From an uncultured Clostridium sp. (lineage in GTDB: Bacteria > Bacillota > Clostridia > Christensenellales > CAG-138): a stretch of 64,000 nt of DNA. The number at the start of each line of letters is the position of its first letter. Position 1 is the stretch's first letter. Where the stretch lies: NCBI GenBank assembly GCA_964487565.1, contig CAZARN010000001.1, positions 93,536 to 157,535 of the forward strand. The letters run 5' to 3'. The notes under the pieces are model-generated. The model saw only the letters and a program-made list of their open reading frames with translations, searched no databases and was not told the DNA's origin. Shown here in pieces: positions 1 to 64,000 of this stretch. The position numbers and the translations under genes were made by a program.

Positions 1-436
1 TATCATTCGTATAACGGCTCATTATCTCGCCGTGCGTGCGGCGGTCAAAATAGCTTATCGGAAGCTTCTGCATGTGGGTGAACATCTCAGCGCGCACGCG
101 AAGAAGCGTGCCTGTGGATACGTTTATCATCAGGCGCTGATATATATAGCCTCCGAGTATGCCGACGGTATATATCGAAGCCATTATGAGGAGCTGACCC
201 ACAAGACCCGTGAAGTCAGGGTTCTCGTTGCCGATCCATGGCACGATATAGTCGTTTATGACGGGCTTGAGCATGTATGTTCCCGCGATGTTCGCGCCCG
301 CGCTCACGATTATGCCGATGGTGATTATCACGAGCTGGAAGGTATACGGTTTAAGATAGCCAAATATGCGGGCTATCGTCTTTTTTGCGTTTTTAGGCTT
401 CGCAAAGCCGCGCATTGAGCGTCCCGGTCCCGGCAT
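1..436 (-). CDS. ABC transporter permease/ATP-binding protein, N-terminal part. The CDS is partial and continues beyond the window start.
   Basis: The minus-strand translation from the ATG at 436 reads MPGPGRSMRGFAKPKNAKKTIARIFGYLKPYTFQLVIITIGIIVSAG..., which is a typical N-terminal TM region of a type-I ABC exporter. The start codon directly abuts the stop of the upstream ABC gene (TAAATG), and a GGGGGTGG Shine-Dalgarno-like sequence lies 5 nt upstream. This CDS is absent from the ORF track because it has no in-window stop codon. The + strand ORF 32..418 is its antisense. Confidence 0.6.
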   Translation of the reverse strand, partial: MPGPGRSMRGFAKPKNAKKTIARIFGYLKPYTFQLVIITIGIIVSAGANIAGTYMLKPVINDYIVPWIGNENPDFTGLVGQLLIMASIYTVGILGGYIYQRLMINVSTGTLLRVRAEMFTHMQKLPISYFDRRTHGEIMSRYTND

Positions 437-2164
437 TTACGCCACCCCCTTTTGCTGCGATTCGTATACCTCACGGTATATTTCGCTGCGCTGCATGAGC
501 TCGTCGTGCGTGCCCACGTCTGAGATCTTACCGTCGTCCATGACGATTATCCTGTCCGCGTCCATAACGCTTGTGATCCTCTGCGCGATGATGAACGTCG
601 TCGTGCCGCGAAGCTCCTCGCGCATGGCGCGTCTTATGGCGGCGTCGGTCGCCGTGTCAACGGCGCTTGTGGAATCGTCAAGGATGATGACTTTCGGCTT
701 TTTCAAAAGGGCGCGCGCTATGCACAGCCTCTGTTTCTGACCGCCGGAAACATTCACGCCCCCCTGTCCGAGATCCGTGTCGTATCCTGCGGGGAAGCTT
801 TCGATGAAAGTGTCCGCGGCCGCGGCGCGGCAGGCAGCTTTGATCGTTTCGTCGTCCGCGTTCGGATCGCCCCAGCGCAGATTCTCCTTTATCGTGCCTG
901 AGAACAGCACGTTCTTTTGCAGCACCATTGAAACGCTGTCGCGCAGCGTGTCGATCTTGTATTCGCGCACGTCGCGTCCGCCCACCCTGACGCTGCCGGA
1001 ATACACGTCATAAAGCCTCGGGATGAGCTGAACAAGGCTGGTTTTTGCGCTGCCTGTGCCGCCGATGACGCCGATCGTTTCACCGGCGCGCACGGAAAGA
1101 TTGATGTGCTCAAGGGTGAGATTGTCGCCGTTATTGGAATAGCTGAAGCAAACATCGTCAAAAACTACGCTGCCGTCGGGCACTGAGACGTCTTCGGTCA
1201 CATTGTCGTCCCTTATCGAAGGCTCCTCGTCGAGGACTTCGATGATGCGCTTCGCGCTCGCATAGGTCATCACCATCATCACCATCATCATGCTCATCAT
1301 CATGAGGGAGGAAAGGATCTGCCCGATATAGCTGATGAAGCTCATCAGATCGCCCGTCTGCATCGCTCCGGAAACGATCCTGACGCCGCCGAGATAGCAC
1401 ACGGCGACCATGACCATATACACGATATACTGCGCGATCGGGAAGTTGAGCACGAGCAGCTTTTCGGCCTTGATCTGCGCGTTGCGCACATCCTCCGAAG
1501 CTTTGACGAATCGCTCGTCCTCAAACTCTCCGCGTACGAACGCCTTCACAACGCGAATGCCGATCAGGTTCTCCTGAACGGAGGCGTTCATGGAGTCGAA
1601 CTTTTTGAGCATCGCGCGGAAACGCGGATAAGTGTGTGAAACGATGAACGCGAGCGATACTGCAAGCACCGGCAATGCCACCGCAAACACCACCGCAAGA
1701 TCCCCGCCGATGCGTATGGCCATGAACAGCGCCGCAATGAGCATTATGGGCGCGCGCACGAGCGTGCGGATTATCATCATGAACGCCTGCTGTACGTTGT
1801 TCACATCGGTGGTGAGCCGCGTTATGAGCGAAGCGGTTGAAAAATGATCCACATTGGAAAATGAAAAGCTCTGCACCCTGTCAAACAGCGCTTTTCTGAG
1901 GTTCTTTGAATAACCCGCGCTGGCAACGCTTGCAAAGCGGGCGCTGAGCGAACCCATCAAAAGCGAAATAAGGGCCACGCCGATCATGGTAAGGCCGCGC
2001 TTAATGATGAAGCCGACGTCCCCTGTCGCAATGCCGACGTCAATTATATCGGCCATAAGATAGGGAATGTACACCTCGCAAAGCACCTCGAGCACCACCG
2101 TTATCGACGCAAGCGCCGAACGCAGGCCATATCCCTTTGCGAACGGGATAAGTTTTTTCAGCAT
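437..2164 (-). CDS. ABC transporter ATP-binding/permease protein (MsbA-like exporter half-transporter)
   Basis: The 575-aa product has an N-terminal six-TM domain and a C-terminal nucleotide-binding domain with a Walker A motif (GGTGSAKTS), the ABC signature (LSGGQKQRLCIARALL) and a Walker B motif (VIILDDSTSAVD). Confidence 0.85.
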   Translation of the reverse strand: MLKKLIPFAKGYGLRSALASITVVLEVLCEVYIPYLMADIIDVGIATGDVGFIIKRGLTMIGVALISLLMGSLSARFASVASAGYSKNLRKALFDRVQSFSFSNVDHFSTASLITRLTTDVNNVQQAFMMIIRTLVRAPIMLIAALFMAIRIGGDLAVVFAVALPVLAVSLAFIVSHTYPRFRAMLKKFDSMNASVQENLIGIRVVKAFVRGEFEDERFVKASEDVRNAQIKAEKLLVLNFPIAQYIVYMVMVAVCYLGGVRIVSGAMQTGDLMSFISYIGQILSSLMMMSMMMVMMVMTYASAKRIIEVLDEEPSIRDDNVTEDVSVPDGSVVFDDVCFSYSNNGDNLTLEHINLSVRAGETIGVIGGTGSAKTSLVQLIPRLYDVYSGSVRVGGRDVREYKIDTLRDSVSMVLQKNVLFSGTIKENLRWGDPNADDETIKAACRAAAADTFIESFPAGYDTDLGQGGVNVSGGQKQRLCIARALLKKPKVIILDDSTSAVDTATDAAIRRAMREELRGTTTFIIAQRITSVMDADRIIVMDDGKISDVGTHDELMQRSEIYREVYESQQKGVA

Positions 2165-2646
2165 TCTCTGTCTCCTCCCATTTCCTCAAGCTGCCGCATG
2201 ATCTCTCCCATGCAGCGGTCGGCGCCCCCCTCGGCGACATTGTTCATCATACGCTGGAGCATCGAATAGAACGACTCAAGCTCTTCCTCGCTGAAACCTT
2301 CGAAGGTCTTTGCGTCGATCTCGCGGAAAACGCTCAGAAAGTCCTCAAGCGCGCGCCGCCCCTTGGGGGTTATGCTCAGCCTGTTGCAGCGCATGTCAAG
2401 CTCGTCGCTGCGGCGCTCGATCAGGCCGGCCGCGCACATGCGCTTGGCTGAAAGCGCCACGCTTGCAGGCGACACGCCGAGATGATCGGCCGCGTCCGTC
2501 TGCGTGCAGCCTTCGTTATCCTGTATGTATCCGAGTATCGGCACCTGCCCGCGGTGCATCTCGACGCCTTTCGACTGACCGCGAATATAGATCCTGCGAA
2601 GAAGCTCGAGCTTGTGCATGCCGCCGATGAGCAATCTGTAATCCAT
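2158..2646 (-). CDS. MarR family transcriptional regulator
   Basis: The 162-aa product has a winged-HTH region (...DAADHLGVSPASVALSAKRMCAAGLIERRSDELDMRCNRLSITPKGRRAL...). It overlaps the downstream ABC gene by 7 nt, so the two are probably in one operon. Confidence 0.75.
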   Translation of the reverse strand: MDYRLLIGGMHKLELLRRIYIRGQSKGVEMHRGQVPILGYIQDNEGCTQTDAADHLGVSPASVALSAKRMCAAGLIERRSDELDMRCNRLSITPKGRRALEDFLSVFREIDAKTFEGFSEEELESFYSMLQRMMNNVAEGGADRCMGEIMRQLEEMGGDREC

Positions 2647-2906
2647 GTCTTTCTCCTCCCCTCCGCCCCGCAGGACGGAAAATCAACCGGTTGAATGTTA
2701 AACGCTTGAGGGATATTTTAAGGTATTGCGATACACAATGTCAATACCATTTTGGTATGTATCACCAGGAGTTTACATATATCGCGCCGAATGTGTCAAA
2801 ATGCGCCAAAAGAAGCTATTTTAGAATCCTTTCGCCGCACATTATGCGGTGATATGCTTATGTCACAGACAAAAAACCCCATATAATGGGGATGAGGAGG
2901 TCACAA

Positions 2907-3713
2907 ATGACAAGATACAGGGTTCTTATGGCGGATGGCAACACTCAGTTTCAAAGTGCAATGAGGGATTACTTTGCCGCACAGGAACAGGTGGCCCGTT
3001 TTGACACGGCGGCAGACGGGCAGGCCGCGCTTGAAGCGCTGTCTTCGAGCAGCTATGACGTGCTTATAACGGAGCTTATAATGCCCCGCGCGGACGGCTT
3101 CGAGCTGCTTGAGCGCATCAACGCCGGTCTTGTCGAAAGCGCGCCCGCCGTAATGGTGATAAGCGCGATGCGGCAGGAGGATATGGTGAGGCAGGCGTGT
3201 GCGCTGGGCGCGAAGTATTACATGGTCAAGCCCGCCGATCCGGAGGCCGCTTTCCGCCGTATGCTCGATATGATGGACAACTCATATATGAACCGTTCCC
3301 AGCTTTGCATGAGCGCCGCCCAGCCCCGTTCCCTTGATGAAAAGATAACCTCGGTTTTTCTTGTGATCGGCATACCGGCGCATATAAAGGGCTATCATTA
3401 TCTGCGTGAGGCGATACGCATGGTGTATTTTCAGCCGGAGCTGATCAACCGCATAACAAAAGAGCTTTATCCCGGCATCGCCAAGCGCTTTTCGACCTCA
3501 GCTTCCAAGGTCGAGCGCGCGATACGCCATTCTATAGAGGTCGCATGGACGCGCGGCAAGATAGAAAACATCAACCAGCTTTTCGGTTACAACATATATA
3601 ATAAGAACGACAAGCCGACCAACGGCGAATTCATCGCCCTTGTGGCCGACAAGCTCATCATGGAGGACGCGCGTGAAAAAAGCCGTCATGACGACACGGA
3701 AAACGTTGGATGA
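2907..3713 (+). CDS. spo0A: Stage 0 sporulation response regulator Spo0A
   Basis: The product has an N-terminal receiver domain ([11 protein letters not shown]...[22 protein letters not shown]). The C-terminal Spo0A DNA-binding domain carries the hallmark motifs [15 protein letters not shown] and [18 protein letters not shown]...LFGY...[15 protein letters not shown]. The ATG at 2907 has a GAGGAGG Shine-Dalgarno sequence 7 nt upstream. The track ORF begins 21 nt earlier. Confidence 0.9.
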
Positions 3714-3899
3714 CAGGCAGTCCGGCCGCCCGGCCGATGAATGAATTGCGTCACTATCTTTTCAGTATGAAGAAGACACGGGCAGGCGAACTGTATGCTG
3801 ATTATGCATTTTTTGAGGAATTTATACGCATGAACATGGACCCCGCCAACACGGGGTTCATGCTTTATTCACATTCGGCGGCGCCAAAATTGCCCTGAT

Positions 3900-3962
3900 T
3901 GTGGATAACCATGTGGGTAACGTGGGTAACTTCGGATGAATATCGTGGATAATTGAGTGAAT
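3900..3962. promoter_or_regulatory. Cluster of four same-orientation DnaA-box-like 9-mers downstream of spo0A
   Basis: TGTGGATAA at 3900..3908 is a perfect reverse complement of the DnaA box consensus TTATCCACA. TGTGGGTAA (3912..3920), CGTGGGTAA (3921..3929) and CGTGGATAA (3954..3962) each differ from it by 1–2 mismatches. The cluster lies in an intergenic region and is not near the dnaA/dnaN genes. Confidence 0.4.
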
Positions 3963-4087
3963 AGAAACAGATGCAAGACCGTAAAAGCCGGGACGGATAG
4001 TCCGCGCAAAAAATGCAGGAGCTGTTTTAAGCCCCTGCATAACGTGTAAACAATTACAACATTTTGACGGATTTGGTGCAAATTACG

Positions 4088-5311
4088 TCATATAACCTGA
4101 AAAATATAGAATTTCAGATAATCCGTTTCGGGGACATTCCACAGTATCGGATGGTCGGGCCCCTGACGGCGCGCCTCTATCTCGCGAAGCTGAACGTCCG
4201 CGTCCCGCGCGGCGCTTCTGAGCATATCCTCGAACAGTTCGCTTTCCATGAAATGCGAGCAGGAGCATGTGGCAAGATATCCTCCCCGGGGAAGCAGCTT
4301 CATCGCGCGATAGTTGATCTCCTTATAGCCGCGCTGCGCGCCCGCAACGGTCTTGCGGCTTTTTGTGAAGGCTGGCGGATCGAGTATAATGAGGTCGTAA
4401 GGCGAGGATTTACCCTCGCAAAGCCCGGTGAGAAGATCGAAAACATCCGCGCATATGAAATCCATTTTGTCCGTGGCATGGTTGAGCGCGGCGTTAGCGC
4501 GCGCGGCTTCAAGCGCTGTTTCGGATATGTCGACGGCCGTAACATGCGCCGCGCCGCCAGCTGCTGCGTTCAGGGCGAAGCTTCCCGTATGCGTGAAGCA
4601 GTCAAGCACGCGCCGACCGCCCGCTATGCGTGCAACCGCCTGCCTGTTGAATTTTTGATCGAGGAAAAAGCCGGTCTTCTGGCCGTTTTCAAAATCAACG
4701 TCATAATATATGCCGTTTTCGCATATGCGCGTCACCGTGGCGTCCGTGTGCGCAATGCCCTCGTACCAGCCCTTGTATTGCTCAAGCCCCTCAAGCGCGC
4801 GTATCGCGACGTCGTTCCTTTCGTATACGCCCGCGCATTTGAGGCCGCGCGCGTCAAGCTCCTTCACGAGGAGACGGTATATCATGTCTTTTATCCTGTC
4901 CATGCCGAAGGAGAGCACCTGCGCGACGAGTATGTCCGAAAATCTGTCCACGGTGAGGCCGGGCATGGCGTCCGCCTCGCCGAAAATGAGGCGGCAGCAG
5001 GAGAGATCATTCTGCATCACGGTCACGCGATAATCCAGGGCATACTTTATGCGCCGCGCAAAGAACGCCTCGTCAAAGCGGTCGTTTGCGTTTGATGAGA
5101 GCAGACGAACCGAAATTTTGCTTTTTTCGCTGTAAAAACCCGTGCCGAGATATGTTCCTTTCTGGGAGAGCACATCCGTCAACGCTCCGTTTTCAAGCCC
5201 CGCGGGCGGCGTTGCGATATCGGTTGCGTATACCCAAGGATGCGGAGTGCGTATCCACCTTTCTCCTTTTGGTGTGACCGTCACAGACGGGAACGGGCGC
5301 GGTTTATTCAT
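4088..5311 (-). CDS. Class I SAM-dependent rRNA methyltransferase (RlmI/YwbD-like, with a PUA-like N-terminus)
   Basis: The 407-aa product has an N-terminus (MNKPRPFPSVTVTPKGERWIRTPHPWVYATDI) typical of RlmI-family 23S rRNA m5C methyltransferases. A Rossmann SAM-binding core follows (VLDCFTHTGSFALNAA...DISETALEAARANAALN...ILDPPAF). Confidence 0.7.
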   Translation of the reverse strand: MNKPRPFPSVTVTPKGERWIRTPHPWVYATDIATPPAGLENGALTDVLSQKGTYLGTGFYSEKSKISVRLLSSNANDRFDEAFFARRIKYALDYRVTVMQNDLSCCRLIFGEADAMPGLTVDRFSDILVAQVLSFGMDRIKDMIYRLLVKELDARGLKCAGVYERNDVAIRALEGLEQYKGWYEGIAHTDATVTRICENGIYYDVDFENGQKTGFFLDQKFNRQAVARIAGGRRVLDCFTHTGSFALNAAAGGAAHVTAVDISETALEAARANAALNHATDKMDFICADVFDLLTGLCEGKSSPYDLIILDPPAFTKSRKTVAGAQRGYKEINYRAMKLLPRGGYLATCSCSHFMESELFEDMLRSAARDADVQLREIEARRQGPDHPILWNVPETDYLKFYIFQVI

Positions 5312-5416
5312 ATGCGAACACCTTCCTTATCAAATACGGTAATGATTATAGCATGACCGGAAAACAGCGTAAAGCGGAGGCTTGAAAGCGCGTTTTCCGC
5401 ATATTCCTGAAACGGG

Positions 5417-5893
5417 GTGATATTAATGAAAAAACTCAATTGGAAAGCGCTTCTGATAAGTCTTGCGATAAGCCTTGGCACGGGCGGCGCGGCGGCGCTT
5501 TTGACGTCGGACGCGATGCGGCGCTTCGGGGAGCTCAACAAACCGCCGCTTCCCACGCCCGGATGGCTTTTCCCGGTCGTATGGACGGCGCTTTTCACAC
5601 TCATGGGCATTTCGGCGTATCTTGTTTATAAGTCATACGATGCGCGCAAACGCGGCGCGCTTGCGGTGTACGGCGTACAGCTCGCGCTTAACTTTATCCG
5701 GACGATACTGTTTTTCGGCTTTTCGGCGTATTACGCGGCGTTCGTGTGCCTTATGCTGTTGATAGGATCGATAGCGTGGATGATCGCGGCGTTTTATCCT
5801 GTCAGCAAAGCCGCGGCGCTTTTACAGCTGCCCTGTCTTGTCTGGGCGTTTTTTGCGGGTTATCTGAATCTTGCGATAGCGCTTTTGAACTGA
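5417..5893 (+). CDS. tspO: TspO/MBR family (tryptophan-rich sensory protein) membrane protein
   Basis: The 158-aa product has five predicted TM segments and Trp-rich motifs (PPLPTPGWLFPVVWTALFTLMG). Confidence 0.75.
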   Translation: MILMKKLNWKALLISLAISLGTGGAAALLTSDAMRRFGELNKPPLPTPGWLFPVVWTALFTLMGISAYLVYKSYDARKRGALAVYGVQLALNFIRTILFFGFSAYYAAFVCLMLLIGSIAWMIAAFYPVSKAAALLQLPCLVWAFFAGYLNLAIALLN

Positions 5894-5903
5894 GAGTTAA
5901 AAA

Positions 5904-5940
5904 GCGCGCGGCCTTGTTTTGACCGCGCGCCCGTATTTTT
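5904..5940. terminator. Bidirectional rho-independent terminator between the convergent tspO and divIC-like genes
   Basis: The hairpin has a GC-rich stem (GCGCGCGG...CCGCGCGC) and is flanked by AAAA on one side and TTTTTGCGTTTT on the other. Confidence 0.5.
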
Positions 5941-5945
5941 GCGTT

Positions 5946-6263
5946 TTATCTGTCGATATTGAATTTTATGTCGCCCGGCAGCACGAGGCCCAGCTTTTCG
6001 CGCGCATACTGGATGCGGTATTCGTCGCTCTTGGCGTATTCGATCATGTATTCAAGCCGCTGTTCCTCCGCCTGAAGGGCGTCGTAGCTCGTTTGCAGCT
6101 CCGCTTCCTTCGCGCGGACCTCGGCGAGCTTGCTTTCCTGTGAAACATAAACCGCGGCAGCAAAAATGAGGCACACGAGCGTGACGAGTGCAAGAAAACG
6201 CGGAGTGGCTTTGAATTTGCGTTTATTCGTCATGACGCCTCCGGCAGCTTGTGGAAAATGCAC
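5946..6263 (-). CDS. Septum formation initiator family protein (FtsB/DivIC-like)
   Basis: The 105-aa product has a single N-terminal TM segment followed by a coiled coil (KLAEVRAKEAELQTSYDALQAEEQRLEY). Confidence 0.55.
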   Translation of the reverse strand: MHFPQAAGGVMTNKRKFKATPRFLALVTLVCLIFAAAVYVSQESKLAEVRAKEAELQTSYDALQAEEQRLEYMIEYAKSDEYRIQYAREKLGLVLPGDIKFNIDR

Positions 6264-6333
6264 TTACAGTTACTATATTTATAGCGCAAATTCAACAGGA
6301 TTACAAGCATATATTTATACGCTGCCCGCCGTT

Positions 6334-6945
6334 TCAGCGGTTTTTGTCAAGATAAGCCTCGAGCTTCTTTTTTATGCGCTGAAGCGCATTGTCGACGGTT
6401 TTGGTGCCGCGGCCGAGCTTTTGCGAGATCTCCTGATATGAAAGCCCGGAAAGAAAAAGATCGAGCACCTGACGCTCCAGAGGCGTGAGCATACCGCGGA
6501 GCATATCCTCAACGCCTTCGTATGATTCGCGCGAGATGAGCATATCTTCCGGATTATCAACGCGCGAGGAGGCGATGGTATCCACGAGCGGCCGCTCGTC
6601 CGGCTCATCCTCGCTGCGATAGATGGAAACATAGGTGTTGAGGGGGCCGTGCTTTTTGCGCGCAGCCCGCTTTATGGCGGTGATTATCTGGCGATGGATG
6701 CACATGTCCGCGAACGAACGGAAGCTTGCTTCATGGCTTTGGGAATAATCGCGGATGGCCTTGAAAAGCCCGATCATCCCCTCCTGTATGAGATCCTCCC
6801 TGTCCGCGCCCATGAGAAAATACGGCCGCGTCTTGAGACGCACCGTATTTTTGTATCGCTCGATCAGTTCCTCGTCCGCAAGCTCGTCGCCTGCATGCGA
6901 GCGGGCAACAAGCTCTTCATCGGAGAGGACCGTGAGATCCGTCAT
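6334..6945 (-). CDS. sigH: RNA polymerase sporulation sigma factor SigH
   Basis: The 203-aa product has sigma-70 regions 2 and 4 (YKNTVRLKTRPYFLMGADREDLIQEGMIGLFKAIRDY...LSYQEISQKLGRGTKTVDNALQRIKKKL). It occupies the position at the end of an mrnC-rlmB-sigH-type operon that is conserved in Firmicutes. It overlaps rlmB by 4 nt (ATGA). Confidence 0.85.
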   Translation of the reverse strand: MTDLTVLSDEELVARSHAGDELADEELIERYKNTVRLKTRPYFLMGADREDLIQEGMIGLFKAIRDYSQSHEASFRSFADMCIHRQIITAIKRAARKKHGPLNTYVSIYRSEDEPDERPLVDTIASSRVDNPEDMLISRESYEGVEDMLRGMLTPLERQVLDLFLSGLSYQEISQKLGRGTKTVDNALQRIKKKLEAYLDKNR

Positions 6946-8303
6946 TTTGCCGTACCGTCCTGACGGCGCTTCTCAAACATGAGTATGGCCGCCGCGACGG
7001 AAGCGTTGAGGGAGTCTATCTTGCCCGTGATGGGTATGGAGACGAGGAAGTCGCACTTTTCCTTTATCAGGCGGGAAATGCCCTCGCCCTCGCTTCCGAT
7101 GACGAGCGCAAGCGCGCCCTCCATCCTCGCACGGCCCATGGGCATGCCCTGCATATCCGCGCCCGCGATCCAAAGCCCCTCGTCCTTGAGCCTGTCGATT
7201 GCGCCGGCAAGGTTTGCGACGCGCGCGACGCGGCAGTATTCCACGGCGCCGGCGCTTGCCTTGCACGCGGCCGAAGTGACCGATACGGCGCGGCGCTTGG
7301 GTATCACGATACCGTGCGCCCCGGCACAGACTGCGCTGCGAATGATGGAGCCGAGATTGTGCGGATCCTCTATGCCGTCAAGAAGAATGATGAACGGCTT
7401 CTCGCCCGCCGCCTTCGCGTCGTTGAGCATATCGGAAAGCTCGCAGTATTCAACGCCCGGCACCTGCGCGAGTATACCCTGATGGTTGCCGGTCTTTCCG
7501 CCGTGGCCGAAGGGCATGCACATCTCGTCGAGCTTGGACTTGTCCACCTCGTCGATGCGGATGTTCCTGTCGCGCGCAGAGGACATTATCTCGCGAAGCG
7601 AACCGTCAGGATCGCGTGAAACGAGGATCTTGTCTATGCTGCGACCGCTTTTGATCGCTTCGCGCACGGCGTTTCTGCCTATCACGAGATACGGAAGTTC
7701 ATCCTCGGGCGTGTTTGTGCGCTGAGCATCGTTAAGCTCGGGCTTCGCAGGCCTTGTTTCCGATTTACCGTAAATCGGTTTATTGTCATGGTCGTAAGGC
7801 TTTTTGCCTGATCTTTCCGTGGCGTTGACCGCGGAATTGTACTTGTCGCCGTATTTACGCGCTCCAGTGCTGTCGGCGTCGCTTTTTTTATAGCTTTTGC
7901 CATAGCTGCGGCCGTCTGTGCCGTAGGACTTGCCGTCCCTGGAATAGCCGCGGCCGTCTGTGCCGTAGGACTTGCCGTCCTTGGAATAGCTGCGGCTGTT
8001 GCCGCCGTAGGACTTGCCGTCCCCGGAATAGCTGCGGCCGTTGCCGCCGTAGGACTTGCCGTCCTTGGAATAGCCGCGGCCGTCCTTCGCGGAGGATTTG
8101 CCGTCGTTGAACACGGGCTCGCCGTTGCGGAAGGTAACAGGCGAACCCTCGCCCGAGGCGTTGCCGCGGCGTTCGCCGTTTGCGCCCGATCTGCCGCCGT
8201 ATGAGCCGCTGCTTTTACCGGCGGGGCGGGAATCACCCTTGTTGCCGTATGAGCTGTTCCTGCCGCCGTATGAGCCGCCGCTTTTGCCGTTTTCTTTATA
8301 CAT
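6942..8303 (-). CDS. rlmB: 23S rRNA (guanosine-2'-O)-methyltransferase RlmB/YacO (SpoU/TrmH family) with an approximately 200-aa low-complexity N-terminal extension
   Basis: The C-terminal 250 aa form a SpoU methylase domain (PYLVIGRNAVREAI...LDGIEDPHNLGSIIRSAVCAGAHGIVIPKRRA...ALVIGSEGEGISRLIKEKCDFLVSIPITGKIDSLNASVAAAILMFE). The N-terminal 200 aa are G/S/Y/R/K/D-rich tandem repeats such as GKSYGGNGRSYSGD. The start codon has an AAGGAGA Shine-Dalgarno sequence, so the extension is translated. Confidence 0.8.
   Translation of the reverse strand: MYKENGKSGGSYGGRNSSYGNKGDSRPAGKSSGSYGGRSGANGERRGNASGEGSPVTFRNGEPVFNDGKSSAKDGRGYSKDGKSYGGNGRSYSGDGKSYGGNSRSYSKDGKSYGTDGRGYSRDGKSYGTDGRSYGKSYKKSDADSTGARKYGDKYNSAVNATERSGKKPYDHDNKPIYGKSETRPAKPELNDAQRTNTPEDELPYLVIGRNAVREAIKSGRSIDKILVSRDPDGSLREIMSSARDRNIRIDEVDKSKLDEMCMPFGHGGKTGNHQGILAQVPGVEYCELSDMLNDAKAAGEKPFIILLDGIEDPHNLGSIIRSAVCAGAHGIVIPKRRAVSVTSAACKASAGAVEYCRVARVANLAGAIDRLKDEGLWIAGADMQGMPMGRARMEGALALVIGSEGEGISRLIKEKCDFLVSIPITGKIDSLNASVAAAILMFEKRRQDGTAK
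7890..8090. repeat. Tandem 42-nt repeats with at least 4 copies, encoding the [GKSYG(G/T)(N/D)GRSYS(G/K)D] peptide repeats of the RlmB N-terminus
   Basis: Copies beginning at about 7920, 7962, 8004 and 8046 share the unit gccgtaggacttgccgtccNtggaatagcNgcggcNgt. More degenerate copies lie on either side. Confidence 0.6.
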
Positions 8304-8305
8304 GT

Positions 8306-9076
8306 TTATCTCCTTATCAGCCGCTTTGCGGCGGAAGTTATCGTTTCATCAGATGCGCCGTCGAGCGCCATCGCGCGGAATTCCTCAAGATATTTGAGAC
8401 TGTCGCCGGGACGGCCGCAGCTCATTTTGCCCTCGCCGCACACGCCTGATACGCAGCCGGGACCGGCTTTTGCAAAAAGGTGCGGCGCCTCGCGCATACA
8501 GATGCCGAGCATGGCCCACGCAAGCGTCCGGATCTCCCATTGGGCGCGTGCGCAGCAGCGCAGCTCGAAAAAGTGCAGAAGCTCCCGGGCGTTCATCGTG
8601 AACACCATGCGCGTTTCGGCCGCGTTTGGAAGCACGAAGCGCGCGTCCTCGGGCGCGATACCGAAGGAGAGCAGCTCACGGTAGTATGCCTCGATATCCT
8701 CCATCATATCTTTGTAGCGCTGGAGCTTGTCCGCGTCGAGCGCCGCTATGGAGGGCGGTATTATATAGTTTGCCCCGTCCTGCTTGACATATCGCTGGCT
8801 TTGCACGGAGAAGCTCGCGATCCTGTGCCGGGTGATCTGCGCGAGCAGCGCGCGCGAAACACCCTGCGCGCCGAAGGTGAAAGAGGCGTGTTCGAGCGGG
8901 GAAAGATGACCGAGGGCCGTCAGCTGCCCGATAAACTGCGGCGCGCGCTCGCGCACCGCCTCGCTGAGGGAAAGTATGTCGCTGTCGCTGTAACAAAGCC
9001 TGCCGGCGAGCGCAATGGTCTCTTCAGGCTCCGGCGTGTGGGAAAGGAGCGACACGATGAATTGAGCTTCAGGCAT
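8306..9076 (-). CDS. thyX: FAD-dependent thymidylate synthase ThyX
   Basis: The 256-aa product carries the ThyX signature RHRxxSxxxQSxRY (ITRHRIASFSVQSQRYV). Confidence 0.8.
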   Translation of the reverse strand: MPEAQFIVSLLSHTPEPEETIALAGRLCYSDSDILSLSEAVRERAPQFIGQLTALGHLSPLEHASFTFGAQGVSRALLAQITRHRIASFSVQSQRYVKQDGANYIIPPSIAALDADKLQRYKDMMEDIEAYYRELLSFGIAPEDARFVLPNAAETRMVFTMNARELLHFFELRCCARAQWEIRTLAWAMLGICMREAPHLFAKAGPGCVSGVCGEGKMSCGRPGDSLKYLEEFRAMALDGASDETITSAAKRLIRR

Positions 9077-9566
9077 CGGCGTTCACCTCGTTCTTTTCAA
9101 ATATTATGCGCATAAGCTCGATGAGCCTTGCATCGTTGCCCTTGAGATATAAATAACCCATCAGCGCCTCAAGCCCCGTCGCGGTGCGGTAATCCACGAT
9201 GCTCTGGTTCTTGGCGACAGTGCCCATGTGCGCGTTGCGGCCGCGCTTGTATACGCCAAGCTCCTCCTCGCAAAGAAGAGGCTCGATGAGCCTTGCCGCC
9301 GTCGCCTGCCCCGCCGCGCAAACGCGCTGTGCGCTCAGCAGGTGAAGCTGATGAACCTTTGCATCCATGCGCTCCACAAGATATGTGCGCACGAAAAGAT
9401 CGTACACGGTATCGCCGATGTAGGCGAGGTTGAGCGCGCTCATCTGCGCGGGGTCCTTCGCGCCGCATTCCGGTAGCGCACGGTCCACGCAAGCCCTGAG
9501 TATGTGCATATTTCCACAAATATCATCCATCAATCGTATTATAACCTTACACGCATGAGGATTCAA
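9069..9566 (-). CDS. mrnC: Mini-ribonuclease 3 (MrnC/YazC)
   Basis: The 165-aa product has the RNase III-like signature LNLAYIGDTVYDLFVRTYLV. It overlaps thyX by 8 nt. The gene order mrnC–(thyX)–rlmB–sigH is as in Bacillus. Confidence 0.75.
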   Translation of the reverse strand: MNPHACKVIIRLMDDICGNMHILRACVDRALPECGAKDPAQMSALNLAYIGDTVYDLFVRTYLVERMDAKVHQLHLLSAQRVCAAGQATAARLIEPLLCEEELGVYKRGRNAHMGTVAKNQSIVDYRTATGLEALMGYLYLKGNDARLIELMRIIFEKNEVNADA

Positions 9567-9631
9567 GCAAAACCGCGCGTCGCGCCGCAGGTTAACAAAG
9601 TGTGACGAATCGCCTGCGGGGCGTCATAAAC

Positions 9632-9660
9632 CTTGCAAAGAAAATGGAAAGATAGTAAAA
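9632..9660 (+). promoter_or_regulatory. Sigma-A-type promoter candidate for the hydrolase–cotH operon
   Basis: TTGCAA (9632..9637), a 17-nt spacer and TAAAAT (9655..9660) lie about 55 nt upstream of the GTG start at 9715. Confidence 0.35.
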
Positions 9661-9714
9661 TAAACTGATAATATGTCCGCAGCATGGATTTTTGCCGCGG
9701 ATAGGAGGATTTTC

Positions 9715-10689
9715 GTGAGTTTTTCGCTTGAAGTCAAGAAGTTCATCAACTCCGAACATACAGGAGAGTATGTGGATATAATGCTCCCTCTGCAGGCGGA
9801 GGAGCCTGTCCGTCCGTCAAAAAAAGCAGCCGCTGCGGCCGACGGTGAGAGCGCACCCGAAAGCGCGCCCGAAAGCGCGCCGGAGCCTCAGTTTGAGACT
9901 GTCAAGCTCCATTATATGGAGGCGGGAGAGGGCGAACCGCTGATACTGGTGCATTCCGTGGGGCAGTCACTGTATACCTGGCGCAATCTTTTCGACAGAC
10001 TGTCGCAGCATTACCGCACGATCGCGCTGGATCTGCCGGGTCACGGCTACTCGTCAAGGCCGGAGAGCTTCGGCTATGCGGTGGAGGATATCGCCTTTTC
10101 GATCCGCGCCTTCATGGACGCTATGGGCATAAAAAGCGCGCATTTTGTGGGCTTTTCACTGGGCTGTGCGCCCGTGATGCGCATCGCCGCGGATAATCCG
10201 GAGCGGGTGGGCCGCGTGGTGCTGCTCTCTCCCGGCGGGGTGACGCCCGATATGCCGCTTACCGTGCGCCTTATCGACAGTCCGCTGCTCGGCTTTGCCG
10301 CAAGTTACCTATATAATATGCGAACCTGCGAAAAGCTGCTCAACGATGCGGTGTTCGACCTCACAAACATCACGCCCGACGTGGTGCAGGAGTATTACCG
10401 CACGATCTCGGACGGCGCATCTAGACGCGCCGTGCGCATGTCCCTTCAATGTTTCGAGGACGAAGCGGTGATAGCTTCGCTTCGCGATGTGCAGGTGCCC
10501 GTGCTCATCCTTCAGGGCAGCGAGGACAAATGGCACCCTGCGGAGGTCGGCGCGGAGCTTTATCACGCAGCCATGCGCAATGCCGCGTTCTCCGTCGTGC
10601 GCAACGCGGGGCATCTCATTCAGGAGGAGAAGCCCGAACGCATACTTGCCGCGCTGCTTGAGTTCATACCGGTGGTGATGCCTGAGTGA
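9715..10689 (+). CDS. Alpha/beta hydrolase fold protein
   Basis: The product has the HSVGQS...GFSLGC nucleophile-elbow region and Asp/His catalytic-triad context (GSEDKWHP...NAGHLIQEE). The N-terminus carries a SAPESAPESAPE repeat. The GTG at 9715 has an AGGAGG Shine-Dalgarno sequence 6 nt upstream. The track ORF starts at 9673 and has no Shine-Dalgarno sequence. The stop codon overlaps the GTG start of cotH (GTGA). Confidence 0.7.
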   Translation: MSFSLEVKKFINSEHTGEYVDIMLPLQAEEPVRPSKKAAAAADGESAPESAPESAPEPQFETVKLHYMEAGEGEPLILVHSVGQSLYTWRNLFDRLSQHYRTIALDLPGHGYSSRPESFGYAVEDIAFSIRAFMDAMGIKSAHFVGFSLGCAPVMRIAADNPERVGRVVLLSPGGVTPDMPLTVRLIDSPLLGFAASYLYNMRTCEKLLNDAVFDLTNITPDVVQEYYRTISDGASRRAVRMSLQCFEDEAVIASLRDVQVPVLILQGSEDKWHPAEVGAELYHAAMRNAAFSVVRNAGHLIQEEKPERILAALLEFIPVVMPE

Positions 10690-13673
10690 AAAAAGGTGCA
10701 AAAGCGCTGCTTGCGCTCATACTGCTTGCGGTCGCCGTGATCGCGGTGGCAATATATCTCGGCAAAACCCCGTCCGAGGACGGGGCTGCTGCGGCGCAGC
10801 TTGAAATAAGCGAGGTAATGTCGAGCAACAAAGGCTCCGTGGCCGATCCGGAGGGCAATTATCCGGACTGGATAGAATTCCGCAACATATCGGGCAAGGA
10901 GCTTGACATAGGCGGCCTCGGCGTGAGCGACGACCTGACGGCGGGCGTTAAATACGTGTTCCCGGCAGGCACGAAGCTGCCCGCGGACGGCTATATAGTG
11001 ATATGGTGTTCGGGCGAAGCGACAGACGATCTGCACGCGGCGTTCCGCGTGTCGGCGTCCGACAGCGTGGTGCTCTTTTCCGCGTCGGGCAGCACGCTCG
11101 ACACGCTCGTGCTGCACGCGGTGGATTCCGGCATGAGCTATGCCAAGGACGCATCCGGCTCATGGACGGCGATGCAGCCGACCCCGGGCTTTTCAAACGA
11201 CGAAGCGGGCGTTGAAGCATATAAGAACACTTTGCTCGGCCAAACGGACACGGGCATATACATAAACGAGTTCATGGCCTCAAACGCGACGACGCTCATC
11301 GACGCATACGGCAATTATTCGGACTGGATCGAGCTTTACAACTCCACGGACACGGATTTTGATCTTTCCGGGTGCGGTATTTCCGATACTCTCACCCAGC
11401 CGAAGAAATACGTCGTTCCCGAAGGCGCAGTGATACCGGCAAAGGGCTTCCTCGTCATATTCTGCTCCGGCAGCGAGGGCTTCGCGGAAAACGGGGAACT
11501 GCACGCGCCGTTCGGCCTTCGCGCATACGGGGAGGACGTCGTCCTTTCTTCGCCGACAGGCGCGATCATGGACAGCGTGACATATGAACGCCAGTCAAGC
11601 GACGTTTCAAGCGCGCGAACGCCTGACGGAACGGGAGAATTTGCGCTGAACACACACCCCACGCCCGGCTATGCGAACGACGATTCGGGCTATACCGCGT
11701 TCATGGCGGCAAACGCATATCCGCGGGGCGAGCTTTCAATCTCGGAAATGCTCGGCGCCAACGTATCCACAAAGACGGCGGGCGACGGCGGGTCCTACGA
11801 TCTCATTGAGATACACAACGCCGGCTCAGAGCCGGCGTCTCTTTTAGGGTATGCCCTTTCAAACAATCCCGGCAATCCGGGCAAATGGTATTTTCCGGAT
11901 GTGACGGTGCCCGCGGGCGGATATATTGTGGTGTACGCCTCCGGCCTTGACAAAAACGAAAACGGAGAGCTGCACACCAATTTCGGCATAAGCCGGGACG
12001 GAGATTCGGTTTATCTGTTTACGCCGGAGGCACAGCTTATCGACAAGCTTCAGTCCGGCGCTTTCCTCAACGATGTGAGCTACGGACGCGATGCGCAGGG
12101 GAAGCTTGCCTATTTTGAAACCCCGACGTTCGGCGCCGCAAACGGCACGGGCTTTGCCGGGATAACCGCGGAGGTGTCGTTCGATACAACGCCCGGCGTT
12201 TATGATTCCGCGGTGGAGATCACGCTGTCCGCGCCGGAGGGCGAGACCATCCACTATACGACGGACTGCACCACCCCCACAGCCTCCTCCCCCGTGTACG
12301 CCGCACCTATCCATGCGGAAAAGAACACGGTCGTGCGCGCGGTGAGCGTGCGCGAGGGCTATATCACCAACCAGACCGTGTCCGGCACATTTCTTTTCAA
12401 ATCGGACGGCGCGGATCACGCCCTTCCGGTGGTCACGCTCGTGACGGATCCCGATAACCTCTGGAGCAGCGCGACGGGCATTTATGCCTATGGCGACAAA
12501 TACGATCCGGACCTTGCGACGCTTGGCGACATACTCAACACGGCGCAGTATTATCTGAGCAAGAAGGACCCGGACGCATGGGAACGCCCCGCCTGCTTTT
12601 CCGTGTTTGACGAGAGCGGCAGCGAGGTTTTCTCGCAGAACGTAGGCATACGGATCGCCGGCAGCTTCGGGCGGGCGAGGGCGCAGAAGGGCTTCAATAT
12701 TTTCGCGCGGGATGAGTACGGCGCGGACAGAATGAAGTATAAATTTTTCGATCAGCTCGATTACACGGAATACAAGTCCCTCGTTTTGCGCGCGGGCGCA
12801 CAGGATCAGGGCAACGGCAAATTCCGTGACGAGCTTGCGACAGGCCTTCTTGCCGGAACGGACGTGAACATACTCTATCAGGCGTACAAGCCGTATGTGC
12901 TCTATCTCAACGGCGAATACTGGGGCGTTTACTTCCTCAAAGAGAAGCGCAACCGCTTTTTTGTGGAGCAGCACGAAGGGCTTGACAACGCGACAGATCT
13001 CGATATAATCCGCAGCTCGGATTATGCCTATTACGGCTCAAGCGCGCAGTGGAAGGAACTGATGAGCTATGTTGCCGCGCACGACCTCAACGACGCTTCG
13101 GCCTATGCCTATGTTGAGGAGCGGGTGGATCTTTCAAGCTTCATGGACTATATGATCTGCGAGATATATTCCGCGAATTCCGACGTTTGGAACATCCAGT
13201 ATTACAAGGTGGACGGCGGAAAGTGGAAATGGATATACTATGACTTTTGCTGGAGCTTCGGCTCAAGCGCCAATCAGTATGACCACCAGACGCTGTCGAT
13301 CAGGCGGCAGTCGATAAAGCCGTGCAGCGACCTTTTTAACGCCCTTTTGAAGGTCCCTTCCTGGCAGGACGCCTTTTGCAGAAGATTTGCCGAAATTCTC
13401 AAAACCGTGTATGCGCCGGAGCGTGTGAACGCCCTCATCGACGAGCTTTATGCCGAAACGGAGCCGGAGATCGCACGGGAGAGGGAAAAGTTCAACGGCT
13501 CGACATGGCTCGGCGTGAAACAGCCCGACGTGAATATTTCAAGCTATGACACGTTTGTGAAGCATGTTGAAATAATGCGCGAATTTGCCCAGAAACGGCC
13601 GGAATCCCTCAAAAAGCAGATTCAGAAGGAGTTTGGCCTTTCGGATGCGTATATGCAGGAGGTTTTCGGATGA
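10686..13673 (+). CDS. cotH: CotH family kinase-like protein with an N-terminal membrane anchor, three lamin-tail domains (LTD) and a CHB_HEX_C-like domain
   Basis: The 995-aa product has an N-terminal TM segment (ALLALILLAVAVIAVAIYLG). Three LTD-like repeats follow (GNYPDWIEFRN...; GNYSDWIELYN...; GSYDLIEIHN...), then a HYTTDCTTPTASSPVY (beta-hexosaminidase C-like) segment. The C-terminal CotH domain reads VFDESGSEV...GIRIAGSFGRARAQKGFNIFARDEYG...LVLRAGAQDQGN...YVLYLNGEYWGVYFLKEK. The GTG start is coupled to the upstream hydrolase gene. Confidence 0.8.
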   Translation: MKKGAKALLALILLAVAVIAVAIYLGKTPSEDGAAAAQLEISEVMSSNKGSVADPEGNYPDWIEFRNISGKELDIGGLGVSDDLTAGVKYVFPAGTKLPADGYIVIWCSGEATDDLHAAFRVSASDSVVLFSASGSTLDTLVLHAVDSGMSYAKDASGSWTAMQPTPGFSNDEAGVEAYKNTLLGQTDTGIYINEFMASNATTLIDAYGNYSDWIELYNSTDTDFDLSGCGISDTLTQPKKYVVPEGAVIPAKGFLVIFCSGSEGFAENGELHAPFGLRAYGEDVVLSSPTGAIMDSVTYERQSSDVSSARTPDGTGEFALNTHPTPGYANDDSGYTAFMAANAYPRGELSISEMLGANVSTKTAGDGGSYDLIEIHNAGSEPASLLGYALSNNPGNPGKWYFPDVTVPAGGYIVVYASGLDKNENGELHTNFGISRDGDSVYLFTPEAQLIDKLQSGAFLNDVSYGRDAQGKLAYFETPTFGAANGTGFAGITAEVSFDTTPGVYDSAVEITLSAPEGETIHYTTDCTTPTASSPVYAAPIHAEKNTVVRAVSVREGYITNQTVSGTFLFKSDGADHALPVVTLVTDPDNLWSSATGIYAYGDKYDPDLATLGDILNTAQYYLSKKDPDAWERPACFSVFDESGSEVFSQNVGIRIAGSFGRARAQKGFNIFARDEYGADRMKYKFFDQLDYTEYKSLVLRAGAQDQGNGKFRDELATGLLAGTDVNILYQAYKPYVLYLNGEYWGVYFLKEKRNRFFVEQHEGLDNATDLDIIRSSDYAYYGSSAQWKELMSYVAAHDLNDASAYAYVEERVDLSSFMDYMICEIYSANSDVWNIQYYKVDGGKWKWIYYDFCWSFGSSANQYDHQTLSIRRQSIKPCSDLFNALLKVPSWQDAFCRRFAEILKTVYAPERVNALIDELYAETEPEIAREREKFNGSTWLGVKQPDVNISSYDTFVKHVEIMREFAQKRPESLKKQIQKEFGLSDAYMQEVFG

Positions 13674-14368
13674 TGGGTGAAACGGGTTACCGTCACGAGC
13701 TGAAATACTATATAAATCAGGGCGATTACACCTTGCTTAGCCGCAAGCTCAGCCTTACAATGGAACAGGACAGCTACGCCGCCAGGGCAGGCGGAGAGTA
13801 TTTTATCCGCAGTCTGTATTTCGACGACCTTGACGACAACGCCCTGAGGGAAAAGCTTGACGGCGTTGACGACAGGGACAAGTTCCGCATACGCATATAC
13901 AACATGCGCGACGACGCGATAAAGCTTGAGTGCAAGCACAAGGACAACGGATACATCAAAAAGCAGTCCGTCGCCCTTTCCCGCGCGGAATATGAGACGC
14001 TGCGCCGCGGGGATTACACCTTCCTTCTGCACAGGCCGGAGCCTTTCGCAAGGCGCATGTTCGCGGAGTTTTCGCTGCGTCCGCTGCGCCCCGTCGTGAT
14101 CGTTGATTATATGCGCGAGGCATATACGTTCCCTGTTGAGGACGTGCGCGTGACGTTTGACAAGAACATACGCACGGCGATGCGCTCAACGGCCCTTTTT
14201 GACCCTCATGTGCCGACATATCCCGTCATCGAGGATTATGACATGGTGCTGGAGATAAAATTCAACCGTTATCTGCCGACATATATCCGCGCGCTGCTTC
14301 AGATGGACGCCCATGCGAGAAGCGCCGTGAGCAAATATGTGCTGTGCAGAAAATACGAACTCTCTTGA
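13670..14368 (+). CDS. VTC domain (CYTH-like polyphosphate polymerase domain) protein
   Basis: The 232-aa product starts MMGETGYRHELKYYI..., an ExK-type CYTH/VTC signature. It overlaps cotH by 4 nt (ATGA). VTC/DUF4956/CotH are known genomic neighbours. Confidence 0.65.
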   Translation: MMGETGYRHELKYYINQGDYTLLSRKLSLTMEQDSYAARAGGEYFIRSLYFDDLDDNALREKLDGVDDRDKFRIRIYNMRDDAIKLECKHKDNGYIKKQSVALSRAEYETLRRGDYTFLLHRPEPFARRMFAEFSLRPLRPVVIVDYMREAYTFPVEDVRVTFDKNIRTAMRSTALFDPHVPTYPVIEDYDMVLEIKFNRYLPTYIRALLQMDAHARSAVSKYVLCRKYELS

Positions 14369-14387
14369 AGGAGGAATAACCGCTTTT

Positions 14388-15038
14388 ATGTTTTCTTTTT
14401 CAGACATCTTTACCATCACCCTCAGTCCGCTGCAGGTCGTGGCAACGCTCGTCATTGCCTTCCTCGTGGGTCTTTTCCTGTTCTTCATATATAAGAAGAC
14501 CTTCGGCGGCGTGATGTATTCGCGCAACTTCAACATCGGCCTTATAATGCTGACGATGGTATCATCCCTTATGCTGATGCTCATCCACAACAGCCTTGCG
14601 CTTTCCCTCGGCATGGTCGGCGCGCTTTCCATCATCCGCTTCCGCACGGCGATCAAAGACCCGATAGACACCGTTTTCATGTTCTGGGCCGTGGGCGAGG
14701 GCATCGCAGTGGGCGTCGCGTTTTATGACGTGGCGGTCATCGCGGCGCTTGTCATCGGCGTCATCATGGTGCTGCTGACGGTCTTCCGCGGCAAGGGCAG
14801 CCAGCCGTACCTTCTCATAATCCATTATGACGACGCGGCTTCGGGCCAGATAAAGCAGCTCGTGAAGCAGCTTCCCGGCGGCAGGCTCAAGAGCAAGACC
14901 GTCCAGCGCGACGGCATAGAGCTTACCATGGAGGTGCGCCTGAGGGATAACGAGACGGGCTTTGTTGAAAAATTTCTCCGCGTGGACGGCGTATTCGACG
15001 CGGCGCTCATCTCCCATCAGGGCGATATCGTGAGCTGA
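14388..15038 (+). CDS. DUF4956 domain membrane protein
   Basis: The product has four TM segments and an LSIIRFRTAIKDPID motif. The ATG at 14388 has a GAAGGAGG Shine-Dalgarno sequence upstream. The track ORF starts at 14337, inside the VTC gene. Confidence 0.6.
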   Translation: MFSFSDIFTITLSPLQVVATLVIAFLVGLFLFFIYKKTFGGVMYSRNFNIGLIMLTMVSSLMLMLIHNSLALSLGMVGALSIIRFRTAIKDPIDTVFMFWAVGEGIAVGVAFYDVAVIAALVIGVIMVLLTVFRGKGSQPYLLIIHYDDAASGQIKQLVKQLPGGRLKSKTVQRDGIELTMEVRLRDNETGFVEKFLRVDGVFDAALISHQGDIVS

Positions 15039-15145
15039 GGCGGACGCTGCTTCAACAGACGCGAATTTTGGATCAAGAGCAAGGCTGTTTTAACAAACGG
15101 CCTCGCTTTATGTATAGACAAGGTTAAAAGGAAGGGCCGGAGCAA

Positions 15146-16879
15146 ATGGAACTCATCCGAAAATTCATCTCCTATTACAAACCGCACAAAAAGCTGTTCA
15201 CGCTTGACATGGTGTGCGCGTTCATCGTGGCCGTGTGCGATCTGTTTTATCCCATGATCGCAAAGGACATAATCAACACCTATGTGCCAGGGCGGGATCT
15301 GCGCTCCCTCGTCATGTGGGCGGCGATACTGCTGGGGATCTATCTGCTCAAGGCCGGACTGAATTACGTCATTCAGTATTGGGGCCATATCGTCGGCGTG
15401 CGGATGCAGGCCGATATGCGCCACGACATGTTCCTGCATCTGCAAAAGCTGCCGTTCTCCTTTTATGATGAAAACAAGACCGGCACGATAATGAGCCGCA
15501 TGATAAACGACCTTCAGGATGTGAGCGAGCTTGCCCACCACGGCCCTGAGGATCTTTTCATATCGGGTATAACGCTCGTCGGCTCCTTCATAATGCTTGC
15601 AAGCATAAATTTGTATCTTGCGCTTATAGTGTTTGCAATATTGCCGTTCATGATATTCTTCGCGTGGAAGATGCGCCAGCAGATGAAGACCGCTTTCCGC
15701 CGCACGCGCGAGGAAGTGGCCGAGGTGAACGCCAATGTTGAAACCGCGATCGCCGGCATCCGCGTTTCCCGCTCGTATACGGCGGCGCCCCACGAGAACG
15801 AGAAGTTCGACGTTGCGAACGAACGCTATAAGAAAGCCCGCGCCTCCGCTTACCGCGCGATGGCGGCCTTCGGCTCAGGCATGGCTTTTTTCAACGATTT
15901 TCTGTATGTCATCGTGCTTGTGTCCGGCGGGTTGTTCTTCTTTTACGGAAAGATCGACAGCGGCAGCTTTGCCGCGTTCCTGCTTTATATCTCCATGTTC
16001 ATGAAACCCATCAACCGTCTCGTTTCCCTTTTTGAACAGCTCCAGAACGGCATGACGGGCTTTTCGCGCTTCAACGATATAATGAATGTGAACGACGAGG
16101 TGGATGAAGGCTCCCTTGAGGCGACAGAGCTTAAGGGCGACATCGCCTTTGACGACGTGAGCTTCCGTTACAGCAATTCAGACGCGGCGGACGCAGAGGA
16201 AAAGGTGATATCCCATCTCACGATGCGCATAGAACCCGGCCATACCGTGGCGCTCGTCGGCCCGTCGGGCGGCGGCAAAACCACGCTGTGCAACCTCATC
16301 CCTCGGTTTTATGAGGTGGACAGCGGCTCCATCTCCATCGACGGACACGATATACGCTCCCTCACGCGCTACTCCCTCAGGCGCAACATAGGCATCGTGC
16401 AGCAGGATGTTTTCCTCTTTAACGGTACGGTGCGCGAAAACATCGCTTACGGCGACCTTGAGGCGACGGACGAAGAGATAATCGAGGCCGCAAAGAAGGC
16501 CAACATCCATGATTACGTCATGACCCTCGAGGAAGGCTACGACACGAACGTGGGCGAGCGTGGCATCAAGCTTTCGGGCGGTCAGAAGCAGCGCATATCC
16601 ATCGCGCGCGTGTTCCTGAAAAACCCGTCGATACTCATCCTTGACGAGGCGACCTCCGCGCTTGACAACGCCACGGAAATGCTCATACAGCAATCCCTCT
16701 CAAAGCTTTCCGAGGGGCGGACATGCCTTGTCGTGGCGCACAGGCTTTCGACGATCAAAAACGCGGATGAGATAATCGTGCTCACGCGCGACGGCATAGC
16801 GGAGCGCGGCACGCATGAGGAGCTTATCGCAGGAAACGGCATTTACGCCGGGCTTTACAAGTATCAGTTCAGGGAATAA
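15146..16879 (+). CDS. ABC transporter ATP-binding/permease protein (exporter)
   Basis: The 577-aa product has a six-TM domain and a nucleotide-binding domain with GPSGGGKTT, LSGGQKQRISIARVFL and ILILDEATSALD. Confidence 0.85.
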   Translation: MELIRKFISYYKPHKKLFTLDMVCAFIVAVCDLFYPMIAKDIINTYVPGRDLRSLVMWAAILLGIYLLKAGLNYVIQYWGHIVGVRMQADMRHDMFLHLQKLPFSFYDENKTGTIMSRMINDLQDVSELAHHGPEDLFISGITLVGSFIMLASINLYLALIVFAILPFMIFFAWKMRQQMKTAFRRTREEVAEVNANVETAIAGIRVSRSYTAAPHENEKFDVANERYKKARASAYRAMAAFGSGMAFFNDFLYVIVLVSGGLFFFYGKIDSGSFAAFLLYISMFMKPINRLVSLFEQLQNGMTGFSRFNDIMNVNDEVDEGSLEATELKGDIAFDDVSFRYSNSDAADAEEKVISHLTMRIEPGHTVALVGPSGGGKTTLCNLIPRFYEVDSGSISIDGHDIRSLTRYSLRRNIGIVQQDVFLFNGTVRENIAYGDLEATDEEIIEAAKKANIHDYVMTLEEGYDTNVGERGIKLSGGQKQRISIARVFLKNPSILILDEATSALDNATEMLIQQSLSKLSEGRTCLVVAHRLSTIKNADEIIVLTRDGIAERGTHEELIAGNGIYAGLYKYQFRE

Positions 16880-17241
16880 CGGCCGTCCCCGCGCGCAAGG
16901 CAATGCGCCGTCCGGTCGGGAACGTCCCGTTGCAACTCCTCTGTGCCGCCTGCCGCGTAGATGGCGGTACGCTAGGTGAACGAAACGGTTTGAGAAAGGC
17001 TCCCTCATTGAGGGAGCCTTAAAAATGCAGCTCTAACGCGCAGGCAAGCGACGCGCGCAGGCCTGATATTCATATCACATGTTAAATATTGTTATTTTTC
17101 AATTTACACAATTGACACATATATATGCAAAAACGGTGGTATAATAGCGCATAAACGGCAGAAAACCATGCAATAACAGTTGAAGGGACAACATATAATT
17201 GTACCGATATACGAAAGCAATATGCTTCGAATCGATAAATG

Positions 17242-17459
17242 AAAAGCGCCCCCCTGAGGGAGGCGCTTTCTGTGCGTATATCGGGTTCCCCAACGGGGAG
17301 TTTGAATTACGCGCGAACCTTCTTGACGGTCACGACGGCGGCGGCGACGAGCGCGAGAGCGATCATCACGAAGCCAACCACGGTGGTGGCGTCACCGGTC
17401 TGCGGGGGCTCGACGGTGGGGTTGGTGACGGTGACATAACCGGCGGGGTACACGAGGGT
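17242..17459. repeat. Outer inverted repeat, left copy (3' end of gene A plus its terminator)
   Basis: This 218-bp segment is identical, apart from one silent GGT/GGC difference, to the reverse complement of 20759..20976. It encodes TLVYPAGYVTVTNPTVEPPQTGDATTVVGFVMIALALVAAAVVTVKKVRA. Confidence 0.85.
17245..17267. terminator. Terminator hairpin downstream of surface-protein gene A, forming part of the outer inverted repeat
   Basis: AGCGCCCCCCTGAGGGAGGCGCT is flanked by A and T tracts. It mirrors the terminator after gene B. Confidence 0.5.
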
Positions 17460-18431
17460 CTCAACGACCTCGTCGATGGTGCCAAAGTACTTCACGAAGT
17501 GAGCCTTGGTCATGGCGTTGCTGCCGTCATACTGGAAGCCAAGAAGCGCGAGGAAGTTATCGAACACGGCCTTGATGGCTTCGTACCTGCCGGTGGTGTC
17601 GCTGACGCCCCAGGCTTCAGTATCGTCGACACGGAAGATGTAGCCGCCGTTGGAAGCGGTGGAACGGGTGACATAATAAGTGCCGTCGCCTTTGCCGCCG
17701 TTGGCAACAGTCAGTTTGATCGCGCTGCCGGCGTCATCGTTCACATAGCCGTCCTTGACGGGGAACACAACAGTGTTCTTGCCATCGAAGATGGAGAAGG
17801 TGCCTTCGGTTGCGGCATCAACACCATTTGCGGTAACGGTGAAGGACTTGGTTCCCTTTGCGTTGTAAGCAACGAAGGTGTCCCCTTCCCACACATTGTA
17901 GTAACCGACGGACGCCTTGACGGTGGCATCCTTGCCGCCGGTGGTGCCCTGGCCTACAAACTCGAACTTGTACTCAAAGCCTTCGCTGGCAGTGTCGAGC
18001 GTGGTGCTCCAGGACTTGGCATCAACAACAACGTTCTTGGTGGTGCCGGCCTCGGAACCATCAGACAGCTTGGTGATATAGGTGGAGACCTTATCGATCT
18101 GGATGTAATCGGTCGAAACCTTTACCTTGAGGCCGCGGGCTGCGAGAAGCTTTACGTTGGCAGCGCTCAGATCGGCCTCGGCGGGGATGCTGACGACGAC
18201 CATGAAGTGCACGGGGGTGCCCTTCACGAGGGGATAGGTAGCGGTGAGCTCCTGATAGAGGCTGCCGAGGACGGCAGTGTTCTCTTTGGTCTCAAGGCCG
18301 TAGAGCTTGAAGGAAATAGCAGTAGCGGGGTCCTCATCAACCTTGATCGGATCCCAACCGGCTGCCATGGTGGGGATGGCGATGGCAAGCGCCATGGCCA
18401 GAGCCAGAACGAGTGCAAACAGTTTCTTCAT
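17307..18431 (-). CDS. Cell-wall-anchored surface protein, paralog A, with a signal peptide and a C-terminal (S/P)PXTG sorting signal (PPQTG)
   Basis: The 374-aa product has the signal peptide MKKLFALVLALAMALAIAIPTMAAGW. Its C-terminus is PPQTGD followed by a hydrophobic segment and a KKVRA tail. The mature region is about 50% identical to paralog B. The track ORF extends upstream to 18509 through an unlikely TTG/ATG extension. The ATG at 18431 matches the start of paralog B. Confidence 0.7.
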   Translation of the reverse strand: MKKLFALVLALAMALAIAIPTMAAGWDPIKVDEDPATAISFKLYGLETKENTAVLGSLYQELTATYPLVKGTPVHFMVVVSIPAEADLSAANVKLLAARGLKVKVSTDYIQIDKVSTYITKLSDGSEAGTTKNVVVDAKSWSTTLDTASEGFEYKFEFVGQGTTGGKDATVKASVGYYNVWEGDTFVAYNAKGTKSFTVTANGVDAATEGTFSIFDGKNTVVFPVKDGYVNDDAGSAIKLTVANGGKGDGTYYVTRSTASNGGYIFRVDDTEAWGVSDTTGRYEAIKAVFDNFLALLGFQYDGSNAMTKAHFVKYFGTIDEVVETLVYPAGYVTVTNPTVEPPQTGDATTVVGFVMIALALVAAAVVTVKKVRA

Positions 18432-18439
18432 CTCAGAAA
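18345..18439. repeat. Inner inverted repeat, left copy (5' end of gene A)
   Basis: This 95-bp segment is identical to the reverse complement of 19815..19909. It covers 8 nt of 5'UTR (TTTCTGAG), the ATG and codons 1–29 (signal peptide ... WDPI). Confidence 0.85.
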
Positions 18440-18543
18440 CCATGCTGCATAAGTATAAATTATATGCCGCCCTGAAAAGGACAGCATTTTTTGGTACGGG
18501 GGTTTGCATCGCGCTTGCTCACATGAAGCCGACAGTGCGGCGC

Positions 18544-19626
18544 TCATCCGCCGCCAGGCCCTGAACCGATATATGTGTTGAGGACTGCGGCCGCCTGCGC
18601 GCGTTTTGCTTCGGTCAGATGGGTGTATATCGCGAGCGTCATCTTCACATCCGCGTGCCTCATGAACGCCTGCGCGCTCTTTATGTCCACGCCCGCATCA
18701 TAAAGCATGGTGCAGTATGTGTGCCGCAGCATATGCGGCGTTATGCTGCCGATGCGCCCCGCGTCCGCGCTCTGACGGATGTGCTTCATCAGGCACGTCC
18801 ACGCGCACACGAACGCGCTGTATGTCATGAGCCCGCCGTCCGCGCCCGGGCATATCCATTCCGAGCGTGAACACGCCTTCTGCTGCGCAAGCGCGCCGAG
18901 AAGCACGGCCGGTATCGGCACGCGGCGCGAGCCCGCGCGGGTCTTGGGCGTTTTGAGCTCCGGCGTATTCTTTGCGAAGGAAACGGCGCGGCGCACGGCA
19001 AGCTCCGAAGCCTCGAAATCGATATCCTCCCACGAAAGCGCAAGCGTTTCGCCCCGGCGAAGTCCGCAGTAAAGCATCAGCATGGAGGCGAGCCACAGCC
19101 TTTGCCCCCGCGCGGCGGTGAACGCCTCCTGCTCATACGCAGAAAGCGCGCGGCGCGGCTCCCGCGCCGCGCCCGCCGCTTCCACGCGGGCGAAAGGATC
19201 GCCCGTCATGAGCCCCTCGTCATTCGCAAAGCCGATTATCTCCCTCACGACGGCCTTGATATCGCGCAGCGTCGTCGCCGCGTATCCCTCGCGCGAAAGC
19301 GCGCAGAGCATATCGCGCAGGTCGTTCGGACGGAGCGCGTCGAGCGCGGTCGAGCCAAGCGCGGGCAGGATGTGTCTGCCGATGAGGGAAGCGTATTTCT
19401 TTTTCGTGTTTGCGGCAAGCGCGGTCTCGCGCTGCGCGAACCATGCTTCCTCGGCCTGCGCGAAGGTCGGCCGCGGTTCCGTTTGGGCTGACGCCGGAGG
19501 GCGCAAACCGTCACATTCGGGGTATTTCCCGAGAAATATGTCGCGGGTTTTGCGCGCGCGGCGCACAAGGTCGAGCCGGCGGCGGTCTTTCCACGCCGCG
19601 TGGCGCGTTTTCAACATAAGCTCCAT
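18544..19626 (-). CDS. Tyrosine-type site-specific recombinase/integrase
   Basis: The 360-aa product has a C-terminal catalytic domain with R...HxxR...Y residues (HMLRHTYCTMLYDAGVDIKSAQAFMRHADVKMTLAIYTHL). It has a GGAAGGAG Shine-Dalgarno sequence. Confidence 0.85.
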   Translation of the reverse strand: MELMLKTRHAAWKDRRRLDLVRRARKTRDIFLGKYPECDGLRPPASAQTEPRPTFAQAEEAWFAQRETALAANTKKKYASLIGRHILPALGSTALDALRPNDLRDMLCALSREGYAATTLRDIKAVVREIIGFANDEGLMTGDPFARVEAAGAAREPRRALSAYEQEAFTAARGQRLWLASMLMLYCGLRRGETLALSWEDIDFEASELAVRRAVSFAKNTPELKTPKTRAGSRRVPIPAVLLGALAQQKACSRSEWICPGADGGLMTYSAFVCAWTCLMKHIRQSADAGRIGSITPHMLRHTYCTMLYDAGVDIKSAQAFMRHADVKMTLAIYTHLTEAKRAQAAAVLNTYIGSGPGGG

Positions 19627-19693
19627 TTATGGAACTCCTTCCTCAAAGCTAAAAGTGCTTCGAAATATTTATTAAGAATTCGTAATAAAAGCG

Positions 19694-19722
19694 TTGACAA
19701 CGGTAATATTAGATGATAATAT
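19694..19722 (+). promoter_or_regulatory. Sigma-A promoter inside the candidate invertible segment, currently oriented toward gene B
   Basis: TTGACA (19694..19699), a 17-nt spacer and TAATAT (19717..19722) are followed by a 5'UTR that contains a small hairpin at 19771..19787 and the AAAGGAG Shine-Dalgarno sequence at 19805..19811. Confidence 0.45.
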
Positions 19723-19814
19723 GATGTCGTGCAATACGGGATAGTACCCAACAGCGGCATTTATTGCCTGCCGGGGTAACGCCCCGGCGACACACACAAA
19801 TTTGAAAGGAGTTT

Positions 19815-19909
19815 TTTCTGAGATGAAGAAACTGTTTGCACTCGTTCTGGCTCTGGCCATGGCGCTTGCCATCGCCATCCCCACCATGGCAGCCGGTTGG
19901 GATCCGATC
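19815..19909. repeat. Inner inverted repeat, right copy (5' end of gene B)
   Basis: This is the reverse complement of 18345..18439 (95 bp, identical). The repeat begins 1 nt after the divergence point of the upstream sequence. Confidence 0.85.
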
Positions 19910-20911
19910 CTGCCGTCCACCACCCCCACTGAGGCCATCACCTTCAAACTTATGGGCCTTCAGACTGAAAAGAACACCGCAGTCCTCGGCGGCCTCTATG
20001 AAGAGCTTACCGCTACTTATCCCCTCGTAAAGGGTACTGCTGTTCACTTCGTGGTTTATGTAAATGTACCCGCCGAAGCGAAGCTCAGCGCCGCCAACAA
20101 GTCCCTTATCGCGAACAGGTATCTCAACCTTAACGTTGCCTGCGATAACATCACTCTTGACAGCGTTACCACCTGGACCAACGGCGTCGAAGGCGCAAAG
20201 GTCAACCTTGCCGGTGCGAAGAGCTTCACCACCGCTTGGGGTACCGGTTGCTACGGTCAGGAATACAAGCTTGAGTTCTGGGGCAGCGGCGTCACCGGCG
20301 GTAAGGATTCCACCGTCAAGGCTTCCCTCGGTTACTACAATGCCTGGGAAAGCACCACTTTCAAAGCTTACAACGCTGACGGCGATCTCGCCTTCACCGT
20401 TACCACCGATAATCTTGACAAGGCTGTTGCGACCTATTTTGAGATCAAGGATGCGGACGGCAACGTCATGAAATTCCCGGTTGCCAAGGGCGTTATCGAT
20501 ACCAGCAAGGTCATCACCCTCAAAGTTGGTTCTAATACCTATGACGTGACCAGGTCCACCGTTTCCGGTATTGCGTTCAAGCTTGCCGAGAAGGTTCTTG
20601 ACGAGAAGAGCACCGGCGACGATGCCAAGACCTATGCAGCGCTGAAGAAAGTCTTTGACAACTACTTCGCAATGCTGGGCTTCACCTATGACGGAGCCAA
20701 CGCCATGACCGCCGAGCACTTCACCAAGTACTTCGGCACCATCGACGAGGTCGTCAATACCCTCGTGTACCCCGCCGGCTATGTCACCGTCACCAACCCC
20801 ACCGTCGAGCCCCCGCAGACCGGTGACGCCACCACCGTGGTTGGCTTCGTGATGATCGCTCTCGCGCTCGTCGCCGCCGCCGTCGTGACCGTCAAGAAGG
20901 TTCGCGCGTAA
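19823..20911 (+). CDS. Cell-wall-anchored surface protein, paralog B, with the same signal peptide and PPQTG sorting signal as paralog A
   Basis: The 362-aa product has its ATG at 19823, preceded by an AAAGGAG Shine-Dalgarno sequence. Its N-terminal 29 aa and C-terminal 50 aa are identical to paralog A. The centre is divergent. Confidence 0.75.
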   Translation: MKKLFALVLALAMALAIAIPTMAAGWDPILPSTTPTEAITFKLMGLQTEKNTAVLGGLYEELTATYPLVKGTAVHFVVYVNVPAEAKLSAANKSLIANRYLNLNVACDNITLDSVTTWTNGVEGAKVNLAGAKSFTTAWGTGCYGQEYKLEFWGSGVTGGKDSTVKASLGYYNAWESTTFKAYNADGDLAFTVTTDNLDKAVATYFEIKDADGNVMKFPVAKGVIDTSKVITLKVGSNTYDVTRSTVSGIAFKLAEKVLDEKSTGDDAKTYAALKKVFDNYFAMLGFTYDGANAMTAEHFTKYFGTIDEVVNTLVYPAGYVTVTNPTVEPPQTGDATTVVGFVMIALALVAAAVVTVKKVRA

Positions 20912-20976
20912 TTCAAACTCCCCGTTGGGGAACCCGATATACGCACAGAAAGCGCCTCCCTCAGGGGGGCGCTTTT
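20759..20976. repeat. Outer inverted repeat, right copy (3' end of gene B plus its terminator)
   Basis: This is the reverse complement of 17242..17459. Confidence 0.85.
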
Positions 20977-20980
20977 TTTG
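20950..20980 (+). terminator. Rho-independent terminator after gene B
   Basis: The hairpin AGCGCCTCCCTCAGGGGGGCGCT is followed by TTTTTTT. Confidence 0.6.
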
Positions 20981-21124
20981 CATCCGCGGGAATATATGTA
21001 TTATATTGTATATTATTGAACAATGCCATGACGCATAAAGCGTGAAACGTTACCTATCGTTGCAAATTCCCGACCGATATTGCAACGCCTGAAATTGTAG
21101 ATTATATATAGCGGACCTGTTTTA

Positions 21125-21153
21125 TTGAACAGGGTGGCCTGGCGTGATAAAAT
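21125..21153 (+). promoter_or_regulatory. Sigma-A promoter candidate for iorAB-ptb
   Basis: TTGAAC, a 17-nt spacer and TAAAAT lie about 60 nt upstream of iorA. Confidence 0.35.
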
Positions 21154-21211
21154 CAAAATGAATTAAAGTAATCCGCCGGTCAATTCCGGCCATAGTGGAG
21201 GCGCATTTCTT

Positions 21212-23008
21212 ATGGAAAGAGAAATCATGAGCGGCAATGAAGCCGTGGCGCGCGGCGTGTATGAGGCGGGCTGCAATGTTGCGGCGGCTTATCCCGGCAC
21301 ACCGAGTACGGAGATACTCGAGAACATAGGAGAAAAATATAAGGACGATATATGGTGCACCTGGGCGTGCAACGAAAAAACCGCCGTGGAGATCGCGTCA
21401 GGCGCATCGATCGGCGGGGCGAGGGCGTTTGCCGCGATGAAGCATGTGGGCATGAACGTTGCCGCGGATCCCATATTCACAATGGGTTATATGGGCGTGA
21501 CGGGCGGGTTCGTGTTTGTTTCTGCGGATGATCCCGGGTGTCATTCCTCGCAGAATGAGCAGGATAACAGACTTTATGCGCCCCATGCGAAGATCGGCAT
21601 GATGGAGCCTTCCGATTCGCAGGAATGCAAGGATTTCACCAAGGCGGCGTTCGAGCTTTCGGAGCGTTTCGACACGCTGATGATGCTGCGCCTGACGACG
21701 CGCGTTTGCCACTCAAAGAGCATCGTCACCCTTGAGGAGCGTCAGCAGACGCCGGTCAGGAAGTATGTGCGCGACCCGAAAAAATTCGCCATGCTGCCCG
21801 CGCATTCCCGTCCGCGGCATATATATCGCGAGGAAATGCTGGCCAAAATGGAGGAGTATGCAAACGACTGTCCGTTTAACCGCGTGGAGAGCGCCTCGGG
21901 CGAAAGTGACATCGGCGTCGTGACCTCCGGCATATCGTATCAACACGCAAGGGAAGTTTTCGGCACAAGCGTGCACTATCTCAAGCTTGGCCTCACCTAT
22001 CCCCTGCCGCGCAAGCTCATTAAGGACTTTTGCAGCAAGCACAAGACCATATATGTTATAGAGGAAAACGACCCGTATCTTGAAAACGCCGTGCGCGAGG
22101 AAGGGTTCACAAACTGCATCGGCAAGGCGAGGCTCCCCATCTGCGGCGAGCTCAACGCCCAGATAATCCGCGATGCGTTTCTGCCGGGCACCGGCGCTGA
22201 AGGCTACGCCGCCTGCGGCGTTACGCCGCCGCCGCGTCCGCCGGTGCTTTGCGCAGGCTGCCCGCACAGGGGCTTCTTCTATTCGCTCGGCAAGTTCATC
22301 GGCAAGCCGAACGGCATCGTGCCCTGCGGCGATATAGGCTGCTATACGCTCGGCATCAACGCGCCGCTCAACGGGCTTGACACCACGATCTGCATGGGCA
22401 GCGGCATATCCTCGATAATCGGCATGGCGAAGGCGCTGGAGCTTCAGGGCGACGGCAGGAAGCCTCTCGGCTGCCTTGGGGATTCGACCTTCTTCCACAG
22501 CGGGCTTGTTTCCCTGATCGACGTCGTCAACAACGAGGCGAACGTGATCGCCTGCATTCTCGACAATTCCATAACCGCCATGACCGGTCATCAGGAAAAC
22601 CCCGGCACGGCGAAAAACCTCATGGGCAATCCTTCGCCCGTGATCGATATCGAGTCGCTGGTGCTTGCGACGGGCATTGCGCCTGAGCGCGTGCGCGTGG
22701 TCGATCCGATCGATGTCGCCGCGGTACAGTCCGCGGTGCAGGCCGGTCTTGATGTGAAGGGGCCGTTTGTGATAATCACCAAGCGTCCGTGCGTGCTTAT
22801 CAAGGAAGTCGCGCGCGCGAACGCCGGCAAGTATTGCAGGATCGATCCCGACAAATGCCGCGGCTGCAGGATGTGCATGAAGATATCGTGTCCTGCCATA
22901 GCGTTCAGCGAGGGAAAAGCGCGCATCATCGACCCGGCGTCCTGCACGGCATGCGGGCTGTGCATGGAAATGTGCAAATTCGGTGCGATCGAAAGGATCG
23001 GTGAGTGA
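21212..23008 (+). CDS. iorA: Indolepyruvate ferredoxin oxidoreductase subunit alpha (IorA)
   Basis: The 598-aa product has a TPP-dependent 2-oxoacid:ferredoxin oxidoreductase alpha domain and C-terminal 2x[4Fe-4S] motifs (CRGCRMCMKISCP...CTACGLCMEMCKFGAI). Confidence 0.85.
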   Translation: MEREIMSGNEAVARGVYEAGCNVAAAYPGTPSTEILENIGEKYKDDIWCTWACNEKTAVEIASGASIGGARAFAAMKHVGMNVAADPIFTMGYMGVTGGFVFVSADDPGCHSSQNEQDNRLYAPHAKIGMMEPSDSQECKDFTKAAFELSERFDTLMMLRLTTRVCHSKSIVTLEERQQTPVRKYVRDPKKFAMLPAHSRPRHIYREEMLAKMEEYANDCPFNRVESASGESDIGVVTSGISYQHAREVFGTSVHYLKLGLTYPLPRKLIKDFCSKHKTIYVIEENDPYLENAVREEGFTNCIGKARLPICGELNAQIIRDAFLPGTGAEGYAACGVTPPPRPPVLCAGCPHRGFFYSLGKFIGKPNGIVPCGDIGCYTLGINAPLNGLDTTICMGSGISSIIGMAKALELQGDGRKPLGCLGDSTFFHSGLVSLIDVVNNEANVIACILDNSITAMTGHQENPGTAKNLMGNPSPVIDIESLVLATGIAPERVRVVDPIDVAAVQSAVQAGLDVKGPFVIITKRPCVLIKEVARANAGKYCRIDPDKCRGCRMCMKISCPAIAFSEGKARIIDPASCTACGLCMEMCKFGAIERIGE

Positions 23009-23009
23009 T

Positions 23010-23585
23010 ATGGCAAAGAGCATACTTCTTGTTGGCGTGGGCGGACAGGGCACCATCCTTATTTCCAAAATACTGACGGCGGGTCTGACCCAGATGGGTT
23101 ATCAGGTCAAGATGAGCGAGATCCACGGCATGAGCCAGCGCGGCGGCAGCGTCACCACGCAGATAAAATACGGGGATGAGGTCCACGCGCCAAACATCGG
23201 CATCGCCGAGGCGGACATGATAATTTCCTTTGAGAAGGCGGAAGCCGTGCGCGCGCTGCCTTCGCTCAAAAAGGGCGGACTGCTCATCACAGACGAGCGT
23301 GAGATCTATCCCGTGCCGGTGCTTTCCGGCGCGGCGGAGTATCCGCACGACGCGATCGACGCGCTGAGGCGCGTTGTGGATCCGGGCAAGCTTCTGGTGA
23401 TAAAGGCTGCGGAAACAGCGGAAAAGCTCGGTTCCATCAAGGCGCAGAACATCGTGCTTCTGGGCGCGTTCGTCAAGGCGATGAAACTTGAAAACGTTGA
23501 CTGGAAGGCGCTTGTCGCAAAATTCGTACCCGCAAAGGCGAGAGAAATGAACCTTGCCGCATATGACGCCGGCTACAATATGTAA
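23010..23585 (+). CDS. iorB: Indolepyruvate oxidoreductase subunit beta (IorB)
   Basis: The product begins MAKSILLVGVGGQGTILISKIL... and belongs to the gamma-type subunit family. The ATG at 23010 lies immediately after the iorA stop codon. Confidence 0.8.
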   Translation: MAKSILLVGVGGQGTILISKILTAGLTQMGYQVKMSEIHGMSQRGGSVTTQIKYGDEVHAPNIGIAEADMIISFEKAEAVRALPSLKKGGLLITDEREIYPVPVLSGAAEYPHDAIDALRRVVDPGKLLVIKAAETAEKLGSIKAQNIVLLGAFVKAMKLENVDWKALVAKFVPAKAREMNLAAYDAGYNM

Positions 23586-23669
23586 TTGACATCTGCGTCG
23601 CGACTGGTAAAATTAATAAAGGGCCGACCGGTAATATCGGTCGGCCTGATTTTGTTTGCGAGGTATGGG

Positions 23670-24569
23670 ATGTTCAGAAGTTACAGCGATATCGTGACTG
23701 CGTGCAAACGCAGTGAAAAGGAAAGGACCATGGCCATCGCCGGCGCGCAGGACGGGCCTGTGCTCGACGCCGCGCTCAGGGCCGAGGATGAGAATATAGC
23801 AAATCCGATATTCATCGGGGATGACGCGCGTATAAGGGAGCTGCTGCGAAGGCGCGACCGCAATCCTTCCGATTATAACATAATCGAAGGGGACGACCGT
23901 AAAAGCGCGGAGACCGCCGTCAGCCTCGTGCTTGATGGCAGCGCGAACCTTCTCATGAAGGGGCTTATCGAAACGCGCGACATGCTCCATCCCGTCGTTG
24001 CCCATCTCGGGACGGGCGACCTGATGAGCCATGTGGCGTTTTTCGGCAACGTGCCGCATTTTCCGCGCCTTATCGTTGTGACCGACGCGGGCATGGTGAT
24101 GTATCCGACGCTTGAGGAGAAGGCCGGCATAATCAACAACGCCGTGCGCACATTGCTCAAGATGGGATATTCGTGGCCGCGGGTGGCGGTGCTGTGCGCG
24201 ATCGAATTCATCAATCCGAAGATGAAGGAATCGGTTGAAGCGGCGAAGCTGCGCGAGATGAACCTTTCCGGCGAAATACCCAACTGCACGGTCTACGGCC
24301 CGATATCATACGATATCGCCATGGATGCGCAGATCGCGATGCACAAGGGCTATTATTGCCCGTATTGCGGCGATTTTGATATTTTGCTTGTGCCGGATAT
24401 CAACTGCGGCAACCTTTTGAGCAAGAGCCTTATGGTCACTGCGGGAGCGAAGCTCGGCGGCATCGTCGTGGGTGCGAAAGCGCCGATAGTGCTGACGTCG
24501 CGCGGCTCATCCGCCGAGGAAAAGTTCAATTCGATTGCCATTGCGGCGCTCACCGCAAGCCGAAGCTGA
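23670..24569 (+). CDS. ptb: Phosphate butyryltransferase / phosphate acyltransferase (Ptb family)
   Basis: The 300-aa product aligns with Ptb (....MAIAGAQDGPVLDA...NPIFIGD...LMKGLIETRDMLH...MSHVAFF...VVLTSRGSSAEEKFNSIAIAALT). The ATG at 23670 has a GCGAGG Shine-Dalgarno sequence. The track ORF starts at 23586. Confidence 0.75.
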   Translation: MFRSYSDIVTACKRSEKERTMAIAGAQDGPVLDAALRAEDENIANPIFIGDDARIRELLRRRDRNPSDYNIIEGDDRKSAETAVSLVLDGSANLLMKGLIETRDMLHPVVAHLGTGDLMSHVAFFGNVPHFPRLIVVTDAGMVMYPTLEEKAGIINNAVRTLLKMGYSWPRVAVLCAIEFINPKMKESVEAAKLREMNLSGEIPNCTVYGPISYDIAMDAQIAMHKGYYCPYCGDFDILLVPDINCGNLLSKSLMVTAGAKLGGIVVGAKAPIVLTSRGSSAEEKFNSIAIAALTASRS

Positions 24570-24584
24570 ACAGGGCGCATAATG

Positions 24585-24620
24585 ATAAAAAAGGGGCCGC
24601 ACGCTCACGCGCGCGGCCTT
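24585..24620. terminator. Bidirectional terminator between the convergent ptb and fbp genes
   Basis: The stem GGCCGCACGC/GCGCGCGGCC has an A6 tract on one side and a TTGCTGTTT tract on the other. Confidence 0.55.
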
Positions 24621-24634
24621 GCTGTTTCCGGCGG

Positions 24635-26587
24635 TCATTTGGATTTTATCACGCCGTCCCTGTATGCCTGAAGGAGGACCATCAGATCCTCAATGCGATG
24701 CTGAATTTCCTCGCCGGTGTCTATATCGGCGACCATAACGCGGTGCGGGAACTCATCAACGCGGAATGTGTGGGAGGTTATGTCCCGGCTGTGCTCGACG
24801 GCGTCCTCGTGCGTGGTGAAAGGCTCGTGCGCCGCCATGTGCATGCCGCGGGAATTGAAAAACATGGTGTATCCGGCAATGCCGGTCTCGCGCTGATATG
24901 CGCGGCAGAAGCCTCCGTCGATGACGATGAGCCTGCCGTTGGCCTTGAGCGGGCTTTCGCCTTCCTTGGCCTTCACGGGGATGTGGCCGTTGATTATCCT
25001 GCTCCAGGGCTTGTTGCAGTCGAACGCGGCAAGCACCTTGTTGCAGAATTTCTCATCGTCATAGTTGTCGTAATAAGCGTTTTTCGGCTCCTTCCAGGTC
25101 GACTTGTCGTCGATGAGCGCGCGCTCGAAGGTGGAGATGTGGTCGCGCCCGAACACGGGTGAATTGCGTCCGCACCAGAGGAACCAAAGAAAATCCTGCC
25201 CGACGGCCTCCTCGTCGGAGCCTACGGGCGCGAAGACGCCCTGACGCGCGAGCTTATCGGCATAATCGAAGAAATCGCGCCCGGATAATTCCATGCCGGC
25301 CATGCTGAAGGTCATGAAGCTTCCGCCCTTGTTGCACGGCACGCAGCCGTGGAAGAGCAGATTGCCGTTGCAGCGGCGGTAGATCCCGCCGACGCGGCAG
25401 AGAAAGCGCGCGTGGAGCTGCAATTTTTCACTGCGGCGGAATGCGGTGACAAGCTGATCCATGAGGCCTTGCTCCTCGTTCGTGAGGGCGGTCGGGTTTT
25501 GCGGGTCAACTGTCGGGAATACCTTGTCGCGCAGCTCATATTCCTTATCCTTGATGGTGATGGCGCCCGTGGTCCAGTTCACACGTGAAAGCATGTCGCG
25601 GTCTTCCATCTTATATTCGGGCCTGCGGCGCACGAGCTGCCCCTCAAGCTTATACATTATGACGCTTATGGCTTTGTGCATCTTGGCGTAAAGGCCGGTG
25701 TCGCGCGTTTTGAACGGCTCAACGGGCAGGTTCCTCGGCGTGAAGACGGGGCTTTCGTCATACTGCTGCTGCGCGAACATCGCAAGCGGCAGAAGGTTGA
25801 TGCCGTATCCGTTTTCGAGCATGTCAAGATTGTCATACTGCAAACAGTTTTTGACCGCGACCGCGACGCAGGCGGGACTTCCGGCGGCCGCGCCCATCCA
25901 AAGCACGTCATGGTTGCCCCATTGTATGTCCACGTCGTGATATGTCATGAGGTTATCGAGTATGTCGTCCGCGTGAGGTCCGCGGTCGAATATGTCGCCG
26001 ACGATGTGAAGCTGATCGACCGTCATGCGCTTTATGAGGGTCGCAAGCTCGATGATGAATGTGTCCGCGCTGCCGGTCCTTATCACGGCGTCGATAATGT
26101 TGCTGTAATATTGCTCCTTGTTGCCGCCGGCGTTTGAGGTGTTGAGCATCTCCTCGAAGATATAGGCAAATTCGCGGGGCAGCGCCTTCCTGACCTTTGA
26201 GCGCGAATATTTGGAGGTGGAGATCCTGCTCACCGCGATGAGCCGGCGAAGCGTCACCCTGTACCAGTCGTCAAGATCCGCTTCATGCGTGCGGGCTTCG
26301 TTGAGCTTTTCGCGCGGATAATATATGAGGGCCGAAAGCTCGCGCCGCTCGCTCACCGTGAGCGATTCGCCAAGCGCCTGACGCACTTTTTCCGCGATCG
26401 CGCCCGAGCCGTTGTTGAGTATGTGCGTGAAGGCCTCGTTCTCGCCGTGGATATCGCTCATGAAATGCTCCGTACCCTTGGGCAGATTGAGTATGGCGGT
26501 GAGGTTGATTATCTCGGCGCTTGCCGCCGGTATTGTCGGATATTCACGCGCAAGCTGCTTGAGATAACGGATTTCACGATCGGTCAT
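24635..26587 (-). CDS. fbp: Fructose-1,6-bisphosphatase class 3
   Basis: The 650-aa product has an N-terminus and metallophosphatase motifs (FMSDIHGENEAF...GDIFDRGPH...GNHD) typical of Bacillus-type FBPase III. Confidence 0.85.
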   Translation of the reverse strand: MTDREIRYLKQLAREYPTIPAASAEIINLTAILNLPKGTEHFMSDIHGENEAFTHILNNGSGAIAEKVRQALGESLTVSERRELSALIYYPREKLNEARTHEADLDDWYRVTLRRLIAVSRISTSKYSRSKVRKALPREFAYIFEEMLNTSNAGGNKEQYYSNIIDAVIRTGSADTFIIELATLIKRMTVDQLHIVGDIFDRGPHADDILDNLMTYHDVDIQWGNHDVLWMGAAAGSPACVAVAVKNCLQYDNLDMLENGYGINLLPLAMFAQQQYDESPVFTPRNLPVEPFKTRDTGLYAKMHKAISVIMYKLEGQLVRRRPEYKMEDRDMLSRVNWTTGAITIKDKEYELRDKVFPTVDPQNPTALTNEEQGLMDQLVTAFRRSEKLQLHARFLCRVGGIYRRCNGNLLFHGCVPCNKGGSFMTFSMAGMELSGRDFFDYADKLARQGVFAPVGSDEEAVGQDFLWFLWCGRNSPVFGRDHISTFERALIDDKSTWKEPKNAYYDNYDDEKFCNKVLAAFDCNKPWSRIINGHIPVKAKEGESPLKANGRLIVIDGGFCRAYQRETGIAGYTMFFNSRGMHMAAHEPFTTHEDAVEHSRDITSHTFRVDEFPHRVMVADIDTGEEIQHRIEDLMVLLQAYRDGVIKSK

Positions 26588-26785
26588 TGCAGGCTACCTC
26601 CATGAAATGTGATATTCATAATAATTATATTATCACTATCCGCCATAAGATGAAAGTATATTATGTTATATAAGGCCATTCCTGTGGGAAATGATAGGGG
26701 ACGGCGCATTTGCGCCGTCCCCGTGTTGGATGATGTTCATATGCCGCGCTGCGGCTTTAGATGGCAATTATCCGCCGCTGACGGA

Positions 26786-27511
26786 TCAATCAACCGTTTC
26801 TGTTTCTTCGGGCGCGCTTTCCGTGACTTCCGGATCCTCTTGCGGTTCGGGTTCTTCAACAGGATCGTCCCAGGTTACGGTTATGGTTATGGTATAGCTG
26901 TTGCCGTCGGCGTCCTTTATCACGCGCTGCTGGGAGAGCTTGTTAACGTTGCTGCCTTCCGCGCTGACAGGGACAGCCACGCAGGAGAAGACCAGCGTTG
27001 CCGCGATGAGGAGCATCAGCAGCCTTTCTGCGCTGCGCACGCCGAAGCGGCGGGCAAAGAGGATCGCCAGCGCGGCGCACGCGATCAGCGCAACGCCGAC
27101 GATGAGCCATATGTTGGATGAGCCTGTGGCGGGCGGCGTGGCGACTTCGCCGACGAACAAAAGTGTGATGCTGCTTTCAGCGTCAAAACCGGCCTTGATA
27201 TTGCCGAGAGCCTGCACATATTTGCCGTCGGAAACTTTCGTTACGGAGTTGAAGGCGTCGGGCATTGAAGCGAGCGCGAACTGCTTGGGCGCTTCGAGCG
27301 TCACGCGCACGTTATCCGCGCCGCCCTTGTACAAAACGGCGTTGAGGGAGGTAGTTATCTTGGTATAATCGCCAACAGATACCGGGTTCTTGCTGATGTC
27401 AATACCGGCGATCTCAAGCGCGTCGCTGCTCGCGGCAAGACCGACCGCGGCGGCGCCGACGGTGAGAAGCAGGATGAGCGCCAACAATGAAACAAGCAAA
27501 CGTTTTCTCAT
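26786..27511 (-). CDS. Hypothetical secreted protein with an internal (S/P)PXTG-like sorting signal (PPATG + TM + RRFGVR), followed by a second signal-peptide-like segment and an acidic tail
   Basis: The ATG at 27511 has a GGGGGA Shine-Dalgarno sequence. The product starts with the signal peptide MRKRLLVSLLALILLLTVGAAAVGLAA. It contains PPATGSSNIWLIVGVALIACAALAILFARRFGV, then RLLMLLIAATLVFSCVAVPVSAEG..., and ends DDPVEEPEPQEDPEVTESAPEETETVD. Confidence 0.5.
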   Translation of the reverse strand: MRKRLLVSLLALILLLTVGAAAVGLAASSDALEIAGIDISKNPVSVGDYTKITTSLNAVLYKGGADNVRVTLEAPKQFALASMPDAFNSVTKVSDGKYVQALGNIKAGFDAESSITLLFVGEVATPPATGSSNIWLIVGVALIACAALAILFARRFGVRSAERLLMLLIAATLVFSCVAVPVSAEGSNVNKLSQQRVIKDADGNSYTITITVTWDDPVEEPEPQEDPEVTESAPEETETVD

Positions 27512-27645
27512 ATTTATCCCCCAAGATGTAAAATTTATAAATCGCACCCGCGCGCTTCCGGAAATCACGCGAATGTATTTACAATGCTATTATAGTGACT
27601 GGCGAAAGACATTGCAAGCCGGGAGACGCGCATAGGTCAAAATAA

Positions 27646-28398
27646 GTGTGGACAGATCCGGCGGATAAATATAGGATGATGATAACGGAGGTGAAAGCTT
27701 TGCGCGTCACGTATATTTACCACAGCGGTTTTCTGATCGAAACGCAAAAGAGCGTTTATGTATTCGATTATTACAAGGGAATGTTGCCCGCGTTCGATGT
27801 TAAAAAACCGGTCACCGTGTTTTCGACCCACGCCCATCAGGATCATTACAATCCGGAGATTTTTGCGCTGCTTGCTTCCCGCGGCGCGGCGGATGTGAGC
27901 GCCGTGCTTGCAAAGGACATTCCATCGCGTAAATATCCGGAAAATATACATGTGCTCACGGTCCGCGCCGACATGCGCTATACCCTCCCCATGGGGGAAA
28001 CGGTGGAAACGCTGCGCTCGACGGACAGCGGCGTCGCGTATCTTGTCACATGCGATGAGGGCGTGATATTCCATGCGGGGGATCTCAACGACTGGACCTG
28101 GGATGGCGAAAGCGACGCGGACAACCGTCAGATGCGCGGCAGCTTCCGCCACGAGATAGACAAGCTCGCGGCGCGCCGCATAGACGTCGCATTCATGCCG
28201 CTTGATCCCCGTCAGGAGGAGCATTATGCGGACGGAATGCTCTATCTTCTCAAAAAGACGGAAGCCGCTTGCGTTTATCCCATGCACTACTGGGGAAAGG
28301 GCGAGGTGCTCGACCGCTTTGCGGCCGAACACCCGGAATACGCTTCACGCACGGGCAACACCGAGGCTGCCGCGCAGCGGCGCGGCCCTCAATCGTAG
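27646..28398 (+). CDS. MBL-fold metallo-hydrolase
   Basis: The product has the HAHQDHY motif and downstream His/Asp ligands. The true start is probably the TTG at about 27700, which has a GGAGGTG Shine-Dalgarno sequence. Confidence 0.65.
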   Translation: MWTDPADKYRMMITEVKALRVTYIYHSGFLIETQKSVYVFDYYKGMLPAFDVKKPVTVFSTHAHQDHYNPEIFALLASRGAADVSAVLAKDIPSRKYPENIHVLTVRADMRYTLPMGETVETLRSTDSGVAYLVTCDEGVIFHAGDLNDWTWDGESDADNRQMRGSFRHEIDKLAARRIDVAFMPLDPRQEEHYADGMLYLLKKTEAACVYPMHYWGKGEVLDRFAAEHPEYASRTGNTEAAAQRRGPQS

Positions 28399-28898
28399 TA
28401 TTTCACTTTATCCGGGTCATAGGCGCCCCTGGGCGAGGGCGCTTCATCAGGCAAACCGAGCGTTATCATGCAAAACGGCGTGCTTTCAACGCCGAGTATA
28501 GCCTTCACGGCATTGCTGCGCTTTCTGTCCGGATATATCCCGCACCAGCATGTGCCGTAGCCGAGCGCCGCGGCGGCGAGCAGAAGGTTCTCGGTCGCCG
28601 CGCCGCAATCCTGCTGGAAAAACTTGCTGCTCATCTTCGCCTGCGTTTCGGGCAGCGCGCACACGATCAGCGCCACGGGCGCTTCAAGCACGTGCTTCAC
28701 ATATGGCGAGATCTTTGCAAGCGCGGTGCGTTTTTCAAGGTTGGTCACCACCGCGAACTCCCACGGGCGGGTGTTGCACGCCGATGGCGCGCGCATGGCG
28801 GCGTCGAGCATCTTTTCAATATCCTCGCGCGGCACGGGATCGCTCTTGTAGCGGCGTATGCTCCGTCGCGCGGCAACGGTATCAAACAAGTCTGTCAT
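28389..28898 (-). CDS. Nitroreductase family protein
   Basis: The 169-aa product has an N-terminus (RRSIRRYKSDPVPREDIEKMLDAAMRAPSACNTRPWEF) typical of the NfsB/NADH-oxidase family. Confidence 0.75.
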   Translation of the reverse strand: MTDLFDTVAARRSIRRYKSDPVPREDIEKMLDAAMRAPSACNTRPWEFAVVTNLEKRTALAKISPYVKHVLEAPVALIVCALPETQAKMSSKFFQQDCGAATENLLLAAAALGYGTCWCGIYPDRKRSNAVKAILGVESTPFCMITLGLPDEAPSPRGAYDPDKVKYYD

Positions 28899-30169
28899 AT
28901 ATCCTCCTCAGGGTCTTCCTCAGGAACGGGCCAAACCCTTATGCCGAGGCGCACCACGCGGCGGTTTTGGAGTTTTTTCACCGTTATTGTGAGGTTTTTA
29001 TACTCGAATATGTCACCGACCTTCGGATAATCGCCGAGCATCTCTATCGCCCAGCCGCCGAGGGTGGCGTTGTCGTCGTCAAAGTCGCGGTCGTCGATGT
29101 CGAGCGCGTCGAAAAAGTCCTCGATGCGCATGTCGCCGTCCGCCTCATAGGTATCCTCGCCCGTCTGCACGAATTCCTCGACCACCTCGTCCGTCTCATC
29201 CCATATGTCCCCGACGAGCTGTTCAAGCACATCCTCCATGGTGAGGCAGCCCATCGTGCCGCCGTATTCGTCGGTCACGATGACCATGTGGCATTTGCGT
29301 TTTTTCATCTCGCGCAGCACATCGTCGAGCGGCATCGTCTTATGCACGAAGTTTACGGGCATGAGCAGCTTCTGTATGTCAAAATCCTTTTCGCCGAGGG
29401 CAAGCGCCTTGAAGAAATGATTGAGATGCAGTATGCCGATTATATTGTCTATCGTATCCTCATAAACAGGGATACGCGAATATGGCGAGGAATTGACCGT
29501 TGCAAGTATTTCATCAAAGCTGTCCTCGACGTCGATCGAAAGCATGTCCACGCGCGGTGTGATTATCTCATACGCAAGCACGCCGTCGAAATCGAGCGCG
29601 CTTTGCAGAAGCTCCGCGCGGTCCTCGTCGATCACGCCCTCGTCCTCGACCGTGTCGATTATGGTTTCAAGATCCTCCTCGGTTATGGCGGGCTTGGCAG
29701 CGTCGCTCTTGTCGCTCCAGAGGCGGTCGATACAATGCAAAAGCTTCTGCATGAGCCATACAATGGGGAAGGTGACGATCATCAGTATCCACAGCGGCAC
29801 GGCGGCAAGCTTTGTGAAGCCAAACGCCGTCTGAACGGCCACGATCTTCGGTATTATCTCGCCGAAGGTTATGATGAGCACCGTCATTATGCCCGTCGCA
29901 GCCCACGCGCCGTCGTCGCCCAGAAGCGTGATGGCGATGACCGTCGCCACGGATGAGGCGGCGATGTTCACGAGGTTGTTGCCGATGAGTATGGTTATGA
30001 GCGCGTCGTCGTATTTTTCGTATATTTTCCACGCGAGCGACGCGAGTCTGTTTTTCCCGTCCTCCGCAGCGCGCTTGAGGCGAAGTTCGTTCACCGAGGC
30101 GTAAGCGATCTCCGAGCCGGAGAAAAACGCCGAGAACACGATGAGAACGGCGATCAGTGCGTAGTTCAT
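28895..30169 (-). CDS. Hemolysin/CNNM family protein (DUF21 TM domain + CBS pair + CorC_HlyC domain)
   Basis: The 424-aa product has an N-terminal DUF21 region with four TM segments, tandem CBS domains and a C-terminal transporter-associated domain. Confidence 0.8.
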   Translation of the reverse strand: MNYALIAVLIVFSAFFSGSEIAYASVNELRLKRAAEDGKNRLASLAWKIYEKYDDALITILIGNNLVNIAASSVATVIAITLLGDDGAWAATGIMTVLIITFGEIIPKIVAVQTAFGFTKLAAVPLWILMIVTFPIVWLMQKLLHCIDRLWSDKSDAAKPAITEEDLETIIDTVEDEGVIDEDRAELLQSALDFDGVLAYEIITPRVDMLSIDVEDSFDEILATVNSSPYSRIPVYEDTIDNIIGILHLNHFFKALALGEKDFDIQKLLMPVNFVHKTMPLDDVLREMKKRKCHMVIVTDEYGGTMGCLTMEDVLEQLVGDIWDETDEVVEEFVQTGEDTYEADGDMRIEDFFDALDIDDRDFDDDNATLGGWAIEMLGDYPKVGDIFEYKNLTITVKKLQNRRVVRLGIRVWPVPEEDPEEDI

Positions 30170-31188
30170 TGCGCGCCCTCCTCACGGTCGTCCTCGTCGT
30201 ATATTTCGCCGACAAGTTCCTCAAGAATATCCTCCACAGTGATTATGCCAAGCGTATTGCCGGAGCTGTCGAGCACGACGGAAAAATGGGTCTTGTTGCG
30301 GCTCATGTCCGGCAAAAGCTCGTCGATGGGCATGTCGTCGCGCACGAAATGCACGTCGTCCATCGCGTCCGTCGGGCGCACGGCGGGATTGGCGAGATGC
30401 GCTTTCAGATAACGCCTGATCTGGAGCATACCGATTATGTTGCCGTCCGCGTCGAGCACGGGCAGGCGGGAATGGACGTTTTCCTCGATGATGCTGAGTA
30501 TCTCATCGTCGTTCATTTCGCTTGAAACGGTCACGACCTTCTCCCACGGGGTAAGAGCTTCGCGCACGCGGGTGTCGGAAAATTCGAGCGCGCTTTGCAC
30601 AAGCTCGGATTTTTCGTCGTCAAGCTCGCCCTCGTCAGATATGCTGCCGATGATGTCATAAAGATCATCCTCGCTCACGGTAGGCTCCTCTTCCTCCTTG
30701 TGGCGGAACGGTTTGCCCACCCATGCGCTAAGTTTTGAAAAAACGAAGGATATCGGCGTGAGCGCGCGCATCAAAAACAGCAGCGGGCCAGCAACGCCGA
30801 GCGCAAAGCGCTCGCTGCATGCCTTTGCGATGCGCTTGGGCACCATTTCAGAGGCGAAGAACACAATAAAGGTGACCACAAATGTGGTCGCCGTCACAGC
30901 ATCCACGCCCCAAAGCCGGTTTGCCATCACCGTTGCGATGCTTGCGCAGCTTATGTGCATTATGTTGTTGCCGATAAGTATCGTTGTAAGCGCCTTATCG
31001 AAGTGGTCCAGTATATACAGCACGCGCTTTGCGCGTTTGTTGCCATCGTCCGCATAGCTCATCATGCGGATACGGTTGACCGAGGCAAGCGAGGTCTCGG
31101 TCGCGGCGAAAAAAGCGCCGCCCAGGATCAATAGGATAATCGCGATAATATATCCTATCGGACTCCCGTCGTCCATTCGGACAATCAA
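30166..31188 (-). CDS. CNNM/DUF21–CBS domain protein (tandem paralog)
   Basis: The 340-aa product has the same architecture as its neighbour but lacks most of the CorC_HlyC C-terminus. The genes overlap by 4 nt and are likely in one operon. Confidence 0.75.
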   Translation of the reverse strand: MIVRMDDGSPIGYIIAIILLILGGAFFAATETSLASVNRIRMMSYADDGNKRAKRVLYILDHFDKALTTILIGNNIMHISCASIATVMANRLWGVDAVTATTFVVTFIVFFASEMVPKRIAKACSERFALGVAGPLLFLMRALTPISFVFSKLSAWVGKPFRHKEEEEPTVSEDDLYDIIGSISDEGELDDEKSELVQSALEFSDTRVREALTPWEKVVTVSSEMNDDEILSIIEENVHSRLPVLDADGNIIGMLQIRRYLKAHLANPAVRPTDAMDDVHFVRDDMPIDELLPDMSRNKTHFSVVLDSSGNTLGIITVEDILEELVGEIYDEDDREEGAQ

Positions 31189-31288
31189 CTCACTTTCTTT
31201 ATTACAATTCAGTTATTTATTATAAGCAATTATTTTATATATTGCAAGCCGTGCCGCAGCATAACCCGCGGAATATGGCCGCAGCGGG

Positions 31289-31322
31289 CAAAAAAGCCCC
31301 GCGCCGGAGTGCGGCGCGGGGT
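31289..31322 (-). terminator. Rho-independent terminator after the SPFH gene
   Basis: The 10-bp GC stem CCCCGCGCCG/CGGCGCGGGG is followed on the minus strand by CTTTTTTG. Confidence 0.55.
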
Positions 31323-31346
31323 CTGAGCGCGTGTTTTAATGTCGGA

Positions 31347-32654
31347 TCAAAGCTTCTTGCCGCAGCCGGGGCAGAACTTCGCGCCCGGTTCAAGCTTCGC
31401 GCCGCAGGCGGGACAGAAGGCGGTCGTTGCCGCGGGGGTTTCGGCAGGCTTCTTCGCGCCGCAGGCGGGACAGAAGGCCGCGCTTGCGGGATTGACAGCG
31501 CCGCAGGCACAGGTCCAGCCGTCCGCAGCGGGCTTGGGCGCGGGTTTCTTTGCGCCGCAGGCAGGGCAGAAGGCCATGCTGTCCGGGTTCTTTGCGCCGC
31601 AGGCGCAGGTCCAGCCGCCGGCGGCTGCCTGCTGCTGTTGTTGTTGCTGCTGCTGATTGATCTGCTGCTGGTTGGAGGCGGAGAACGCGCCGGCCATGTT
31701 GCCGCCTGCGTTCATGCCGAGACCGACGCCCATGAACGCGCCGGCCGCGCCCGCCGTGTTGCTGCCCGCAGCTTCCACGCCGCGCGCCATCGCGCCCTGA
31801 ACATAGCCTTCGCGCACGCCGGGATCGGACAGCATCGCGCCCTGATTGCGCATATTGATGAGCTTCTGGCTTTCCTCGTCGTATGAAAGGGAGCCGATGC
31901 CGACGCTTTGCACCTGCATACCGCGCATCTGGTTCCAGTCCGCGTCGAGCGTGTCGGACATGTACTTGGAAAGCTCGCGCGCCTTGCTTGTCACAAAGCT
32001 GATGCGCGTGCCGTCGGCACTCATCTGGTTGATCGCGCTTTGCAGCGCCTCAAGGAACTCGTTGAGATACTGCTCGTTTATATCGTTGATATCCACGTTC
32101 GCCGCGTTCCTGGGTATCGCTTCGGCATAGAACTTGAGCGGGTCTGTGACCTTTATGGAATAAGTGCCGTGCGCGCGGAGAAACAGCTCGGAATTATAGA
32201 AGCAGTCAAAATAGTTGATGGGGTTGCGCGTGCCGAACTTTATGCCCTTTATCTCCTGAAGGTTGATGAAGAACACCTTCTGGGAGGAGGAGGGCGTGCC
32301 GCCGTATTTCACACGGGAGAAGGTCTCCTTGAGGGAGGCGCCGAACTGTCCGTTGAAAAGCGAGGGCATGGAGGAATTATCCACCTTGAAGTAACCCGGC
32401 TCGGCGGTATAGTCAACGACCTTGCCACCGTCAACGAGCATCATGAACTGGTTGTCATAAACGTGGATGATAGAACCGTTGGAAACGGTGTCGACCGTGC
32501 CCTTGAGGTTCTGGTTGCGCTTATCGTCCGAGCGCACCTTGACTCCGCTTGCAAAAACCGTGGTGTTGCCCATATCCTGACACTCGATTACCTCGAGCCA
32601 GGAATCCGCAAGACCTCCGCCGATCGCACCGATTACGGCTTTGATTATGCCCAT
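31347..32654 (-). CDS. SPFH-domain protein (B. subtilis YdjI-like) with a C-terminal poly-Gln stretch and three zinc-ribbon motifs
   Basis: The N-terminus MGIIKAVIGAIGGGLADSWLEVI...NGSIIHVYDNQFMMLVDGGKVVDY matches the YdjI family. The C-terminus has QQQINQQQQQQQQQ followed by WTCACGAKN...FCPACGAKK, repeated twice more. Confidence 0.65.
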   Translation of the reverse strand: MGIIKAVIGAIGGGLADSWLEVIECQDMGNTTVFASGVKVRSDDKRNQNLKGTVDTVSNGSIIHVYDNQFMMLVDGGKVVDYTAEPGYFKVDNSSMPSLFNGQFGASLKETFSRVKYGGTPSSSQKVFFINLQEIKGIKFGTRNPINYFDCFYNSELFLRAHGTYSIKVTDPLKFYAEAIPRNAANVDINDINEQYLNEFLEALQSAINQMSADGTRISFVTSKARELSKYMSDTLDADWNQMRGMQVQSVGIGSLSYDEESQKLINMRNQGAMLSDPGVREGYVQGAMARGVEAAGSNTAGAAGAFMGVGLGMNAGGNMAGAFSASNQQQINQQQQQQQQQAAAGGWTCACGAKNPDSMAFCPACGAKKPAPKPAADGWTCACGAVNPASAAFCPACGAKKPAETPAATTAFCPACGAKLEPGAKFCPGCGKKL

Positions 32655-32976
32655 GTATGTTCCTCCTTATGTTAAATATATGGTTTGCCAAACATCATGT
32701 ATATTATGATTTTACCCGCGATATTTGTCAAGGAGAAGACGATTGCGGTAAAGCGCGCTGTTTTATTGGCGAGCCGGACTATATGCTCCCGGCGCTCAGG
32801 GTCGCGGCGCGATGCAGCCGGAGATCGCGCGCGATATGGAATATGAATTCAGCCGCCGGCATGCCATGATTTTTCCATATCAAATTGCGCATGCCGGCCT
32901 ATGTTTTTACAATCACGTCACCATTAACCTAAATATATGTGGTAATATAGACGTATCAAATAAAGGATGTGTTGTG

Positions 32977-33432
32977 ATGAACGTTCTGTTTTTTCTCAAA
33001 CCAAAGGTATCTGTCGCATACATCTACAATGACAACACGCTCCGTCAGGCGCTTGAAAAGATGCGTTTTTACGGATATTCCGCGATCCCGGTCATCGACC
33101 GCGAAGGGAAATACACGGGCACCGTCACGGAAGGCGATTTTTTATGGAAGCTGTCGGACGCCTCCGCGTGGGATAATCACGCGCAGGAGCGGCTGTATGT
33201 GAAGGATCTGCTGAGGCCCGAGCATAACCCCGCCGTGAACGTGAACGCCTCGATTGAGGATCTGCTGATGATGGCGATGAACCAGAACTTCGTCCCGGTC
33301 GTGGACGACATAGGCTCATTTATAGGCATCGTCACAAGGCGCGACATCATGCAGTATTATTTCAAGCTGACGCACGGGGAAAGCACTGCCCCGTCAAAGC
33401 CTGTAAACAAGTCCTTCGAAGGGCAGCAATGA
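32977..33432 (+). CDS. CBS domain pair protein
   Basis: The product has two CBS motifs (GYSAIPVIDREGKYTGTVTEGDFL; NFVPVVDDIGSFIGIVTRRDIM). The ATG at 32977 has an AAAGGA Shine-Dalgarno sequence. The 3' end overlaps the convergent GH13 gene by 39 nt. Confidence 0.55.
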   Translation: MNVLFFLKPKVSVAYIYNDNTLRQALEKMRFYGYSAIPVIDREGKYTGTVTEGDFLWKLSDASAWDNHAQERLYVKDLLRPEHNPAVNVNASIEDLLMMAMNQNFVPVVDDIGSFIGIVTRRDIMQYYFKLTHGESTAPSKPVNKSFEGQQ

Positions 33433-35067
33433 AAGCTCGCCCGCCGCGGCGCGCGACGAATGGGTATACAGCAGACACTCGGCTCCCGTTTTAAGCGGGA
33501 GCTTTATTTTTGCCTGACGGTCTGTCAGATTTATCGCGATGAGGAGCTTCTCCTTTGCGTCTGAGCGCGTGTAGGCGATCACATTGGGATCGTTGCGCTC
33601 CACGGGCCTGTATTCGCCCCGGACGAGGACGGGGTGCTCGCGCCTGAACGCGATCGCGCGCTTGTAAAACCCGACGATGGAATCCATGTGCGTCATGTCG
33701 AGCGATATGTTGATGAGGTTGTGGTTCGGGTTCACGCGCATCCATGGCGTACCGGCGGTGAAGCCGGCGTTGCGGCTGCCGTCCCACTGGACGGGGGTGC
33801 GCGCGTTGTCGCGCGAGGCGCGCGAAACGATCTTTTCCGCGATGAACGCCGGCAGGTGCATCATTTTCTGGAGCTGTTCATAACCGTTGATCGCCTCGAA
33901 ATCCTTCCATTCGCTCCGCTTCATGGGCATGTTCGTCATGCCGCACTCCTCACCCTGATATATGAAGGGCGTGCCGCGGAGGGTCATGTTGAAAAGGCAC
34001 AGCGCTTTTGCGCTTGCGCGGCGGAAACGTTCATCCTCGCTGCCGAAGCGGGCGAGCTGGCGCGGCTGATCGTGGTTGGAAAGATAATTGCCGACCCAAC
34101 CGCCTTTTTCCTGCATGGCGAGCTGCCAACGGTCGGACGCGCGCTTGAAATCGAGCACGCTGAAACGGTACAGCTTGCGGAAATCGAATTTGCCTAGCGG
34201 CCCGCAGCCGAGCATCGCGAGATCGAAATGGAACATCATCGTGAGCTCCCTGCGCGACGGCTCGGTGAATTTCGCGACGTCATCGATCCCGGTGAGGCAG
34301 CCCTCGCCGACCGTCATGCAGCCGGGATAGCGCGAGAACACCTCCTCGTTCATCTCCCTTATGATCGGGTGTATGCCCTCCTGCGCGGTGACGAGCGTAC
34401 CGGGGAACTGCAGCCCGCGCTTTTGCGGGTCCTTGTCGGGGAAGCCTTCCGGCTTTTTGAGAAGATTGACAACGTCGATGCGGAAGCCCGCAATGCCTTT
34501 ATCCATCCAGAAGCGCATCATGTCGTACATCTCGCGGCGAAGCTGCGGGTTTTCCCAGTTGAGATCGCATTGCTGCGGCGTGAACGAGGTGAGATAGTAT
34601 TCGCCGGAGGCTTCGTCGAGCGTCCATGCGCTGCCGCCGAAAAAGCTCATCCAGTTGTTCGGCGGATTTTTGCCGCCGTTTTTGCCTTTTTTGAAGATAT
34701 AGTAATCGCGGTATTTGCAGGAAGGGTCGCGGAGCGCCTCGCGGAACCACATATGCTTGTTCGAGGTGTGGTTGGGCACGAGATCGAGCAATATCCTTAT
34801 GCCGCGATCCCGCGCGCGGGCGACGAGCGTTTCAAAGTCCGCCATCGTGCCGAATTCAGGGTTCACCGCGCGGTAATCCGAAATGTCATAGCCATAATCG
34901 CAGTTTGGCGACGGGAATATGGGCGATAGCCATATCACGTCCACGCCAAGCTCCGCAAGATAATCAAGCTTTGCCGTGACGCCCGCAAGGTCGCCTATGC
35001 CGTCGCCGTTCGCATCATAAAAGGAACGGGGCCATATCTGATAAACAATGCTTTCTCTGGGGTCCAT
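33394..35067 (-). CDS. GH13 alpha-glucosidase / oligo-1,6-glucosidase family protein
   Basis: The 557-aa product has GH13 regions (YQIWPRSFYDANGDGIGDL..., DLVPNHTS, GFRIDVVN, EGCL, FLSNHDQPR). Confidence 0.8.
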   Translation of the reverse strand: MDPRESIVYQIWPRSFYDANGDGIGDLAGVTAKLDYLAELGVDVIWLSPIFPSPNCDYGYDISDYRAVNPEFGTMADFETLVARARDRGIRILLDLVPNHTSNKHMWFREALRDPSCKYRDYYIFKKGKNGGKNPPNNWMSFFGGSAWTLDEASGEYYLTSFTPQQCDLNWENPQLRREMYDMMRFWMDKGIAGFRIDVVNLLKKPEGFPDKDPQKRGLQFPGTLVTAQEGIHPIIREMNEEVFSRYPGCMTVGEGCLTGIDDVAKFTEPSRRELTMMFHFDLAMLGCGPLGKFDFRKLYRFSVLDFKRASDRWQLAMQEKGGWVGNYLSNHDQPRQLARFGSEDERFRRASAKALCLFNMTLRGTPFIYQGEECGMTNMPMKRSEWKDFEAINGYEQLQKMMHLPAFIAEKIVSRASRDNARTPVQWDGSRNAGFTAGTPWMRVNPNHNLINISLDMTHMDSIVGFYKRAIAFRREHPVLVRGEYRPVERNDPNVIAYTRSDAKEKLLIAINLTDRQAKIKLPLKTGAECLLYTHSSRAAAGELSLLPFEGLVYRL

Positions 35068-35076
35068 AATGCCTCC

Positions 35077-35877
35077 TTACCCCAAAAACGGGTTTGTAAA
35101 AAACAGATGCGTGATGAATTGATCCGCAAGCACTAATATGCCCAGAACGAGCACATATATCGAAAAACCCATGAGGCTTTTTTTGGCGATCAGGCGAAGC
35201 ATGAGCCTTATCGCGAAATATCCGCTGACAGCGGCTGTCGCCGTGCCGATTATGACCGATATCCACGGTATGCCGCCGGTGCCCTGCGCCGCCACATCGG
35301 GTATCTGCACGATAAGGGAGCCGAGAATGACCGGGATGGAGAGTATGAATGAAAACTCCGCCGCATCCTCTTTTTTGAGGCCGAACAGGCGCGCGCCCGC
35401 GATCGTCGAGCCGGAGCGGGAAACGCCGGGCATTATGGCGACGCCCTGCATGAAGCCGACGGCGAGCGCTTCGGGTATTTTCATCTCATCCACCCCGCGG
35501 GAGCCGCGGGCAAACCTTTCGTTGATAAAAAGGATAAGCGCCGTGAGCAGGAAGCCGAAGCCGAGGAACCTGCCCGAGAACGCATCGTCAAAAACGTCGC
35601 GCAGCAGGAAAGCCATCACGGCCGTGACAAGCGTCGCGATGAGGAGCATATACACTTTTTTCTGGAAGGGCTTTTTGATGAGCGCCCATATCTTATTGTA
35701 AAAAACGGCAAAAACGGCGACGAGCGTGCCCATATGCAGCATCGTGTCAAAGAAAAGCGCCCCCTCGTCGATGCCGAACACCGTTTGCAGCAGCACGAGA
35801 TGGCCGGAGCTTGAAACAGGCAGGAACTCGCAAAGACCCTGTATGAGCCCGAGCAGCGCGGCGATAAAAACGTTCAT
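35077..35877 (-). CDS. uppP: Undecaprenyl-diphosphate phosphatase UppP (BacA)
   Basis: The product starts MNVFIAALLGLIQGLCEFLPVSSSGHLVL, which carries the BacA signature. It has eight TM segments. The ATG at 35877 has a GGAGGA Shine-Dalgarno sequence. Confidence 0.8.
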   Translation of the reverse strand: MNVFIAALLGLIQGLCEFLPVSSSGHLVLLQTVFGIDEGALFFDTMLHMGTLVAVFAVFYNKIWALIKKPFQKKVYMLLIATLVTAVMAFLLRDVFDDAFSGRFLGFGFLLTALILFINERFARGSRGVDEMKIPEALAVGFMQGVAIMPGVSRSGSTIAGARLFGLKKEDAAEFSFILSIPVILGSLIVQIPDVAAQGTGGIPWISVIIGTATAAVSGYFAIRLMLRLIAKKSLMGFSIYVLVLGILVLADQFITHLFFTNPFLG

Positions 35878-36012
35878 CCTCAATCCTCCGCAGCGTAATG
35901 GATGGTTTATTTTATGACGCTTGAGCGAATATAGCAAGGGAAGATTGAATTTGCGCGTGCTTTGCGGTATGCTGTTAACAAATTGTTATCAACTGATGAG
36001 GAGGACCACAGG

Positions 36013-37395
36013 ATGAATCCCGTTGTCGACAAATGGATTGATGAACATACGGATGAGCTCGTCGCGCGCGTGCGCCGCTGCATCGCGTTTCCGACTGTGC
36101 TCGATGAAAGCACGGCGGGCCCCGGCGCGCCGTTTGGCCGCGTCACGGCCGAATGTCTTGAGGATACGCTCGCCCAGGGCCGGGAGATGGGCTTTGAGGC
36201 CAAAAATCTTGACGGCTACTGCGGCTATATAGATTTCGGCGCGGGCGAGGAACAGCTTGCCCTCATATGCCATCTTGACGTGGTGCCGGAGGGTACAGGC
36301 TGGCTGTATCCGCCCTATGCGGGCGAGGTGCATGACGGCAGGTTTTACGGCCGCGGCACGATGGATGATAAAGGCCCGGCGTTCGCCGCGCTTTTCGGCA
36401 TGGCGGCCATCAAGGCTTCCGGGCTTGAGATGAAACGCCGCGTGCGCCTTATCCTCGGCTGCAACGAGGAGAGCGGAATGGAGTGCATGAAGCACTACAA
36501 GAAGGTCGAAAAGGATCCCGATATCGCCTTTTCGCCCGATGCGGAATACCCTGTTGTCAATTCGGAAAAGAGCGGCTATCACGGCGCATACCACAAGCTT
36601 TACGCTTCAAAGGTGCGTATGCACGGCGGCACTGTAAGCAATGCCGTGCCGGGCGAAATGGTGATCGAGGTGCCGTTCACCCTCAACCGCATACTGCCCA
36701 TAATGGAAGCCTTTATGGAAAAGAGCGAATTTGCCTGCGCCGCCGAGGAAAGCGAATACGGCACGAAGATCACCATGAAGGGTCTCGCCGCGCACGCCTC
36801 CACGCCGGAGATCGGGCACAACGCATTCCTCGCTGCAATAGCGCTTCTTGACAAGCTGCCCCTTGAGGGGGAGGACGCCGCGACCGTCGCGGGTCTTGTG
36901 AAGCTGCTTGGGTTCTATTGCCACGGCGAGGGCTTCGGCCTTGACTGCGAGGATAAGTCCGGCAGGCTCACGTTCTGCCCGGGCGGCATCGTGGATTGGG
37001 ATGAGACCGGCATAAAGCGCCTCACCATCGATATCCGCGCGCCGATATCCTGCAAGGGCGAGGACGTCACGGGCGCGCTCGAACGCGGCTTCGGCGAATA
37101 CGGCCTCACAGAGCTCAACGGCAGATACGGTATGGGCCATTATGTTCCGGAGGACAGCGAGCTTGTGAGCACCCTTCTCGACGTATACGCCAAGCGCTTC
37201 GGCAAGCGTCTGCCCCCGCTTGCCATCGGCGGCGGAACATATGCGAAATGCTTCAAAGCCGCGGTAGCCTTCGGCATAGAGCGCCCGGGCGAGGCGGCGA
37301 GCATACATATGCCCAATGAGAATATCGAGGTCACCCATCTTGTTGAGGACTGCAAGGTGATGGCGGATGCGATAATCGCGCTTGCCTGCAAGTAA
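36013..37395 (+). CDS. pepV: M20 family dipeptidase (PepV/Sapep-like)
   Basis: The product has M20 metal-ligand motifs (HLDVVPEG, GRGTMDDKGP, NEESGME). The ATG at 36013 has a GAGGAGG Shine-Dalgarno sequence. Confidence 0.7.
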   Translation: MNPVVDKWIDEHTDELVARVRRCIAFPTVLDESTAGPGAPFGRVTAECLEDTLAQGREMGFEAKNLDGYCGYIDFGAGEEQLALICHLDVVPEGTGWLYPPYAGEVHDGRFYGRGTMDDKGPAFAALFGMAAIKASGLEMKRRVRLILGCNEESGMECMKHYKKVEKDPDIAFSPDAEYPVVNSEKSGYHGAYHKLYASKVRMHGGTVSNAVPGEMVIEVPFTLNRILPIMEAFMEKSEFACAAEESEYGTKITMKGLAAHASTPEIGHNAFLAAIALLDKLPLEGEDAATVAGLVKLLGFYCHGEGFGLDCEDKSGRLTFCPGGIVDWDETGIKRLTIDIRAPISCKGEDVTGALERGFGEYGLTELNGRYGMGHYVPEDSELVSTLLDVYAKRFGKRLPPLAIGGGTYAKCFKAAVAFGIERPGEAASIHMPNENIEVTHLVEDCKVMADAIIALACK

Positions 37396-37528
37396 AAAAA
37401 CGGCATCAAAAGGGGCCGCGGTTTGTCCGCGGCCCCATGAATATCTTCGGGCGTGTTCCCGATCACCCAACCGAGCGGACGAGCCGCTCCTTTTTTATTT
37501 CAGACAGGAATGCGTCTGACAGCGCCGG

Positions 37529-39043
37529 TTACTGCTGCGTGTTGTAAAGCCTGCTGTCCTTTTGGACGACGTCATGCGCGCCGCCCTCCGTTATGCTGGC
37601 GGCGGAAACGAGCGTGAGACGCGCCTTGGCGCGAAGCTCCGGTATGCTCAGCGCGCCGCAGTTGCACATCGTGGAGCGTACTTTGGCAAGCGTGGTCTCA
37701 ACGTTGTTGTGCAGGCTGCCGGCATAAGGCACATATGAATCGACGCCCTCCTCAAAGGAAAGCTTCGCCTTGCCGCCCATGTCGTATCTCTGCCAGTTGC
37801 GCGCGCGCGCGCTGCCCTCGCCCCAGTATTCCTTCATATAGCTGCCGTTGACGAGCACCTTGCTTGTGGGGCTTTCGTCGCAGCGGGCAAAATACCTGCC
37901 CAGCATGCAGAAGTCCGCGCCCATCGCAAGCGCGAGGGCTATATGGTAATCCATCACGATGCCGCCGTCCGCGCAGATGGGGACGTATATGCCCGTTTCG
38001 GCAAGGTATTCGTCGCGCGCCTTCGCGACCTCCTGCACGGCGGTCGCCTGCCCGCGGCCGATGCCCTTTGTTTCGCGCGTGATGCAGATGGAGCCGCCGC
38101 CGATGCCCACCTTGACAAAATCGGCGCCCGCGTCGGCGAGGAAACGGAAGCCCTCCCTGTCGACGACGTTGCCCGCGCCGACCTTTACCCGGTCGCCGTA
38201 AGCGCCGCGTATCCAGGCGAGCGTGCGGCTCTGCCATTCGGAAAAGCCTTCGGACGAATCGATGCAGAGAATGTCCGCGCCGGCGTCCACAAGGGCCGGC
38301 ACGCGCTGTTCGTAATCACGGGTGTTTATGCCCGCGCCCACGACATATCCCTTGTTCTTGTCCAAAAGCTCGTTGGGGTTCTCCTTATGCGTGTCATAAT
38401 CCTTGCGGAACACGAACGCGACCATGTTGCCTTCCCCGTTGACGATGGGCAGGGCGTTGAGCTTGTGATCCCAGATGATATCGTTCGCTTCCTTGAGGGT
38501 CACGCCCTCATATGCGAAGACGAGCTTGTCCTTTGGCGTCATGAATGTGGAGACCGGCGTTTCCGGATCCATGCGGCTCGGGCGGTAATCGCGGCTTGTG
38601 ACGATGCCGAGAAGCTTGCCCGTGGCTGTGCCGTCGTCGGTCACGGCCACCGTTGAATGGCCTGTCTTTTCCTTGAGCAGCATCACGTCGCGCATGGTGC
38701 TTTGCGGCGTCACGTTGCAGTCGCTGCCGGCAAAGCCGGATTTGTAGCGCTTGACGCGGCGCACCATCTCGGCCTGCGAATCTATCGGCTGGGAGACGAA
38801 AATGAAGGATATGCCGCCTTCCTTCGCAAGCGCGATGGCAAGCTTTTCACCCGAAACGGACTGCATGACGGCTGAGGTCATGGGTATGTTCATAATAAGC
38901 GGACTTTCTCCCTCGCCCGGACGGTATCTGCAAACGGGCGTTTTGAGGGAGGTGTTCTGCGTGGTGCATTCGGCCGACGAATAACCCGGCACGAGCAGAT
39001 ACTCCGCGAAGGTATGTGAAGGTTCGTCAAAATAAAAAGCCAT
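37529..39043 (-). CDS. IMP dehydrogenase family protein
   Basis: The 504-aa product has IMPDH N-terminal region homology ([31 protein letters not shown]...[14 protein letters not shown]). It also has a CBS pair and a catalytic loop [12 protein letters not shown]. Confidence 0.65.
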
Positions 39044-39187
39044 TTGAGCCCCTTTCCCGCAAGATGCTGATTTACAATATAATAATTGAAAGCGTGCGCG
39101 TTATCAAGGGCAAAACCCTTTCAAATCAACGCCAAATAATATATGATTGATGGTGAATCGAACATATTTGCACGGCGGAGGTATATT

Positions 39188-41584
39188 ATGGATGAGATAA
39201 AGCGCGCGGCCGCTGGCCTTGTTGAAAAAATGACGCTTGAGGAAAAGACGTCGCTGCTTTCGGGCTTTGACTTCTGGCGTCTCAAGGGCGTGGAGCGGCT
39301 GGGCATTCCGATGATTGCCGTGTCGGACGGGCCGCACGGGCTGCGCAAGCAGCCGTATGGCAAGGATCAGCTCGGCATCAACGGGTCAAGTCCGGCCACA
39401 TGCTTCCCAACCGCTGCGACAACCGCCTGCTCCTTTGACAGGGCGCTTCTCGGCGAGATTGGCCGCGCCATAGGGGAGGAGTGCTGCGAGGAGGATATCG
39501 CGGTGATCCTCGGCCCCGGCCTCAACATAAAGCGAAGCCCCCTGTGCGGGCGCAATTTTGAATATTTCAGCGAGGATCCCTGCCTTGCCGGGGAGCTTGC
39601 CGCCGCATATACCGCGGGCGTGCAGAGCATGAACGTCGGCGTTTCGTGCAAGCATTTCGCCCTCAATTCGCAGGAGACGCGCCGCATGAGCGAAAACTCG
39701 GTCTGCGACGAGCGCGCCATGCGCGAGATATATCTCGCCGGCTTCGAGCGCGCGGCGAAAGAGGGCCGTCCGTGGACGGTGATGAGCTCATACAACCGTG
39801 TGAACGGCACATATGCCTGTGAAAATCAAAAGCTCCTCACGGACATACTGCGCCGGGAATGGGGCTTTGACGGGCTTGTCGTTTCCGACTGGGGCGGCAT
39901 GGACGACCGCGCGGCGGCCGTGCGCGCGGGCAACGATCTGGAGATGCCGGGCGTCACGCGCGAAAACGACATGTATGTTGCGCGATCGGTCCGAAGCGGC
40001 GCGCTTGAAGAAGAATATGTGGACGCGGCGGCGCGGCGCGTCACGGAACTTATACTCAAAAGCATGCGGCGAAAGAAGCTTTCGGACACGATGGCGGCGC
40101 ATCATGAGATCGCGCGGCGCGCGGCGGCGGAGAGCGCGGTGCTCCTCAAAAACAAAGGCGGGATACTGCCGGGCAACGCCATGCAGAACGCGGCCGTGAT
40201 CGGCGCTTTTGCAAAGCATCCGAGATATCAGGGGGCGGGCAGCTCCAAGATAAACCCCAAAAAGCTCGACTGCCCGTTCGACGCGCTCGCCGCGGCGGGG
40301 CTCAACGCCGTATACGCGCCGGGTTATGACCTTGACCGGGATGAGGCGGACGAGGCGCTCATTGCCGGGGCGTGCGAGGTCGCGCGCGGGCGCGATATAG
40401 TGTATGTGTTCGCGGGCCTTCCGGACAGATACGAGTCCGAGGGCTTCGACAGGACGACCCTCGCCCTGCCAAAAGCGCATACGGAGCTTATCGCGCGCGT
40501 CGCCGCTGTCAATCCAAATACGGTGGTCGTGCTTCAGGGCGGCGGCGTGATGGAGCTTCCCTTCGAGGGGAAGGTGCCCGCGATACTGATGTGTTATCTT
40601 GGGGGCGAGGCGGGGGCCGGCGCCGTGGCGGACATACTGCTCGGCATTGCGAACCCGTCCGGCAAGCTTGCGGAAACATGGCCGCTCAGGCTTGAGGACA
40701 ATCCGTCCTTCGCGTATTTTGGGGGTTATCCGCAAACGGTCGAATACCGCGAAAGCATATTCGTCGGATACAGGTATTATGACACGGCGGAAATTCCCGT
40801 GCGTTATCCGTTCGGCTTCGGCCTTTCGTATACGGCGTTCAGGTATTCAAACCCGGCCGTTTCGGGCAGCGCGGAGGACGGCTTCACGTTCACGCTCGAC
40901 ATAACCAACACGGGCGATAAACAGGGCGCCGAGACGGTTCAGCTTTATGTGAAAGCGCCTGAAAACTGCGTGTATAAGCCTTCGCATGAGCTGCGCGGCT
41001 TCGCAAAAACCAAAAAGCTCCTTCCCGGCGAAAAACAGACCGTCAGCATACCGCTCACGGCGCGCGATTTCGCGTTTTATGATACGGGGATAGGCGCGTG
41101 GCGTATAGCGCCCGGCGAGTATGTGATCGAAGCCGCGGCTTCCTCGCGCGACATACGTCTCACGAAAAGGGTTTCGCTCGAGGACAGCGCGCAGGGCATA
41201 CCCCTCCCTGATATGCGGGAGGAGGCCTCGTGCTATTATGAACTTTCGCACGGCATCGCGGACGTGCCGGACGCGGCGTTTGAAAAGATATACGGCGCGC
41301 CCATACCCCCGCGTTACAGGGAAAAGGGTGCGCCGCACACGAGAAATTCCACGTTTGAGGATATAAGGGACAGGCCGCTTGGCAGGGTGATCTATTCGCT
41401 CGTCGTCAGTCTGTCCGTGAAGCTTGCCGGCAACGACGCCGAGATGCGCCGCATGGTCGAAGGCTCCGTGCGCGAGATGCCGCTTCGCGGGGTGTTCATG
41501 AGCGGTATCAGGGGCTTGACCTTCAGGCGGCTGGACGGCGTCATTCGCCTCATCAACGCCGGACGGGCGCGCACAAAGGCGTGA
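39188..41584 (+). CDS. GH3 beta-glucosidase (BglX-like)
   Basis: The product has the GH3 N-terminal domain with a catalytic Asp context (LVVSDWGGM), a C-terminal alpha/beta domain and an FnIII-like domain. The ATG at 39188 has a GGAGG Shine-Dalgarno sequence. Confidence 0.8.
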   Translation: MDEIKRAAAGLVEKMTLEEKTSLLSGFDFWRLKGVERLGIPMIAVSDGPHGLRKQPYGKDQLGINGSSPATCFPTAATTACSFDRALLGEIGRAIGEECCEEDIAVILGPGLNIKRSPLCGRNFEYFSEDPCLAGELAAAYTAGVQSMNVGVSCKHFALNSQETRRMSENSVCDERAMREIYLAGFERAAKEGRPWTVMSSYNRVNGTYACENQKLLTDILRREWGFDGLVVSDWGGMDDRAAAVRAGNDLEMPGVTRENDMYVARSVRSGALEEEYVDAAARRVTELILKSMRRKKLSDTMAAHHEIARRAAAESAVLLKNKGGILPGNAMQNAAVIGAFAKHPRYQGAGSSKINPKKLDCPFDALAAAGLNAVYAPGYDLDRDEADEALIAGACEVARGRDIVYVFAGLPDRYESEGFDRTTLALPKAHTELIARVAAVNPNTVVVLQGGGVMELPFEGKVPAILMCYLGGEAGAGAVADILLGIANPSGKLAETWPLRLEDNPSFAYFGGYPQTVEYRESIFVGYRYYDTAEIPVRYPFGFGLSYTAFRYSNPAVSGSAEDGFTFTLDITNTGDKQGAETVQLYVKAPENCVYKPSHELRGFAKTKKLLPGEKQTVSIPLTARDFAFYDTGIGAWRIAPGEYVIEAAASSRDIRLTKRVSLEDSAQGIPLPDMREEASCYYELSHGIADVPDAAFEKIYGAPIPPRYREKGAPHTRNSTFEDIRDRPLGRVIYSLVVSLSVKLAGNDAEMRRMVEGSVREMPLRGVFMSGIRGLTFRRLDGVIRLINAGRARTKA

Positions 41585-41608
41585 CGGCGCGCCAGTGCCC
41601 CGCACCGG

Positions 41609-42535
41609 TCATTTGCTCTTTTCCTTCGAACGCTTGTCGTTGATTATGTTCATGTGCTCCTCGGTTATGAGGGTCACGTCGTGCTCGCGCGCCCAGTCTA
41701 TGCAGCCGCGCAGGGCGGTCGGCAGGAATATGCGCGGCACGTTGACGAGCTTTGCGCACGCTTCGTCCGTGAATTTTATCTTGTCGTCAATGCGGTCGGC
41801 CGCGTAACGCACGGACTCGACCGTCGTCGCGCGCACCTGCAAAAGCTCCGGCAGCGGACGCCTGTGGCGCGAATACCAGAAGTTCTTGCTGTCCCTGTAA
41901 CCGTAATCGACAGGCACGGGCGGAAAATCCTTTGCGCGCACGCCGTTGATTATCGCATTGTAATATTTCTCCTTCATGAGGATCTTATCCACGCGCAATA
42001 TGAACGTTGCGCCGAATTTGCTTGTTATGCCGTTGAAATCGTGATAAGGCGGCTCATAACCGTCAAGCTCTCCGGGCCTGCATTCGGCCCCGTTGTCAAG
42101 CGCGCTCATCCATGTGCATTCGATGACCTGAAACGCCTCGGCGACGACCTTCGGGAATTTTTCGCCGGGGTTTGCCGCCGCCATAAGGCCCTCCTCAAGG
42201 GTGAAATTGCACTTGGGCATCTTCTCCTCGGGCTTGTCGCCGGGCCAGCTCAGTTTGACGGCTTCCTTGAAATACTTTCGGTCATCGGGTATGAAGCTGA
42301 TCGAGCATTTGCCTGTGCGCAGGATGTTCTGGGCCGTATTCGACGAGTTGCGGCAGTTGAGCAGCATCGCGTAATACTCCTTGCCCGCCACATAATACGG
42401 CTGGATGAGGCTGTAAGGCCCCAGGGTCGTTTCGCCGTTCTCCGTGAGCGTGCCGACCACGACCGTGGGCATGGGGAAGAAAAGCGAGGTCTGATAGAAA
42501 TTGTCCACAATGCGAAGATCCTTGAAACTTGACAT
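41609..42535 (-). CDS. Hypothetical protein with an N-terminal flavin-reductase-like (FMN-binding split-barrel) domain
   Basis: The ATG at 42535 has an AAAGGA Shine-Dalgarno sequence. The product has a pattern P.PTVVVGT...G...L..YS......Y.AGK...MLLN.R.SSNT..NI..TGK.SISF that resembles the flavin reductase family. The track ORF start at 42805 overlaps the tetR gene. Confidence 0.4.
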   Translation of the reverse strand: MSSFKDLRIVDNFYQTSLFFPMPTVVVGTLTENGETTLGPYSLIQPYYVAGKEYYAMLLNCRNSSNTAQNILRTGKCSISFIPDDRKYFKEAVKLSWPGDKPEEKMPKCNFTLEEGLMAAANPGEKFPKVVAEAFQVIECTWMSALDNGAECRPGELDGYEPPYHDFNGITSKFGATFILRVDKILMKEKYYNAIINGVRAKDFPPVPVDYGYRDSKNFWYSRHRRPLPELLQVRATTVESVRYAADRIDDKIKFTDEACAKLVNVPRIFLPTALRGCIDWAREHDVTLITEEHMNIINDKRSKEKSK

Positions 42536-42570
42536 ACTTTTATCCTTTCTTTGTCCGTTTATCGGCGGTG

Positions 42571-43107
42571 TTATTTTTCCTTGATTATTCGCCCTATAAG
42601 CGCGGCCGTCTCCTCGAAACGGTATTCGCCGTTTGATGCGATGAGGATATTTTCCGCGATGAAGCGCGGCAGATAATCCCCTTCTTCTGCGCCGAAGCGC
42701 GTAAGCAGCGGCTGCACGAGGGCGGCTATCTGGGCGACGAGCAGGGCGTGCCTTTCGCGGAAAAGCTTTTTCTGCGATGCGCCGGAAAGGCCGTGGCTCT
42801 CCCATATTTCCTCATAAGGCTTCCTGAACGCGGCGATCGCGTCGAATATCGCAAAAAGGCCCGCGTCGACGCTGCCCGCGCGCGCGGTTTCATCCTTCAT
42901 GGCGGCGAGCGCGTTTTGCCAGTCCTCAAGCATCACGCTTGCGGCCAGGATATCCTTGCTTTCAAAATAGTTATATACAGTGCCGGCGGCGATCGCGCAG
43001 CCGCGCGCCACGGCGCGGATGTTGAGCGCGTCGTATCCGCCCGCAAAAAGCTCCCTGCGCGCTTCATCGAGTATCATCCGGCGCGCGCCGTCAATTATCT
43101 TTGGCAT
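42571..43107 (-). CDS. TetR/AcrR family transcriptional regulator
   Basis: The product has an N-terminal HTH (ILDEARRELFAGGYDALNIRAVARGCAIAAGTVYNYF). The ATG at 43107 has a GGAGGA Shine-Dalgarno sequence. The gene lies immediately upstream of the flavin-reductase-like gene. Confidence 0.75.
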   Translation of the reverse strand: MPKIIDGARRMILDEARRELFAGGYDALNIRAVARGCAIAAGTVYNYFESKDILAASVMLEDWQNALAAMKDETARAGSVDAGLFAIFDAIAAFRKPYEEIWESHGLSGASQKKLFRERHALLVAQIAALVQPLLTRFGAEEGDYLPRFIAENILIASNGEYRFEETAALIGRIIKEK

Positions 43108-43238
43108 ACCGATCCTCCGAAACATCAATATGAACGTGTTCATATAAATAATAGCACAACGGCGCGCGCTGTCAAGCGCATTGGCGGCATAACGCAAAAA
43201 AACGCCCCGCTTTGAGGCGGGGCGTCGATGGGAAGAAC

Positions 43239-44045
43239 TCAGTCGTCGTCATCATCGTCATCGTCGTCATCGTCGTCATCCGGCGTAACGTCGATTATGC
43301 CGGCCTTTGCGCGCCTGCGGCGATAGCGGCGGTCGGCGGTCTCGGCGATCGGGTAATACACGGGGATGGTCAAAAACAGCACCCATGCGGGATGCCACAG
43401 GTTCCACACGCAGCCGAGCAGGAGGAACGCGCACACCACGAAGAAGACATACGGGAACGCCTTGAAGAAGCTGTGCCTGCGGCTGCCGGTGAAATAATGC
43501 ACGATGGAATAATACGCGGGTATCGTGATGAAAAGTATCCAGCCCGGATGCCAAAGATCCCACACAAAGCCCAGGCAAAGATATAATATGGTGATGAAAA
43601 TGGGATAAGGGAACATGAGGAAAAAGGACTTGTCGTGATGTTCGTCATCGTTTTCGCGGGTGATGCGCACGTTCACGTTGTCGCAGTCGCATTTTCCTTC
43701 GGCGGCGTGTTCGCATTCCTGCTTATATTCTTCCTCGTCGTCGCCGTATGTGAAATAGAAGCCGTCCTTGGTTTCAAACTTGATGGGCTTGCCGTTCACC
43801 GTAAGCTTCACGCCGCGATCCGGCTCAGGCTCGGGTATCGGGTCCTCGGTGCGCAGCAGTTCATCAACGCTCACGCCGTAAACGCGGGAGAGCATGATGA
43901 GGTTATCCGTATCGGGCGACGCCTCCGCGCGTTCCCATTTGCTCACCGCCTGACGGGAAAGGCCGAGCTTTGCCGCAAGCTCCTCCTGGGAAAGACCGTG
44001 CTGCTTCCTCAATTGCACGAGTCTGTTTGCGATCTCGATGTTCAT
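43239..44045 (-). CDS. XRE-family HTH transcriptional regulator with a C-terminal membrane module and a poly-Asp tail
   Basis: The N-terminal Cro/C1 HTH reads RLVQLRKQHGLSQEELAAKLGLSRQAVSKWER. The C-terminus has a duplicated W(D/N)LWHP(G/A)W(I/V)LF(I/L)TIP(A/V)YY TM element. The protein ends in 13 consecutive Asp residues. Confidence 0.65.
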   Translation of the reverse strand: MNIEIANRLVQLRKQHGLSQEELAAKLGLSRQAVSKWERAEASPDTDNLIMLSRVYGVSVDELLRTEDPIPEPEPDRGVKLTVNGKPIKFETKDGFYFTYGDDEEEYKQECEHAAEGKCDCDNVNVRITRENDDEHHDKSFFLMFPYPIFITILYLCLGFVWDLWHPGWILFITIPAYYSIVHYFTGSRRHSFFKAFPYVFFVVCAFLLLGCVWNLWHPAWVLFLTIPVYYPIAETADRRYRRRRAKAGIIDVTPDDDDDDDDDDDDD

Positions 44046-44132
44046 TGTGTTACCTCCGTTTCAAATCAGCTTTTCTACGGTGATAATGATACGCGCAACC
44101 GGGTATGTTACGCCACCAATTCTGCTTTTCAT

Positions 44133-44164
44133 TTGAAAAAATCCGCGCAACGGGCGGTTGCGCC
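44133..44164 (-). terminator. Rho-independent terminator downstream of serS
   Basis: The hairpin GCGCAAC-GGGCG-GTTGCGC is followed on the minus strand by GGATTTTTTC. Confidence 0.5.
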
Positions 44165-44262
44165 GGGTTGCACGGATCCGAAAAACACAGACGAAACGCG
44201 CCGTGTGCAGGTAGCGGAGAATGAGATCCGCAGGGATCAGGCCGCGCGGCCAACGTCCGCCG

Positions 44263-45543
44263 TCAGCCTATGTATTCCTTGCCGCCCATATACATGCGAA
44301 GCGGCGCGGGGATGGCTATGCGGCCGTCGGAGAGGAGATTGTTCTCCAAAAAGGCGATCAGCGTGCGCGGCGGGGCGACGACGGTGTTGTTGAGCGTATG
44401 CGCGAAATAGTTGCCGCGCTCCTTGTTCTTTATGCGTATGCCGAGCCTTCGCGCCTGCGCGTCGCCGAGGTTTGAGCAGGACCCCACCTCGAAATACTTC
44501 TGCTGGCGCGGGCTCCAGGCCTCAACGTCGACGCTTTTGACCTTGAGATCGGCAAGGTCGCCCGAGCAGCACTCGAGCGTGCGCACGGGGATATCCATGG
44601 AGCGGAAGAACTCGACCGTGAAGTTCCACAGCCTGTCATACCACATCATGCTCTCCTCGGGGCGGCAGACGACGATCATCTCCTGCTTTTCAAACTGATG
44701 CACGCGGTAAACGCCGCGCTCCTCGATGCCGTGCGCGCCGACTTCCTTGCGGAAGCAAGGCGAATAGCTTGTGAGCGTGTAGGGCAGCTTTTCCTCGTCG
44801 ATGAAGGAATCGATGAAGCGGCCGATCATGGAATGCTCGCTCGTGCCTATGAGATAAAGGTCCTCGCCCTCGATCTTGTACATCATGTTTTCCATCTCGG
44901 TGAAGCTCATCACGCCAGTCACCACGTTCGAGCGGATCATGAACGGCGGGATGCAGTATGTGAAGCCGCGGTCGATCATGAAATCGCGCGCATAGGAAAG
45001 TATCGCGCTTTGCAGCCGCGCGATATCGCCCGTGAGATAATAGAAGCCGTTGCCGGCGACGCTGCGCGCGTTGTCCAGATCGATGCCGGAAAGGCGTTCC
45101 ATGATATCCGTGTGATAAGGTATTTCAAAATCGGGCACGCGGGGCTCGCCGAAACGCTCAAGCTCCACGTTTTCGGAATCGTCGTGTCCGATGGGCACCG
45201 AGGGGTCGATTATGTTGGGGATGACGAGCATACGCTTCTTTATCTCTTCTTCAAGCTCTGCTTCCTTCACCTCAAGCGCCGCCATCTCGTCGGCCATGGC
45301 TTTCACGTCGGCCTTGGCGGCTTCGGCCTCCTCGCGCTGACCCTTGGCCATGAGGCCGCCGATCTTTTTGGAGATGACGTTCCTCTGGTTCCTGAGGTAA
45401 TCCCCGCGGGTATGCGCCTCGCGGAACTGACGGTCAAGCTCCGCCACCTCGTCCACGAGGGGCAGCTTGTCGAACTGGAACTTCTTTCTGATGTTTTCGC
45501 GCACGGCGTCCGGGTCGTTGCGGATAAGCTTAATGTCTATCAT
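44263..45543 (-). CDS. serS: Serine--tRNA ligase
   Basis: The 426-aa product has a coiled-coil N-terminal arm and a class II core with motifs 1–3. Confidence 0.9.
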   Translation of the reverse strand: MIDIKLIRNDPDAVRENIRKKFQFDKLPLVDEVAELDRQFREAHTRGDYLRNQRNVISKKIGGLMAKGQREEAEAAKADVKAMADEMAALEVKEAELEEEIKKRMLVIPNIIDPSVPIGHDDSENVELERFGEPRVPDFEIPYHTDIMERLSGIDLDNARSVAGNGFYYLTGDIARLQSAILSYARDFMIDRGFTYCIPPFMIRSNVVTGVMSFTEMENMMYKIEGEDLYLIGTSEHSMIGRFIDSFIDEEKLPYTLTSYSPCFRKEVGAHGIEERGVYRVHQFEKQEMIVVCRPEESMMWYDRLWNFTVEFFRSMDIPVRTLECCSGDLADLKVKSVDVEAWSPRQQKYFEVGSCSNLGDAQARRLGIRIKNKERGNYFAHTLNNTVVAPPRTLIAFLENNLLSDGRIAIPAPLRMYMGGKEYIG

Positions 45544-45569
45544 ATAAACCTCAACTCTTCTTTTGTCGA

Positions 45570-47270
45570 TTACATCCTCTCGGGCGCTTCAAGCCCGAGC
45601 AGATACAGGCCGTTCCTGATGCTCTGCCTCGCGGCGTCCGTCAGGGCAAGACGCGCCTGACGCACCGCTGGATCGTCGTCCATTATGCGGCAGTCGAAAT
45701 AAAACTTGTTGAATGAGGAGCATATGTCGATGACCGCGCGCGCCACGAGATACGGCTCGTATTTATCCGCGGCGGCAAGCACGACGTCGGGAAGCGCGGA
45801 TATCGCCTTCACGAGCGAAAGCGCGGAAGGCTCGGCAAGCTTGTGATAATCGACGCCGGCCCTGTCGTAGCCGCCTGATTTGCGCAGCACGGAGCAGCAG
45901 CGCGCGTGCGTATACTGCGCGTAAGGGCCTGTTTCACCGTCAAAATTGAGCACCTTCGCCCAGGAGAAGGAGGTGTCCTTTATGCGGCTGTTGTACAGCA
46001 CGCCCCACATGATGGCGCCCACGCCCACCGCGCGCGCGGCGGCTTCCTTGTCGGGAAGGTCGGGGCTTTTTTCCTTTATGATCTCAAGCGTCTTCTCGAT
46101 CGAGGCGTTGAGGACGTCTTCAAGATAAACCACGTTGCCGTGGCGTGTGGAAAGCGTGCCTTCCTCCATCGAGACCATGCCGAAGTTGACATGCACGCAG
46201 TCCTTGACCCAGTCGCGTCCCATAAGCTCGAGCACCTTGAAAAACTGGCGGAAGTGCAGGTTCTGCTGATAGGCGACGACGTAAAGGGATTTGACAAAGT
46301 CGTATGTCGTTTTGCGATAGTTGGCGGCGGCAAGGTCGCGCGTCGCATAAAGGGTGGCCCCGTCGGATTTGACGATTATGCAGGGGGGCATGTCGTAAGC
46401 GGAAAGGTCCACGATCTTCGCGCCCTTGTCCTCCACGAGCAGACCCTTTATATCAAGCTCGTCGATTATGGCCTGCATCTTGTCCTCATAGAAGCTCTCG
46501 CCAGCGAAGCTGTCGAACTTGACGCCGAGAAGCTTATAAACCTCGCCGTCCTCCTTGAGGGTGAGATCCTTGAAGCGCTGCCAAAGATCGACAGCCTCCG
46601 CGTCGCCCTGCTCTATCTTGCGGAACCACGCGCGGGCTTCGGCGTCGAGGGTGTTGCCGTCGTCCTTTTCCGCCTCTTCATGGAAGCGGACGTAAAGCCG
46701 CACCAGCTCGCGCACGGTGCTCTCTTCAACGGGCTTGTTGTTGCCCCATTTTTTGTATGCGACAATCATCTTGCCGAACTGCGTACCCCAGTCGCCCAAA
46801 TGGTTGATGGCGATCGTGTGATAGCCAAGCGCCTGATATATCCTGTTGAGGGAGTTGCCGATGGCGGTGCTCGGCAGATGCCCTATATGGAAAGGCTTGG
46901 CGATGTTGATGGATGAAAACTCCACGCACACGTTTTTGCCGTGGCCGACGTCCGTATTGCCGTAAGCATTTCCTTCGTCGAGCACGCGCTCGACGGTCGC
47001 GCCGCAAAGGGATGCGTTGTCGGCGAAGAAATTGAGGTAACCCCCGGCGACCTCCGCGCGGTCTATCCCGGCAGGCAGAACGAGCTTGCCGTGAAGCTCC
47101 GCTGCGATCGCGGGCGGTGCCTTGCGCAGCGCCTTTGCAAGCCTGAAGCACGGGAAGGCATAATCGCCCATGGCGCTGTCCTTGGGTATCTCGATGTATC
47201 CGAGCAGTTCGTTTTCGTCAATGCCGGCCGCGTCCGACAGGCTTTTTGCGATGAGTTGTTTTGCGTCCAT
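45570..47270 (-). CDS. argS: Arginine--tRNA ligase
   Basis: The 566-aa product has a class I HIGH motif (PFHIGHLPSTAIGNS) and a C-terminal DALR anticodon-binding domain. Confidence 0.9.
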   Translation of the reverse strand: MDAKQLIAKSLSDAAGIDENELLGYIEIPKDSAMGDYAFPCFRLAKALRKAPPAIAAELHGKLVLPAGIDRAEVAGGYLNFFADNASLCGATVERVLDEGNAYGNTDVGHGKNVCVEFSSINIAKPFHIGHLPSTAIGNSLNRIYQALGYHTIAINHLGDWGTQFGKMIVAYKKWGNNKPVEESTVRELVRLYVRFHEEAEKDDGNTLDAEARAWFRKIEQGDAEAVDLWQRFKDLTLKEDGEVYKLLGVKFDSFAGESFYEDKMQAIIDELDIKGLLVEDKGAKIVDLSAYDMPPCIIVKSDGATLYATRDLAAANYRKTTYDFVKSLYVVAYQQNLHFRQFFKVLELMGRDWVKDCVHVNFGMVSMEEGTLSTRHGNVVYLEDVLNASIEKTLEIIKEKSPDLPDKEAAARAVGVGAIMWGVLYNSRIKDTSFSWAKVLNFDGETGPYAQYTHARCCSVLRKSGGYDRAGVDYHKLAEPSALSLVKAISALPDVVLAAADKYEPYLVARAVIDICSSFNKFYFDCRIMDDDPAVRQARLALTDAARQSIRNGLYLLGLEAPERM

Positions 47271-47360
47271 TGCGTTTCTCCCATATGTAAAATTAAATTT
47301 GTTTCGCCTGAAATCCTAATATACCATATTATCGCGTAAAAGTTAAGGCGTTTCGGCGTT

Positions 47361-48107
47361 TCATATCAGGCCTATCACGCATGACACCGTGGATATCGTG
47401 CCGCCCGCAAGCAAAATGACGTAAATGAGCTTGCGGAAGGCCGTGTTGTCGATGCGCCTGTGCAGGAACATGCCCAACAGTATGCCGGCGATCAGCAGCG
47501 GCAGGCATGTCGCCGCGCGCACGAAGGTATCCGCCGTGTATATGTCAAGCAGCAGCAGCCGCAGTACCAGCGCAAGGGAGTTGACCGTGAACCAAAGCGC
47601 GCTCATCGTTGCGCGGAAAGCGCTCTTGTCCTTTATTTTTTCGCTTGTGTAAAGCACGATGAGCGGCCCGCCGGCGGAGAACATCCCCTGCGTCAGCGCG
47701 CCGAGCGCCAGCGCCGCATACCGGCCGAAGCCGCCAAGCGAAGGCGGCTCCGTCTTTTTCACATACCAGTACCACACGCCGCGCGCGCCGACAAAAATGA
47801 TCGTCGCGCCGAGGATCAGCTTGAGCGCCGCCTCATACGGCGAAAGCGCCCCGTAAAGGATTATGCCCACCGGGATGAAGGGCAAAACGCAAAGCGTGAC
47901 CTTGACGTATTCCTTCCAGTTGACGTCCTTTATGTGCGAGAAGAAGATTATCCCGCCCGAAACGAAGGAGTTGACGGCGAGGAGAGCCACCGCGCCCGCG
48001 GTGCCGATGGCCATGGAGAGGAACGGTATCGCCATGACGGTTGAGCCGAAGCCTGCAAGCCCTTCGATGGTCTGGGCAAAAAAGGTGAGTATATAATACC
48101 AGATCAC
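47361..48107 (-). CDS. Sulfite exporter TauE/SafE family membrane protein
   Basis: The 248-aa product has about eight TM segments and TauE-type internal repeats. Confidence 0.7.
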   Translation of the reverse strand: MIWYYILTFFAQTIEGLAGFGSTVMAIPFLSMAIGTAGAVALLAVNSFVSGGIIFFSHIKDVNWKEYVKVTLCVLPFIPVGIILYGALSPYEAALKLILGATIIFVGARGVWYWYVKKTEPPSLGGFGRYAALALGALTQGMFSAGGPLIVLYTSEKIKDKSAFRATMSALWFTVNSLALVLRLLLLDIYTADTFVRAATCLPLLIAGILLGMFLHRRIDNTAFRKLIYVILLAGGTISTVSCVIGLI

Positions 48108-49405
48108 AGCCTTGTCGCCTCATACTGCGCGCGGACGTCCTCCGGCACGAGCCTTCCTCCGGTGAGCCACGCGATATGCGCGGAATTTTCCATTTTGTCC
48201 GAAAGACCGTGCGCGACAAGGTAATCATGCCCTTCGGGGAAGGTGAAAAGCCCGTCGGGGCCTGCGAACGCGGCGCAGGAGGAAGGCTCGGCGAAGATCC
48301 CCTCGGACGCCTTGAGCGCGCGCATATAATCATAAAGCGCGGCGTCGGTCAGGGTGAATTCGCCTGAAAGCAGGCCTTCCATCACATGCCCGACAAAGCT
48401 TGAGGCGCGGCCGACAGCGAGCCCGTCCGCGTGGGTCTTGCCGGAAAGGCCGATATCGGCGACGCATATTTTGCTGTGCAGTCCCGTCGCCATGCCAAGC
48501 GCCATGCAGGGCGCCTCGACAGGCTCGATGAAGAAGATATGCACGTTATCGCCGTAGATGAGCTTGAAACCGAAGGCCACGCCGCCGGGACCTCCGCCCA
48601 CGCCGCAGGGCAGATACACAAAAAGCGGATGATCCGCGTCAACGCTCACGCCCCTGGCGGCAAGCTGCGCCGCCGTGCGCTTTGCAGCCACTGCGTAGCC
48701 CATGAAAAGATCGCGCGAATTTTCGTCGTCGACAAAATAACTCATCGGGTCCGCGTCGGAGCGCTTTCGCCCTTCTACCACGGCCGCAGAATAATCCGTC
48801 GCGTATTCAATGACGCTCACGCCCTTCGCGCGCAGCAGATCCTTTTTCCACTGACGCGCGTCCGCGCTCATGTGTACCGTCACCTTGAAGCCGAGCGCCG
48901 CGCTCATGATGCCTATGGAAAGGCCGAGGTTGCCGGTCGAGGCCACCTGCATGGTATAGCGTGAGAAAAACGCGCGCGCCTCAGGCGTGTCAAAAAAGGT
49001 ATAATCGCTTTGCGGGGTTATGAGGCCGTTTTCAAGCGCGAGCGTTTCCGCGTGCTTCAAAACCGCATATATGCCTCCGCGCGCCTTGATGGAACCGGCG
49101 ACAGGCAGATCGCAGTCGAGCTTTGCATAAAGCGAGCCGCGAAAATCGCCGCAGAGCCGCGCCTTCATGCCCGGGATAAACGCAAGCCCGGATTCGATGA
49201 TGCCGCCGTCCTTCACGGTTTCAGGGAAGCGGCTGGCGATGAACGGGGCGAAGCGGATAAGCCGCGCCTCCGCTTCCTCAACATCGGCGGCCGATATGTC
49301 AAGGCGCGAGAGCGCGCCTTGGGCACAGGTATATTTGGAATTGAGCCACGCCATGGGGCGGGCGCAGGCAAGCGATTTTACGACGGGATCGTCGGTGAAC
49401 GCCAA
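48104..49405 (-). CDS. dsdA: D-serine ammonia-lyase
   Basis: The 433-aa PLP-dependent enzyme has the GSIKARGG lysine motif and a DsdA-like N-terminus. Confidence 0.8.
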   Translation of the reverse strand: MAFTDDPVVKSLACARPMAWLNSKYTCAQGALSRLDISAADVEEAEARLIRFAPFIASRFPETVKDGGIIESGLAFIPGMKARLCGDFRGSLYAKLDCDLPVAGSIKARGGIYAVLKHAETLALENGLITPQSDYTFFDTPEARAFFSRYTMQVASTGNLGLSIGIMSAALGFKVTVHMSADARQWKKDLLRAKGVSVIEYATDYSAAVVEGRKRSDADPMSYFVDDENSRDLFMGYAVAAKRTAAQLAARGVSVDADHPLFVYLPCGVGGGPGGVAFGFKLIYGDNVHIFFIEPVEAPCMALGMATGLHSKICVADIGLSGKTHADGLAVGRASSFVGHVMEGLLSGEFTLTDAALYDYMRALKASEGIFAEPSSCAAFAGPDGLFTFPEGHDYLVAHGLSDKMENSAHIAWLTGGRLVPEDVRAQYEATRL

Positions 49406-49506
49406 TGAAGGATCCTCCTTAACGTATTTCCTTCATATTGTACAGCCCGTATTTGGTATTCGCAACAAAAAACGACCGTAAACGCTGATGTTATGCGGCG
49501 CGATAT

Positions 49507-50316
49507 GTGGTATATTGTCATAAAAAAGCGCGCGCAGGCGCGCAGGCGGAGGCTGACGTGCAGATCGAAACGGAAAGGCTCATATTGCGTCCGTGGAAGG
49601 GGGAGGACGCGGAGGAACTTTATAAATACGCAAAAGACCCGCGGGTAGGCCCCCGCGCGGGCTGGCCGCCGCACACGGATGTTGAGGACAGCGCGCGGAT
49701 AATCGCCGGCGTGCTTTCGGAGCCTGAAACATATGCCGTGGTTTTGAAGCAGACCGGCAAGCCGGTTGGCAGCGTCGGCATAATGATGGGCAGCGGGCGC
49801 AGCGGCTGCTCAAAGGACGACGAGGCAGAGCTTGGCGCGTGGATCGGCGTGCCTTACTGGGGCATGGGCCTTATCCCGGAAGCGCTGAACGCGCTTTTGC
49901 GGCGCTGTTTCACGGAGCTTGACTGCAGCGGCGTGTGGTGCGGTTATCACGAGGGCAATTTCAGGTCGCGCCGCATACAGGAAAAATGCGGCTTCACATA
50001 CCATCACTGCGAGGAAAGGGAAACCCCGGGCGAGGATGGATCCCGCGCCACGCATTATACCTATCAAAGCCGCGCGCAATGGGAAGGGAACGACGGTTTC
50101 CACCCGGGCATATACAGGCACTTCAAGGGCAAGGAATACGAGTTGCTATACACTGCGACGGATTCCGAAACGCGGGAGGAGGTCGTCGTTTACCGCGCGC
50201 TTTACGGCGAATGCGGCGTATGGGTGCGCCCCAAACGGATGTGGAACGAAACCGTCGAACGCGACGGGCAAAGCTACAGGCGCTTCACCTATATCAAAGC
50301 GTCGGCGCGGCGGTAA
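49507..50316 (+). CDS. GNAT family N-acetyltransferase fused to a DUF1653-like C-terminal domain
   Basis: The N-terminus has a RimJ/RimL-like acetyltransferase fold (LILRPW..., GSVGIM..., WIGVPYWGMG). The C-terminus reads YRHFKGKEYELLYTATDSETREEVVVYRALYGECGVWVRP. The true start may be the GTG at 49558, which has a GGAGG Shine-Dalgarno sequence. Confidence 0.55.
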   Translation: MVYCHKKARAGAQAEADVQIETERLILRPWKGEDAEELYKYAKDPRVGPRAGWPPHTDVEDSARIIAGVLSEPETYAVVLKQTGKPVGSVGIMMGSGRSGCSKDDEAELGAWIGVPYWGMGLIPEALNALLRRCFTELDCSGVWCGYHEGNFRSRRIQEKCGFTYHHCEERETPGEDGSRATHYTYQSRAQWEGNDGFHPGIYRHFKGKEYELLYTATDSETREEVVVYRALYGECGVWVRPKRMWNETVERDGQSYRRFTYIKASARR

Positions 50317-50334
50317 GGCGTGCTTTCGCGCCGC

Positions 50335-51915
50335 TCATCCGCCGAAGATGAAGCGGTCGTCCTTTATCGTCGCGCAAACCCTGATATCGCGTATGCGTTC
50401 CGGCGCGCACGCCGTGGGATCGTCTTCAAGCAGGACGAAATCAGCGTTTTTCCCAGGCGCGATGCTGCCCTTGCGGTCCTCTTCGAAATATTGATAGGCG
50501 GCGTTTGCCGTCACCGCCCGAAGCGCCTCATATGCGCTTATGCGCTCCTCGGCGCCGAGCAGCGTTCCGCTTTGCGTGACGCGGTTGACGGCGCACCACA
50601 CGCTCAGGAGCATATCGGGCTCCGTCACGGGCGTATCCTGATGGAAGGTGAAGCGTATGCCGGCTTGGAGCGCGGACGCGGCCGGACTGATGCGCCGCGC
50701 GCGCTCCATGCCGAAGTTCCTGACGTGCGCGTCCCCCCAGCGGAATATATGGCCGGGGAAAAAGGAAAGGATTATGCCCGCGCGCTTTACGTCTTCAAGC
50801 TGATCGGGGGCGAGAAGCTGCGCATGTATCATCACGGGGCGCAGCGCGTGCACGTCGCCGCGGGCGCCAGCGCTCACGGCCATGCGTATGAACTGCTCCG
50901 CCGCGGCGTCGCCGTTGCAGTGCGCAAGAAGCTGCATATCGCGCCTGAGCGCCTCGTCGAAAGCCGCCGACACTTCAGCGTCGGTCATCGTCGGGTACCC
51001 GCGATAATTGGCGTCCCCGCCCTCATACGGCGCTCTCATCCATGCCGTGCGCGCCTGCGGCGAACCGTCCAGAAATATCTTCAACCCGCCGATGCGAAGG
51101 CGACCGTCATATCCCCCGCAGGCCTTTGGAAACGCATCGGTGAAAGCCTTTGCGTCCTTAACGGAGGGATACGCCACAAGATCAAGATACAGCGCTTTTT
51201 CTTCAATGAGCTTTTGATATGAAGGTATCATTTCTTCGACCGCCATGCCTTCCTGGATGGTGGTTATGCCGTGGGCGGCATACGAGGCCTGCGCTTTCGC
51301 ATACGCCGCCGCGAGCGCGGCGGGGTCCGGCCCCGGAACCTTTCTTATGTATTCAAAAAAGGCGTTCTCCTCAACATAGCCTGTCAGGCGGCCGTCGCTC
51401 ACGCCTATCTGTCCCCCTTCGGGCGCAGGCGTTTCAGGCGTTATACCAAGGCTTTTTTGCGCGGCGGTGTTCATTACGCCGGCATGGCCGGAGGCATGCC
51501 TTATGAAAAGCGGATTGCGAGGTGCGCAGGCGTCAAGGAGCTCAAGCGTCGGGTGGCGCGCCTCCTGAAGCGAGTTATTGTCATAGCCTTCGGCGATCAC
51601 CCATTCGCCGGGCTTTATCGCGTTATCCTCAATGAATGCGCGTACGCTATCGCCGATAGCCGCGAAGCTTTTCGCATGCGTGAGCTGCAGGTGCAAAAAC
51701 GAGCTTGCATACGATGAAAAATGGCCGTGCGAGTCTATGAACGCCGGCAGCATCACCGCGCCGCAAAGGTCTACGCGCTGCGCGGAGGCGGAGCTTCGGC
51801 GCAGCTCCTCCCTTGTGCCGAGGCGCAGTATCTTTCCGTTTTCGGTGAGCACCGCCTCCGCCGTGCCGTGCGCGTCCATCGTGATCACCCTGCCGCCCTC
51901 ATACAGTTTTTTCAT
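50335..51915 (-). CDS. Amidohydrolase family protein (amidohydrolase 3 / metal-dependent hydrolase)
   Basis: The 526-aa product has an LPAFIDSHGHF metal-binding motif. Confidence 0.75.
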   Translation of the reverse strand: MKKLYEGGRVITMDAHGTAEAVLTENGKILRLGTREELRRSSASAQRVDLCGAVMLPAFIDSHGHFSSYASSFLHLQLTHAKSFAAIGDSVRAFIEDNAIKPGEWVIAEGYDNNSLQEARHPTLELLDACAPRNPLFIRHASGHAGVMNTAAQKSLGITPETPAPEGGQIGVSDGRLTGYVEENAFFEYIRKVPGPDPAALAAAYAKAQASYAAHGITTIQEGMAVEEMIPSYQKLIEEKALYLDLVAYPSVKDAKAFTDAFPKACGGYDGRLRIGGLKIFLDGSPQARTAWMRAPYEGGDANYRGYPTMTDAEVSAAFDEALRRDMQLLAHCNGDAAAEQFIRMAVSAGARGDVHALRPVMIHAQLLAPDQLEDVKRAGIILSFFPGHIFRWGDAHVRNFGMERARRISPAASALQAGIRFTFHQDTPVTEPDMLLSVWCAVNRVTQSGTLLGAEERISAYEALRAVTANAAYQYFEEDRKGSIAPGKNADFVLLEDDPTACAPERIRDIRVCATIKDDRFIFGG

Positions 51916-52004
51916 GGCATTCTCCTTTCGTGTTCCGGTTTAGTATGGCGCAACGGATAATAAAAATACCCGAAAACGGCGTTGCGCCGCAGAGAAGGGG
52001 AAGC

Positions 52005-52036
52005 AAAAAGCGCCGGTTCGAAGGCCGGCGCTTTTC
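52005..52036 (-). terminator. Rho-independent terminator at the end of the LacI-associated cluster
   Basis: The hairpin GCGCCGG-TTCGAAGG-CCGGCGC lies directly after the kinase stop codon and is flanked by an A/T tract. Confidence 0.5.
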
Positions 52037-52038
52037 GC

Positions 52039-53664
52039 TCAAAGTTTGCCAAGCGCACCGCCGGGATGACGTTTGACGTATTCGGCGGCGTCCCAGCCCA
52101 CGACGGTCTGGGTTATCACGCTCAGCGCCTGAAGCACCATCGTTTCCGCCAGTATGGACGCCCTCGGCGCACGGCCGAGCGGGCCGCCCTCGCGCGAAAC
52201 ACGGGCGATGAGATGCACGCTCGAATGCTGCGCAAGATAGGACGAAGCGCTGCCTGAAACGCCGATGACCGTGCAGCCGTTGTTTATCACCGCCTGAAGG
52301 CAGGTCTTCATCTCCGCGGTTTCGCCGCTGTTGGAAATGAATATCACGACATCACCCTGCACGAGCTGACCGCAGGAGCCGTGGACGGCCTCAGTGCCGT
52401 GCAGGTAATATGTCGGCACGCCGGTCGATGAGAACAGCGACGCCGCGTATGCGGCGATATGCGCGGGCTTGCCGATGCCCGTCACATGTATTCTGTTGCC
52501 GCGGCTGCGCGCCTGCAAAATAAGCTCCGCCGCCGCAAAAAGGCCGCCGCGCTCGTATGAGCCGAAAAATGCGCCGGTCTCCTGCGTGACGGTTTCCATA
52601 TATGCGTCGAGCGCTTTTTCGGGCGTCGCTTTATTTGCGCCCGAGGAGTTCGGGTATTCGGTGAGCGCGCGCAGCGCGGACGTATCGACGGAAACGCCGT
52701 GCGCGTCAAGCGACGCGAGCACATCCGAAAGACGCGGCAGGCTTGGCTGCGCGCCTATGCCGCCGACTGTGATCGCCGCCGTGTGGCAGGCGATATTAAG
52801 GGCATCCTCATCGGAATACCCGAGCGTGTGCGCGGTGCAGAACGCGCCGACGAACGAATCGCCGGCCGCCGTCGGGTCGGCGACGGAGACGCCTTTCGCC
52901 GCGGGGCGGTATACGGCGCCCTCCGATGAAATGCAGGCCGCCCCGTTGCCGCCGAGGGTGAGGATCAGCTTGCGTATATGCTTTTCGGCCGCGATGCGCG
53001 CGATGCTTTGCGCGTCGGCCTGTTCAATGCCGTTTTCGCCCACCGCCGCGCAGAAGCCGAGCATGCTTTGGGCTTCCGTCTCGTTGGGGGAGATGTATTC
53101 AACGCAGGAAAGCATGGTATCGCTCAGCGTGGAATACGGCGCGGGGTTGAGCATCACCGGCACGCCGCATTTTGCGGCATAGCCTGCGACGGCTTCGTTG
53201 ACGTCCATGGGGATCTCGAGCTGAAGCAGCACCATGTCGTAGGATGCAATCGTTTCTTCAAGGAAAGCGACGTCCGCGCGCGTAAGGCGCATGTTCGCGC
53301 CGGGGGCTACTATTATGCGGTTGTTGAGCGTGCCGTCCGGCTGCTTCGCGAGCACGATGTTGCCGACCGCGGACGAACAGCTGTCCGTAACATAAACATG
53401 GGAAACGTCAATCCGTTCGCGGATGAGGGACTGGAGCAGGGCGCGGCCGAAGGCGTCGTCGCCGACGCGGCCGACCATCGTGACCTCCGCGCCGAGGCGC
53501 GCGGCCTGTACGGCCTGATTTGCGCCCTTGCCGCCGGGCGCAGTCGTGAAGTTTTCACCTGTGACGGTCTCGCCCGTTGCCGGCATGCGGCCTGTTGTGA
53601 CGATGAGATCCATCACAAGGCTTCCGACGACAAGAAGACGGGGTTTCCTGCAAATCGATTTCAT
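52039..53664 (-). CDS. Bifunctional-type fusion of a PfkB-family sugar kinase (ribokinase-like) N-terminal domain and a SIS (sugar isomerase, KpsF/GmhA-like) C-terminal domain
   Basis: Residues 1–310 have the ribokinase signatures (PGGKGANQAV...; AAGDSFVGAF). Residues 330–541 form a SIS domain (HVTGIGKPAHIAAYAASLFSSTGVPTYYLHGTEAVHGSCGQL...VIFISNSGETAEMK). Confidence 0.7.
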   Translation of the reverse strand: MKSICRKPRLLVVGSLVMDLIVTTGRMPATGETVTGENFTTAPGGKGANQAVQAARLGAEVTMVGRVGDDAFGRALLQSLIRERIDVSHVYVTDSCSSAVGNIVLAKQPDGTLNNRIIVAPGANMRLTRADVAFLEETIASYDMVLLQLEIPMDVNEAVAGYAAKCGVPVMLNPAPYSTLSDTMLSCVEYISPNETEAQSMLGFCAAVGENGIEQADAQSIARIAAEKHIRKLILTLGGNGAACISSEGAVYRPAAKGVSVADPTAAGDSFVGAFCTAHTLGYSDEDALNIACHTAAITVGGIGAQPSLPRLSDVLASLDAHGVSVDTSALRALTEYPNSSGANKATPEKALDAYMETVTQETGAFFGSYERGGLFAAAELILQARSRGNRIHVTGIGKPAHIAAYAASLFSSTGVPTYYLHGTEAVHGSCGQLVQGDVVIFISNSGETAEMKTCLQAVINNGCTVIGVSGSASSYLAQHSSVHLIARVSREGGPLGRAPRASILAETMVLQALSVITQTVVGWDAAEYVKRHPGGALGKL

Positions 53665-54740
53665 ATATTCTCCAAACTGAATGCATCGGGCAGCGCGGGG
53701 AGCGGGTTGGACGGGAGCGTCTGATACCAGAACGCAACGCTTGAAAAGTCGTCGCTGCGCACAAGATAAGTCCTTCCGTTTCTCCGCCAGCCGAGATCCT
53801 GTATAGTGACGTTTATGTTCTCTTCAAAACGGATGGGATCGGGGATGTGCAAGCGGTACATCGCAAACCGCTGCTGCACATCCTCGCCACCCGCAGGCTC
53901 ATGGATCTGATGCACGCCGCTGTACATATGGGAATAAGGCGTGTAGCGCCCGTTCACATCCCAGCCGAACGCGCCGCCGAAATAATCCTCGGTGCCTGTG
54001 CCGCAAACTGTGGGGTGTTCGTCGCCGTCAATCCTGAATTTGACCTCGCCCTCGCCCCACCAGAGATTCTGTCCGTTGATGCCGACATGGAGCATCGTGC
54101 CGACATACTGGCCGCGTCCGCTCACGTTGTCCAGTATCGTATGCACGCCGTCCCTGACGGGATTTGATCTGCGAAAGCACGCATGGAAATAACCCTCGTC
54201 CTCATCGATGCGGCAAAGCTCATAATTGATCTGATAATAGAAATTTACGCTTTTCTCGCCGCGGTTCTCAAGCGTGATCGCGCAGCTTTTGCCGAAAGGC
54301 ATCGGCCAGTAACTGTTGAAGCCGTGGATGGGGCAGACGGATATCATTGCGGAATCGACCGGCGCGAACTGGGGCTGTACCTTGCTGAGCCCACCGTGCC
54401 AGCCGCAGCCGAAGAAATCCGAAAGGGGACATTCGACGCTTGGATGATCCTGACCGTCCCAGTATATGCGAAGGATATAATCCCGCCCGACGGCGCCGGT
54501 GAACCACATGGACTGTATACGGCCGGGGCCTGCAATGCGGGCAAGGTCGGCCGTCTGACCGGGCGCTATGCTTATGCTCGGCGAAAGTTTCCAACCGACG
54601 CCGAGCCCGGCCTCGTCCGCACAGCGTTTTGCGGTGCCTTCAAGGGCCATCGCGCCGCGGCCTTTTTCGCCGTTGAAATTTTCCGGCGAAATGGAGCGGC
54701 TCTTTGCGCCCGTTATCATTGAGATGTCGCTTGTGTGCAT
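53661..54740 (-). CDS. DUF2961 / GH172-like family protein
   Basis: The 359-aa product has jelly-roll-type motifs (GEGEVKFRIDGDEHPTVCGTGTEDYFGGAFGW) recalled for DUF2961. It overlaps the kinase gene by 4 nt. Confidence 0.5.
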   Translation of the reverse strand: MHTSDISMITGAKSRSISPENFNGEKGRGAMALEGTAKRCADEAGLGVGWKLSPSISIAPGQTADLARIAGPGRIQSMWFTGAVGRDYILRIYWDGQDHPSVECPLSDFFGCGWHGGLSKVQPQFAPVDSAMISVCPIHGFNSYWPMPFGKSCAITLENRGEKSVNFYYQINYELCRIDEDEGYFHACFRRSNPVRDGVHTILDNVSGRGQYVGTMLHVGINGQNLWWGEGEVKFRIDGDEHPTVCGTGTEDYFGGAFGWDVNGRYTPYSHMYSGVHQIHEPAGGEDVQQRFAMYRLHIPDPIRFEENINVTIQDLGWRRNGRTYLVRSDDFSSVAFWYQTLPSNPLPALPDAFSLENI

Positions 54741-54755
54741 AAAGCGCAGCCTTTC

Positions 54756-55958
54756 TCAGTCTTTGATGAGCCAGATCTCGTCCTGGAGCGTGCTGAGTAT
54801 TTCGCCTTCTTCGCGGCCGACGGCCACGACCTCTTCACGGCACACGCGGCCGCAGCTCGTGAGGATCGCCGGCTCAAGCGTGAAGGTCATGCCCTCGAGC
54901 AGGGTCGCGTCGATATCGGGTTCGCAGCGGGAGGTGCCGGGCGACAGTACGCCGTCATGCGCATAGTAGCCTATCTCGTGACCGAAACCGCCGTTCCTTT
55001 CGGGATAGCCGTTTTTCACGAACACCTCGTTCGCGTATTTGAGTATGTCGCCGGACTTGACGCCCGCCTTCATGTGCTTGGCAAGCGCGTTGTTCACTTC
55101 CCTTATCGTGTTGAATGCATGAACGACCTCTTCGGGCGGTTCTGTTTCGCCCTTGCGCAGTGCGTAGAAGGTGCGCTGATTGTCGCTTGAGGCGCCGTTT
55201 ACGATTATGCCGAAGTCAACGTTCACGACGTCGCCAGGCTCTATGAAAACATCCTCCGGCGGGCGCTTGCACAGGTATGACGAGCGCGTGCCGACGGAAT
55301 CGAACGGATTGCCGTATTTTGACCAGGAATAGCCGAAGCCCTTGCGGTCTGCAATGCCCTGGAAAAGACGCTGTATATCCATTCCGCTCATGTGCATCTT
55401 CATCTGCGGACGCGCTTCCTCATATATCCTCATCGATTCCTGCACGGCGTTGCGTATGAGGGCGACCTCCATGGGACTGCGGTTCGCGCGCAGATATTTC
55501 ATGAGGTTCTGGCTTGAAAGGATCTCGCCCTTGAAGCCCGCCGCGTCGAACGCGCGCGTGAGCACCTTGTGAAGGGTGAAGGAAAGCCCGTCGGACGTGA
55601 CGTCCTTGTCGGAATAATTGAGCGCTATGCGCCGCGGGGCAAGCTCGCGGATCTTTTCGGCGACGATGGCGGCTATGCCGTCATAACCATCGGTGTTGGT
55701 GATGACTTCGCTGAAAAGGCCCATGCTCTGTATCTCTTCGATTTCAAGCGGAGCGTTGACGGCGATCGTCCTGCCGGATTTTGTGAGTATCACGGCCACG
55801 GGGCCGCCCATTTCAAACGTGAGGAGGTAGTTGAGCATGGGCTCGCCCTTGTGCAGCAGATCGCGCCCGACGGCGATCCACATGTCAACATCCTGTTCCC
55901 GCATTGCCTTTATGCCGCGGTCAAGCCTTTCGGCGCGTATAAGCATCATTTTATCCAT
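54756..55958 (-). CDS. M24 family metallopeptidase (Xaa-Pro dipeptidase/creatinase-like)
   Basis: The 400-aa product has a creatinase-type N-terminal domain and a pita-bread C-terminal domain with metal ligands (D..D..H..E..E context). Confidence 0.7.
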   Translation of the reverse strand: MDKMMLIRAERLDRGIKAMREQDVDMWIAVGRDLLHKGEPMLNYLLTFEMGGPVAVILTKSGRTIAVNAPLEIEEIQSMGLFSEVITNTDGYDGIAAIVAEKIRELAPRRIALNYSDKDVTSDGLSFTLHKVLTRAFDAAGFKGEILSSQNLMKYLRANRSPMEVALIRNAVQESMRIYEEARPQMKMHMSGMDIQRLFQGIADRKGFGYSWSKYGNPFDSVGTRSSYLCKRPPEDVFIEPGDVVNVDFGIIVNGASSDNQRTFYALRKGETEPPEEVVHAFNTIREVNNALAKHMKAGVKSGDILKYANEVFVKNGYPERNGGFGHEIGYYAHDGVLSPGTSRCEPDIDATLLEGMTFTLEPAILTSCGRVCREEVVAVGREEGEILSTLQDEIWLIKD

Positions 55959-55962
55959 TGTA

Positions 55963-56940
55963 TTATATTTCTCCTTTCGGTTTCATCGCTTTGCTGCAAG
56001 AGGTCATATGCCCGGGGTTAATTTCAAAAAGCTCCATCGTGCTGTTGCTGCACTCGGCGGATGCGTATTTACAGCGGTTCATGAACGAGCAGCCCTTGGG
56101 AAGATCGATGGGGCTGGGCATTTCACCTGTAAGGCGGACATGCTGCTTGCGCGCCTCGATCTCCGGATCGGGTATCGGGATCGCCGAAAGCAGAAACTCC
56201 GTGTAAGGATGGCAGGGATTGGCGTAAAGCTCGCTTGAATCCGTTATTTCAACGATCTTGCCGAGATACATCACGGCGACCCTGTCCGAAATATATTTTA
56301 CCATGGAAAGGTCGTGCGCGATGAAAAGATATGTCAGATTGAGCTTTTTCTGCAACTCCTTAAAAAGGTTCACGATCTGCGCCTGTATGGATACGTCGAG
56401 CGCGGATATCGGTTCATCGCAGACTATGAACTCCGGATTGAGCGCAAGGGAGCGCGCAATGCCTACCCTCTGCCGCTGACCGCCTGAAAACTCATGCGGG
56501 AAACGGCTTGCATGCTCGCTGTTGAGGCCGACCGTTTCAAGAAGCTCGATCACGCGGTCATGCCGCTGCTGCGGGGTGCCGATGGAATGTATCTCCATGC
56601 CTTCGGCGATTATCTCGGCCACGGTCATGCGCGGGTCGAGCGAGGAATACGGGTCCTGAAATATCATCTGCGCGCGGCGCGAAAAATCCTTGAGCTTCGC
56701 CTTGTCGTGCGCGTCGACGACCTCGCCGTCGAACACGATCCTGCCGCTCGTCGCGGGATAAAGCTGCTTCACCGTGCGCCCGAGGGTCGTCTTGCCGCAG
56801 CCTGACTCGCCCACAAGGCCGAGTATCTCGCCCTTCTTCACGTTGAAGGAAACGTTGTCAACGGCCTTGAGCACGCTGCCTGCGCCGATGTTGAAGTATT
56901 TGCAGAGGTTTTCGACCTCAAGCATATAGGCGTTGTTCAT
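55963..56940 (-). CDS. Oligopeptide/dipeptide-type ABC transporter ATP-binding protein (OppF-like)
   Basis: The product has Walker A (GESGCGKTT), the signature [15 protein letters not shown] and a C-terminal oligopeptide-transporter domain with Cys residues. Confidence 0.8.
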
Positions 56941-57992
56941 GACTTGACCTCCGTGCTGCGCACCGCGTAATCGGCCTCGAATTTTGCCCTGGAGGCGGCT
57001 GCGCGTTCGTCATAAAGGTGACAGTAGTATCTGTGCGCCTCGTCCGCACCGCGGTTTTCAGGCATTTCACCGTAACATATGCGCATGGAATACCTGCATC
57101 TCGGGGCGAAGGGGCAGCCGGCGGGCGGCGCCGTCATATCCGGCGGGGAGCCCACGATGTATTCGAGGGGCTTGTGCGAGTCCACGTCGAGCCTTGGCAC
57201 GGCGGCGAGCAGGCTGCGCGTGTACGGATGCTTCGCGTCCTTGAATATCTCAAGCGCGGAGCCTGTTTCGACGATTTTGCCGCCGTACATCACGATCACG
57301 CGCTCCGCCATGTTGGCGACGATGCCCATGTCGTGCGTTATGAGTATGATGGACATGCCAGTGTTCTCGTTTATCTCGCGAAGGGTGCCGAGTATCTGGG
57401 ACTGGATCGTCACGTCGAGCGCGGTCGTCGGTTCATCCGCCACAAGCAGCTTGGGCTGCATCGCGATGGCGATGGCGATCATTACCCTTTGGCGCATGCC
57501 GCCAGAAAGCTCGTGCGGATATTGGCGCATACGCTTTTCGGGGTTGGGTATGCCGGCGTTGCGCAGAAGATCCACGGCCTTTTGGTAAGCTTCGCTTTTG
57601 TTGAGCCTGCTGTGGGCAAGGATGCCCTCCATCACCTGGGAGCCGATCTTTATCGTGGGGTTGAGGCTCGTCATGGGGTCCTGGAAAATATAAGCTATCT
57701 CCGCACCCTTGAGCTTGCGAAGCTGTTTGAAATCGTACTTTGAAATATCCTTTCCTTCAAACCGGACGGAGCCGCTTTTTATCACGGCTGGGGGTTGGGG
57801 AAGAAGCTTGACGAGCGATTGAGTCATCACGCTTTTTCCGCTGCCGGACTCGCCGACGATCGCGATTATCTCGTTGCGCTTGAGCTCAAAGCTCACGCCG
57901 CGCACGGCCTGGACTTCGCCCGCATAGGTCATGAAGGAAACGCTGAAATCCTCAACTTCGAGTATGTTGTCTTTTGGTGTATTGTTTGTCAT
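56937..57992 (-). CDS. Oligopeptide/dipeptide-type ABC transporter ATP-binding protein (OppD-like)
   Basis: The product has Walker A (GESGSGKS), the signature LSGGMRQRVMIAIAIA and Walker B (LLVADEPTTALD). Confidence 0.8.
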   Translation of the reverse strand: MTNNTPKDNILEVEDFSVSFMTYAGEVQAVRGVSFELKRNEIIAIVGESGSGKSVMTQSLVKLLPQPPAVIKSGSVRFEGKDISKYDFKQLRKLKGAEIAYIFQDPMTSLNPTIKIGSQVMEGILAHSRLNKSEAYQKAVDLLRNAGIPNPEKRMRQYPHELSGGMRQRVMIAIAIAMQPKLLVADEPTTALDVTIQSQILGTLREINENTGMSIILITHDMGIVANMAERVIVMYGGKIVETGSALEIFKDAKHPYTRSLLAAVPRLDVDSHKPLEYIVGSPPDMTAPPAGCPFAPRCRYSMRICYGEMPENRGADEAHRYYCHLYDERAAASRAKFEADYAVRSTEVKS

Positions 57993-58008
57993 ATCGTCCT
58001 CCTCCGTT

Positions 58009-58965
58009 TCAGCGGCGCAGTTTCGGATCGAGCGCGTCGCGAAGGCCGTCCCCGATGAGCTGAAGCGAAAGCATGGTTAGGCTTATGCACACGCAGGGGA
58101 TGAGAAGGCGCAGCGGATAAGTGTAGATCTGCTTCATGCCCATGCTCACAAGCAGGCCCCATGAGGTCTGCGGCGACTTTATGCCTATGCCGATGAAGCT
58201 CAGGAACGCTTCCGAAAATATCGCGCCCGGTATTGCGAAGGTCATGTTGACGATTATCACGCCCATCATATTGGGGATCATATGCTTGAAAACGATCCGC
58301 TTCCCCTCGGAGCCGAGGGAGACCGCCGCCAGCACATAGTCCTCGTTTTTGAGCGAGAGTATCTGGCCGCGCACGAGGCGCGCCATCGAAAGCCAGCCCG
58401 TAAGGGTAAGTGCGAGTATCATCGGCAGTATGCCGGAGCCTGTCACCATCATGAGCAGCGTCACCCACACAAGATAGGGGAACGCGGTCATGAAATCGAC
58501 GATGCGCATGATAAGGTTATCGACCTTGCCGCCGACGAAGCCCGCGATGCTGCCCATGATTATGCCGATGGTGCCTTGCAGCAGCGCCGCGATGACGCCG
58601 ATGATTATCGATATGCGGCCGCCCGTCCATACCCTTGCCCACATGTCGCGTCCAAGCTCGTCCGTGCCGAACCAGTGCGCGTTCGAAGGCGACTGGTTCG
58701 CCTCCGTCATGCTGACAGCGTCATAATTATAGCCGCCAAACAGCGGGCCTATAAAAGACATGGCCACGAATATCGCGAGCAATATCATGCCCAGCACAGC
58801 CGCCCTGTTCTGCTTGAAGCGGCGGGAGGCGTCCTGAAGATAGGTGAGGCTCTTACGTTTTATCTTTTCCGCCTCGTCGACGCTTGGGCCGACATGGGCG
58901 AAAAGCTCGTTCTCATCGCATTTGCTCTGAGCCGGAGTTATTGTTTCCATCGCTTTATCCTCCAT
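58009..58965 (-). CDS. ABC transporter permease (OppC-like)
   Basis: The 318-aa product has six TM segments and a BPD_transp_1 EAA-loop region. Confidence 0.8.
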   Translation of the reverse strand: MEDKAMETITPAQSKCDENELFAHVGPSVDEAEKIKRKSLTYLQDASRRFKQNRAAVLGMILLAIFVAMSFIGPLFGGYNYDAVSMTEANQSPSNAHWFGTDELGRDMWARVWTGGRISIIIGVIAALLQGTIGIIMGSIAGFVGGKVDNLIMRIVDFMTAFPYLVWVTLLMMVTGSGILPMILALTLTGWLSMARLVRGQILSLKNEDYVLAAVSLGSEGKRIVFKHMIPNMMGVIIVNMTFAIPGAIFSEAFLSFIGIGIKSPQTSWGLLVSMGMKQIYTYPLRLLIPCVCISLTMLSLQLIGDGLRDALDPKLRR

Positions 58966-58974
58966 CTCTCAAAG

Positions 58975-59895
58975 TTACTCAAGCCTGATGCGCGGGTCAA
59001 TGAGGGCGTATACGATATCAACGACAAGGTTCATGAACACGAGGATGACCGCGAAGAAGATCGTAAGCCCGGTTATAAGCGTATAATCAAGGTTCTGCAC
59101 GCTTGTCACATAATGCCTGCCGAGGCCGGGTATGCCGAACACGTTTTCAACGACGAACGTGCCAGTGATGACGCTTGCAACGATGGGGCCGAGCAGAGTG
59201 ACCACCGGCATAAGCGCGTTCCTCAACTGGTGAACAAATATTATGCGGAACTTGGAAAGTCCCTTTGAATCGGCGGTTTTCACAAAATCCGAGGATATGA
59301 CCTCGAGCATGCTCGAGCGCGTGTATTTTGCGATCGTCGCAAGCATACCGAGGCCGAGCGCGAAGGTGGGCAGCACCGTGTGCAGCACGCTTTCATACTG
59401 CGCGACGGGGAACCATTGCAGCTTCACGGCAAAAAGATACTGTATGAAAAAACCGATGATAAACGACGGCACGGAAGTGCCTATGATCGCGATTATCATG
59501 GTGAGGGTATCCATCGCACGGCCGCGCTTGTAAGCTGCGATTATACCGAGCAGTATGCCCATCGTGAGCGCGAAGGCGATGGCCCTTATACCAAGATCGA
59601 GCGAATACGGGAAAGCCGTCGCGATTATCTGGTTGACGGATATCGCCCTGATCTTGTATGACGTGCCGAGATCGCCCTTGAGCAGATTGCCCATATATAT
59701 GAAGTATTGCTGATATACCGGTTTGTCAAGTCCGTAATAGGCATAGATGGCTTCCTTGTTGCCGGCCTGCATCTTTTCGCTGGTGAAAGGGCTTCCGGGG
59801 ATGAGCTTCACCATAAAGAATGTCACCGTAACGAGGATAAAGAGCATTATTATTGATGTTACGACTCTTTTTAAGATATATTTGAGTAATTTCAT
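58975..59895 (-). CDS. ABC transporter permease (OppB-like)
   Basis: The 306-aa product has six TM segments and the BPD_transp_1 family fold. Confidence 0.8.
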   Translation of the reverse strand: MKLLKYILKRVVTSIIMLFILVTVTFFMVKLIPGSPFTSEKMQAGNKEAIYAYYGLDKPVYQQYFIYMGNLLKGDLGTSYKIRAISVNQIIATAFPYSLDLGIRAIAFALTMGILLGIIAAYKRGRAMDTLTMIIAIIGTSVPSFIIGFFIQYLFAVKLQWFPVAQYESVLHTVLPTFALGLGMLATIAKYTRSSMLEVISSDFVKTADSKGLSKFRIIFVHQLRNALMPVVTLLGPIVASVITGTFVVENVFGIPGLGRHYVTSVQNLDYTLITGLTIFFAVILVFMNLVVDIVYALIDPRIRLE

Positions 59896-59982
59896 GTTTC
59901 CTCCGATCGGAACCTATATGGCCGGGGCCGTCCGTTTTGCCGGACGGCCCCCGGTTCATTGCGAATGCTTCGGGAAACCGTG

Positions 59983-61710
59983 TCAGCCTATTGTGGCGTA
60001 ACGGAAATCAAAGCGTGCGCCGAAGGTGTTGATGCTCACATTGTTGATGTTGCCGGAGAGAACGAGCGCGCCGCGGGACATGTAAAGCGGGATGATCGGC
60101 GCTTCGGTAAGCAGGATCTTCTCGGCCTGTGAGAACATGTCGTTGCGCTTTGCAAAGTCGGATTCCTTGTTGGCAGCGGTGATAAGCTCGTTGTATTCAT
60201 CGCTGGACCAGCCGGTCTTGTTCCAGCCGCCGCGGCTGTCCCACATATCAAGATAGGTGAACGGATCGTCATAATCCGGGCCCCAGCCAGTGCGGGCGAT
60301 GTCATAGGGCTGATTGTAGAGATTCTCCCAGTACTGGGCGAACTCAAGCTGACGGATCTCGATGTTGAGACCGAAGGCGTCCTTCCAGATGCTCTGGAAA
60401 TACTCGGACAGGGTGCGCTGCTGTTCGCCTGTGGTGGTGAAGAAGTCGAGCGCAGGCATATCGGCTGCCGAAGCGTAGCCGAGCTCCTCGCACGCGGCCT
60501 GCATATAGGCCTTCGCCGCTTCGAGGTCGGCCGTGGTCTTGTGATAAACGTCGGTCACGTCATACTCGGCATGGTCGCCCCACTTGCCGCCAAGCTCGTC
60601 GGAGATGGCGGGGTTGATGACGCCCGTGAACGGGGAGTTGGTGGGGAACATCGCGTCGACAAGCGCCTGACGGTCGATGGCCGCGGACAGGGCGTTGACG
60701 AAGTTGCGGTTCTGGGTGATCTTCGCGGTCTCTTCGCTTGCGCCGTTGAAGCTCAGGCACATGAAGGTGACGCCGCCGCTCACAAAGTACTGGAAGTCGG
60801 GTGAGCTTTCGTAGGCGGGGATCATGTCGGAATCGAGCTGCATGAAGTAGATTTCGCCGGTGTCATACATGTTCTTCATGGTGTTCGTGTCGGCGACGAG
60901 AAGCAGCGTGACCTCTTCGAGGGTGATCGCGTCCGCATTCCAGTAATCGGGATTCTTCACGAAGACCATACGGTCGTTATGCGCCCACTCCTTGAGCAGG
61001 AACGGCCCGTTGCAGACGAACTTGTCCGCGTCGGAACCGTAAGCGGTGCCGAGTTCGTTGGCAAGATCGTTGCGGATGGGGTACATCGCGGAAGAGGCAA
61101 AAAGCGTTACCATGAACGGATATGCGGCTTCAAGTGTGATGACGAGGGTCTTGTCGTCAACGACCTCGACGCCAAGCTCGGAAACATCCATCTCGCCGGC
61201 GTTGATGGGCTGTGCGTTCTTGATCGGGAAGATCAGGTAGGCGAGGTCCATTGCATCCTGCCTGGTGAGCATACGCTTGTAAGTGTCGGCAAAATCGGAA
61301 GCGGTGACTTCCTTGCCGTCAGACCACTTCGCATCGCGCAGATGGAAGGTGTAGACGGTGCCGTCGTCTGAAACCTCATAAGTTTCGGCCATGCCCGGGG
61401 CGATCTCGCCGTTGACAACGTTGAGCAGACCTTCAAAGGCCAGCATCAGAGCGGTCGCGGTGTTGGAATCGTTGCCGACATGGGGATCCATGGAGATGGG
61501 CTCCGTGGAAAGGGCAACCTTGAGGCTGGTTGCAGCGGGTTCTTCAACGGCGGTGCCTTCGCCGGTGCCGGCCTCAGTGGCAGCGGGCTCGGCGGAAGGG
61601 GCTTCTGTTGCAACGGGTGACTCTGCTGTCTGCTGTCCGGGGACGGAGCAGCCGGCAACAACGGCCGCCAGCATCATGGCAGCCATGACGATTGCAAGCA
61701 AACGTTTCAT
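59983..61710 (-). CDS. ABC transporter substrate-binding lipoprotein, family 5 (OppA/DppA-like)
   Basis: The ATG at 61710 has a GGAGGA Shine-Dalgarno sequence. The lipoprotein signal is MKRLLAIVMAAMMLAAVVAGC. The mature protein is about 550 aa and belongs to solute-binding protein family 5. Confidence 0.8.
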   Translation of the reverse strand: MKRLLAIVMAAMMLAAVVAGCSVPGQQTAESPVATEAPSAEPAATEAGTGEGTAVEEPAATSLKVALSTEPISMDPHVGNDSNTATALMLAFEGLLNVVNGEIAPGMAETYEVSDDGTVYTFHLRDAKWSDGKEVTASDFADTYKRMLTRQDAMDLAYLIFPIKNAQPINAGEMDVSELGVEVVDDKTLVITLEAAYPFMVTLFASSAMYPIRNDLANELGTAYGSDADKFVCNGPFLLKEWAHNDRMVFVKNPDYWNADAITLEEVTLLLVADTNTMKNMYDTGEIYFMQLDSDMIPAYESSPDFQYFVSGGVTFMCLSFNGASEETAKITQNRNFVNALSAAIDRQALVDAMFPTNSPFTGVINPAISDELGGKWGDHAEYDVTDVYHKTTADLEAAKAYMQAACEELGYASAADMPALDFFTTTGEQQRTLSEYFQSIWKDAFGLNIEIRQLEFAQYWENLYNQPYDIARTGWGPDYDDPFTYLDMWDSRGGWNKTGWSSDEYNELITAANKESDFAKRNDMFSQAEKILLTEAPIIPLYMSRGALVLSGNINNVSINTFGARFDFRYATIG

Positions 61711-61783
61711 GATATCCTCCTTGATTTTTATATATCGGATGCTGTTCGCATCCGAAAAGATAACGTCGGAAATGCGCCGCGCC

Positions 61784-62788
61784 TCAACCGTGACTTGCGC
61801 GGAGCACAAGCTCCGTGCCGAGCGTCATGCGCTCCTCGCTGTCCATGCCGGAGAGCTTGCGCATCACCATTTCGGCGGCGACATATCCCATCTGATAGGA
61901 TTGCTGCTTGACGGTGGTGAGCGGCGGCGTGATGAGATCCATCCAGTCAAAATTATCGTAACCTATGACGGATATCCTGTCCGGTATCGAAATGCCTTCG
62001 TTTTTAAGCTCGTTGACTGCGCCCATGGTGAGGGTGTTGTCCGAAATGAAAAGCGCGTCTATGCCGCTTTTGATGAGCGAACGCGCACATTCGGCGCCTC
62101 TTCCCATCGAATACGCCTCGGTGAGCTGGGCATATTCGTCGCCGTATGTGAAGCCGGCGTCCGCCAGGGCGCGTTTGTAGCCGTTGTAACGCTCAAGTCC
62201 GGAGGAAACGTTGAGGTTGCCGCCGATGAAGCCGATCGTTTTGCGGCCCTGCGAGGCGAGCAGCGAAACCGCGTCATACGAGCCTTTTTCGTTGTCCGAT
62301 CCGACATAGCTGAAGCCGCCGCCGTCCACCTTGCGGTCAACGAGCACAAACGGCACGCCCATGGAGCGAAGCACTTCGATCTGGGCGCTGTCCTTGCTGG
62401 AGGGGACGAAAAGCACCGCGTCCACCCATTGCTTCTGGCAGACCTTGAGCGCGCGCAGGCTCTTTTCCTGATCGCCACAGAGACCGTAGTTGGAAACGAT
62501 GACGTCATAGCCGGTTTCAAGCAGCTTTTTTCTTATCCCGAGCAGTATGTCCATATAGAAGAAGTTCGCGTTCGTGTTGCCTTCCTCGGTTGGGATAACA
62601 AATGCGATGGTGTTGGATTTTTGCGTTTTCAGGAACTGCGCGGCAAGATTCGGGCGATAGCTTATGGATTTTGCGGCCTCCAGCACCTTCCTGCGGTTTT
62701 CTTCGGACACAGGCTTGCTTGCATTGATGACGTGCGACACCGTGGCCGTTGACAGGCCTGTCATTTCAGCGATCTTCTTGATGCTCAT
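61784..62788 (-). CDS. LacI family transcriptional regulator
   Basis: The product has an N-terminal HTH (MSIKKIAEMTGLSTATVSHVINASKPVSEENRRKV) and a periplasmic-binding-protein-like sugar-binding core. Confidence 0.85.
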   Translation of the reverse strand: MSIKKIAEMTGLSTATVSHVINASKPVSEENRRKVLEAAKSISYRPNLAAQFLKTQKSNTIAFVIPTEEGNTNANFFYMDILLGIRKKLLETGYDVIVSNYGLCGDQEKSLRALKVCQKQWVDAVLFVPSSKDSAQIEVLRSMGVPFVLVDRKVDGGGFSYVGSDNEKGSYDAVSLLASQGRKTIGFIGGNLNVSSGLERYNGYKRALADAGFTYGDEYAQLTEAYSMGRGAECARSLIKSGIDALFISDNTLTMGAVNELKNEGISIPDRISVIGYDNFDWMDLITPPLTTVKQQSYQMGYVAAEMVMRKLSGMDSEERMTLGTELVLRASHG

Positions 62789-62855
62789 TTCAGCACAGCT
62801 CCTCTTTTAAATTATATTTTGCACACGGGCGTCCCCCTCGCGGGCGCGTCGGCGT

Positions 62856-63611
62856 TCAGTCCCTGTTCGCGAGGAAACGGACGATATTGTCCCAAAGCTT
62901 CGGATAGTATTCCCAGCCGTGCATGGCCGCCGGGGCCCAGTGCGGGGCGCAGTCCATCGTGCAGGCAACGGTGCGGCCGCGGCCGTAAGCGCCTGCCGCA
63001 ATGATAGGATCGCCTTCAAACTCAACGAGCACTTTGGCGCCGGGCTTGGGCGTGACCTTGTTGTATCCGAGGATATACGGCCACTGCGCAGGCATACCGT
63101 AAAGTATCGGGTGAGAATCGGGTATGCAGCAAAGATCGGCACCTTCGGGCACCTCAACGCGGTCGTCGCCGTACTGGAGCGTCACGGGCAGTATGCTCTC
63201 TATTGCGGAATCCTTCCATTTGCCCTTCGCATCCATGCCCTGATAGGTAAGATAGCCGCCGATCATGCAAAAGCCGCCGCCCTCGTTCACATAATCCCGC
63301 GTGAGCTTGAGCAGGTTGACGACCCTTGCCCCCGTTTTCACCATGTCGGGCAAAAGCAGGAAGGAGTTGCTGCCGACGTCGCTGAAAAGGATCGCGTCAA
63401 AACGGCGAAGCTCCTCAAGCGTTCTCGGAAAGGCGGAGGAAATGAGATGGCACGGGATATGCGTGACCTTATGGCCGCATTTTTCAAGCGCCTTTATGAG
63501 AATGGCGGCGGATTGATGATAGTTCGTTTCTGAAAAAAGATCGACGCCCTTGTATTCAGTTACCGTTGCAAAACAGGATTCTCCGACAAGAAGTACGGAC
63601 AGCTCTTTCAT
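62856..63611 (-). CDS. Class I glutamine amidotransferase-like (ThuA/DUF1355-like) protein
   Basis: The 251-aa product has a flavodoxin-like fold pattern (VLLVGES..., ILFSDVGSNSF, GGGFCMIGGYLTYQG). The assignment is by general resemblance only. Confidence 0.4.
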   Translation of the reverse strand: MKELSVLLVGESCFATVTEYKGVDLFSETNYHQSAAILIKALEKCGHKVTHIPCHLISSAFPRTLEELRRFDAILFSDVGSNSFLLLPDMVKTGARVVNLLKLTRDYVNEGGGFCMIGGYLTYQGMDAKGKWKDSAIESILPVTLQYGDDRVEVPEGADLCCIPDSHPILYGMPAQWPYILGYNKVTPKPGAKVLVEFEGDPIIAAGAYGRGRTVACTMDCAPHWAPAAMHGWEYYPKLWDNIVRFLANRD

Positions 63612-63649
63612 ATTTTGTTCCGTTCTGCCATGAAGGCTGGTAATATGTG

Positions 63650-63663
63650 GTTAAACGTTTAAC
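63650..63663. promoter_or_regulatory. LacI-family operator-like perfect 14-bp palindrome GTTAAACGTTTAAC
   Basis: It lies 39 bp upstream of the ThuA-like gene start. It has an AACG/CGTT core typical of LacI/CcpA-type operators. Confidence 0.45.
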
Positions 63664-63771
63664 TCAAGGTGAAAAAATAAACGCACGGAATCTGTGCCAG
63701 TTTATCGTGCCGGTTGCTGAGAATTGAAAAACGAAATCTGTTGATTCTTGTGCGTCGTTGACTCAAATAAT

Positions 63772-63785
63772 GTTAAACGTGTAAC
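63772..63785. promoter_or_regulatory. Second LacI-type operator-like site GTTAAACGTGTAAC
   Basis: It has 1 mismatch from the palindrome at 63650..63663 and lies 122 bp from it. Confidence 0.4.
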
Positions 63786-64000
63786 TTGAGCCTATTATAT
63801 TCATTTGGATATGCCGTGTCAATACCGTAATATGTTTTTTTCCGCCGTGCGGTGAAGCGTCAGTTCATTTGTTCGGGCGGCGGTGCGTTTTTGCGCACGG
63901 CGCGGGCAAGCTCACGCGCAAGGCGTGAAACGCCTGATCTGACCGGCGCGCTGAGGCCCGTGCCGGGATCGACGGAAACGGGTTCTATGCCGATATAAGC

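Follow-up and report, generated by a model that had tools for sequence, protein, structure and literature searches.

A conserved cotH–VTC–DUF4956 gene cassette of Clostridia and its possible role as a surface polyphosphate module

Five open reading frames lie on the plus strand between positions 9715 and 16879 of the window, the whole 64-kb stretch of DNA that was analysed, which comes from an uncultured Clostridia bacterium of gut or digester type. They encode an α/β-hydrolase, a CotH protein with additional N-terminal domains (LTD×3–CHB_HEX_C–CotH), a VTC-domain protein, a DUF4956 membrane protein, and an ABC exporter. The same genes were obtained by independent gene calls on identical metagenome contigs, and the proteins of all five score above the Pfam gathering cut-offs, which bears out the domain assignments of the first-pass annotation made from the sequence. 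NCBIfam has no model for any of the three core proteins (CotH, VTC, and DUF4956), and none of these three matched the PADLOC anti-phage defence models.

The first gene (9715..10689, plus strand) encodes a cytoplasmic α/β-hydrolase of 324 amino acids with an Abhydrolase_1 match of 113.9 bits and no predicted transmembrane segment; no NCBIfam model reaches its cut-off on this protein. The longest reading frame opens at ATG 9673, but the GTG at 9715 is the more convincing start because AGGAGG precedes it by 7 nt. Two overlapping weak sigma-70-like matches upstream of the hydrolase gene (9633..9672, plus strand; TTGCAA-17-TAAAAT and TGGAAA-16-GATAAT, each matching the consensus at 9/12 positions and identified by consensus match only) may be the operon promoter. 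A perfect TTGACA-16-TATAAT within cotH, which might have served the VTC gene as an internal promoter, was rejected as such because none of the relatives conserves it. No credible riboswitch or leader came out of an Rfam scan.

The hydrolase stop and the GTG of cotH overlap as GTGA (10686-10689), and the cotH stop and the ATG of the VTC gene overlap as ATGA (13670-13673), so that the plus-strand run of five genes with both overlaps is present as first described. The two spacings further downstream, originally given as 20 and 108 nt, were each close: DUF4956 starts at ATG 14388, 19 nt past the VTC stop and preceded by GAAGGAGG, and the gap between the DUF4956 and ABC genes is 107 nt. Within this gap is a weak terminator-like hairpin (15082..15103, plus strand) with a 9-bp stem, 4 GC pairs, and a poor T tail, which suggests that the ABC gene may be a partly separate transcription unit. 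That gene (15146..16879, plus strand) encodes a half-size, MsbA-like exporter of 577 amino acids with TMD-NBD architecture (ABC_membrane and ABC_tran in Pfam); its top NCBIfam match is MsbA at 480 bits, below the 602-bit cut-off.

The extent of the conserved unit was examined in 80 species-level genomes of related Clostridia. The order CotH→VTC→DUF4956 is kept in 77 of the 80, so that the check for co-occurrence of the three families in related genomes came out in favour of the first-pass annotation, while the best-conserved flanking gene cluster is found in only 27; the arrangement therefore exceeds chance or background synteny. CotH homologues lie upstream of VTC in 78 of the 80 loci. In 52 of these 78 the end of cotH overlaps the start of the VTC gene, in 71 the two genes are no more than 20 nt apart, and their translational coupling extends across species. 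Neither the hydrolase nor the ABC exporter, both counted earlier as members of the same unit, belongs to it: the hydrolase adjoins the trio in only 21 of the 80 loci, in 7 of these on the opposite strand, and the exporter is directly downstream in only 16. Both are lineage-specific neighbours outside the conserved unit.

Seven more distant loci show a different balance among the three genes. DUF4956 follows VTC in all seven, including loci without CotH; four of the seven have CotH, and one has pel genes. A single related genome (L034) has VTC alone. The pair of VTC and DUF4956 is the most constant core and also occurs without CotH. The conserved unit, cotH–VTC–DUF4956, is smaller than the five-gene run. 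The best reading is that it forms a self-standing cell-envelope module; this reading is advanced jointly with the mechanism proposed below and no less tentatively.

The cotH gene (10686..13673, plus strand) encodes a 995-amino acid membrane-anchored surface protein in which a signal anchor is followed by three lamin-tail domains (LTDs), a CHB_HEX_C/Fn3_assoc domain, and a CotH kinase-like domain. The anchor (10686..10775, plus strand; residues 1-30) consists of MKKGAK and then about 20 hydrophobic residues, has a predicted N-in, C-out orientation, and is the sole hydrophobic segment in the protein. A basic-then-hydrophobic stretch is found at the N-terminus of all full-length CotH homologues (67/67), which supports the extracytoplasmic display suggested in the first-pass annotation, and the LTDs, the β-sandwich, and the kinase-like domain are all predicted to lie outside the cell.

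The LTDs occupy 10785..12065 (plus strand), LTD1 at residues 34-141 and, with approximate boundaries, LTD2 at about 186-300 and LTD3 at about 345-460. Three stretches match the LTD model (PF00932; 154 bits against a cut-off of 34.3), and the repeats align pairwise and share the motif I(S/N)E(V/F/M)(M/L) at residues 41, 193, and 352. The LTD region is acidic, with a computed pI of 4.1, and the whole CotH ectodomain has a pI of 4.5; the notion of basic LTDs as binders of polyphosphate (polyP) was rejected because the LTD region is acidic. The β-sandwich that follows (12189..12392, plus strand; residues 502-569) matches CHB_HEX_C_1 and Fn3_assoc with 53.6 and 48.9 bits, and also the same domain of the beta-hexosaminidase 6q63 (E 5.5e-06).

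The CotH kinase-like catalytic domain (12648..13610, plus strand; residues 655-975) matches PF08757 (E 3.6e-40) over model positions 1-322 of 322, with 138.9 bits against a cut-off of 23.8. A single-sequence PDB search with CotH returned no relatives, and a profile was needed; the profile matches Bacillus cereus CotH 5jd9 (E 2.1e-06). In the profile alignment, D833 (NSDVWN) and D853 (YYDFCW) are aligned with the NFD and WDYD aspartates of 5jd9. In Bs CotH, D228 is the catalytic aspartate and D251 the metal-binding aspartate, and their equivalents D833 and D853 are invariant in 26 homologues. D833 is the putative catalytic residue and D853 the putative metal ligand, and by its residues the kinase-like domain appears catalytically intact. 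The window protein thus belongs to the same kinase-like family as Bacillus CotH (PDB 5JD9/5JDA) and shares both catalytic aspartates; however, its catalytic loop is shorter (D-x-x-N rather than D-x-x-x-x-N) and it is longer at the N-terminus by about 620 residues. In Bacillus the protein is made in the mother cell and is soluble, with one domain and about 360 amino acids, while the window CotH is membrane-anchored and, by its conserved anchor, predicted to be extracytoplasmic. It does not fit the pattern of a Bacillus-type spore-coat kinase, a soluble mother-cell product assembled into the coat with CotB and CotG as substrates, and no CotB- or CotG-like genes are nearby.

The VTC gene (13670..14368, plus strand) encodes a cytoplasmic protein of 232 amino acids with no predicted transmembrane segment, a candidate for a Vtc4-like triphosphate-tunnel polyphosphate polymerase. 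Its residues 8-226 match PF09359 over model positions 2-230 of 235, with a score of 127.6 bits where the cut-off is 23. The window protein has no CYTH match in Pfam, and a close homologue from L034 has a weak one. About 6,200 VTC-domain proteins are present in the representative library at E ≤ 1e-3, and library searches for a characterised bacterial VTC-domain enzyme found none. Long VTC matches of 365-620 amino acids were considered as CotH-VTC or VTC-DUF4956 fusions and rejected, since what they add is a disordered, charged extension at the N-terminus and not a second domain.

A single-sequence PDB search with VTC also gave no relatives, and again a profile was needed. Built from 47 sequences of 35-52% identity, it aligns by HMMER to the catalytic domain of Vtc4 (3g3q, E 6.1e-13), and its closest solved relatives are Vtc4 chains, which score above inactive Vtc2. 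Residues R8, K12, R73, R75, K89, Y147, and R149 align with R196, K200, R264, R266, K281, Y359, and R361 of Vtc4, of which K200, R264, R266, K281, Y359, and R361 bind triphosphate and have been shown to be essential. Invariant among the 47 sequences are K12, R73, R75, K89, Y147, R149, E195, K197, and K222, while R8 and S221 reach at least 90% conservation. In Vtc4, E426 binds metal; Vtc2 and Vtc3, which are inactive, do not have K458. E195-x-K197 and S221-K222 fit E426 and S457/K458 by motif and spacing only, as the HMMER alignments end earlier, and PDB searches with C-terminal and N-terminal sub-profiles, meant to place E426 and K458, gave only noise. The check for conserved catalytic residues came out in favour of the VTC assignment, with the six triphosphate-binding positions of Vtc4 kept; the equivalents of E426, S457, and K458 are putative. 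Judged by the six positions, VTC is a putative Vtc4-type triphosphate-tunnel enzyme of the cytoplasm and a candidate polymerase. An AF2 model of the protein, from a shallow alignment (72-100% identity), has a mean pLDDT of 43.9.

DUF4956 (14388..15038, plus strand) is a membrane protein of 216 amino acids with 4-5 predicted transmembrane helices, a cytoplasmic loop, and a C-terminal ACT-like domain at about residues 139-209. Its earlier description as a four-TM protein was incomplete as to the helices and the ACT-like domain. The protein scores 39.4-39.7 bits against PF16316 (cut-off 30.6), and 28 of 28 close homologues match. The loop R-F-R-T-A-x-K-D-P-x-D-T is invariant (R84, R86, K90, D91, P92, and D94), and this most conserved, basic loop and the ACT-like domain are both predicted to face the cytoplasm. 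The match to MgtC (PF02308), at 12.7 bits, is far below the cut-off of 31.4 and is sub-threshold in all 28 homologues (best E 0.0024); DUF4956 is MgtC-like in architecture, which is a resemblance and not family membership. A C-terminal ACT-like soluble domain is common to DUF4956 and the MgtC/SapB/YhiD family, but DUF4956 has its own Pfam family and its own signature loop (GMVGALSIxRFRTAxKDPxDT), and a VTC gene accompanies it in every case, while no such pairing is known for MgtC. In a model of moderate confidence, the membrane part matches no solved channel and no Vtc1-type subunit in fold searches. MgtC, the nearest relative, is known as a regulator acting on ATP synthase and PhoR, not as a channel.

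The first-pass annotation had called the neighbourhood recurrent but without assigned function, which is correct and already in print. Published work describes the trio as an accessory set of pel operons in Gram-positive bacteria, assigns it no function, and links it to pelDEADAFG in streptococci, clostridia, and bifidobacteria (Whitfield et al. 2020, PMC7112168; bioRxiv 10.1101/2024.04.20.589940). The pel accessory cassette has the same three families in the same contiguous order, and its proteins are likewise a CotH predicted to be secreted or at the surface, a cytoplasmic VTC with intact catalytic residues, and an MgtC-like membrane protein with an ACT domain. It carries the CotH-FN3 form, while the window CotH is a protein of about 1000 amino acids with a signal anchor, three LTDs, and CHB_HEX_C; it also adjoins pelDEADAFG and a DUF4832 glycosidase, while the window trio adjoins neither. 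No match to PelG, PelF, PelD, PelA, or DUF4832 was found on the genes scanned across the 64-kb window, which also contains no ppk genes that could be found, and no pel genes are among the conserved clusters near the trio in the 80 related loci. One of the distant loci (L093) reads PelF-PelG-CotH-VTC-DUF4956-DUF4832. According to the preprint, the trio could not be located away from pel operons (bioRxiv 10.1101/2024.04.20.589940). In the present comparison it occurs autonomously, without ties to pel operons, in 77 species-level genomes of relatives and at several distant loci. In Streptococcus intermedius, deletion of each trio gene (SIR_1594-1592) gave no clear phenotype and left Pel production and aggregation unchanged, and the authors suggested that polyP stays cytoplasmic (bioRxiv 10.1101/2024.04.20.589940).

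The yeast VTC complex is the other system with which the module can be compared. Its catalytic domain is in the same Pfam family as the window VTC, the six triphosphate-binding residues align, and in both cases a small membrane protein with several helices is genetically linked to a polymerase domain in the cytoplasm. However, the window module has neither an SPX domain nor a Vtc1-type (DUF202) transmembrane domain, its catalytic and membrane parts are separate proteins, and its membrane partner is MgtC-like and resembled no VTC subunit when folds were searched. That synthesis is coupled to translocation, as in the yeast complex, is something we can only infer for the window module.

The best explanation for the cassette, offered tentatively, is a surface polyP/CotH module. 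VTC would use ATP to make polyP on the cytoplasmic side of the membrane, with DUF4956 as its membrane partner in the role of the yeast VTC transmembrane subunits; DUF4956 would either pass the polyP chain outward or, by way of its ACT domain, regulate the polymerase. At the surface, CotH would use or act on exported polyP and so (poly)phosphorylate surface or matrix targets, its activity being placed in a compartment with little ATP, and the hydrolase and ABC exporter would be co-located extras in this lineage. The residues and domains are consistent with the polyP-synthesis or phospho-modification module that was first proposed, and the function is what we infer from them. A more specific version, in which the VTC polymerase and the MgtC-like protein deliver polyP outside and CotH uses polyP instead of ATP as phosphoryl donor or attached group, must be regarded as unlikely. 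To our knowledge, no enzyme with a protein-kinase fold has polyP as its donor, which also counts against the surface module as a whole.

Several observations weigh against the surface module. The acidic CotH ectodomain (pI 4.5) disfavours simple electrostatic binding of polyP, the MgtC-like DUF4956 has no channel match and MgtC itself is a regulator, the pLDDT of the VTC model is low (43.9), so that the tunnel fold is putative, and the equivalents of E426 and S457/K458 in VTC are motif matches. The L034 genome has VTC without its partners, and the S. intermedius deletions were without clear phenotype, with polyP suggested to be cytoplasmic (bioRxiv 10.1101/2024.04.20.589940). A possible but doubtful alternative is a regulatory link without export. 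VTC and DUF4956 would then make or control polyP, in the cytoplasm or at the membrane, for the homeostasis of phosphate, Mg2+, or energy; the ACT domain would sense a metabolite, and CotH would be an independent, ATP-using ecto-kinase that is only co-expressed with them. The action of MgtC on ATP synthase and PhoR, the existence of VTC-DUF4956 pairs without CotH, and the preference of the S. intermedius authors for cytoplasmic polyP (bioRxiv 10.1101/2024.04.20.589940) all favour such a link; however, it does not explain the overlap or abutment of cotH and VTC in 71 of 78 loci or the extracytoplasmic enzyme as the usual third partner, and it gives no account of the ATP source for an ecto-kinase. 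The activity of VTC itself may also have been misjudged, although it is improbable that the enzyme hydrolyses tripolyphosphate or polyP, or cyclises a nucleotide, in a module that degrades or senses phosphate polymers. The TTM superfamily is functionally diverse (PMC4641920), the L034 homologue has its weak CYTH match, and the VTC fold and activity are read from sequence, but the end-to-end VTC match of 127.6 bits without a CYTH match in the window protein, the higher scores of Vtc4 chains than of inactive Vtc2, and the invariant lysine fitting K458, a marker of active versus inactive paralogues, point to a polymerase.

Two further readings start from what is already published on these families. 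An accessory set for producing or modifying a Pel-type exopolysaccharide, acting here on a polysaccharide encoded elsewhere, would agree with the pelDEADAFG association in streptococci, clostridia, and bifidobacteria, with the pel context of L093, and with the carbohydrate-enzyme-associated CHB_HEX_C domain of CotH. With pel genes absent from the 64-kb window and from the conserved clusters at the 80 related loci, a pel context in only one of seven distant loci, and Pel production and aggregation unchanged in the S. intermedius trio-gene deletions (bioRxiv 10.1101/2024.04.20.589940), this seems rather improbable. The link to the spore made in the first-pass annotation fares worse. CotH was first characterised as a spore-coat kinase, Spo0A is nearby in the window organism, and one distant pair adjoins spoIIP, so that CotH could be imagined to phosphorylate spore-coat proteins as in Bacillus, with polyP stored in or on the spore. 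The trio is, however, reported from streptococci and bifidobacteria that do not sporulate (Whitfield et al. 2020, PMC7112168; bioRxiv 10.1101/2024.04.20.589940), and the conserved anchor puts the kinase domain outside the membrane and not in the mother-cell cytoplasm where the coat is assembled. No CotB- or CotG-like serine-rich substrates are nearby and the flanking genes are housekeeping genes, which leaves a sporulation module very improbable.

In bacteria, PPK1 and PPK2 are the enzymes credited with polyP synthesis. Secreted kinases of the CotH type are widespread, and their supply of ATP outside the cell is puzzling. The cassette genetically links candidate VTC-type polyP synthesis with this energy problem of extracellular CotH kinases. 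While the trio was already known as a pel accessory cluster, its autonomy and the constancy of the VTC and DUF4956 pair are new here, and the cassette should therefore be treated as a polyP/envelope module in its own right. This autonomy may account for the absent phenotype in Pel-focused assays. If the mechanism proposed for the surface module is wrong, the cassette is an ordinary, previously noticed cluster without assigned function; if its more specific version, with polyP as donor or attached group, is true, there would be polyP-powered phosphorylation outside the cell and a molecular role for the MgtC-related DUF4956 family.

Five open reading frames (ORFs) lie in a row on the + strand between 9.6 and 16.9 kb of the window. 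ORF calling places a hydrolase gene with an Abhydrolase_1 domain at 9673/9715-10689, cotH at 10686-13673, a VTC gene at 13670-14368, a DUF4956 gene at 14388-15038, and an ABC exporter gene at 15146-16879. The CotH protein (995 aa) has three lamin-tail domains (LTDs), CHB_HEX_C_1 and Fn3_assoc matches, and a CotH domain at residues 655-975; the VTC protein (232 aa) covers positions 2-230 of the 235 in the VTC model, the DUF4956 protein has 216 aa, and the exporter (577 aa) combines ABC_membrane and ABC_tran. Every domain named in the first-pass annotation scores above its Pfam gathering threshold, and the GTGA and ATGA gene overlaps that it described follow from the ORF coordinates; overall, its finding is real and its annotation correct. 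The three central proteins (CotH, VTC, and DUF4956) have no curated NCBIfam model. The hydrolase GTG at 9715 has AGGAGG 7 nt before it. The longest DUF4956 ORF runs from 14337; its ATG is at 14388, 19 nt past the VTC stop codon and preceded by GAAGGAGG, and the 107-nt gap between DUF4956 and the exporter gene contains a weak hairpin. The same genes are called on identical contigs from public metagenomes, where the upstream genes encode Spo0A, a DivIC protein, a sigma factor, SpoU, ThyX, and mini-RNase III.

Several other features of the window were recorded. The hydrolase N-terminus (9715-9900) has a low-complexity stretch, AAAAADGESAPESAPESAPEP, ahead of the catalytic domain. Within the cotH coding region, at 12982-13009 and about 660 nt before the VTC start, TTGACA-16-TATAAT matches the sigma-70 consensus at 12/12 positions; matches of this kind seldom arise by chance, but none of the related loci conserves the hexamers, so this one is probably coincidental or particular to the strain. 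The SpoU/TrmH-type RNA methyltransferase (6942-8303, - strand) is extended at its N-terminus by about 190 aa of low-complexity sequence that is rich in G, S, Y, K, and R and contains repeats of 'DGKSYG'-like units. Downstream, at 17242-20976, two paralogous surface-protein genes (17307-18509, - strand; 19802-20911, + strand) face each other across a tyrosine recombinase gene (18544-19626, - strand), and their shared ends carry inverted repeats of 344 nt (90%) and 95 nt (100%). Both surface proteins have a signal peptide and a PQTG sortase-type C-terminus, and neither has a Pfam match; the arrangement resembles a cassette that varies surface proteins by inversion or recombination.

Conservation was examined in 80 loci, one genome per species, all from uncultured Clostridia (Christensenellaceae, Oscillospiraceae, and relatives), with VTC identities of 50 to 87%; their ORFs were searched with the window proteins. 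The recurrence of the trio claimed by the first-pass annotation is borne out, with CotH, VTC, and DUF4956 on one strand in 77 of the 80 species-level genomes, including one locus (L079) ordered CotH-DUF4956-VTC. Two loci are truncated by contig ends, and the last (L034, 9983-10681) has a lone VTC, 65% identical, flanked by polA and a gene for a CvpA-like membrane protein, with neither CotH nor DUF4956 within 10 kb. In 52 of 78 loci the cotH stop and VTC start overlap (-11, -4, or -1 nt), and in 71 of 78 the two are no more than 20 nt apart; the median gap between VTC and DUF4956 is 63 nt. Only 21 of the 80 loci have the hydrolase as an adjacent gene, 7 of them with it on the opposite strand, and only 16 have the exporter; a cytoplasmic α/β-hydrolase translationally coupled upstream and an MsbA-like exporter downstream are found in the window's own lineage. 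Clustering of all flanking ORFs showed that any other flanking family is common to at most 27 loci, so the trio is retained well beyond background gene order. The families shared in one sub-lineage (recF, gyrB, gyrA, mgsA, a GT4, and two NAGPA-domain genes) reflect ordinary synteny. Christensenellaceae-type loci (for example L048, 1215-4791; clusters 8 and 9, 19-21 loci) have two tandem NAGPA (phosphodiester glycosidase) genes, one bearing a dockerin, and a divergent GT4 glycosyltransferase gene 2-8 kb upstream of cotH, with MgsA and DUF3592 genes in between; this proximity may indicate a link to phospho-glycan chemistry or may be plain synteny. One related locus (L005, 18091-20604, - strand) has a second, divergent CotH-family gene near the cassette.

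The cassette itself is already known. Whitfield et al. 2020 (PMC7112168) reported that cotH, a poly-phosphate polymerase gene, DUF4956, and DUF4832 adjoin pelDEADAFG as accessory genes in streptococci, clostridia, and bifidobacteria. A 2024 preprint on Streptococcus intermedius (bioRxiv 10.1101/2024.04.20.589940) describes CotH as secreted with intact catalytic residues, VTC as a cytoplasmic Vtc4-like enzyme, and the third protein as MgtC-like, with four transmembrane segments and an ACT domain; it reports that single-gene deletions of the trio left Pel production and aggregation unaltered and that the trio could not be located away from pel operons. The cassette has thus been described in print, yet without a function: full-text literature searches found DUF4956 named in just five papers, and the papers returned include no characterisation of a bacterial VTC-domain enzyme. 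The genes scanned in the 64-kb window include no pel or ppk genes, and no pel genes are among the conserved neighbours in the 80 related genomes; therefore, contrary to the conclusion of the S. intermedius preprint, the trio forms a self-standing module across a large group of Clostridia. The window cassette is a pel-independent form of the published one with a different CotH architecture, its CotH being longer and signal-anchored, with three LTDs and a CHB_HEX_C domain.

More distant relatives delimit the core further. A HMMER scan of 1.8 billion representative proteins gave 6,202 VTC relatives at E ≤ 1e-3, and the contigs of seven distant ones (35-46% identity) were inspected. In all seven, DUF4956 comes after VTC; in four, CotH comes before VTC; and only one (L093: PelF-PelG-CotH-VTC-DUF4956-DUF4832) shows the published pel context. 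The constant core is therefore VTC plus DUF4956, with CotH as the usual third partner and pel as an occasional neighbour. Among the CotH-bearing loci, L090 encodes the partner as two separate proteins, one LTD and one CHB_HEX-CotH; another, from a human microbiome sample, encodes a 993-aa CotH protein with the same architecture as that of the window. In L089 (291-2750), a 353-aa Laminin_G_3 (lectin-fold) protein occupies the CotH position upstream of VTC-DUF4956, which suggests that the extracytoplasmic partner is exchangeable. The remaining two (L084, 3980-7183; L087, 701-2097) have the VTC-DUF4956 pair with CotH absent nearby; one of these pairs adjoins spoIIP and the other has a 28-nt overlap between the two genes. 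Downstream of the L093 cassette are DUF4874/DUF4832, a second, divergent CotH (9043-10791), and a SpoIID-dockerin protein. In some bacterial VTC proteins (L090, 8001-9518; proteins P0242 and P0268), the N-terminus is lengthened by 270-390 aa of charged, repetitive sequence that appears disordered and matches no Pfam domain; in yeast Vtc4 this place is taken by the SPX domain.

In Vtc4, the triphosphate is held by K200, R264, R266, K281, R361, K458, S457, and Y359, and Mn2+ is bound by E426; K458 is the residue absent in the inactive Vtc2 and Vtc3. A profile of 47 bacterial VTC sequences matched the Vtc4 catalytic domain (3g3q) with E 6.1e-13, and Vtc2 with a lower score. In the profile alignment, window R8, K12, R73, R75, K89, Y147, and R149 correspond to Vtc4 R196, K200, R264, R266, K281, Y359, and R361 (numbering derived from the 295-residue chain with an offset of 185). 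Columns invariant at 35-52% identity are E10, K12, D34, Y44, Y50, K71, R73, R75, Y77, E87, K89, K98, Y147, R149, R160, D164, E195, K197, P203, and K222, with S221 conserved in at least 90%. The catalytic residues on which the first-pass annotation had staked its finding are thus kept, the equivalents of K200, R264, R266, K281, Y359, and R361 being invariant. E195-x-K197 and S221-K222 match E426-x-K428 and S457-K458 in motif and spacing; none of the alignments to Vtc4 extended into this region and the AF2 model of VTC was unusable, so we infer these equivalences. By its residues, the window VTC is probably an active, cytoplasmic Vtc4-type enzyme.

A 26-sequence CotH profile matched Bacillus cereus CotH (5jd9) with E 2.1e-06. 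Window D833 (in NSDVWN) and D853 (in YYDFCW), the counterparts of B. subtilis D228 and D251, are invariant. The catalytic loop lacks two residues relative to that of Bacillus CotH. The only hydrophobic segment is at residues 1-30, with MKKGAK ahead. In each of the 67 full-length homologues, a basic stretch, in many cases of four to eight Arg or Lys, leads into roughly 20 hydrophobic residues. This is the predicted pattern of an uncleaved N-in/C-out anchor, which would place the LTDs, β-sandwich, and kinase domain outside the cell; window CotH is accordingly predicted to be a surface-anchored kinase-fold enzyme, catalytically intact by its residues. The short cytoplasmic tails of CotH homologues (compare window 10686-10775) are often very Arg-rich, for example AKRRRRAAAARR, beyond what an anchor needs. 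Hydrophobic segments are absent from VTC and the hydrolase. In the AF2 model of DUF4956 (pLDDT 68.7), helices span 14-38, 46-67, 70-87, 92-109, and 113-134, and a βαββαβ domain comes next at 139-209 (pLDDT about 80). By the positive-inside rule, the loops YKKTFGGVMYSR, RFRTAIKDPID, and RGKG and the C-terminal domain would face the cytoplasm, on the same side as VTC.

The simplest reading that covers all observed facts is a trans-envelope phosphate-polymer module, a tentative proposal that is less likely than not to be right. In this module, VTC would synthesise polyphosphate (polyP) on the inner side of the membrane, with DUF4956 gating the polymer or passing it across; outside the cell, where there is little ATP, CotH would use or process it. 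The proposal builds on the constant succession of VTC and DUF4956 and on the usual translational coupling of VTC to a surface-anchored CotH; in the membrane protein DUF4956, both the conserved basic loop and the ACT domain are predicted to lie on the cytoplasmic side. Against it, the CotH ectodomain is acidic, and to our knowledge no kinase-fold enzyme is known to use polyP. The VTC-DUF4956 pair also occurs without CotH. MgtC-type proteins are known to act as regulators, not channels, and the streptococcal trio mutants showed no phenotype (bioRxiv 10.1101/2024.04.20.589940). The main rival, only slightly less probable, is cytoplasmic polyP metabolism under DUF4956 regulation with CotH only co-expressed.

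The other explanations rank below both of these. An accessory role in Pel production is improbable, with pel beside only one of the seven distant cassettes and with Pel production unaltered in the streptococcal trio mutants (bioRxiv 10.1101/2024.04.20.589940). There is a similarly small chance that VTC has a non-polymerase activity of the triphosphate-tunnel enzyme superfamily. A spore-coat role is very improbable. What this study adds to the published cassette is a delimited core, residue-level support for a putatively active polymerase and a putatively active kinase, and the demonstration that the cassette is free-standing in many genomes.

Follow-up and report, generated by a model that had tools for sequence, protein, structure and literature searches.

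Organization of the locus

The window analyzed here, a 64-kb stretch of DNA from an uncultured Clostridia bacterium, contains two paralogous genes for (S/P)PXTG-type surface proteins, which lie on opposite strands with a tyrosine recombinase gene between them. Gene A (17307..18431, minus strand) and gene B (19823..20911, plus strand) encode proteins of 374 and 362 amino acids, respectively, according to the list of open reading frames, and the recombinase gene (18544..19626, minus strand) encodes a protein of 360 amino acids, the proposed invertase. These genes, and the repeats discussed below, were found where the original prediction had placed them, and all coordinates were reproduced. Housekeeping genes surround the locus: one flank carries those for an ABC exporter, DUF4956, VTC, and CotH, and the opposite flank those for IorA/IorB/PTA. 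The idea that the locus represents an acquired islet bounded by AT-rich DNA found no support: a related species also carries genes of the surface-protein family beside iorAB, and the AT-rich stretches flanking the locus (GC 0.44-0.47) are ordinary intergenic DNA.

The product of gene A carries a signal peptide and, at its C-terminus, the sorting signal PPQTG; the reading frame is intact in at least four strains (the window, L006, L089, and L090). The A and B proteins are 60% identical overall, with 27-80% identity per 30-codon bin in the body. The AF2 model of the gene B product (pLDDT 83.8) is mostly beta-sandwich and gave only weak matches, to pilin-like folds.

Two pairs of inverted repeats are nested in the locus. 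The copies of the inner repeat (18345..18439 and 19815..19909) are 100% complementary over 95 nt, with 0 mismatches. They begin 8 nt upstream of both start codons (TTTCTGAG-ATG), thus including the last part of the 5'UTR, and stop after codon 29 of gene A and gene B, respectively. The arms of the outer repeat (17242..17585 and 20633..20976) share 90% identity over 344 nt and comprise the 3' end of each gene with its stop codon as well as a terminator-like hairpin (17249-17262, minus strand, for gene A; 20955-20969, plus strand, for gene B). In the distal 218 nt (17242-17459 and 20759-20976), only one mismatch is present (17439/20779). The reported identity at the 5' ends and, with a single mismatch, at the 3' ends was recovered in full. 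By chance, the longest exact inverted match expected in 64 kb is ~16 nt; a 26-mer from the inner repeat found 0 matches over 100 shuffles, and no further long inverted repeats exist elsewhere in the window. Although both pairs are present as predicted, the outer pair adds nothing to a switch as such, since inversion between its arms would be functionally silent. It may, however, promote mosaicism of the cassettes.

Expression signals

The inner repeats enclose a segment of 1375 nt (18440..19814). It holds the recombinase gene together with the sole promoter, 5'UTR, and Shine-Dalgarno sequence (SD) of the locus, which point toward gene B in the present orientation. The promoter (19694..19722, plus strand) is of the sigma-70 type (TTGACA-17-TAATAT with TG; 10/12 match), and no other strong promoter is present in the locus. 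Homologous promoters precede family members in L092, L093, and L097. The subsequent 5'UTR of ~90 nt (19723..19814, plus strand) contains a GC hairpin (~19770-19789) and the SD AAAGGAG (19805-19811), which ends 3 nt before the inner repeat. A search of this 5'UTR against Rfam gave no match; in other species, homologues of the 5'UTR and SD precede genes of the family.

All other family members examined (in L092 and L097, and two genes in L093) are equipped with a homologous promoter, 5'UTR, and SD of their own. Gene A is the only exception: its upstream sequence (GCAGCATGGTTTCTGAG-ATG) has no GGAG, and promoter, 5'UTR, and SD are all missing. Gene B is thus currently promoter-linked, whilst gene A is a cassette without promoter and SD. 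Independent promoters for the two genes, a possibility raised in the original prediction, were not found in the locus; the only set of signals lies inside the repeat-bounded segment. Downstream of the recombinase gene, a terminator-like hairpin (18464-18487) and a lone TATAAT (18459-18464) are located on the minus strand (18459..18487 together). No -35 element matching this hexamer was detected, but the hexamer and read-through from the recombinase gene could yield some transcription of gene A.

The tyrosine recombinase

The recombinase matches the Pfam family Phage_integrase (PF00589) with 85.9 bits (cutoff 27.1), and further recombinase domains (PF22022, PF14659, and PF02899) were recognized. 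All catalytic residues are retained (R190, K228, H298, R301, H324, and Y334). Among at least four alleles, a dN/dS of ~0.28 (0.21-0.31) indicates that the protein is under purifying selection. It falls within the phage/ICE integrase branch: the best relative of known structure in the PDB is Tn1549 Int, the best phage match is 33% identical, and scores with profiles of FimB/E invertases are far under the cutoffs. As to whether it could be a conventional integrase of a phage or ICE, the affinity is there, but neither att-like direct repeats nor an excisionase or other mobile-element genes were found around it. A 36% identical relative, in contrast, is part of a mobile element, where HTH_17 excisionase-type genes immediately precede it. 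Furthermore, the N-terminal 50 amino acids lack the arm-binding-type motif of the relatives, and the model shows no beta-domain there. This loss of integrase accessories suggests a locus-specific job for the recombinase. Flanking inverted repeats were seen in 0 of 80 distant relatives. Between near-identical strains, the recombinase gene is ~40-fold more diverged than its neighbors.

Conservation and evolution

The layout of a divergent gene, a recombinase gene, and a co-directional gene recurs in L004, L005, L006, and L089, and the boundaries of the inner repeat are kept in all four. A recombinase gene is found in every locus with an inverted pair and in none of the loci with single or tandem family genes. 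L005 is a diverged relative, with a recombinase 89% identical to that of the window and different cassettes. Its two inner repeat copies differ from each other at 3 of 95 nt, yet have 16 changes relative to the window in common. Both the inner and the outer boundary of this repeat are as in the window, and the adjoining 73 nt contain 25 differences. The two copies thus show concerted evolution.

Between A and B, the terminal identical blocks have a pS of 0.00-0.04, as compared with 0.43-0.71 in the body, where high values extend to segments that are conserved at the protein level. Synonymous divergence is zero in the repeats and comes close to saturation across the gene bodies. The identity of the repeats thus reflects homogenization at the DNA level and not protein constraint. 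Mosaic alleles show that sequence is exchanged between the two inverted copies: in the iorA-side allele P0084, a block of 60 nt (alignment columns 121-180) is 100% identical to A, and the 3' block of gene A in L089 is 100% identical to B.

Within the inner repeat, a 25-nt inner stretch is invariant across all loci. Reading of this sequence revealed a dyad over the ATG at the inner repeat edge (GTTTCT-GAGATGA-AGAAAC; 18422..18440, minus strand), which falls inside the invariant stretch. As a 6+7+6 dyad is expected by chance within 95 nt at ~7%, this speculative core-type site is only a lead.

A possible inversion switch and its alternatives

On balance, the locus seems to be a two-state DNA-inversion switch that governs expression of two surface proteins. 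In the proposed mechanism, the domesticated recombinase would pair the inner repeats and carry out strand exchange inside them, with the crossover probably close to the invariant 25-nt stretch at the ATG, thereby flipping the segment 18440-19814. In the present orientation, promoter and SD would drive gene B, whilst gene A would be silent, with no SD and with the recombinase gene and hairpin in front of it. Inversion would then join this promoter and SD to gene A at identical spacing and leave gene B silent. With the inner repeat edge positioned 3 nt downstream of the SD, the fusion formed by a flip would be perfect. The predicted junctions of the flipped state are GGAGTTT, the repeat, and AAGGTTGATGAG, and GCAGCATGG, the repeat, and CTGCCGTCCACC. 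If this is true, the cell displays one of two proteins with a common signal peptide and anchor and a different exposed body.

The analysis directly shows the anatomy of the locus with its one set of expression signals, the homogenized repeats, an architecture shared with relatives, an intact recombinase under selection, and a lack of mobile-element features. The short-read contigs L001, L002, L007, and L008 end exactly at the edges of the segment. A search for the alternative orientation in related genomes yielded none: in 7 of 7 informative public assemblies (the window, L004, L006, L089, L090, L091, and L095), the promoter faces the iorA-side gene and the recombinase gene the ABC-side gene. 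Also, 10 predicted products of the flipped state were absent among ~15 billion proteins, and 7 low-coverage samples bound the flipped fraction only to below ~35%. Given this single orientation and the absence of flipped-state proteins, we infer, rather than observe, the inversion, the recombinase as its catalyst, and the position of the crossover. The original prediction is thus supported in part, in that the anatomy fits an inversion switch even better than was recognized originally. Besides the single orientation, the integrase-branch affinity of the recombinase, the hyperdivergence of its gene, and the possible transcription of gene A count against a switch.

The single orientation would also be expected of a static locus, in which B is the sole expression site and A, as a reservoir without promoter, donates sequence to B by non-reciprocal gene conversion, according to the pilE/pilS logic. 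We regard this scenario as rather unlikely, and the same applies to its corollary that the terminal identical blocks arose as conversion tracts or serve as anchors and that the recombinase is irrelevant or otherwise employed. The P0084 and L089 mosaics fit conversion, and gene A evolves faster than its neighbors (dS 0.061 vs. 0.018). However, the presence of an intact, selected recombinase exactly between the repeats of every inverted-pair locus and the location of the inner repeat edge at the perfect-fusion position are then unaccounted for.

Alternatively, inversion could be RecA-dependent, acting over the 95-nt or the 218-344-nt repeats with the tyrosine recombinase as a passenger, comparable to the sap locus of Campylobacter fetus. 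The 95- and 218-nt repeats suffice in length for such recombination, which counts against a recombinase-driven switch; they are far above the ~30 bp that a tyrosine recombinase needs, and concerted evolution across all 95 nt as well as mosaic alleles are typical of homologous exchange. Still, the co-occurrence of the recombinase with the inverted architecture, its purifying selection, and its loss of integrase accessories make this option improbable. Least probable is a decayed integrative element that landed between inverted paralogues, with the recombinase as its remnant and the repeats as conserved ends of a recent inverted duplication: the nearest recombinase relatives outside the clade are indeed mobile-element integrases, and signal peptide and anchor are conserved at the protein level throughout the family, but other element genes, Xis, and att repeats are lacking around an intact, selected recombinase gene, and the promoter, UTR, and SD typical of the family have been lost from gene A precisely as far as the repeat edge. 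The pS of 0 in the repeats vs. ~0.6 in the body rules out a recent, simple duplication of entire genes.

Comparison with known systems

Judged by layout, the closest analogues of the proposed switch are the single-promoter vpma/vsp/vsa switches of Mycoplasma and the sap promoter inversion of C. fetus. In M. agalactiae vpma, M. bovis vsp, and M. pulmonis vsa, the tyrosine recombinases Xer1, Mbr, and HvsR act at loci with one promoter and silent paralogues with a conserved 5'UTR and signal-peptide region, and site-specific inversions bring alternative genes under this promoter (PMC2268961). The single promoter, the silent paralogue, the conserved 5' ends, and the locus-encoded recombinase are similar here. 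However, the Mycoplasma loci contain at least six lipoprotein genes instead of two genes for sortase-type anchored proteins, the sites proposed for them fall within the 5'UTR (-1 to -72), whereas the repeat described here spans the start codon and signal peptide, and their recombinase gene is located beside the flipped DNA rather than riding on the proposed invertible segment. Moreover, inversion is proven in Mycoplasma and inferred here. In C. fetus sap, a promoter-bearing invertible segment lies between oppositely oriented paralogues with conserved 5' ends and, as proposed here, drives one or the other. That inversion depends largely on RecA, and we know of no dedicated recombinase for it; the conserved 5' regions measure ~600 bp and the segment ~6 kb, and additional silent homologues exist. 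Its products are type-I secreted S-layer proteins, unlike the (S/P)PXTG-type proteins here.

Other systems share fewer features. In Lactobacillus acidophilus, inversion exchanges the S-layer paralogues slpA and slpB, which are oppositely oriented and identical in their 5' regions. As proposed here, one gene is expressed and one silent, and the intervening segment inverts; this segment is ~6 kb with the promoter fixed outside, as compared with 1375 nt with the promoter inside, and to our knowledge no resident recombinase has been identified. The cell-wall protein CwpV of Clostridioides difficile is reportedly switched by the tyrosine recombinase RecV through inversion between inverted repeats, a likeness within the Clostridia. 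There, however, a short ON/OFF element in the 5'UTR acts through a terminator, no paired alternative genes are present, and RecV, whose gene is located elsewhere, acts on many switches. At the ivr/SpnD39III hsdS locus of Streptococcus pneumoniae (PsrA/CreX), inversions are said to exchange internal target-recognition domains behind a fixed 5' end. A tyrosine recombinase gene among inverted paralogous copies and multiple nested inverted repeat pairs are common to both loci, but that system varies a restriction-specificity gene, whereas here the genes encode surface proteins and the proposed flip moves the promoter. Finally, the Hin-controlled H-segment of Salmonella involves a serine recombinase, 26-bp hix sites, and a Fis enhancer. 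Recombinase gene and promoter likewise both reside on this ~1-kb segment, but, unlike in our proposal, the promoter drives the genes on one side only, and alternation is achieved via a repressor.

The Locus and Its Repeats

The repeats and genes of the original prediction were confirmed at the coordinates it had given. The locus spans ~3.7 kb and contains two cassettes, a single promoter and a tyrosine recombinase ORF (18544..19626, minus strand, 360 aa), which lies between gene A (17307..18431, minus strand, 374 aa) and gene B (19823..20911, plus strand, 362 aa). The two surface-protein genes are 60% identical overall. An inner inverted repeat (18345-18439 / 19815-19909) extends over 95 nt with 0 mismatches, and an outer one (17242-17585 / 20633-20976) over 344 nt with 90% identity; the distal 218 nt of the latter contain only one mismatch (17439/20779). 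The longest inverted match expected by chance in 64 kb is ~16 nt, and a 26-mer from the inner repeat recurred in none of 100 shuffles. No other long inverted repeats were found in the window. Inversion at the outer repeat would be functionally silent.

When genes A and B were compared in bins of 30 codons, synonymous differences amounted to 0.43-0.71 across the body, even in bins with 80% protein identity; for the 30 codons at the start and the 45 at the end, the value was 0.00-0.04. Moreover, the identity extends into non-coding DNA at both gene ends. Therefore, the identical ends reflect homogenization at the DNA level and not constraint at the protein level.

In the window, the inner repeat is found in the junctions GAAAGGAGTTT-repeat-CTGCCGTCCACC and GCAGCATGG-repeat-AAGGTTGATGAG. 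The 25 nt at its inner edge (TTCTGAGATGAAGAAACTGTTTGCA) do not vary among the loci compared and include a dyad, GTTTCT-GAGATGA-AGAAAC, around the ATG. Speculatively, this GTTTCT-N7-AGAAAC dyad is a candidate core site for crossover; as its chance expectation is ~7%, it is listed as a possible core site only.

Expression Signals and the Proposed Switch

The sole promoter set of the locus, TTGACA-17-TAATAT (19694-19722), is followed by a 5'UTR of ~90 nt with a GC hairpin (19723-19814) and by the Shine-Dalgarno (SD) sequence AAAGGAG (19805-19811), three bases beyond which the right inner repeat begins at 19815. Promoter, 5'UTR, SD sequence and recombinase gene all lie within the 1375-nt segment between the inner repeats (18440-19814). 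Thus, a promoter-bearing segment is bracketed by perfect 95-nt repeats, the repeat-flanked promoter by which invertons are recognized. Upstream of gene A, the 3' end of the recombinase gene is followed by a weak hairpin (18464-18487), then by a stretch ending in GCAGCATGG, and then by the repeat, and no GGAG was found in this region. The only promoter-like element before gene A is a perfect TATAAT (18459-18464, minus strand) that lacks a -35 partner and is located 27 nt 5' of the ATG; it could give some basal transcription of the "silent" gene A cassette.

Elsewhere, members of the surface-protein family (on the database contigs L092 and L097, and both genes on L093) each have a TTGACA-type promoter, a homologous 5'UTR and an AAAGGAG SD sequence. 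Since these relatives all keep the upstream module, gene A has lost it, exactly to the edge of the repeat. The locus thereby shows, at the sequence level, a single promoter and a silent paralogue that shares a conserved 5' region with the expressed gene, as in systems of the vpma/vsp/vsa type.

The best-supported reading, which we favor with modest confidence, is a promoter flip driven by the recombinase that alternates the two surface proteins. Inversion of 18440-19814 would fuse the promoter/5'UTR/SD module to gene A with identical spacing and would place gene B behind the recombinase gene, in a symmetric structure. The predicted junctions in the flipped state are GAAAGGAGTTT-repeat-AAGGTTGATGAG and GCAGCATGG-repeat-CTGCCGTCCACC.

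The 5'UTR (19723-19814), with its GC hairpin (CCGGGG-loop-CCCCGG) and AAAGGAG sequence, is kept in other organisms (L092:126-326 and L097:5800-6000). An Rfam search of this 5'UTR gave no match. It may act as a leader that stabilizes the mRNA of a strongly expressed surface protein.

Search for the Flipped Orientation

The alternative orientation that might be expected in related genomes was not encountered: all seven informative assemblies, i.e., the window and contigs L004, L006, L089, L090, L091 and L095, are in the native orientation. In these assemblies, the promoter is joined to the gene on the iorA side, the end of the recombinase gene to the gene on the side of the ABC exporter, or both. 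Several of the contigs have ~1-2x coverage and act as single draws, and seven draws bound the fraction of flipped copies only below ~35%; for such a comparison of assemblies, the sensitivity is low. None of ten predicted flipped-state products was found in the protein collection. Exact-protein look-ups of the recombinase, its close alleles and the surface proteins, and a look-up of cluster members by N-terminal extension, likewise gave no flipped copy. The extensions introduced by gene callers agree with the native orientation: MVSE- or MQTPVPKN- stands at the start of A-type proteins, and MKKLF at that of B-type ones. An orientation-independent 25-mer matched one JGI metagenome contig, in the native orientation, and had no match in IMG/VR.

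Contigs in Logan and ENA that break exactly at the repeat edges were rejected as evidence for inversion, because a 95-nt repeat breaks assembly graphs of k=31-77 whether or not the segment flips. In JGI metagenome 3300010352, the promoter plus repeat leads into a body of the B type on one contig (L110:1-130) and into a third allele, the gene for database protein P0084, beside iorA, on another (L091:1-140). These two junctions could represent two co-existing strains or both orientations of one strain.

Relatives of the Locus and Exchange Between the Copies

Contigs L004, L005, L006 and L089 carry recombinase alleles close to that of the window (protein identity 92%, 89% and 74%), and in the same layout: one surface-protein gene is divergent from the recombinase gene and another is co-directional. 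The cassettes of L005 differ, with ~50% identity to A as well as to B. Between the two repeat copies of this contig, 3/95 positions differ, and both copies have 16 changes relative to the repeat of the window in common. Identity between them starts at TTTCTGAG and ends at GGGATCCGATC, as in the window, beyond which 25/73 nt differ. As read from these alignments, the pattern is one of concerted evolution with conserved boundaries.

Mosaic cassettes demonstrate that the two inverted copies exchange sequence. The gene for P0084 (L091:40-1146) occupies the B position, yet contains a 60-nt block that is 100% identical to gene A, and gene A of L089 (L089:2366-3502) has a 3' block that is 100% identical to B, which shifts the boundary of the outer repeat. 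The route of this exchange may be either reciprocal crossovers, i.e., inversions, or gene conversion. The latter route leads to the first alternative to the flip, a static locus in which a silent donor cassette feeds an expressed gene by gene conversion. This reading, with which the uniformly native assemblies and the mosaics are consistent, is considered unlikely; it does not account for the position of an intact, selected recombinase gene exactly between the repeats, nor for a repeat boundary that falls 3 nt beyond the SD sequence.

In other contexts, one family gene is located between pnp and obg, or two in tandem adjoin iorAB, in neither case with a recombinase. On a contig from a related species (L093:6614-9086; iorA ~78% identical in nucleotides), two family copies are arranged in tandem on the same strand beside iorAB, each with its own promoter and SD sequence; the contig carries no recombinase gene and ends closely after the second gene. 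Given these occurrences of the family elsewhere, the locus is regarded as ancestral here. The proposal of an acquired islet, which had been based on AT-rich edges, was abandoned on these grounds and after a check of the base composition of those edges. In the contexts of P0189, a distant single-copy family member (contigs L096-L105), many contigs break off at a distance of 270-1160 nt on the upstream side, which hints at a repeat or variable region there.

The Recombinase: Apparently an Integrase Without Its Mobile Element

The recombinase scores 85.9 bits against the Pfam model PF00589 (Phage_integrase; cutoff 27.1) and likewise exceeds the cutoffs of the core-binding models PF22022, PF14659 and PF02899. 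In an alignment with nine relatives, R190, K228, H298, R301, H324 and Y334 are invariant; the HMM score and these R-K-H-R-H-Y residues place the protein in the tyrosine recombinase superfamily. Comparison with invertases of the FimB/FimE type revealed no close kinship, as the models NF007371 and NF007370 gave 29.4 and 23.9 bits, far short of their cutoffs of 222 and 221, respectively. The best solved relative is the integrase of Tn1549 (E = 3.5e-17), and the best phage and plasmid matches are 33 and 31% identical, respectively. By descent, to judge from these matches, the protein is an ordinary integrase of the Tn916/Tn1549-like branch.

By context, it is not an ordinary phage or ICE integrase. 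The original prediction had been contrasted with a conventional integrase accompanied by an att site and mobile-element genes, and inspection of the neighboring genes and direct repeats revealed no such company. On one side, the locus is bordered by genes for an ABC exporter, DUF4956, VTC and CotH, and on the other by those for IorA, IorB and phosphotransbutyrylase (PTA); no excisionase or other mobile-element genes adjoining the recombinase gene were present among these neighbors, and the direct repeats between 15000 and 23000 were only short, chance-level ones, none of them att-like. The gene for a 36% identical relative, P0011, immediately follows excisionase-type genes (HTH_17) and an S24 repressor gene. 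Relatives also carry an N-terminal KKRxDGxY...GKxxRK motif of the arm-binding type; the N-terminus in the clade of the window is shorter and different, and residues 1-50 were modeled by AF2 as helix and disorder with low confidence (pLDDT 31-66). Thus, the recombinase appears to be an integrase that has lost the accessories of a mobile element and become fixed between repeats. Among 80 distant relatives encoded in GTDB genomes, none had flanking inverted repeats or surface-protein neighbors; hence, the architecture is restricted to a small clade and finds no comparative support in the family at large.

A Divergence Hot Spot in the Recombinase Gene

When 18600-19700 of the window was compared with L089, L006, L004 and L090, the recombinase ORF was found to be merely 62-80% identical per 100-nt bin in strains with 99-100% identical flanks. 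For the same strain pair, dS was 0.70 in the recombinase gene vs. 0.018 in the adjacent ABC gene, a ~40-fold excess. Despite this divergence, the promoter, both intergenic stretches and both repeats are 100% identical. In L004 and L090, the recombinase allele is a mosaic, the breakpoint of which lies near 19000. Every allele is intact, and dN/dS between alleles is 0.21-0.31 (about 0.28), indicating that the recombinase is under selection.

Further readings were weighed. Inversion might be driven by RecA, with the recombinase as a passenger; long, perfect repeats and exchange between the copies would suit such a process, the selection on the recombinase would not, and this reading is rated improbable. 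We are equally doubtful about a more elaborate one, which goes beyond an ON/OFF toggle: the locus would act as a compact device for antigen diversification, where the two cassettes are repeatedly reshuffled into mosaic surface proteins through inversions or conversions at the 5' repeat, at internal conserved patches and at the 3' repeat, and where balancing or frequency-dependent selection, e.g., by phage or host pressure on switching, keeps the recombinase as at least two deeply diverged recombining alleles (dS ~0.7 in backgrounds of ~0.02). A remnant of a decayed element, suggestive as the integrase ancestry may be, is very improbable in view of the intact alleles.

Comparison With Known Switching Systems

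The proposed recombinase-driven promoter flip follows the same logic as the single-promoter vpma/vsp/vsa systems of Mycoplasma (PMC2268961), with the difference that the inversion is here predicted from sequence. The locus is probably a further case of this known logic, in which one promoter serves alternate genes.

Promoter inversion also operates in the sap locus of Campylobacter fetus, to which the logic of the present locus is similar. The packaging resembles that of Hin in Salmonella, where recombinase and promoter reside on the flipped segment.

The FimB/E family, the shufflon and the RecV-type 5'UTR switch were all excluded as the class of the locus. The suggested likeness to a shufflon did not hold, since a shufflon of the Rci type is expected to have several invertible segments with multiple short sfx-like sites, whereas the locus has two nested repeat pairs only. 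In addition, the Rci shufflon swaps C-terminal ends of one gene, whereas the exchange proposed here concerns the 5' end.

If the flip is real, the locus is a clean, minimal example from uncultured Clostridia of a logic known mainly from Mycoplasma and Campylobacter, built on a widespread, uncharacterized family of proteins with putative sortase-type anchors. It would then also show the domestication of an integrase into an invertase and single out the surface protein as being under strong pressure to diversify, exerted by phage or host. Being small, the locus is a compact module open to direct testing. Even if the locus never flips, it is a useful example of a silent-cassette and gene-conversion architecture.

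The Surface Proteins

Proteins A and B consist of a signal peptide (MKKLFALVLALAMALAIAIPTMA|AG), a body and a putative C-terminal sorting signal, in which PPQTG is followed by 24 mostly hydrophobic residues (DATTVVGFVMIALALVAAAVVTV) and KKVRA. They score 15.2-15.3 against the LPXTG model TIGR01167, ~0.6 bits under its cutoff of 15.9, and 15.9-16.0 against NF033846, the cutoff of which is 23.5. NCBI annotates one member of the family as an LPXTG anchor protein. The TLxTC-type sortase motif is absent from all ORFs of at least 120 aa in the 64-kb window. The family comprises >200 clusters and has no Pfam domain. An AF2 model of the surface protein is mostly a β-sandwich (pLDDT 83.8), and a fold search gave weak β-sandwich and Gram-positive pilin-like matches (TM ≤0.26). 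Elsewhere in the window, a 260-aa ORF (26786-27568, minus strand) contains a mid-protein PPATG, a hydrophobic span and RRFG, followed by ~90 more residues; this may represent a further (S/P)PXTG-type protein whose ORF boundary was set wrongly, or a fusion.

Follow-up and report, generated by a model that had tools for sequence, protein, structure and literature searches.

The window, by which we mean the whole 64-kb stretch of DNA that was analysed, carries two inverted paralogous genes with a tyrosine recombinase gene between them. Gene A (17307-18431, minus strand) encodes a 374-aa putative surface protein with a predicted signal peptide and sortase-type anchor, and gene B (19823-20911, plus strand) encodes a 362-aa paralog whose product is identical to P0001. 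The 360-aa recombinase (18544-19626, minus strand) matches PF00589 (E = 3.7e-24) and also has N-terminal SAM-like and central domains. A promoter-like site, TTGACA-17-TAATAT with the TG of an extended -10 (19694-19722, plus strand; 10/12 consensus positions), faces gene B and is followed by a 5´ leader with three hairpins and an AAGGAG ribosome-binding site (RBS) (19723-19822, plus strand), which is conserved before family members in other species.

The recombinase gene, promoter-like site, leader and RBS are all bracketed by a pair of perfect inverted repeats of 95 nt, at 18345-18439 (inner arm A) and 19815-19909 (inner arm B), each comprising the 8 nt before the ATG and the first 29 codons. 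The repeat is conserved at 95/95 positions in three contigs from related strains (L027, L030 and L032). Inside the inner arms lies an imperfect dyad, CATGGCG-N8-CGCCATC (18375-18396 and 19858-19879), which occurs without mismatch only in these two arms, with a one-mismatch copy at 29930-29951, and is a plausible core site for a tyrosine recombinase. This is the anatomy of an invertible promoter, and we infer that the recombinase acts at the inner repeat and that the locus works as a two-state switch, in which inversion between the inner arms would shift the promoter, leader and RBS from gene B to gene A. In the present orientation, gene A is without promoter, leader and RBS, and a terminator-like hairpin (18464-18487, minus strand), located between the recombinase stop codon and the inner repeat and within the invertible segment, separates it from the recombinase gene; gene A appears to be the silent copy and gene B the expressed copy. 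The promoter-like site points toward the right-flank gene in all informative contigs; short Logan contigs, which end ~30 nt inside the inner repeat or, in L003, at its far end, are uninformative on orientation.

The presumed silent copy is doubly insulated, by the hairpin at 18464-18487 just inside the inner repeat and by the placement of the RBS (19805-19814) inside the invertible segment, so that the unlinked gene has neither promoter, leader nor RBS. The left and right AT-rich flanks each contain an inward-facing promoter-like element, antisense to the 3´ end of gene A and of gene B, respectively: TGGTATAAT at 17137-17145 (plus strand), read from the sequence, and ATGGCA-18-TATAAT at 21029-21000 (minus strand), found in a scan. 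These elements could be chance matches. The invertible core (18440-19814) itself is variable, with 78% identity to L027 and L032 in the recombinase and 88% in the promoter and leader, against 94-98% for the surface-protein genes beside it and 100% for the inner repeats in the same strains. There thus seem to be two coexisting, diverged types of core, as if the core had been exchanged with the inner repeats as homology arms.

The ~100-nt leader (19723-19822, plus strand) is also conserved upstream of family genes in L004, L005, L006, L007, L011, L013-L015, L019 and L024-L026, where its elements follow in the order GTGCAAACGGGAnAGTACCCAACA, a GGCA..TGCC hairpin, a CCGGGG..CCCCGG hairpin, ACAC and the RBS. 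An AU-to-CG covariation is seen in a leader stem in 4 of 13 sequences. The leader had no match in Rfam, and an Rfam search of 17000-21300 returned a single sub-threshold chance match only; the leader may be an undescribed 5´UTR RNA element.

The two surface proteins belong to a family with more than 260 homologs in uncultured Clostridia, in which the signal peptide and sorting signal are near-invariant in protein sequence and the middle is 35-50% identical. Both products begin with a signal-peptide-like N-terminus and end with PPQTGD, 21 hydrophobic residues and KKVRA. Matches to the anchor models, which are LPXTG/NPXTG models, were weak and below threshold (TIGR01167, 15.2-15.3 against a cut-off of 15.9; NF033846, 15.9-16.0 against a cut-off of 23.5), and two homologs have been named LPXTG-motif cell wall-anchored proteins by JGI. 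On the basis of these features, we consider both products to carry a putative sortase-type anchor signal. A structural model of the gene B product has two beta-sandwich domains and a helical piece (pLDDT 80). Searching the PDB with this fold gave only generic beta-sandwich, pilin- or adhesin-like matches with TM-scores of about 0.2-0.25, which do not allow a function to be assigned.

A second, outer pair of inverted repeats lies at the 3´ ends of the two genes. Arm A consists of the last 50 codons and stop codon of gene A (17307-17459, minus strand), 152/153 identical to 20759-20911, and its 65-nt 3´UTR (17242-17306, minus strand), 65/65 identical to 20912-20976. Arm B (20759-20976, plus strand) correspondingly comprises the last 50 codons and stop codon of gene B and a 65-nt 3´UTR with the terminator. 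In total, 217 of 218 bases are identical between 17242-17459 and the reverse complement of 20759-20976, according to both pairwise alignment and a repeat finder, and the sole mismatch (17439/20779) is a synonymous difference in a glycine codon, GGT in gene A and GGC in gene B. The coding part of each arm encompasses a linker, the PPQTGD sorting motif, the hydrophobic segment and the KKVRA tail, and the 3´UTR is predicted to fold into a small CCCC-GUU-GGGG hairpin and a strong GC hairpin with a U-run after it, the latter being an intrinsic terminator (z = -4.7 and -5.0). The distance between the outer arms is 3299 nt. These results bear out the description given in the sequence-only reading, which had reported 50 codons, a stop codon and a 3´UTR of about 65 nt shared with one GGT/GGC difference, a core of about 3.3 kb between the arms and extensive divergence upstream; the middles of the two proteins are about 51% identical.

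The alignment that had been proposed for defining the exact borders gave different results at the two ends of the tract. The distal border is sharp and falls at the fourth T of the terminator T-run, whereas the proximal border is graded, with identities of 0.58, 0.70, 0.82, 0.92 and 1.0 in 50-nt windows. Homology extends beyond the 218 nt to 17585/20633, giving 344 nt in all with 90% overall identity; in this lower-identity continuation (17460-17585, minus strand, and 20633-20758, plus strand), arm A is ~74% identical to arm B and the border of the identity tract varies with strain. In the alignment of the two genes (1201 columns, 69% identity), the longest perfect run measures 197 nt, and 218 nt if one mismatch is allowed. 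When the differences were permuted in 10,000 trials, the maxima were only 38 and 60 nt, respectively. The identity tract is not due to chance. Within the 64-kb window, there were no further copies of the inner or outer repeat and no other gene ending in a comparable sorting signal; the sharing of this 3´ sequence with unlinked genes, which had been named as a finding that would weaken the case, was thus not seen there.

We compared the locus with those of related strains. L027 (from ENA) is collinear with window positions 20790-7295 at 96.4% identity, L028 spans gene A and the 3´ end of the recombinase gene, and L029 (from JGI) runs over the gene B position and right flank. Three further contigs of ~3.2-3.3 kb, L030, L031 and L032, have the order gene, recombinase, gene and end in or near the outer repeat. 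Across 17439-17484, the number of bases at which arm A departs from arm B is five in the window and L032 (T; TG.G; T), one in L028 and L030, and zero in L027. The L027 arm B, represented by the first 158 nt of the 344-nt tail frame, is B-type over 17439-17484 too. Since both L027 arms are B-type where the arms of other strains differ, the change was non-reciprocal. Across strains, the identity tracts have a common 3´ end and variable 5´ stops, with the border at three places, which is the footprint that conversion tracts would be expected to leave, in a small sample of five A arms, two complete B arms and the 158-nt L027 fragment. The classical test of concerted evolution, in which the two arms of a genome should be more alike than one arm is across genomes, has little power here, as the window alone supplies both complete arms and conservation of the arms among strains is as high as 98-100%.

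Other parts of the locus also vary independently. One core type is found in the window and L030 and a second in L027 and L032, the two being only ~78% identical in nucleotide sequence; the arm haplotypes do not track these recombinase-core types, which points to reshuffling. At the gene B position, L029 carries a third allele (40-1146; P0002). Before position 20639 it is a patchwork of A-type and B-type bases, and from there on it has 98.7% identity to the window. The lineage has at least five variable-middle alleles with 51-66% amino-acid identity, two of them in L031. Together, the mismatch between cores and arms, the third allele and the number of middles show the locus to be a mosaic of pieces that are delimited by the repeats and have separate histories.

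We next considered how much of the 3´ identity could be ascribed to selection on the protein. Where the A and B products have the same amino acid, both genes use one and the same codon at 48/49 positions within the last 50 codons and at 90/147 (0.61) in the middle. Against 16 genes of other species, the baseline for identical codons is 0.61-0.84 in the tail and 0.45-0.68 in the middle. The 65-nt 3´UTR, identical at all 65 positions between the arms, is only 46-65% identical to that of the closest other species. The sequences of the terminator stems vary between species while pairing is kept, indicating that the sequence is not fixed by selection. Paralogs in other genomes, whether in tandem or on separate contigs, are 72-93% identical over the last 153 nt of the CDS and 39-89% over the 3´UTR, and never reach 99-100%; the family thus appears to show partial 3´ homogenisation elsewhere, but nothing like that seen here. 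Because of the excess of identical codons in the tail over both the middle and the cross-species baseline, the variability of the 3´UTR between species and the lower similarity of paralogs elsewhere, we consider that protein-level constraint on the tail, while real and family-wide, is insufficient to account for the nucleotide identity of genes A and B.

The sequence encoding the sorting signal is itself unusually conserved at the nucleotide level across species (last 32-50 codons, L004-L025 compared with 20759-20911). In the last 99 nt, family genes of different species have as many as 95-96 positions in common, and the pooled fraction of identical codons is about 0.75 in the tail compared with 0.56 in the middle. 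This raised codon identity suggests that some nucleotide-level constraint or biased composition contributes; the possible causes are codon or composition bias, nucleotide-level constraint and recombination between species. The 3´UTRs of family members from different species (L004-L025) also share TAATT/AAAC, a GGG-loop-CCC mini-hairpin and GCACA before otherwise unrelated terminators, and the first hairpin of the 5´ leader has a GGG-loop-CCC-AACA shape similar to this mini-hairpin. RNAalifold gave weak consensus structures for the 3´UTRs and for the 5´ leaders, which we attribute to imperfect alignments.

With regard to distribution, all recombinase homologs of at least 74% identity lie within this same gene/recombinase/gene module. 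Homologs of 42% identity or less were considered as switches and rejected, as they are mobile-element integrases; the module therefore appears to be restricted to a narrow lineage. A scan of genome contigs with the family alignment found a recombinase homolog beside a family gene at 0 of 23 loci. In two Clostridia MAGs (L009, 625-3817, and L012, 4540-7809), compared with window positions 19823-23008, a single family gene lies beside the same IOR (indolepyruvate oxidoreductase-like) genes in divergent orientation, with neither recombinase nor partner gene, and in L014 the distance from the VTC/DUF4956 genes to a family gene downstream of them is about 3 kb. This setting appears to be ancestral, with a gene orientation that would have changed during evolution. 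Another reading, of the module as transposon-like with the 218-nt arms as its terminal inverted repeats, was set aside because the repeats are gene tails with terminators and because single family genes share the IOR-gene neighbourhood in related genomes.

Two nested inverted-repeat pairs, of 95 nt and of 218 nt (344 nt with the graded zone), surround one recombinase gene, and multi-repeat invertons served by a single tyrosine recombinase do exist (PMC7096588). The outer repeat might accordingly be taken as a second programmed site of the same enzyme, in a nested, multi-site inverton like that of pneumococcal hsdS; we find this very unlikely. The inner and outer repeats have no common 8-mer, their best ungapped match (16/22) was reached by 3 of 100 shuffles, and the core dyad is absent from the outer arms, whereas the longer pneumococcal repeats require IR1-like sequences for recombinase-driven inversion (PMC7096588). 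Inverting the outer segment in silico left the ORFs and the pairing of promoter and gene unchanged except for one synonymous base. Since the arms are the same and the promoter and genes flip together, the anatomy of the locus suggests that an outer inversion would yield no new protein or expression state and would give selection nothing to act on. Thus, neither a core site in each repeat pair nor a distinct outcome for each pair, as expected of a multi-site inverton, was found. The proximal border, moreover, is graded and strain-dependent, and the flank arrangement is identical in the window, L027 and L029, the only three contigs with flanks; the outer-recombinant arrangement was not seen among them. 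In metagenome contigs, an exact 29-nt 3´UTR pattern had no match and a scan with the recombinase alignment returned one distant integrase only, and exact-protein look-ups gave short contigs ending at repeats. Several assemblies do break at the outer repeat, though we rejected contig ends at repeats as a sign of inversion, given that any repeat longer than the assembly k-mer breaks contigs regardless; the ends of two of three Logan contigs lie 30 nt into the inner repeat, which is where breaks would fall at k = 31. Such breaks, and the probable origin of the window from a metagenome-assembled contig, might instead suggest that the outer repeat is an artefact of a collapsed or chimeric contig. 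Identical arm sequences recur in the independent assemblies L027, L028 and L029, arguing against an artefact, and the unique flanks of the two arms differ on both sides. With arm A joined to the left flank in L027 and arm B to the right flank in L029, in the same sequence and from independent samples, this reading is practically refuted.

The identity could also have been inherited. A fairly recent inverted duplication of the whole gene, from 8 nt before the ATG through the terminator, would have produced ends that never diverged, and the middles would later have been replaced by imported cassettes through crossovers in the conserved ends. The sharp distal border exactly at the terminator end and the start of the inner repeat just before the ATG fit such a duplicated unit, and cassette import is in line with the third allele at the B position of L029 within a near-identical flank, the five or more alleles of the lineage and a recombinase core with just 78% identity between strains, compared with 94-98% for the neighbouring genes. 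However, inheritance leaves unexplained why one 3´UTR is common to all population alleles unless homogenisation also occurs, and does not fit the non-reciprocal change in L027, both of whose arms are B-type where arm A of the window and L032 is A-type. We regard this process as a possible but rather unlikely sole source of the identity; it overlaps with homogenisation by recombination, and the two are compatible. No recombination would be needed if purifying selection acted on a 3´ element at the nucleotide level, for instance one for RNA stability or regulation or for protein binding; this reading could draw on the raised tail codon identity across species (0.61-0.84 against 0.45-0.68) and on the recurrence of the GGG-loop-CCC and GCACA motif in family 3´UTRs of many species. 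Yet the 65-nt UTR is variable across species (46-65% identical), with stems that vary and stay paired, so the element tolerates change, and paralogs within other genomes differ in their 3´ regions. Selection at that level cannot yield 65/65 bases and 48/49 codons between copies with saturated middles, and as the only cause it seems highly improbable.

Collectively, these comparisons lead us to favour, as the probable explanation, a common 3´ module kept near-identical by homologous recombination, chiefly gene conversion, rather than a second recombinase target. The module would comprise the linker, PPQTG sorting signal, membrane segment, basic tail, stop codon and 3´UTR with terminator. The over-long identity tract, the identity at synonymous and non-coding positions and the non-reciprocal change with lineage-variable end-points, the last in a small sample, are the marks expected of gene conversion. 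Non-reciprocal conversion between the two arms would be the main process, with a contribution from the exchange of variable-middle cassettes between strains, for which the conserved ends could serve as homology handles. This recombination would act atop the strong, family-wide protein-level constraint on the sorting signal, and the homogenising agent is presumably general homologous recombination. As to direction, the arms may have been converted toward the B-type, or the five A-type bases may have come in from another allele. The working switch would be the inner 95-nt repeat, which would shift the promoter, leader and RBS between the genes. Low-frequency crossover can occur between inverted repeats some 200 nt long with a spacing of 3.3 kb, so an occasional silent flip of the 3.3-kb core is expected; a rare RecA-type crossover between the 218-nt repeats is physically possible and would be a phenotypically silent by-product. 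On this view, the locus represents an ordinary, well-documented kind of concerted evolution, set within a lineage-restricted two-gene switch. The claim of the sequence-only reading that recombination maintains the mosaic is therefore supported, on the synonymous and 3´UTR identity and the non-reciprocal, strain-variable borders, as is its argument that selection on the sorting signal alone is insufficient (48/49 against 90/147 codons; 3´UTR 65/65 against 46-65% across species). Its suggestion of a second inversion axis is not supported, as there is no core-like sequence in the outer arms, and nor is the assignment to multi-site invertons, given that these arms have nothing resembling the inner repeat or its dyad and that an outer flip would bring neither a new protein nor a new expression state.

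We have also entertained the more speculative, and doubtful, idea that, in this Clostridia-wide family, the ultra-conserved 5´ module (leader and signal peptide) and 3´ module (sorting signal and UTR) are dedicated recombination handles, share an undescribed RNA element, or both. If the former were true, the handles, among them the outer repeat, would permit variable surface-protein cassettes to move among paralogs, among strains and perhaps across species. If the latter were true, the 3´ module and the 5´ leader would both carry a GGG-loop-CCC followed by an ACA-rich stretch, recognised by a common regulator.

Several known phase-variable loci resemble this one in part. Surface-lipoprotein switches of Mycoplasma, such as vsa of M. 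pulmonis with the recombinase HvsR and vpma of M. agalactiae and vsp of M. bovis with Xer1, combine a locus-encoded tyrosine recombinase, a single promoter or expression site and variable gene bodies with highly conserved 5´ ends, at which a silent gene becomes linked to the expression site by inversion. The locus described here likewise has its own recombinase, one promoter, conserved 5´ ends and variable bodies, but has two genes only, belongs to a Clostridia-type Gram-positive organism, and carries a sortase-type anchor signal in place of a lipoprotein signal. It also has a long near-identical 3´ module, including the terminator, which is not known to be part of the Mycoplasma recombination sites. 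At the sap locus of Campylobacter fetus, a promoter is inverted between opposed sapA homologs with conserved 5´ regions, in a RecA-dependent process that includes nested inversions. Common to both loci are an invertible promoter between inverted surface-protein paralogs, long conserved ends suited to homologous recombination and variable middles. In C. fetus, however, the conserved 5´ end is what recombines and no dedicated recombinase is known to take part, whereas here a tyrosine recombinase is paired with a short perfect 5´ repeat, and the long homology is at the 3´ end, where crossover would be without phenotype. We consider the Mycoplasma vsa, vpma and vsp systems and C. fetus sap to be the closest analogues, and by this comparison the locus would belong to that kind, in a Clostridia-type organism.

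Two other systems are similar in more limited respects. In the pneumococcal cod/ivr inverton of type I restriction-modification hsdS genes, with the recombinase PsrA/CreX, recombinase-driven inversion of the long repeats depends on IR1-like sequences, and low-level recombinase-independent inversion of these repeats occurs too (PMC7096588); loci related to this inverton have been surveyed (PMC7672463). The Streptococcus pneumoniae locus resembles ours in having one tyrosine recombinase and pairs of inverted repeats of very different lengths inside paralogs. There, the repeats lie between functional half-domains, the long repeats have IR1-like cores and each inversion makes a new specificity protein, whereas here the outer pair is at the extreme 3´ end, contains no sequence like the inner repeat, and its inversion would change nothing. 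The Clostridioides difficile cwpV and flgB switches with RecV (PMC2784873, PMC7446863) are likewise cases of clostridial cell-surface phase variation by a tyrosine recombinase, with short inverted repeats upstream of or at the gene 5´ end. The C. difficile switches turn a single gene on or off with a recombinase encoded elsewhere, in contrast to the presumed choice here between two paralogs with homogenised ends by the locus's own recombinase.

The analysis sets the working part of the locus, namely the 95-nt inner repeat, recombinase, promoter and leader, which most likely choose between two surface proteins, apart from a by-product, the homogenised 3´ tails. A search tool that finds invertons by their inverted repeats would report a second inverton at the outer pair, and such reports, together with assembler breaks at the same place, could be misread as programmed inversion. 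The mosaic pattern points to an exchange of surface-protein variants within this lineage of uncultured Clostridia. A two-gene switch for sortase-type surface proteins with its own recombinase, apparently confined to a narrow lineage, would be a modest addition to the known phase-variation systems.
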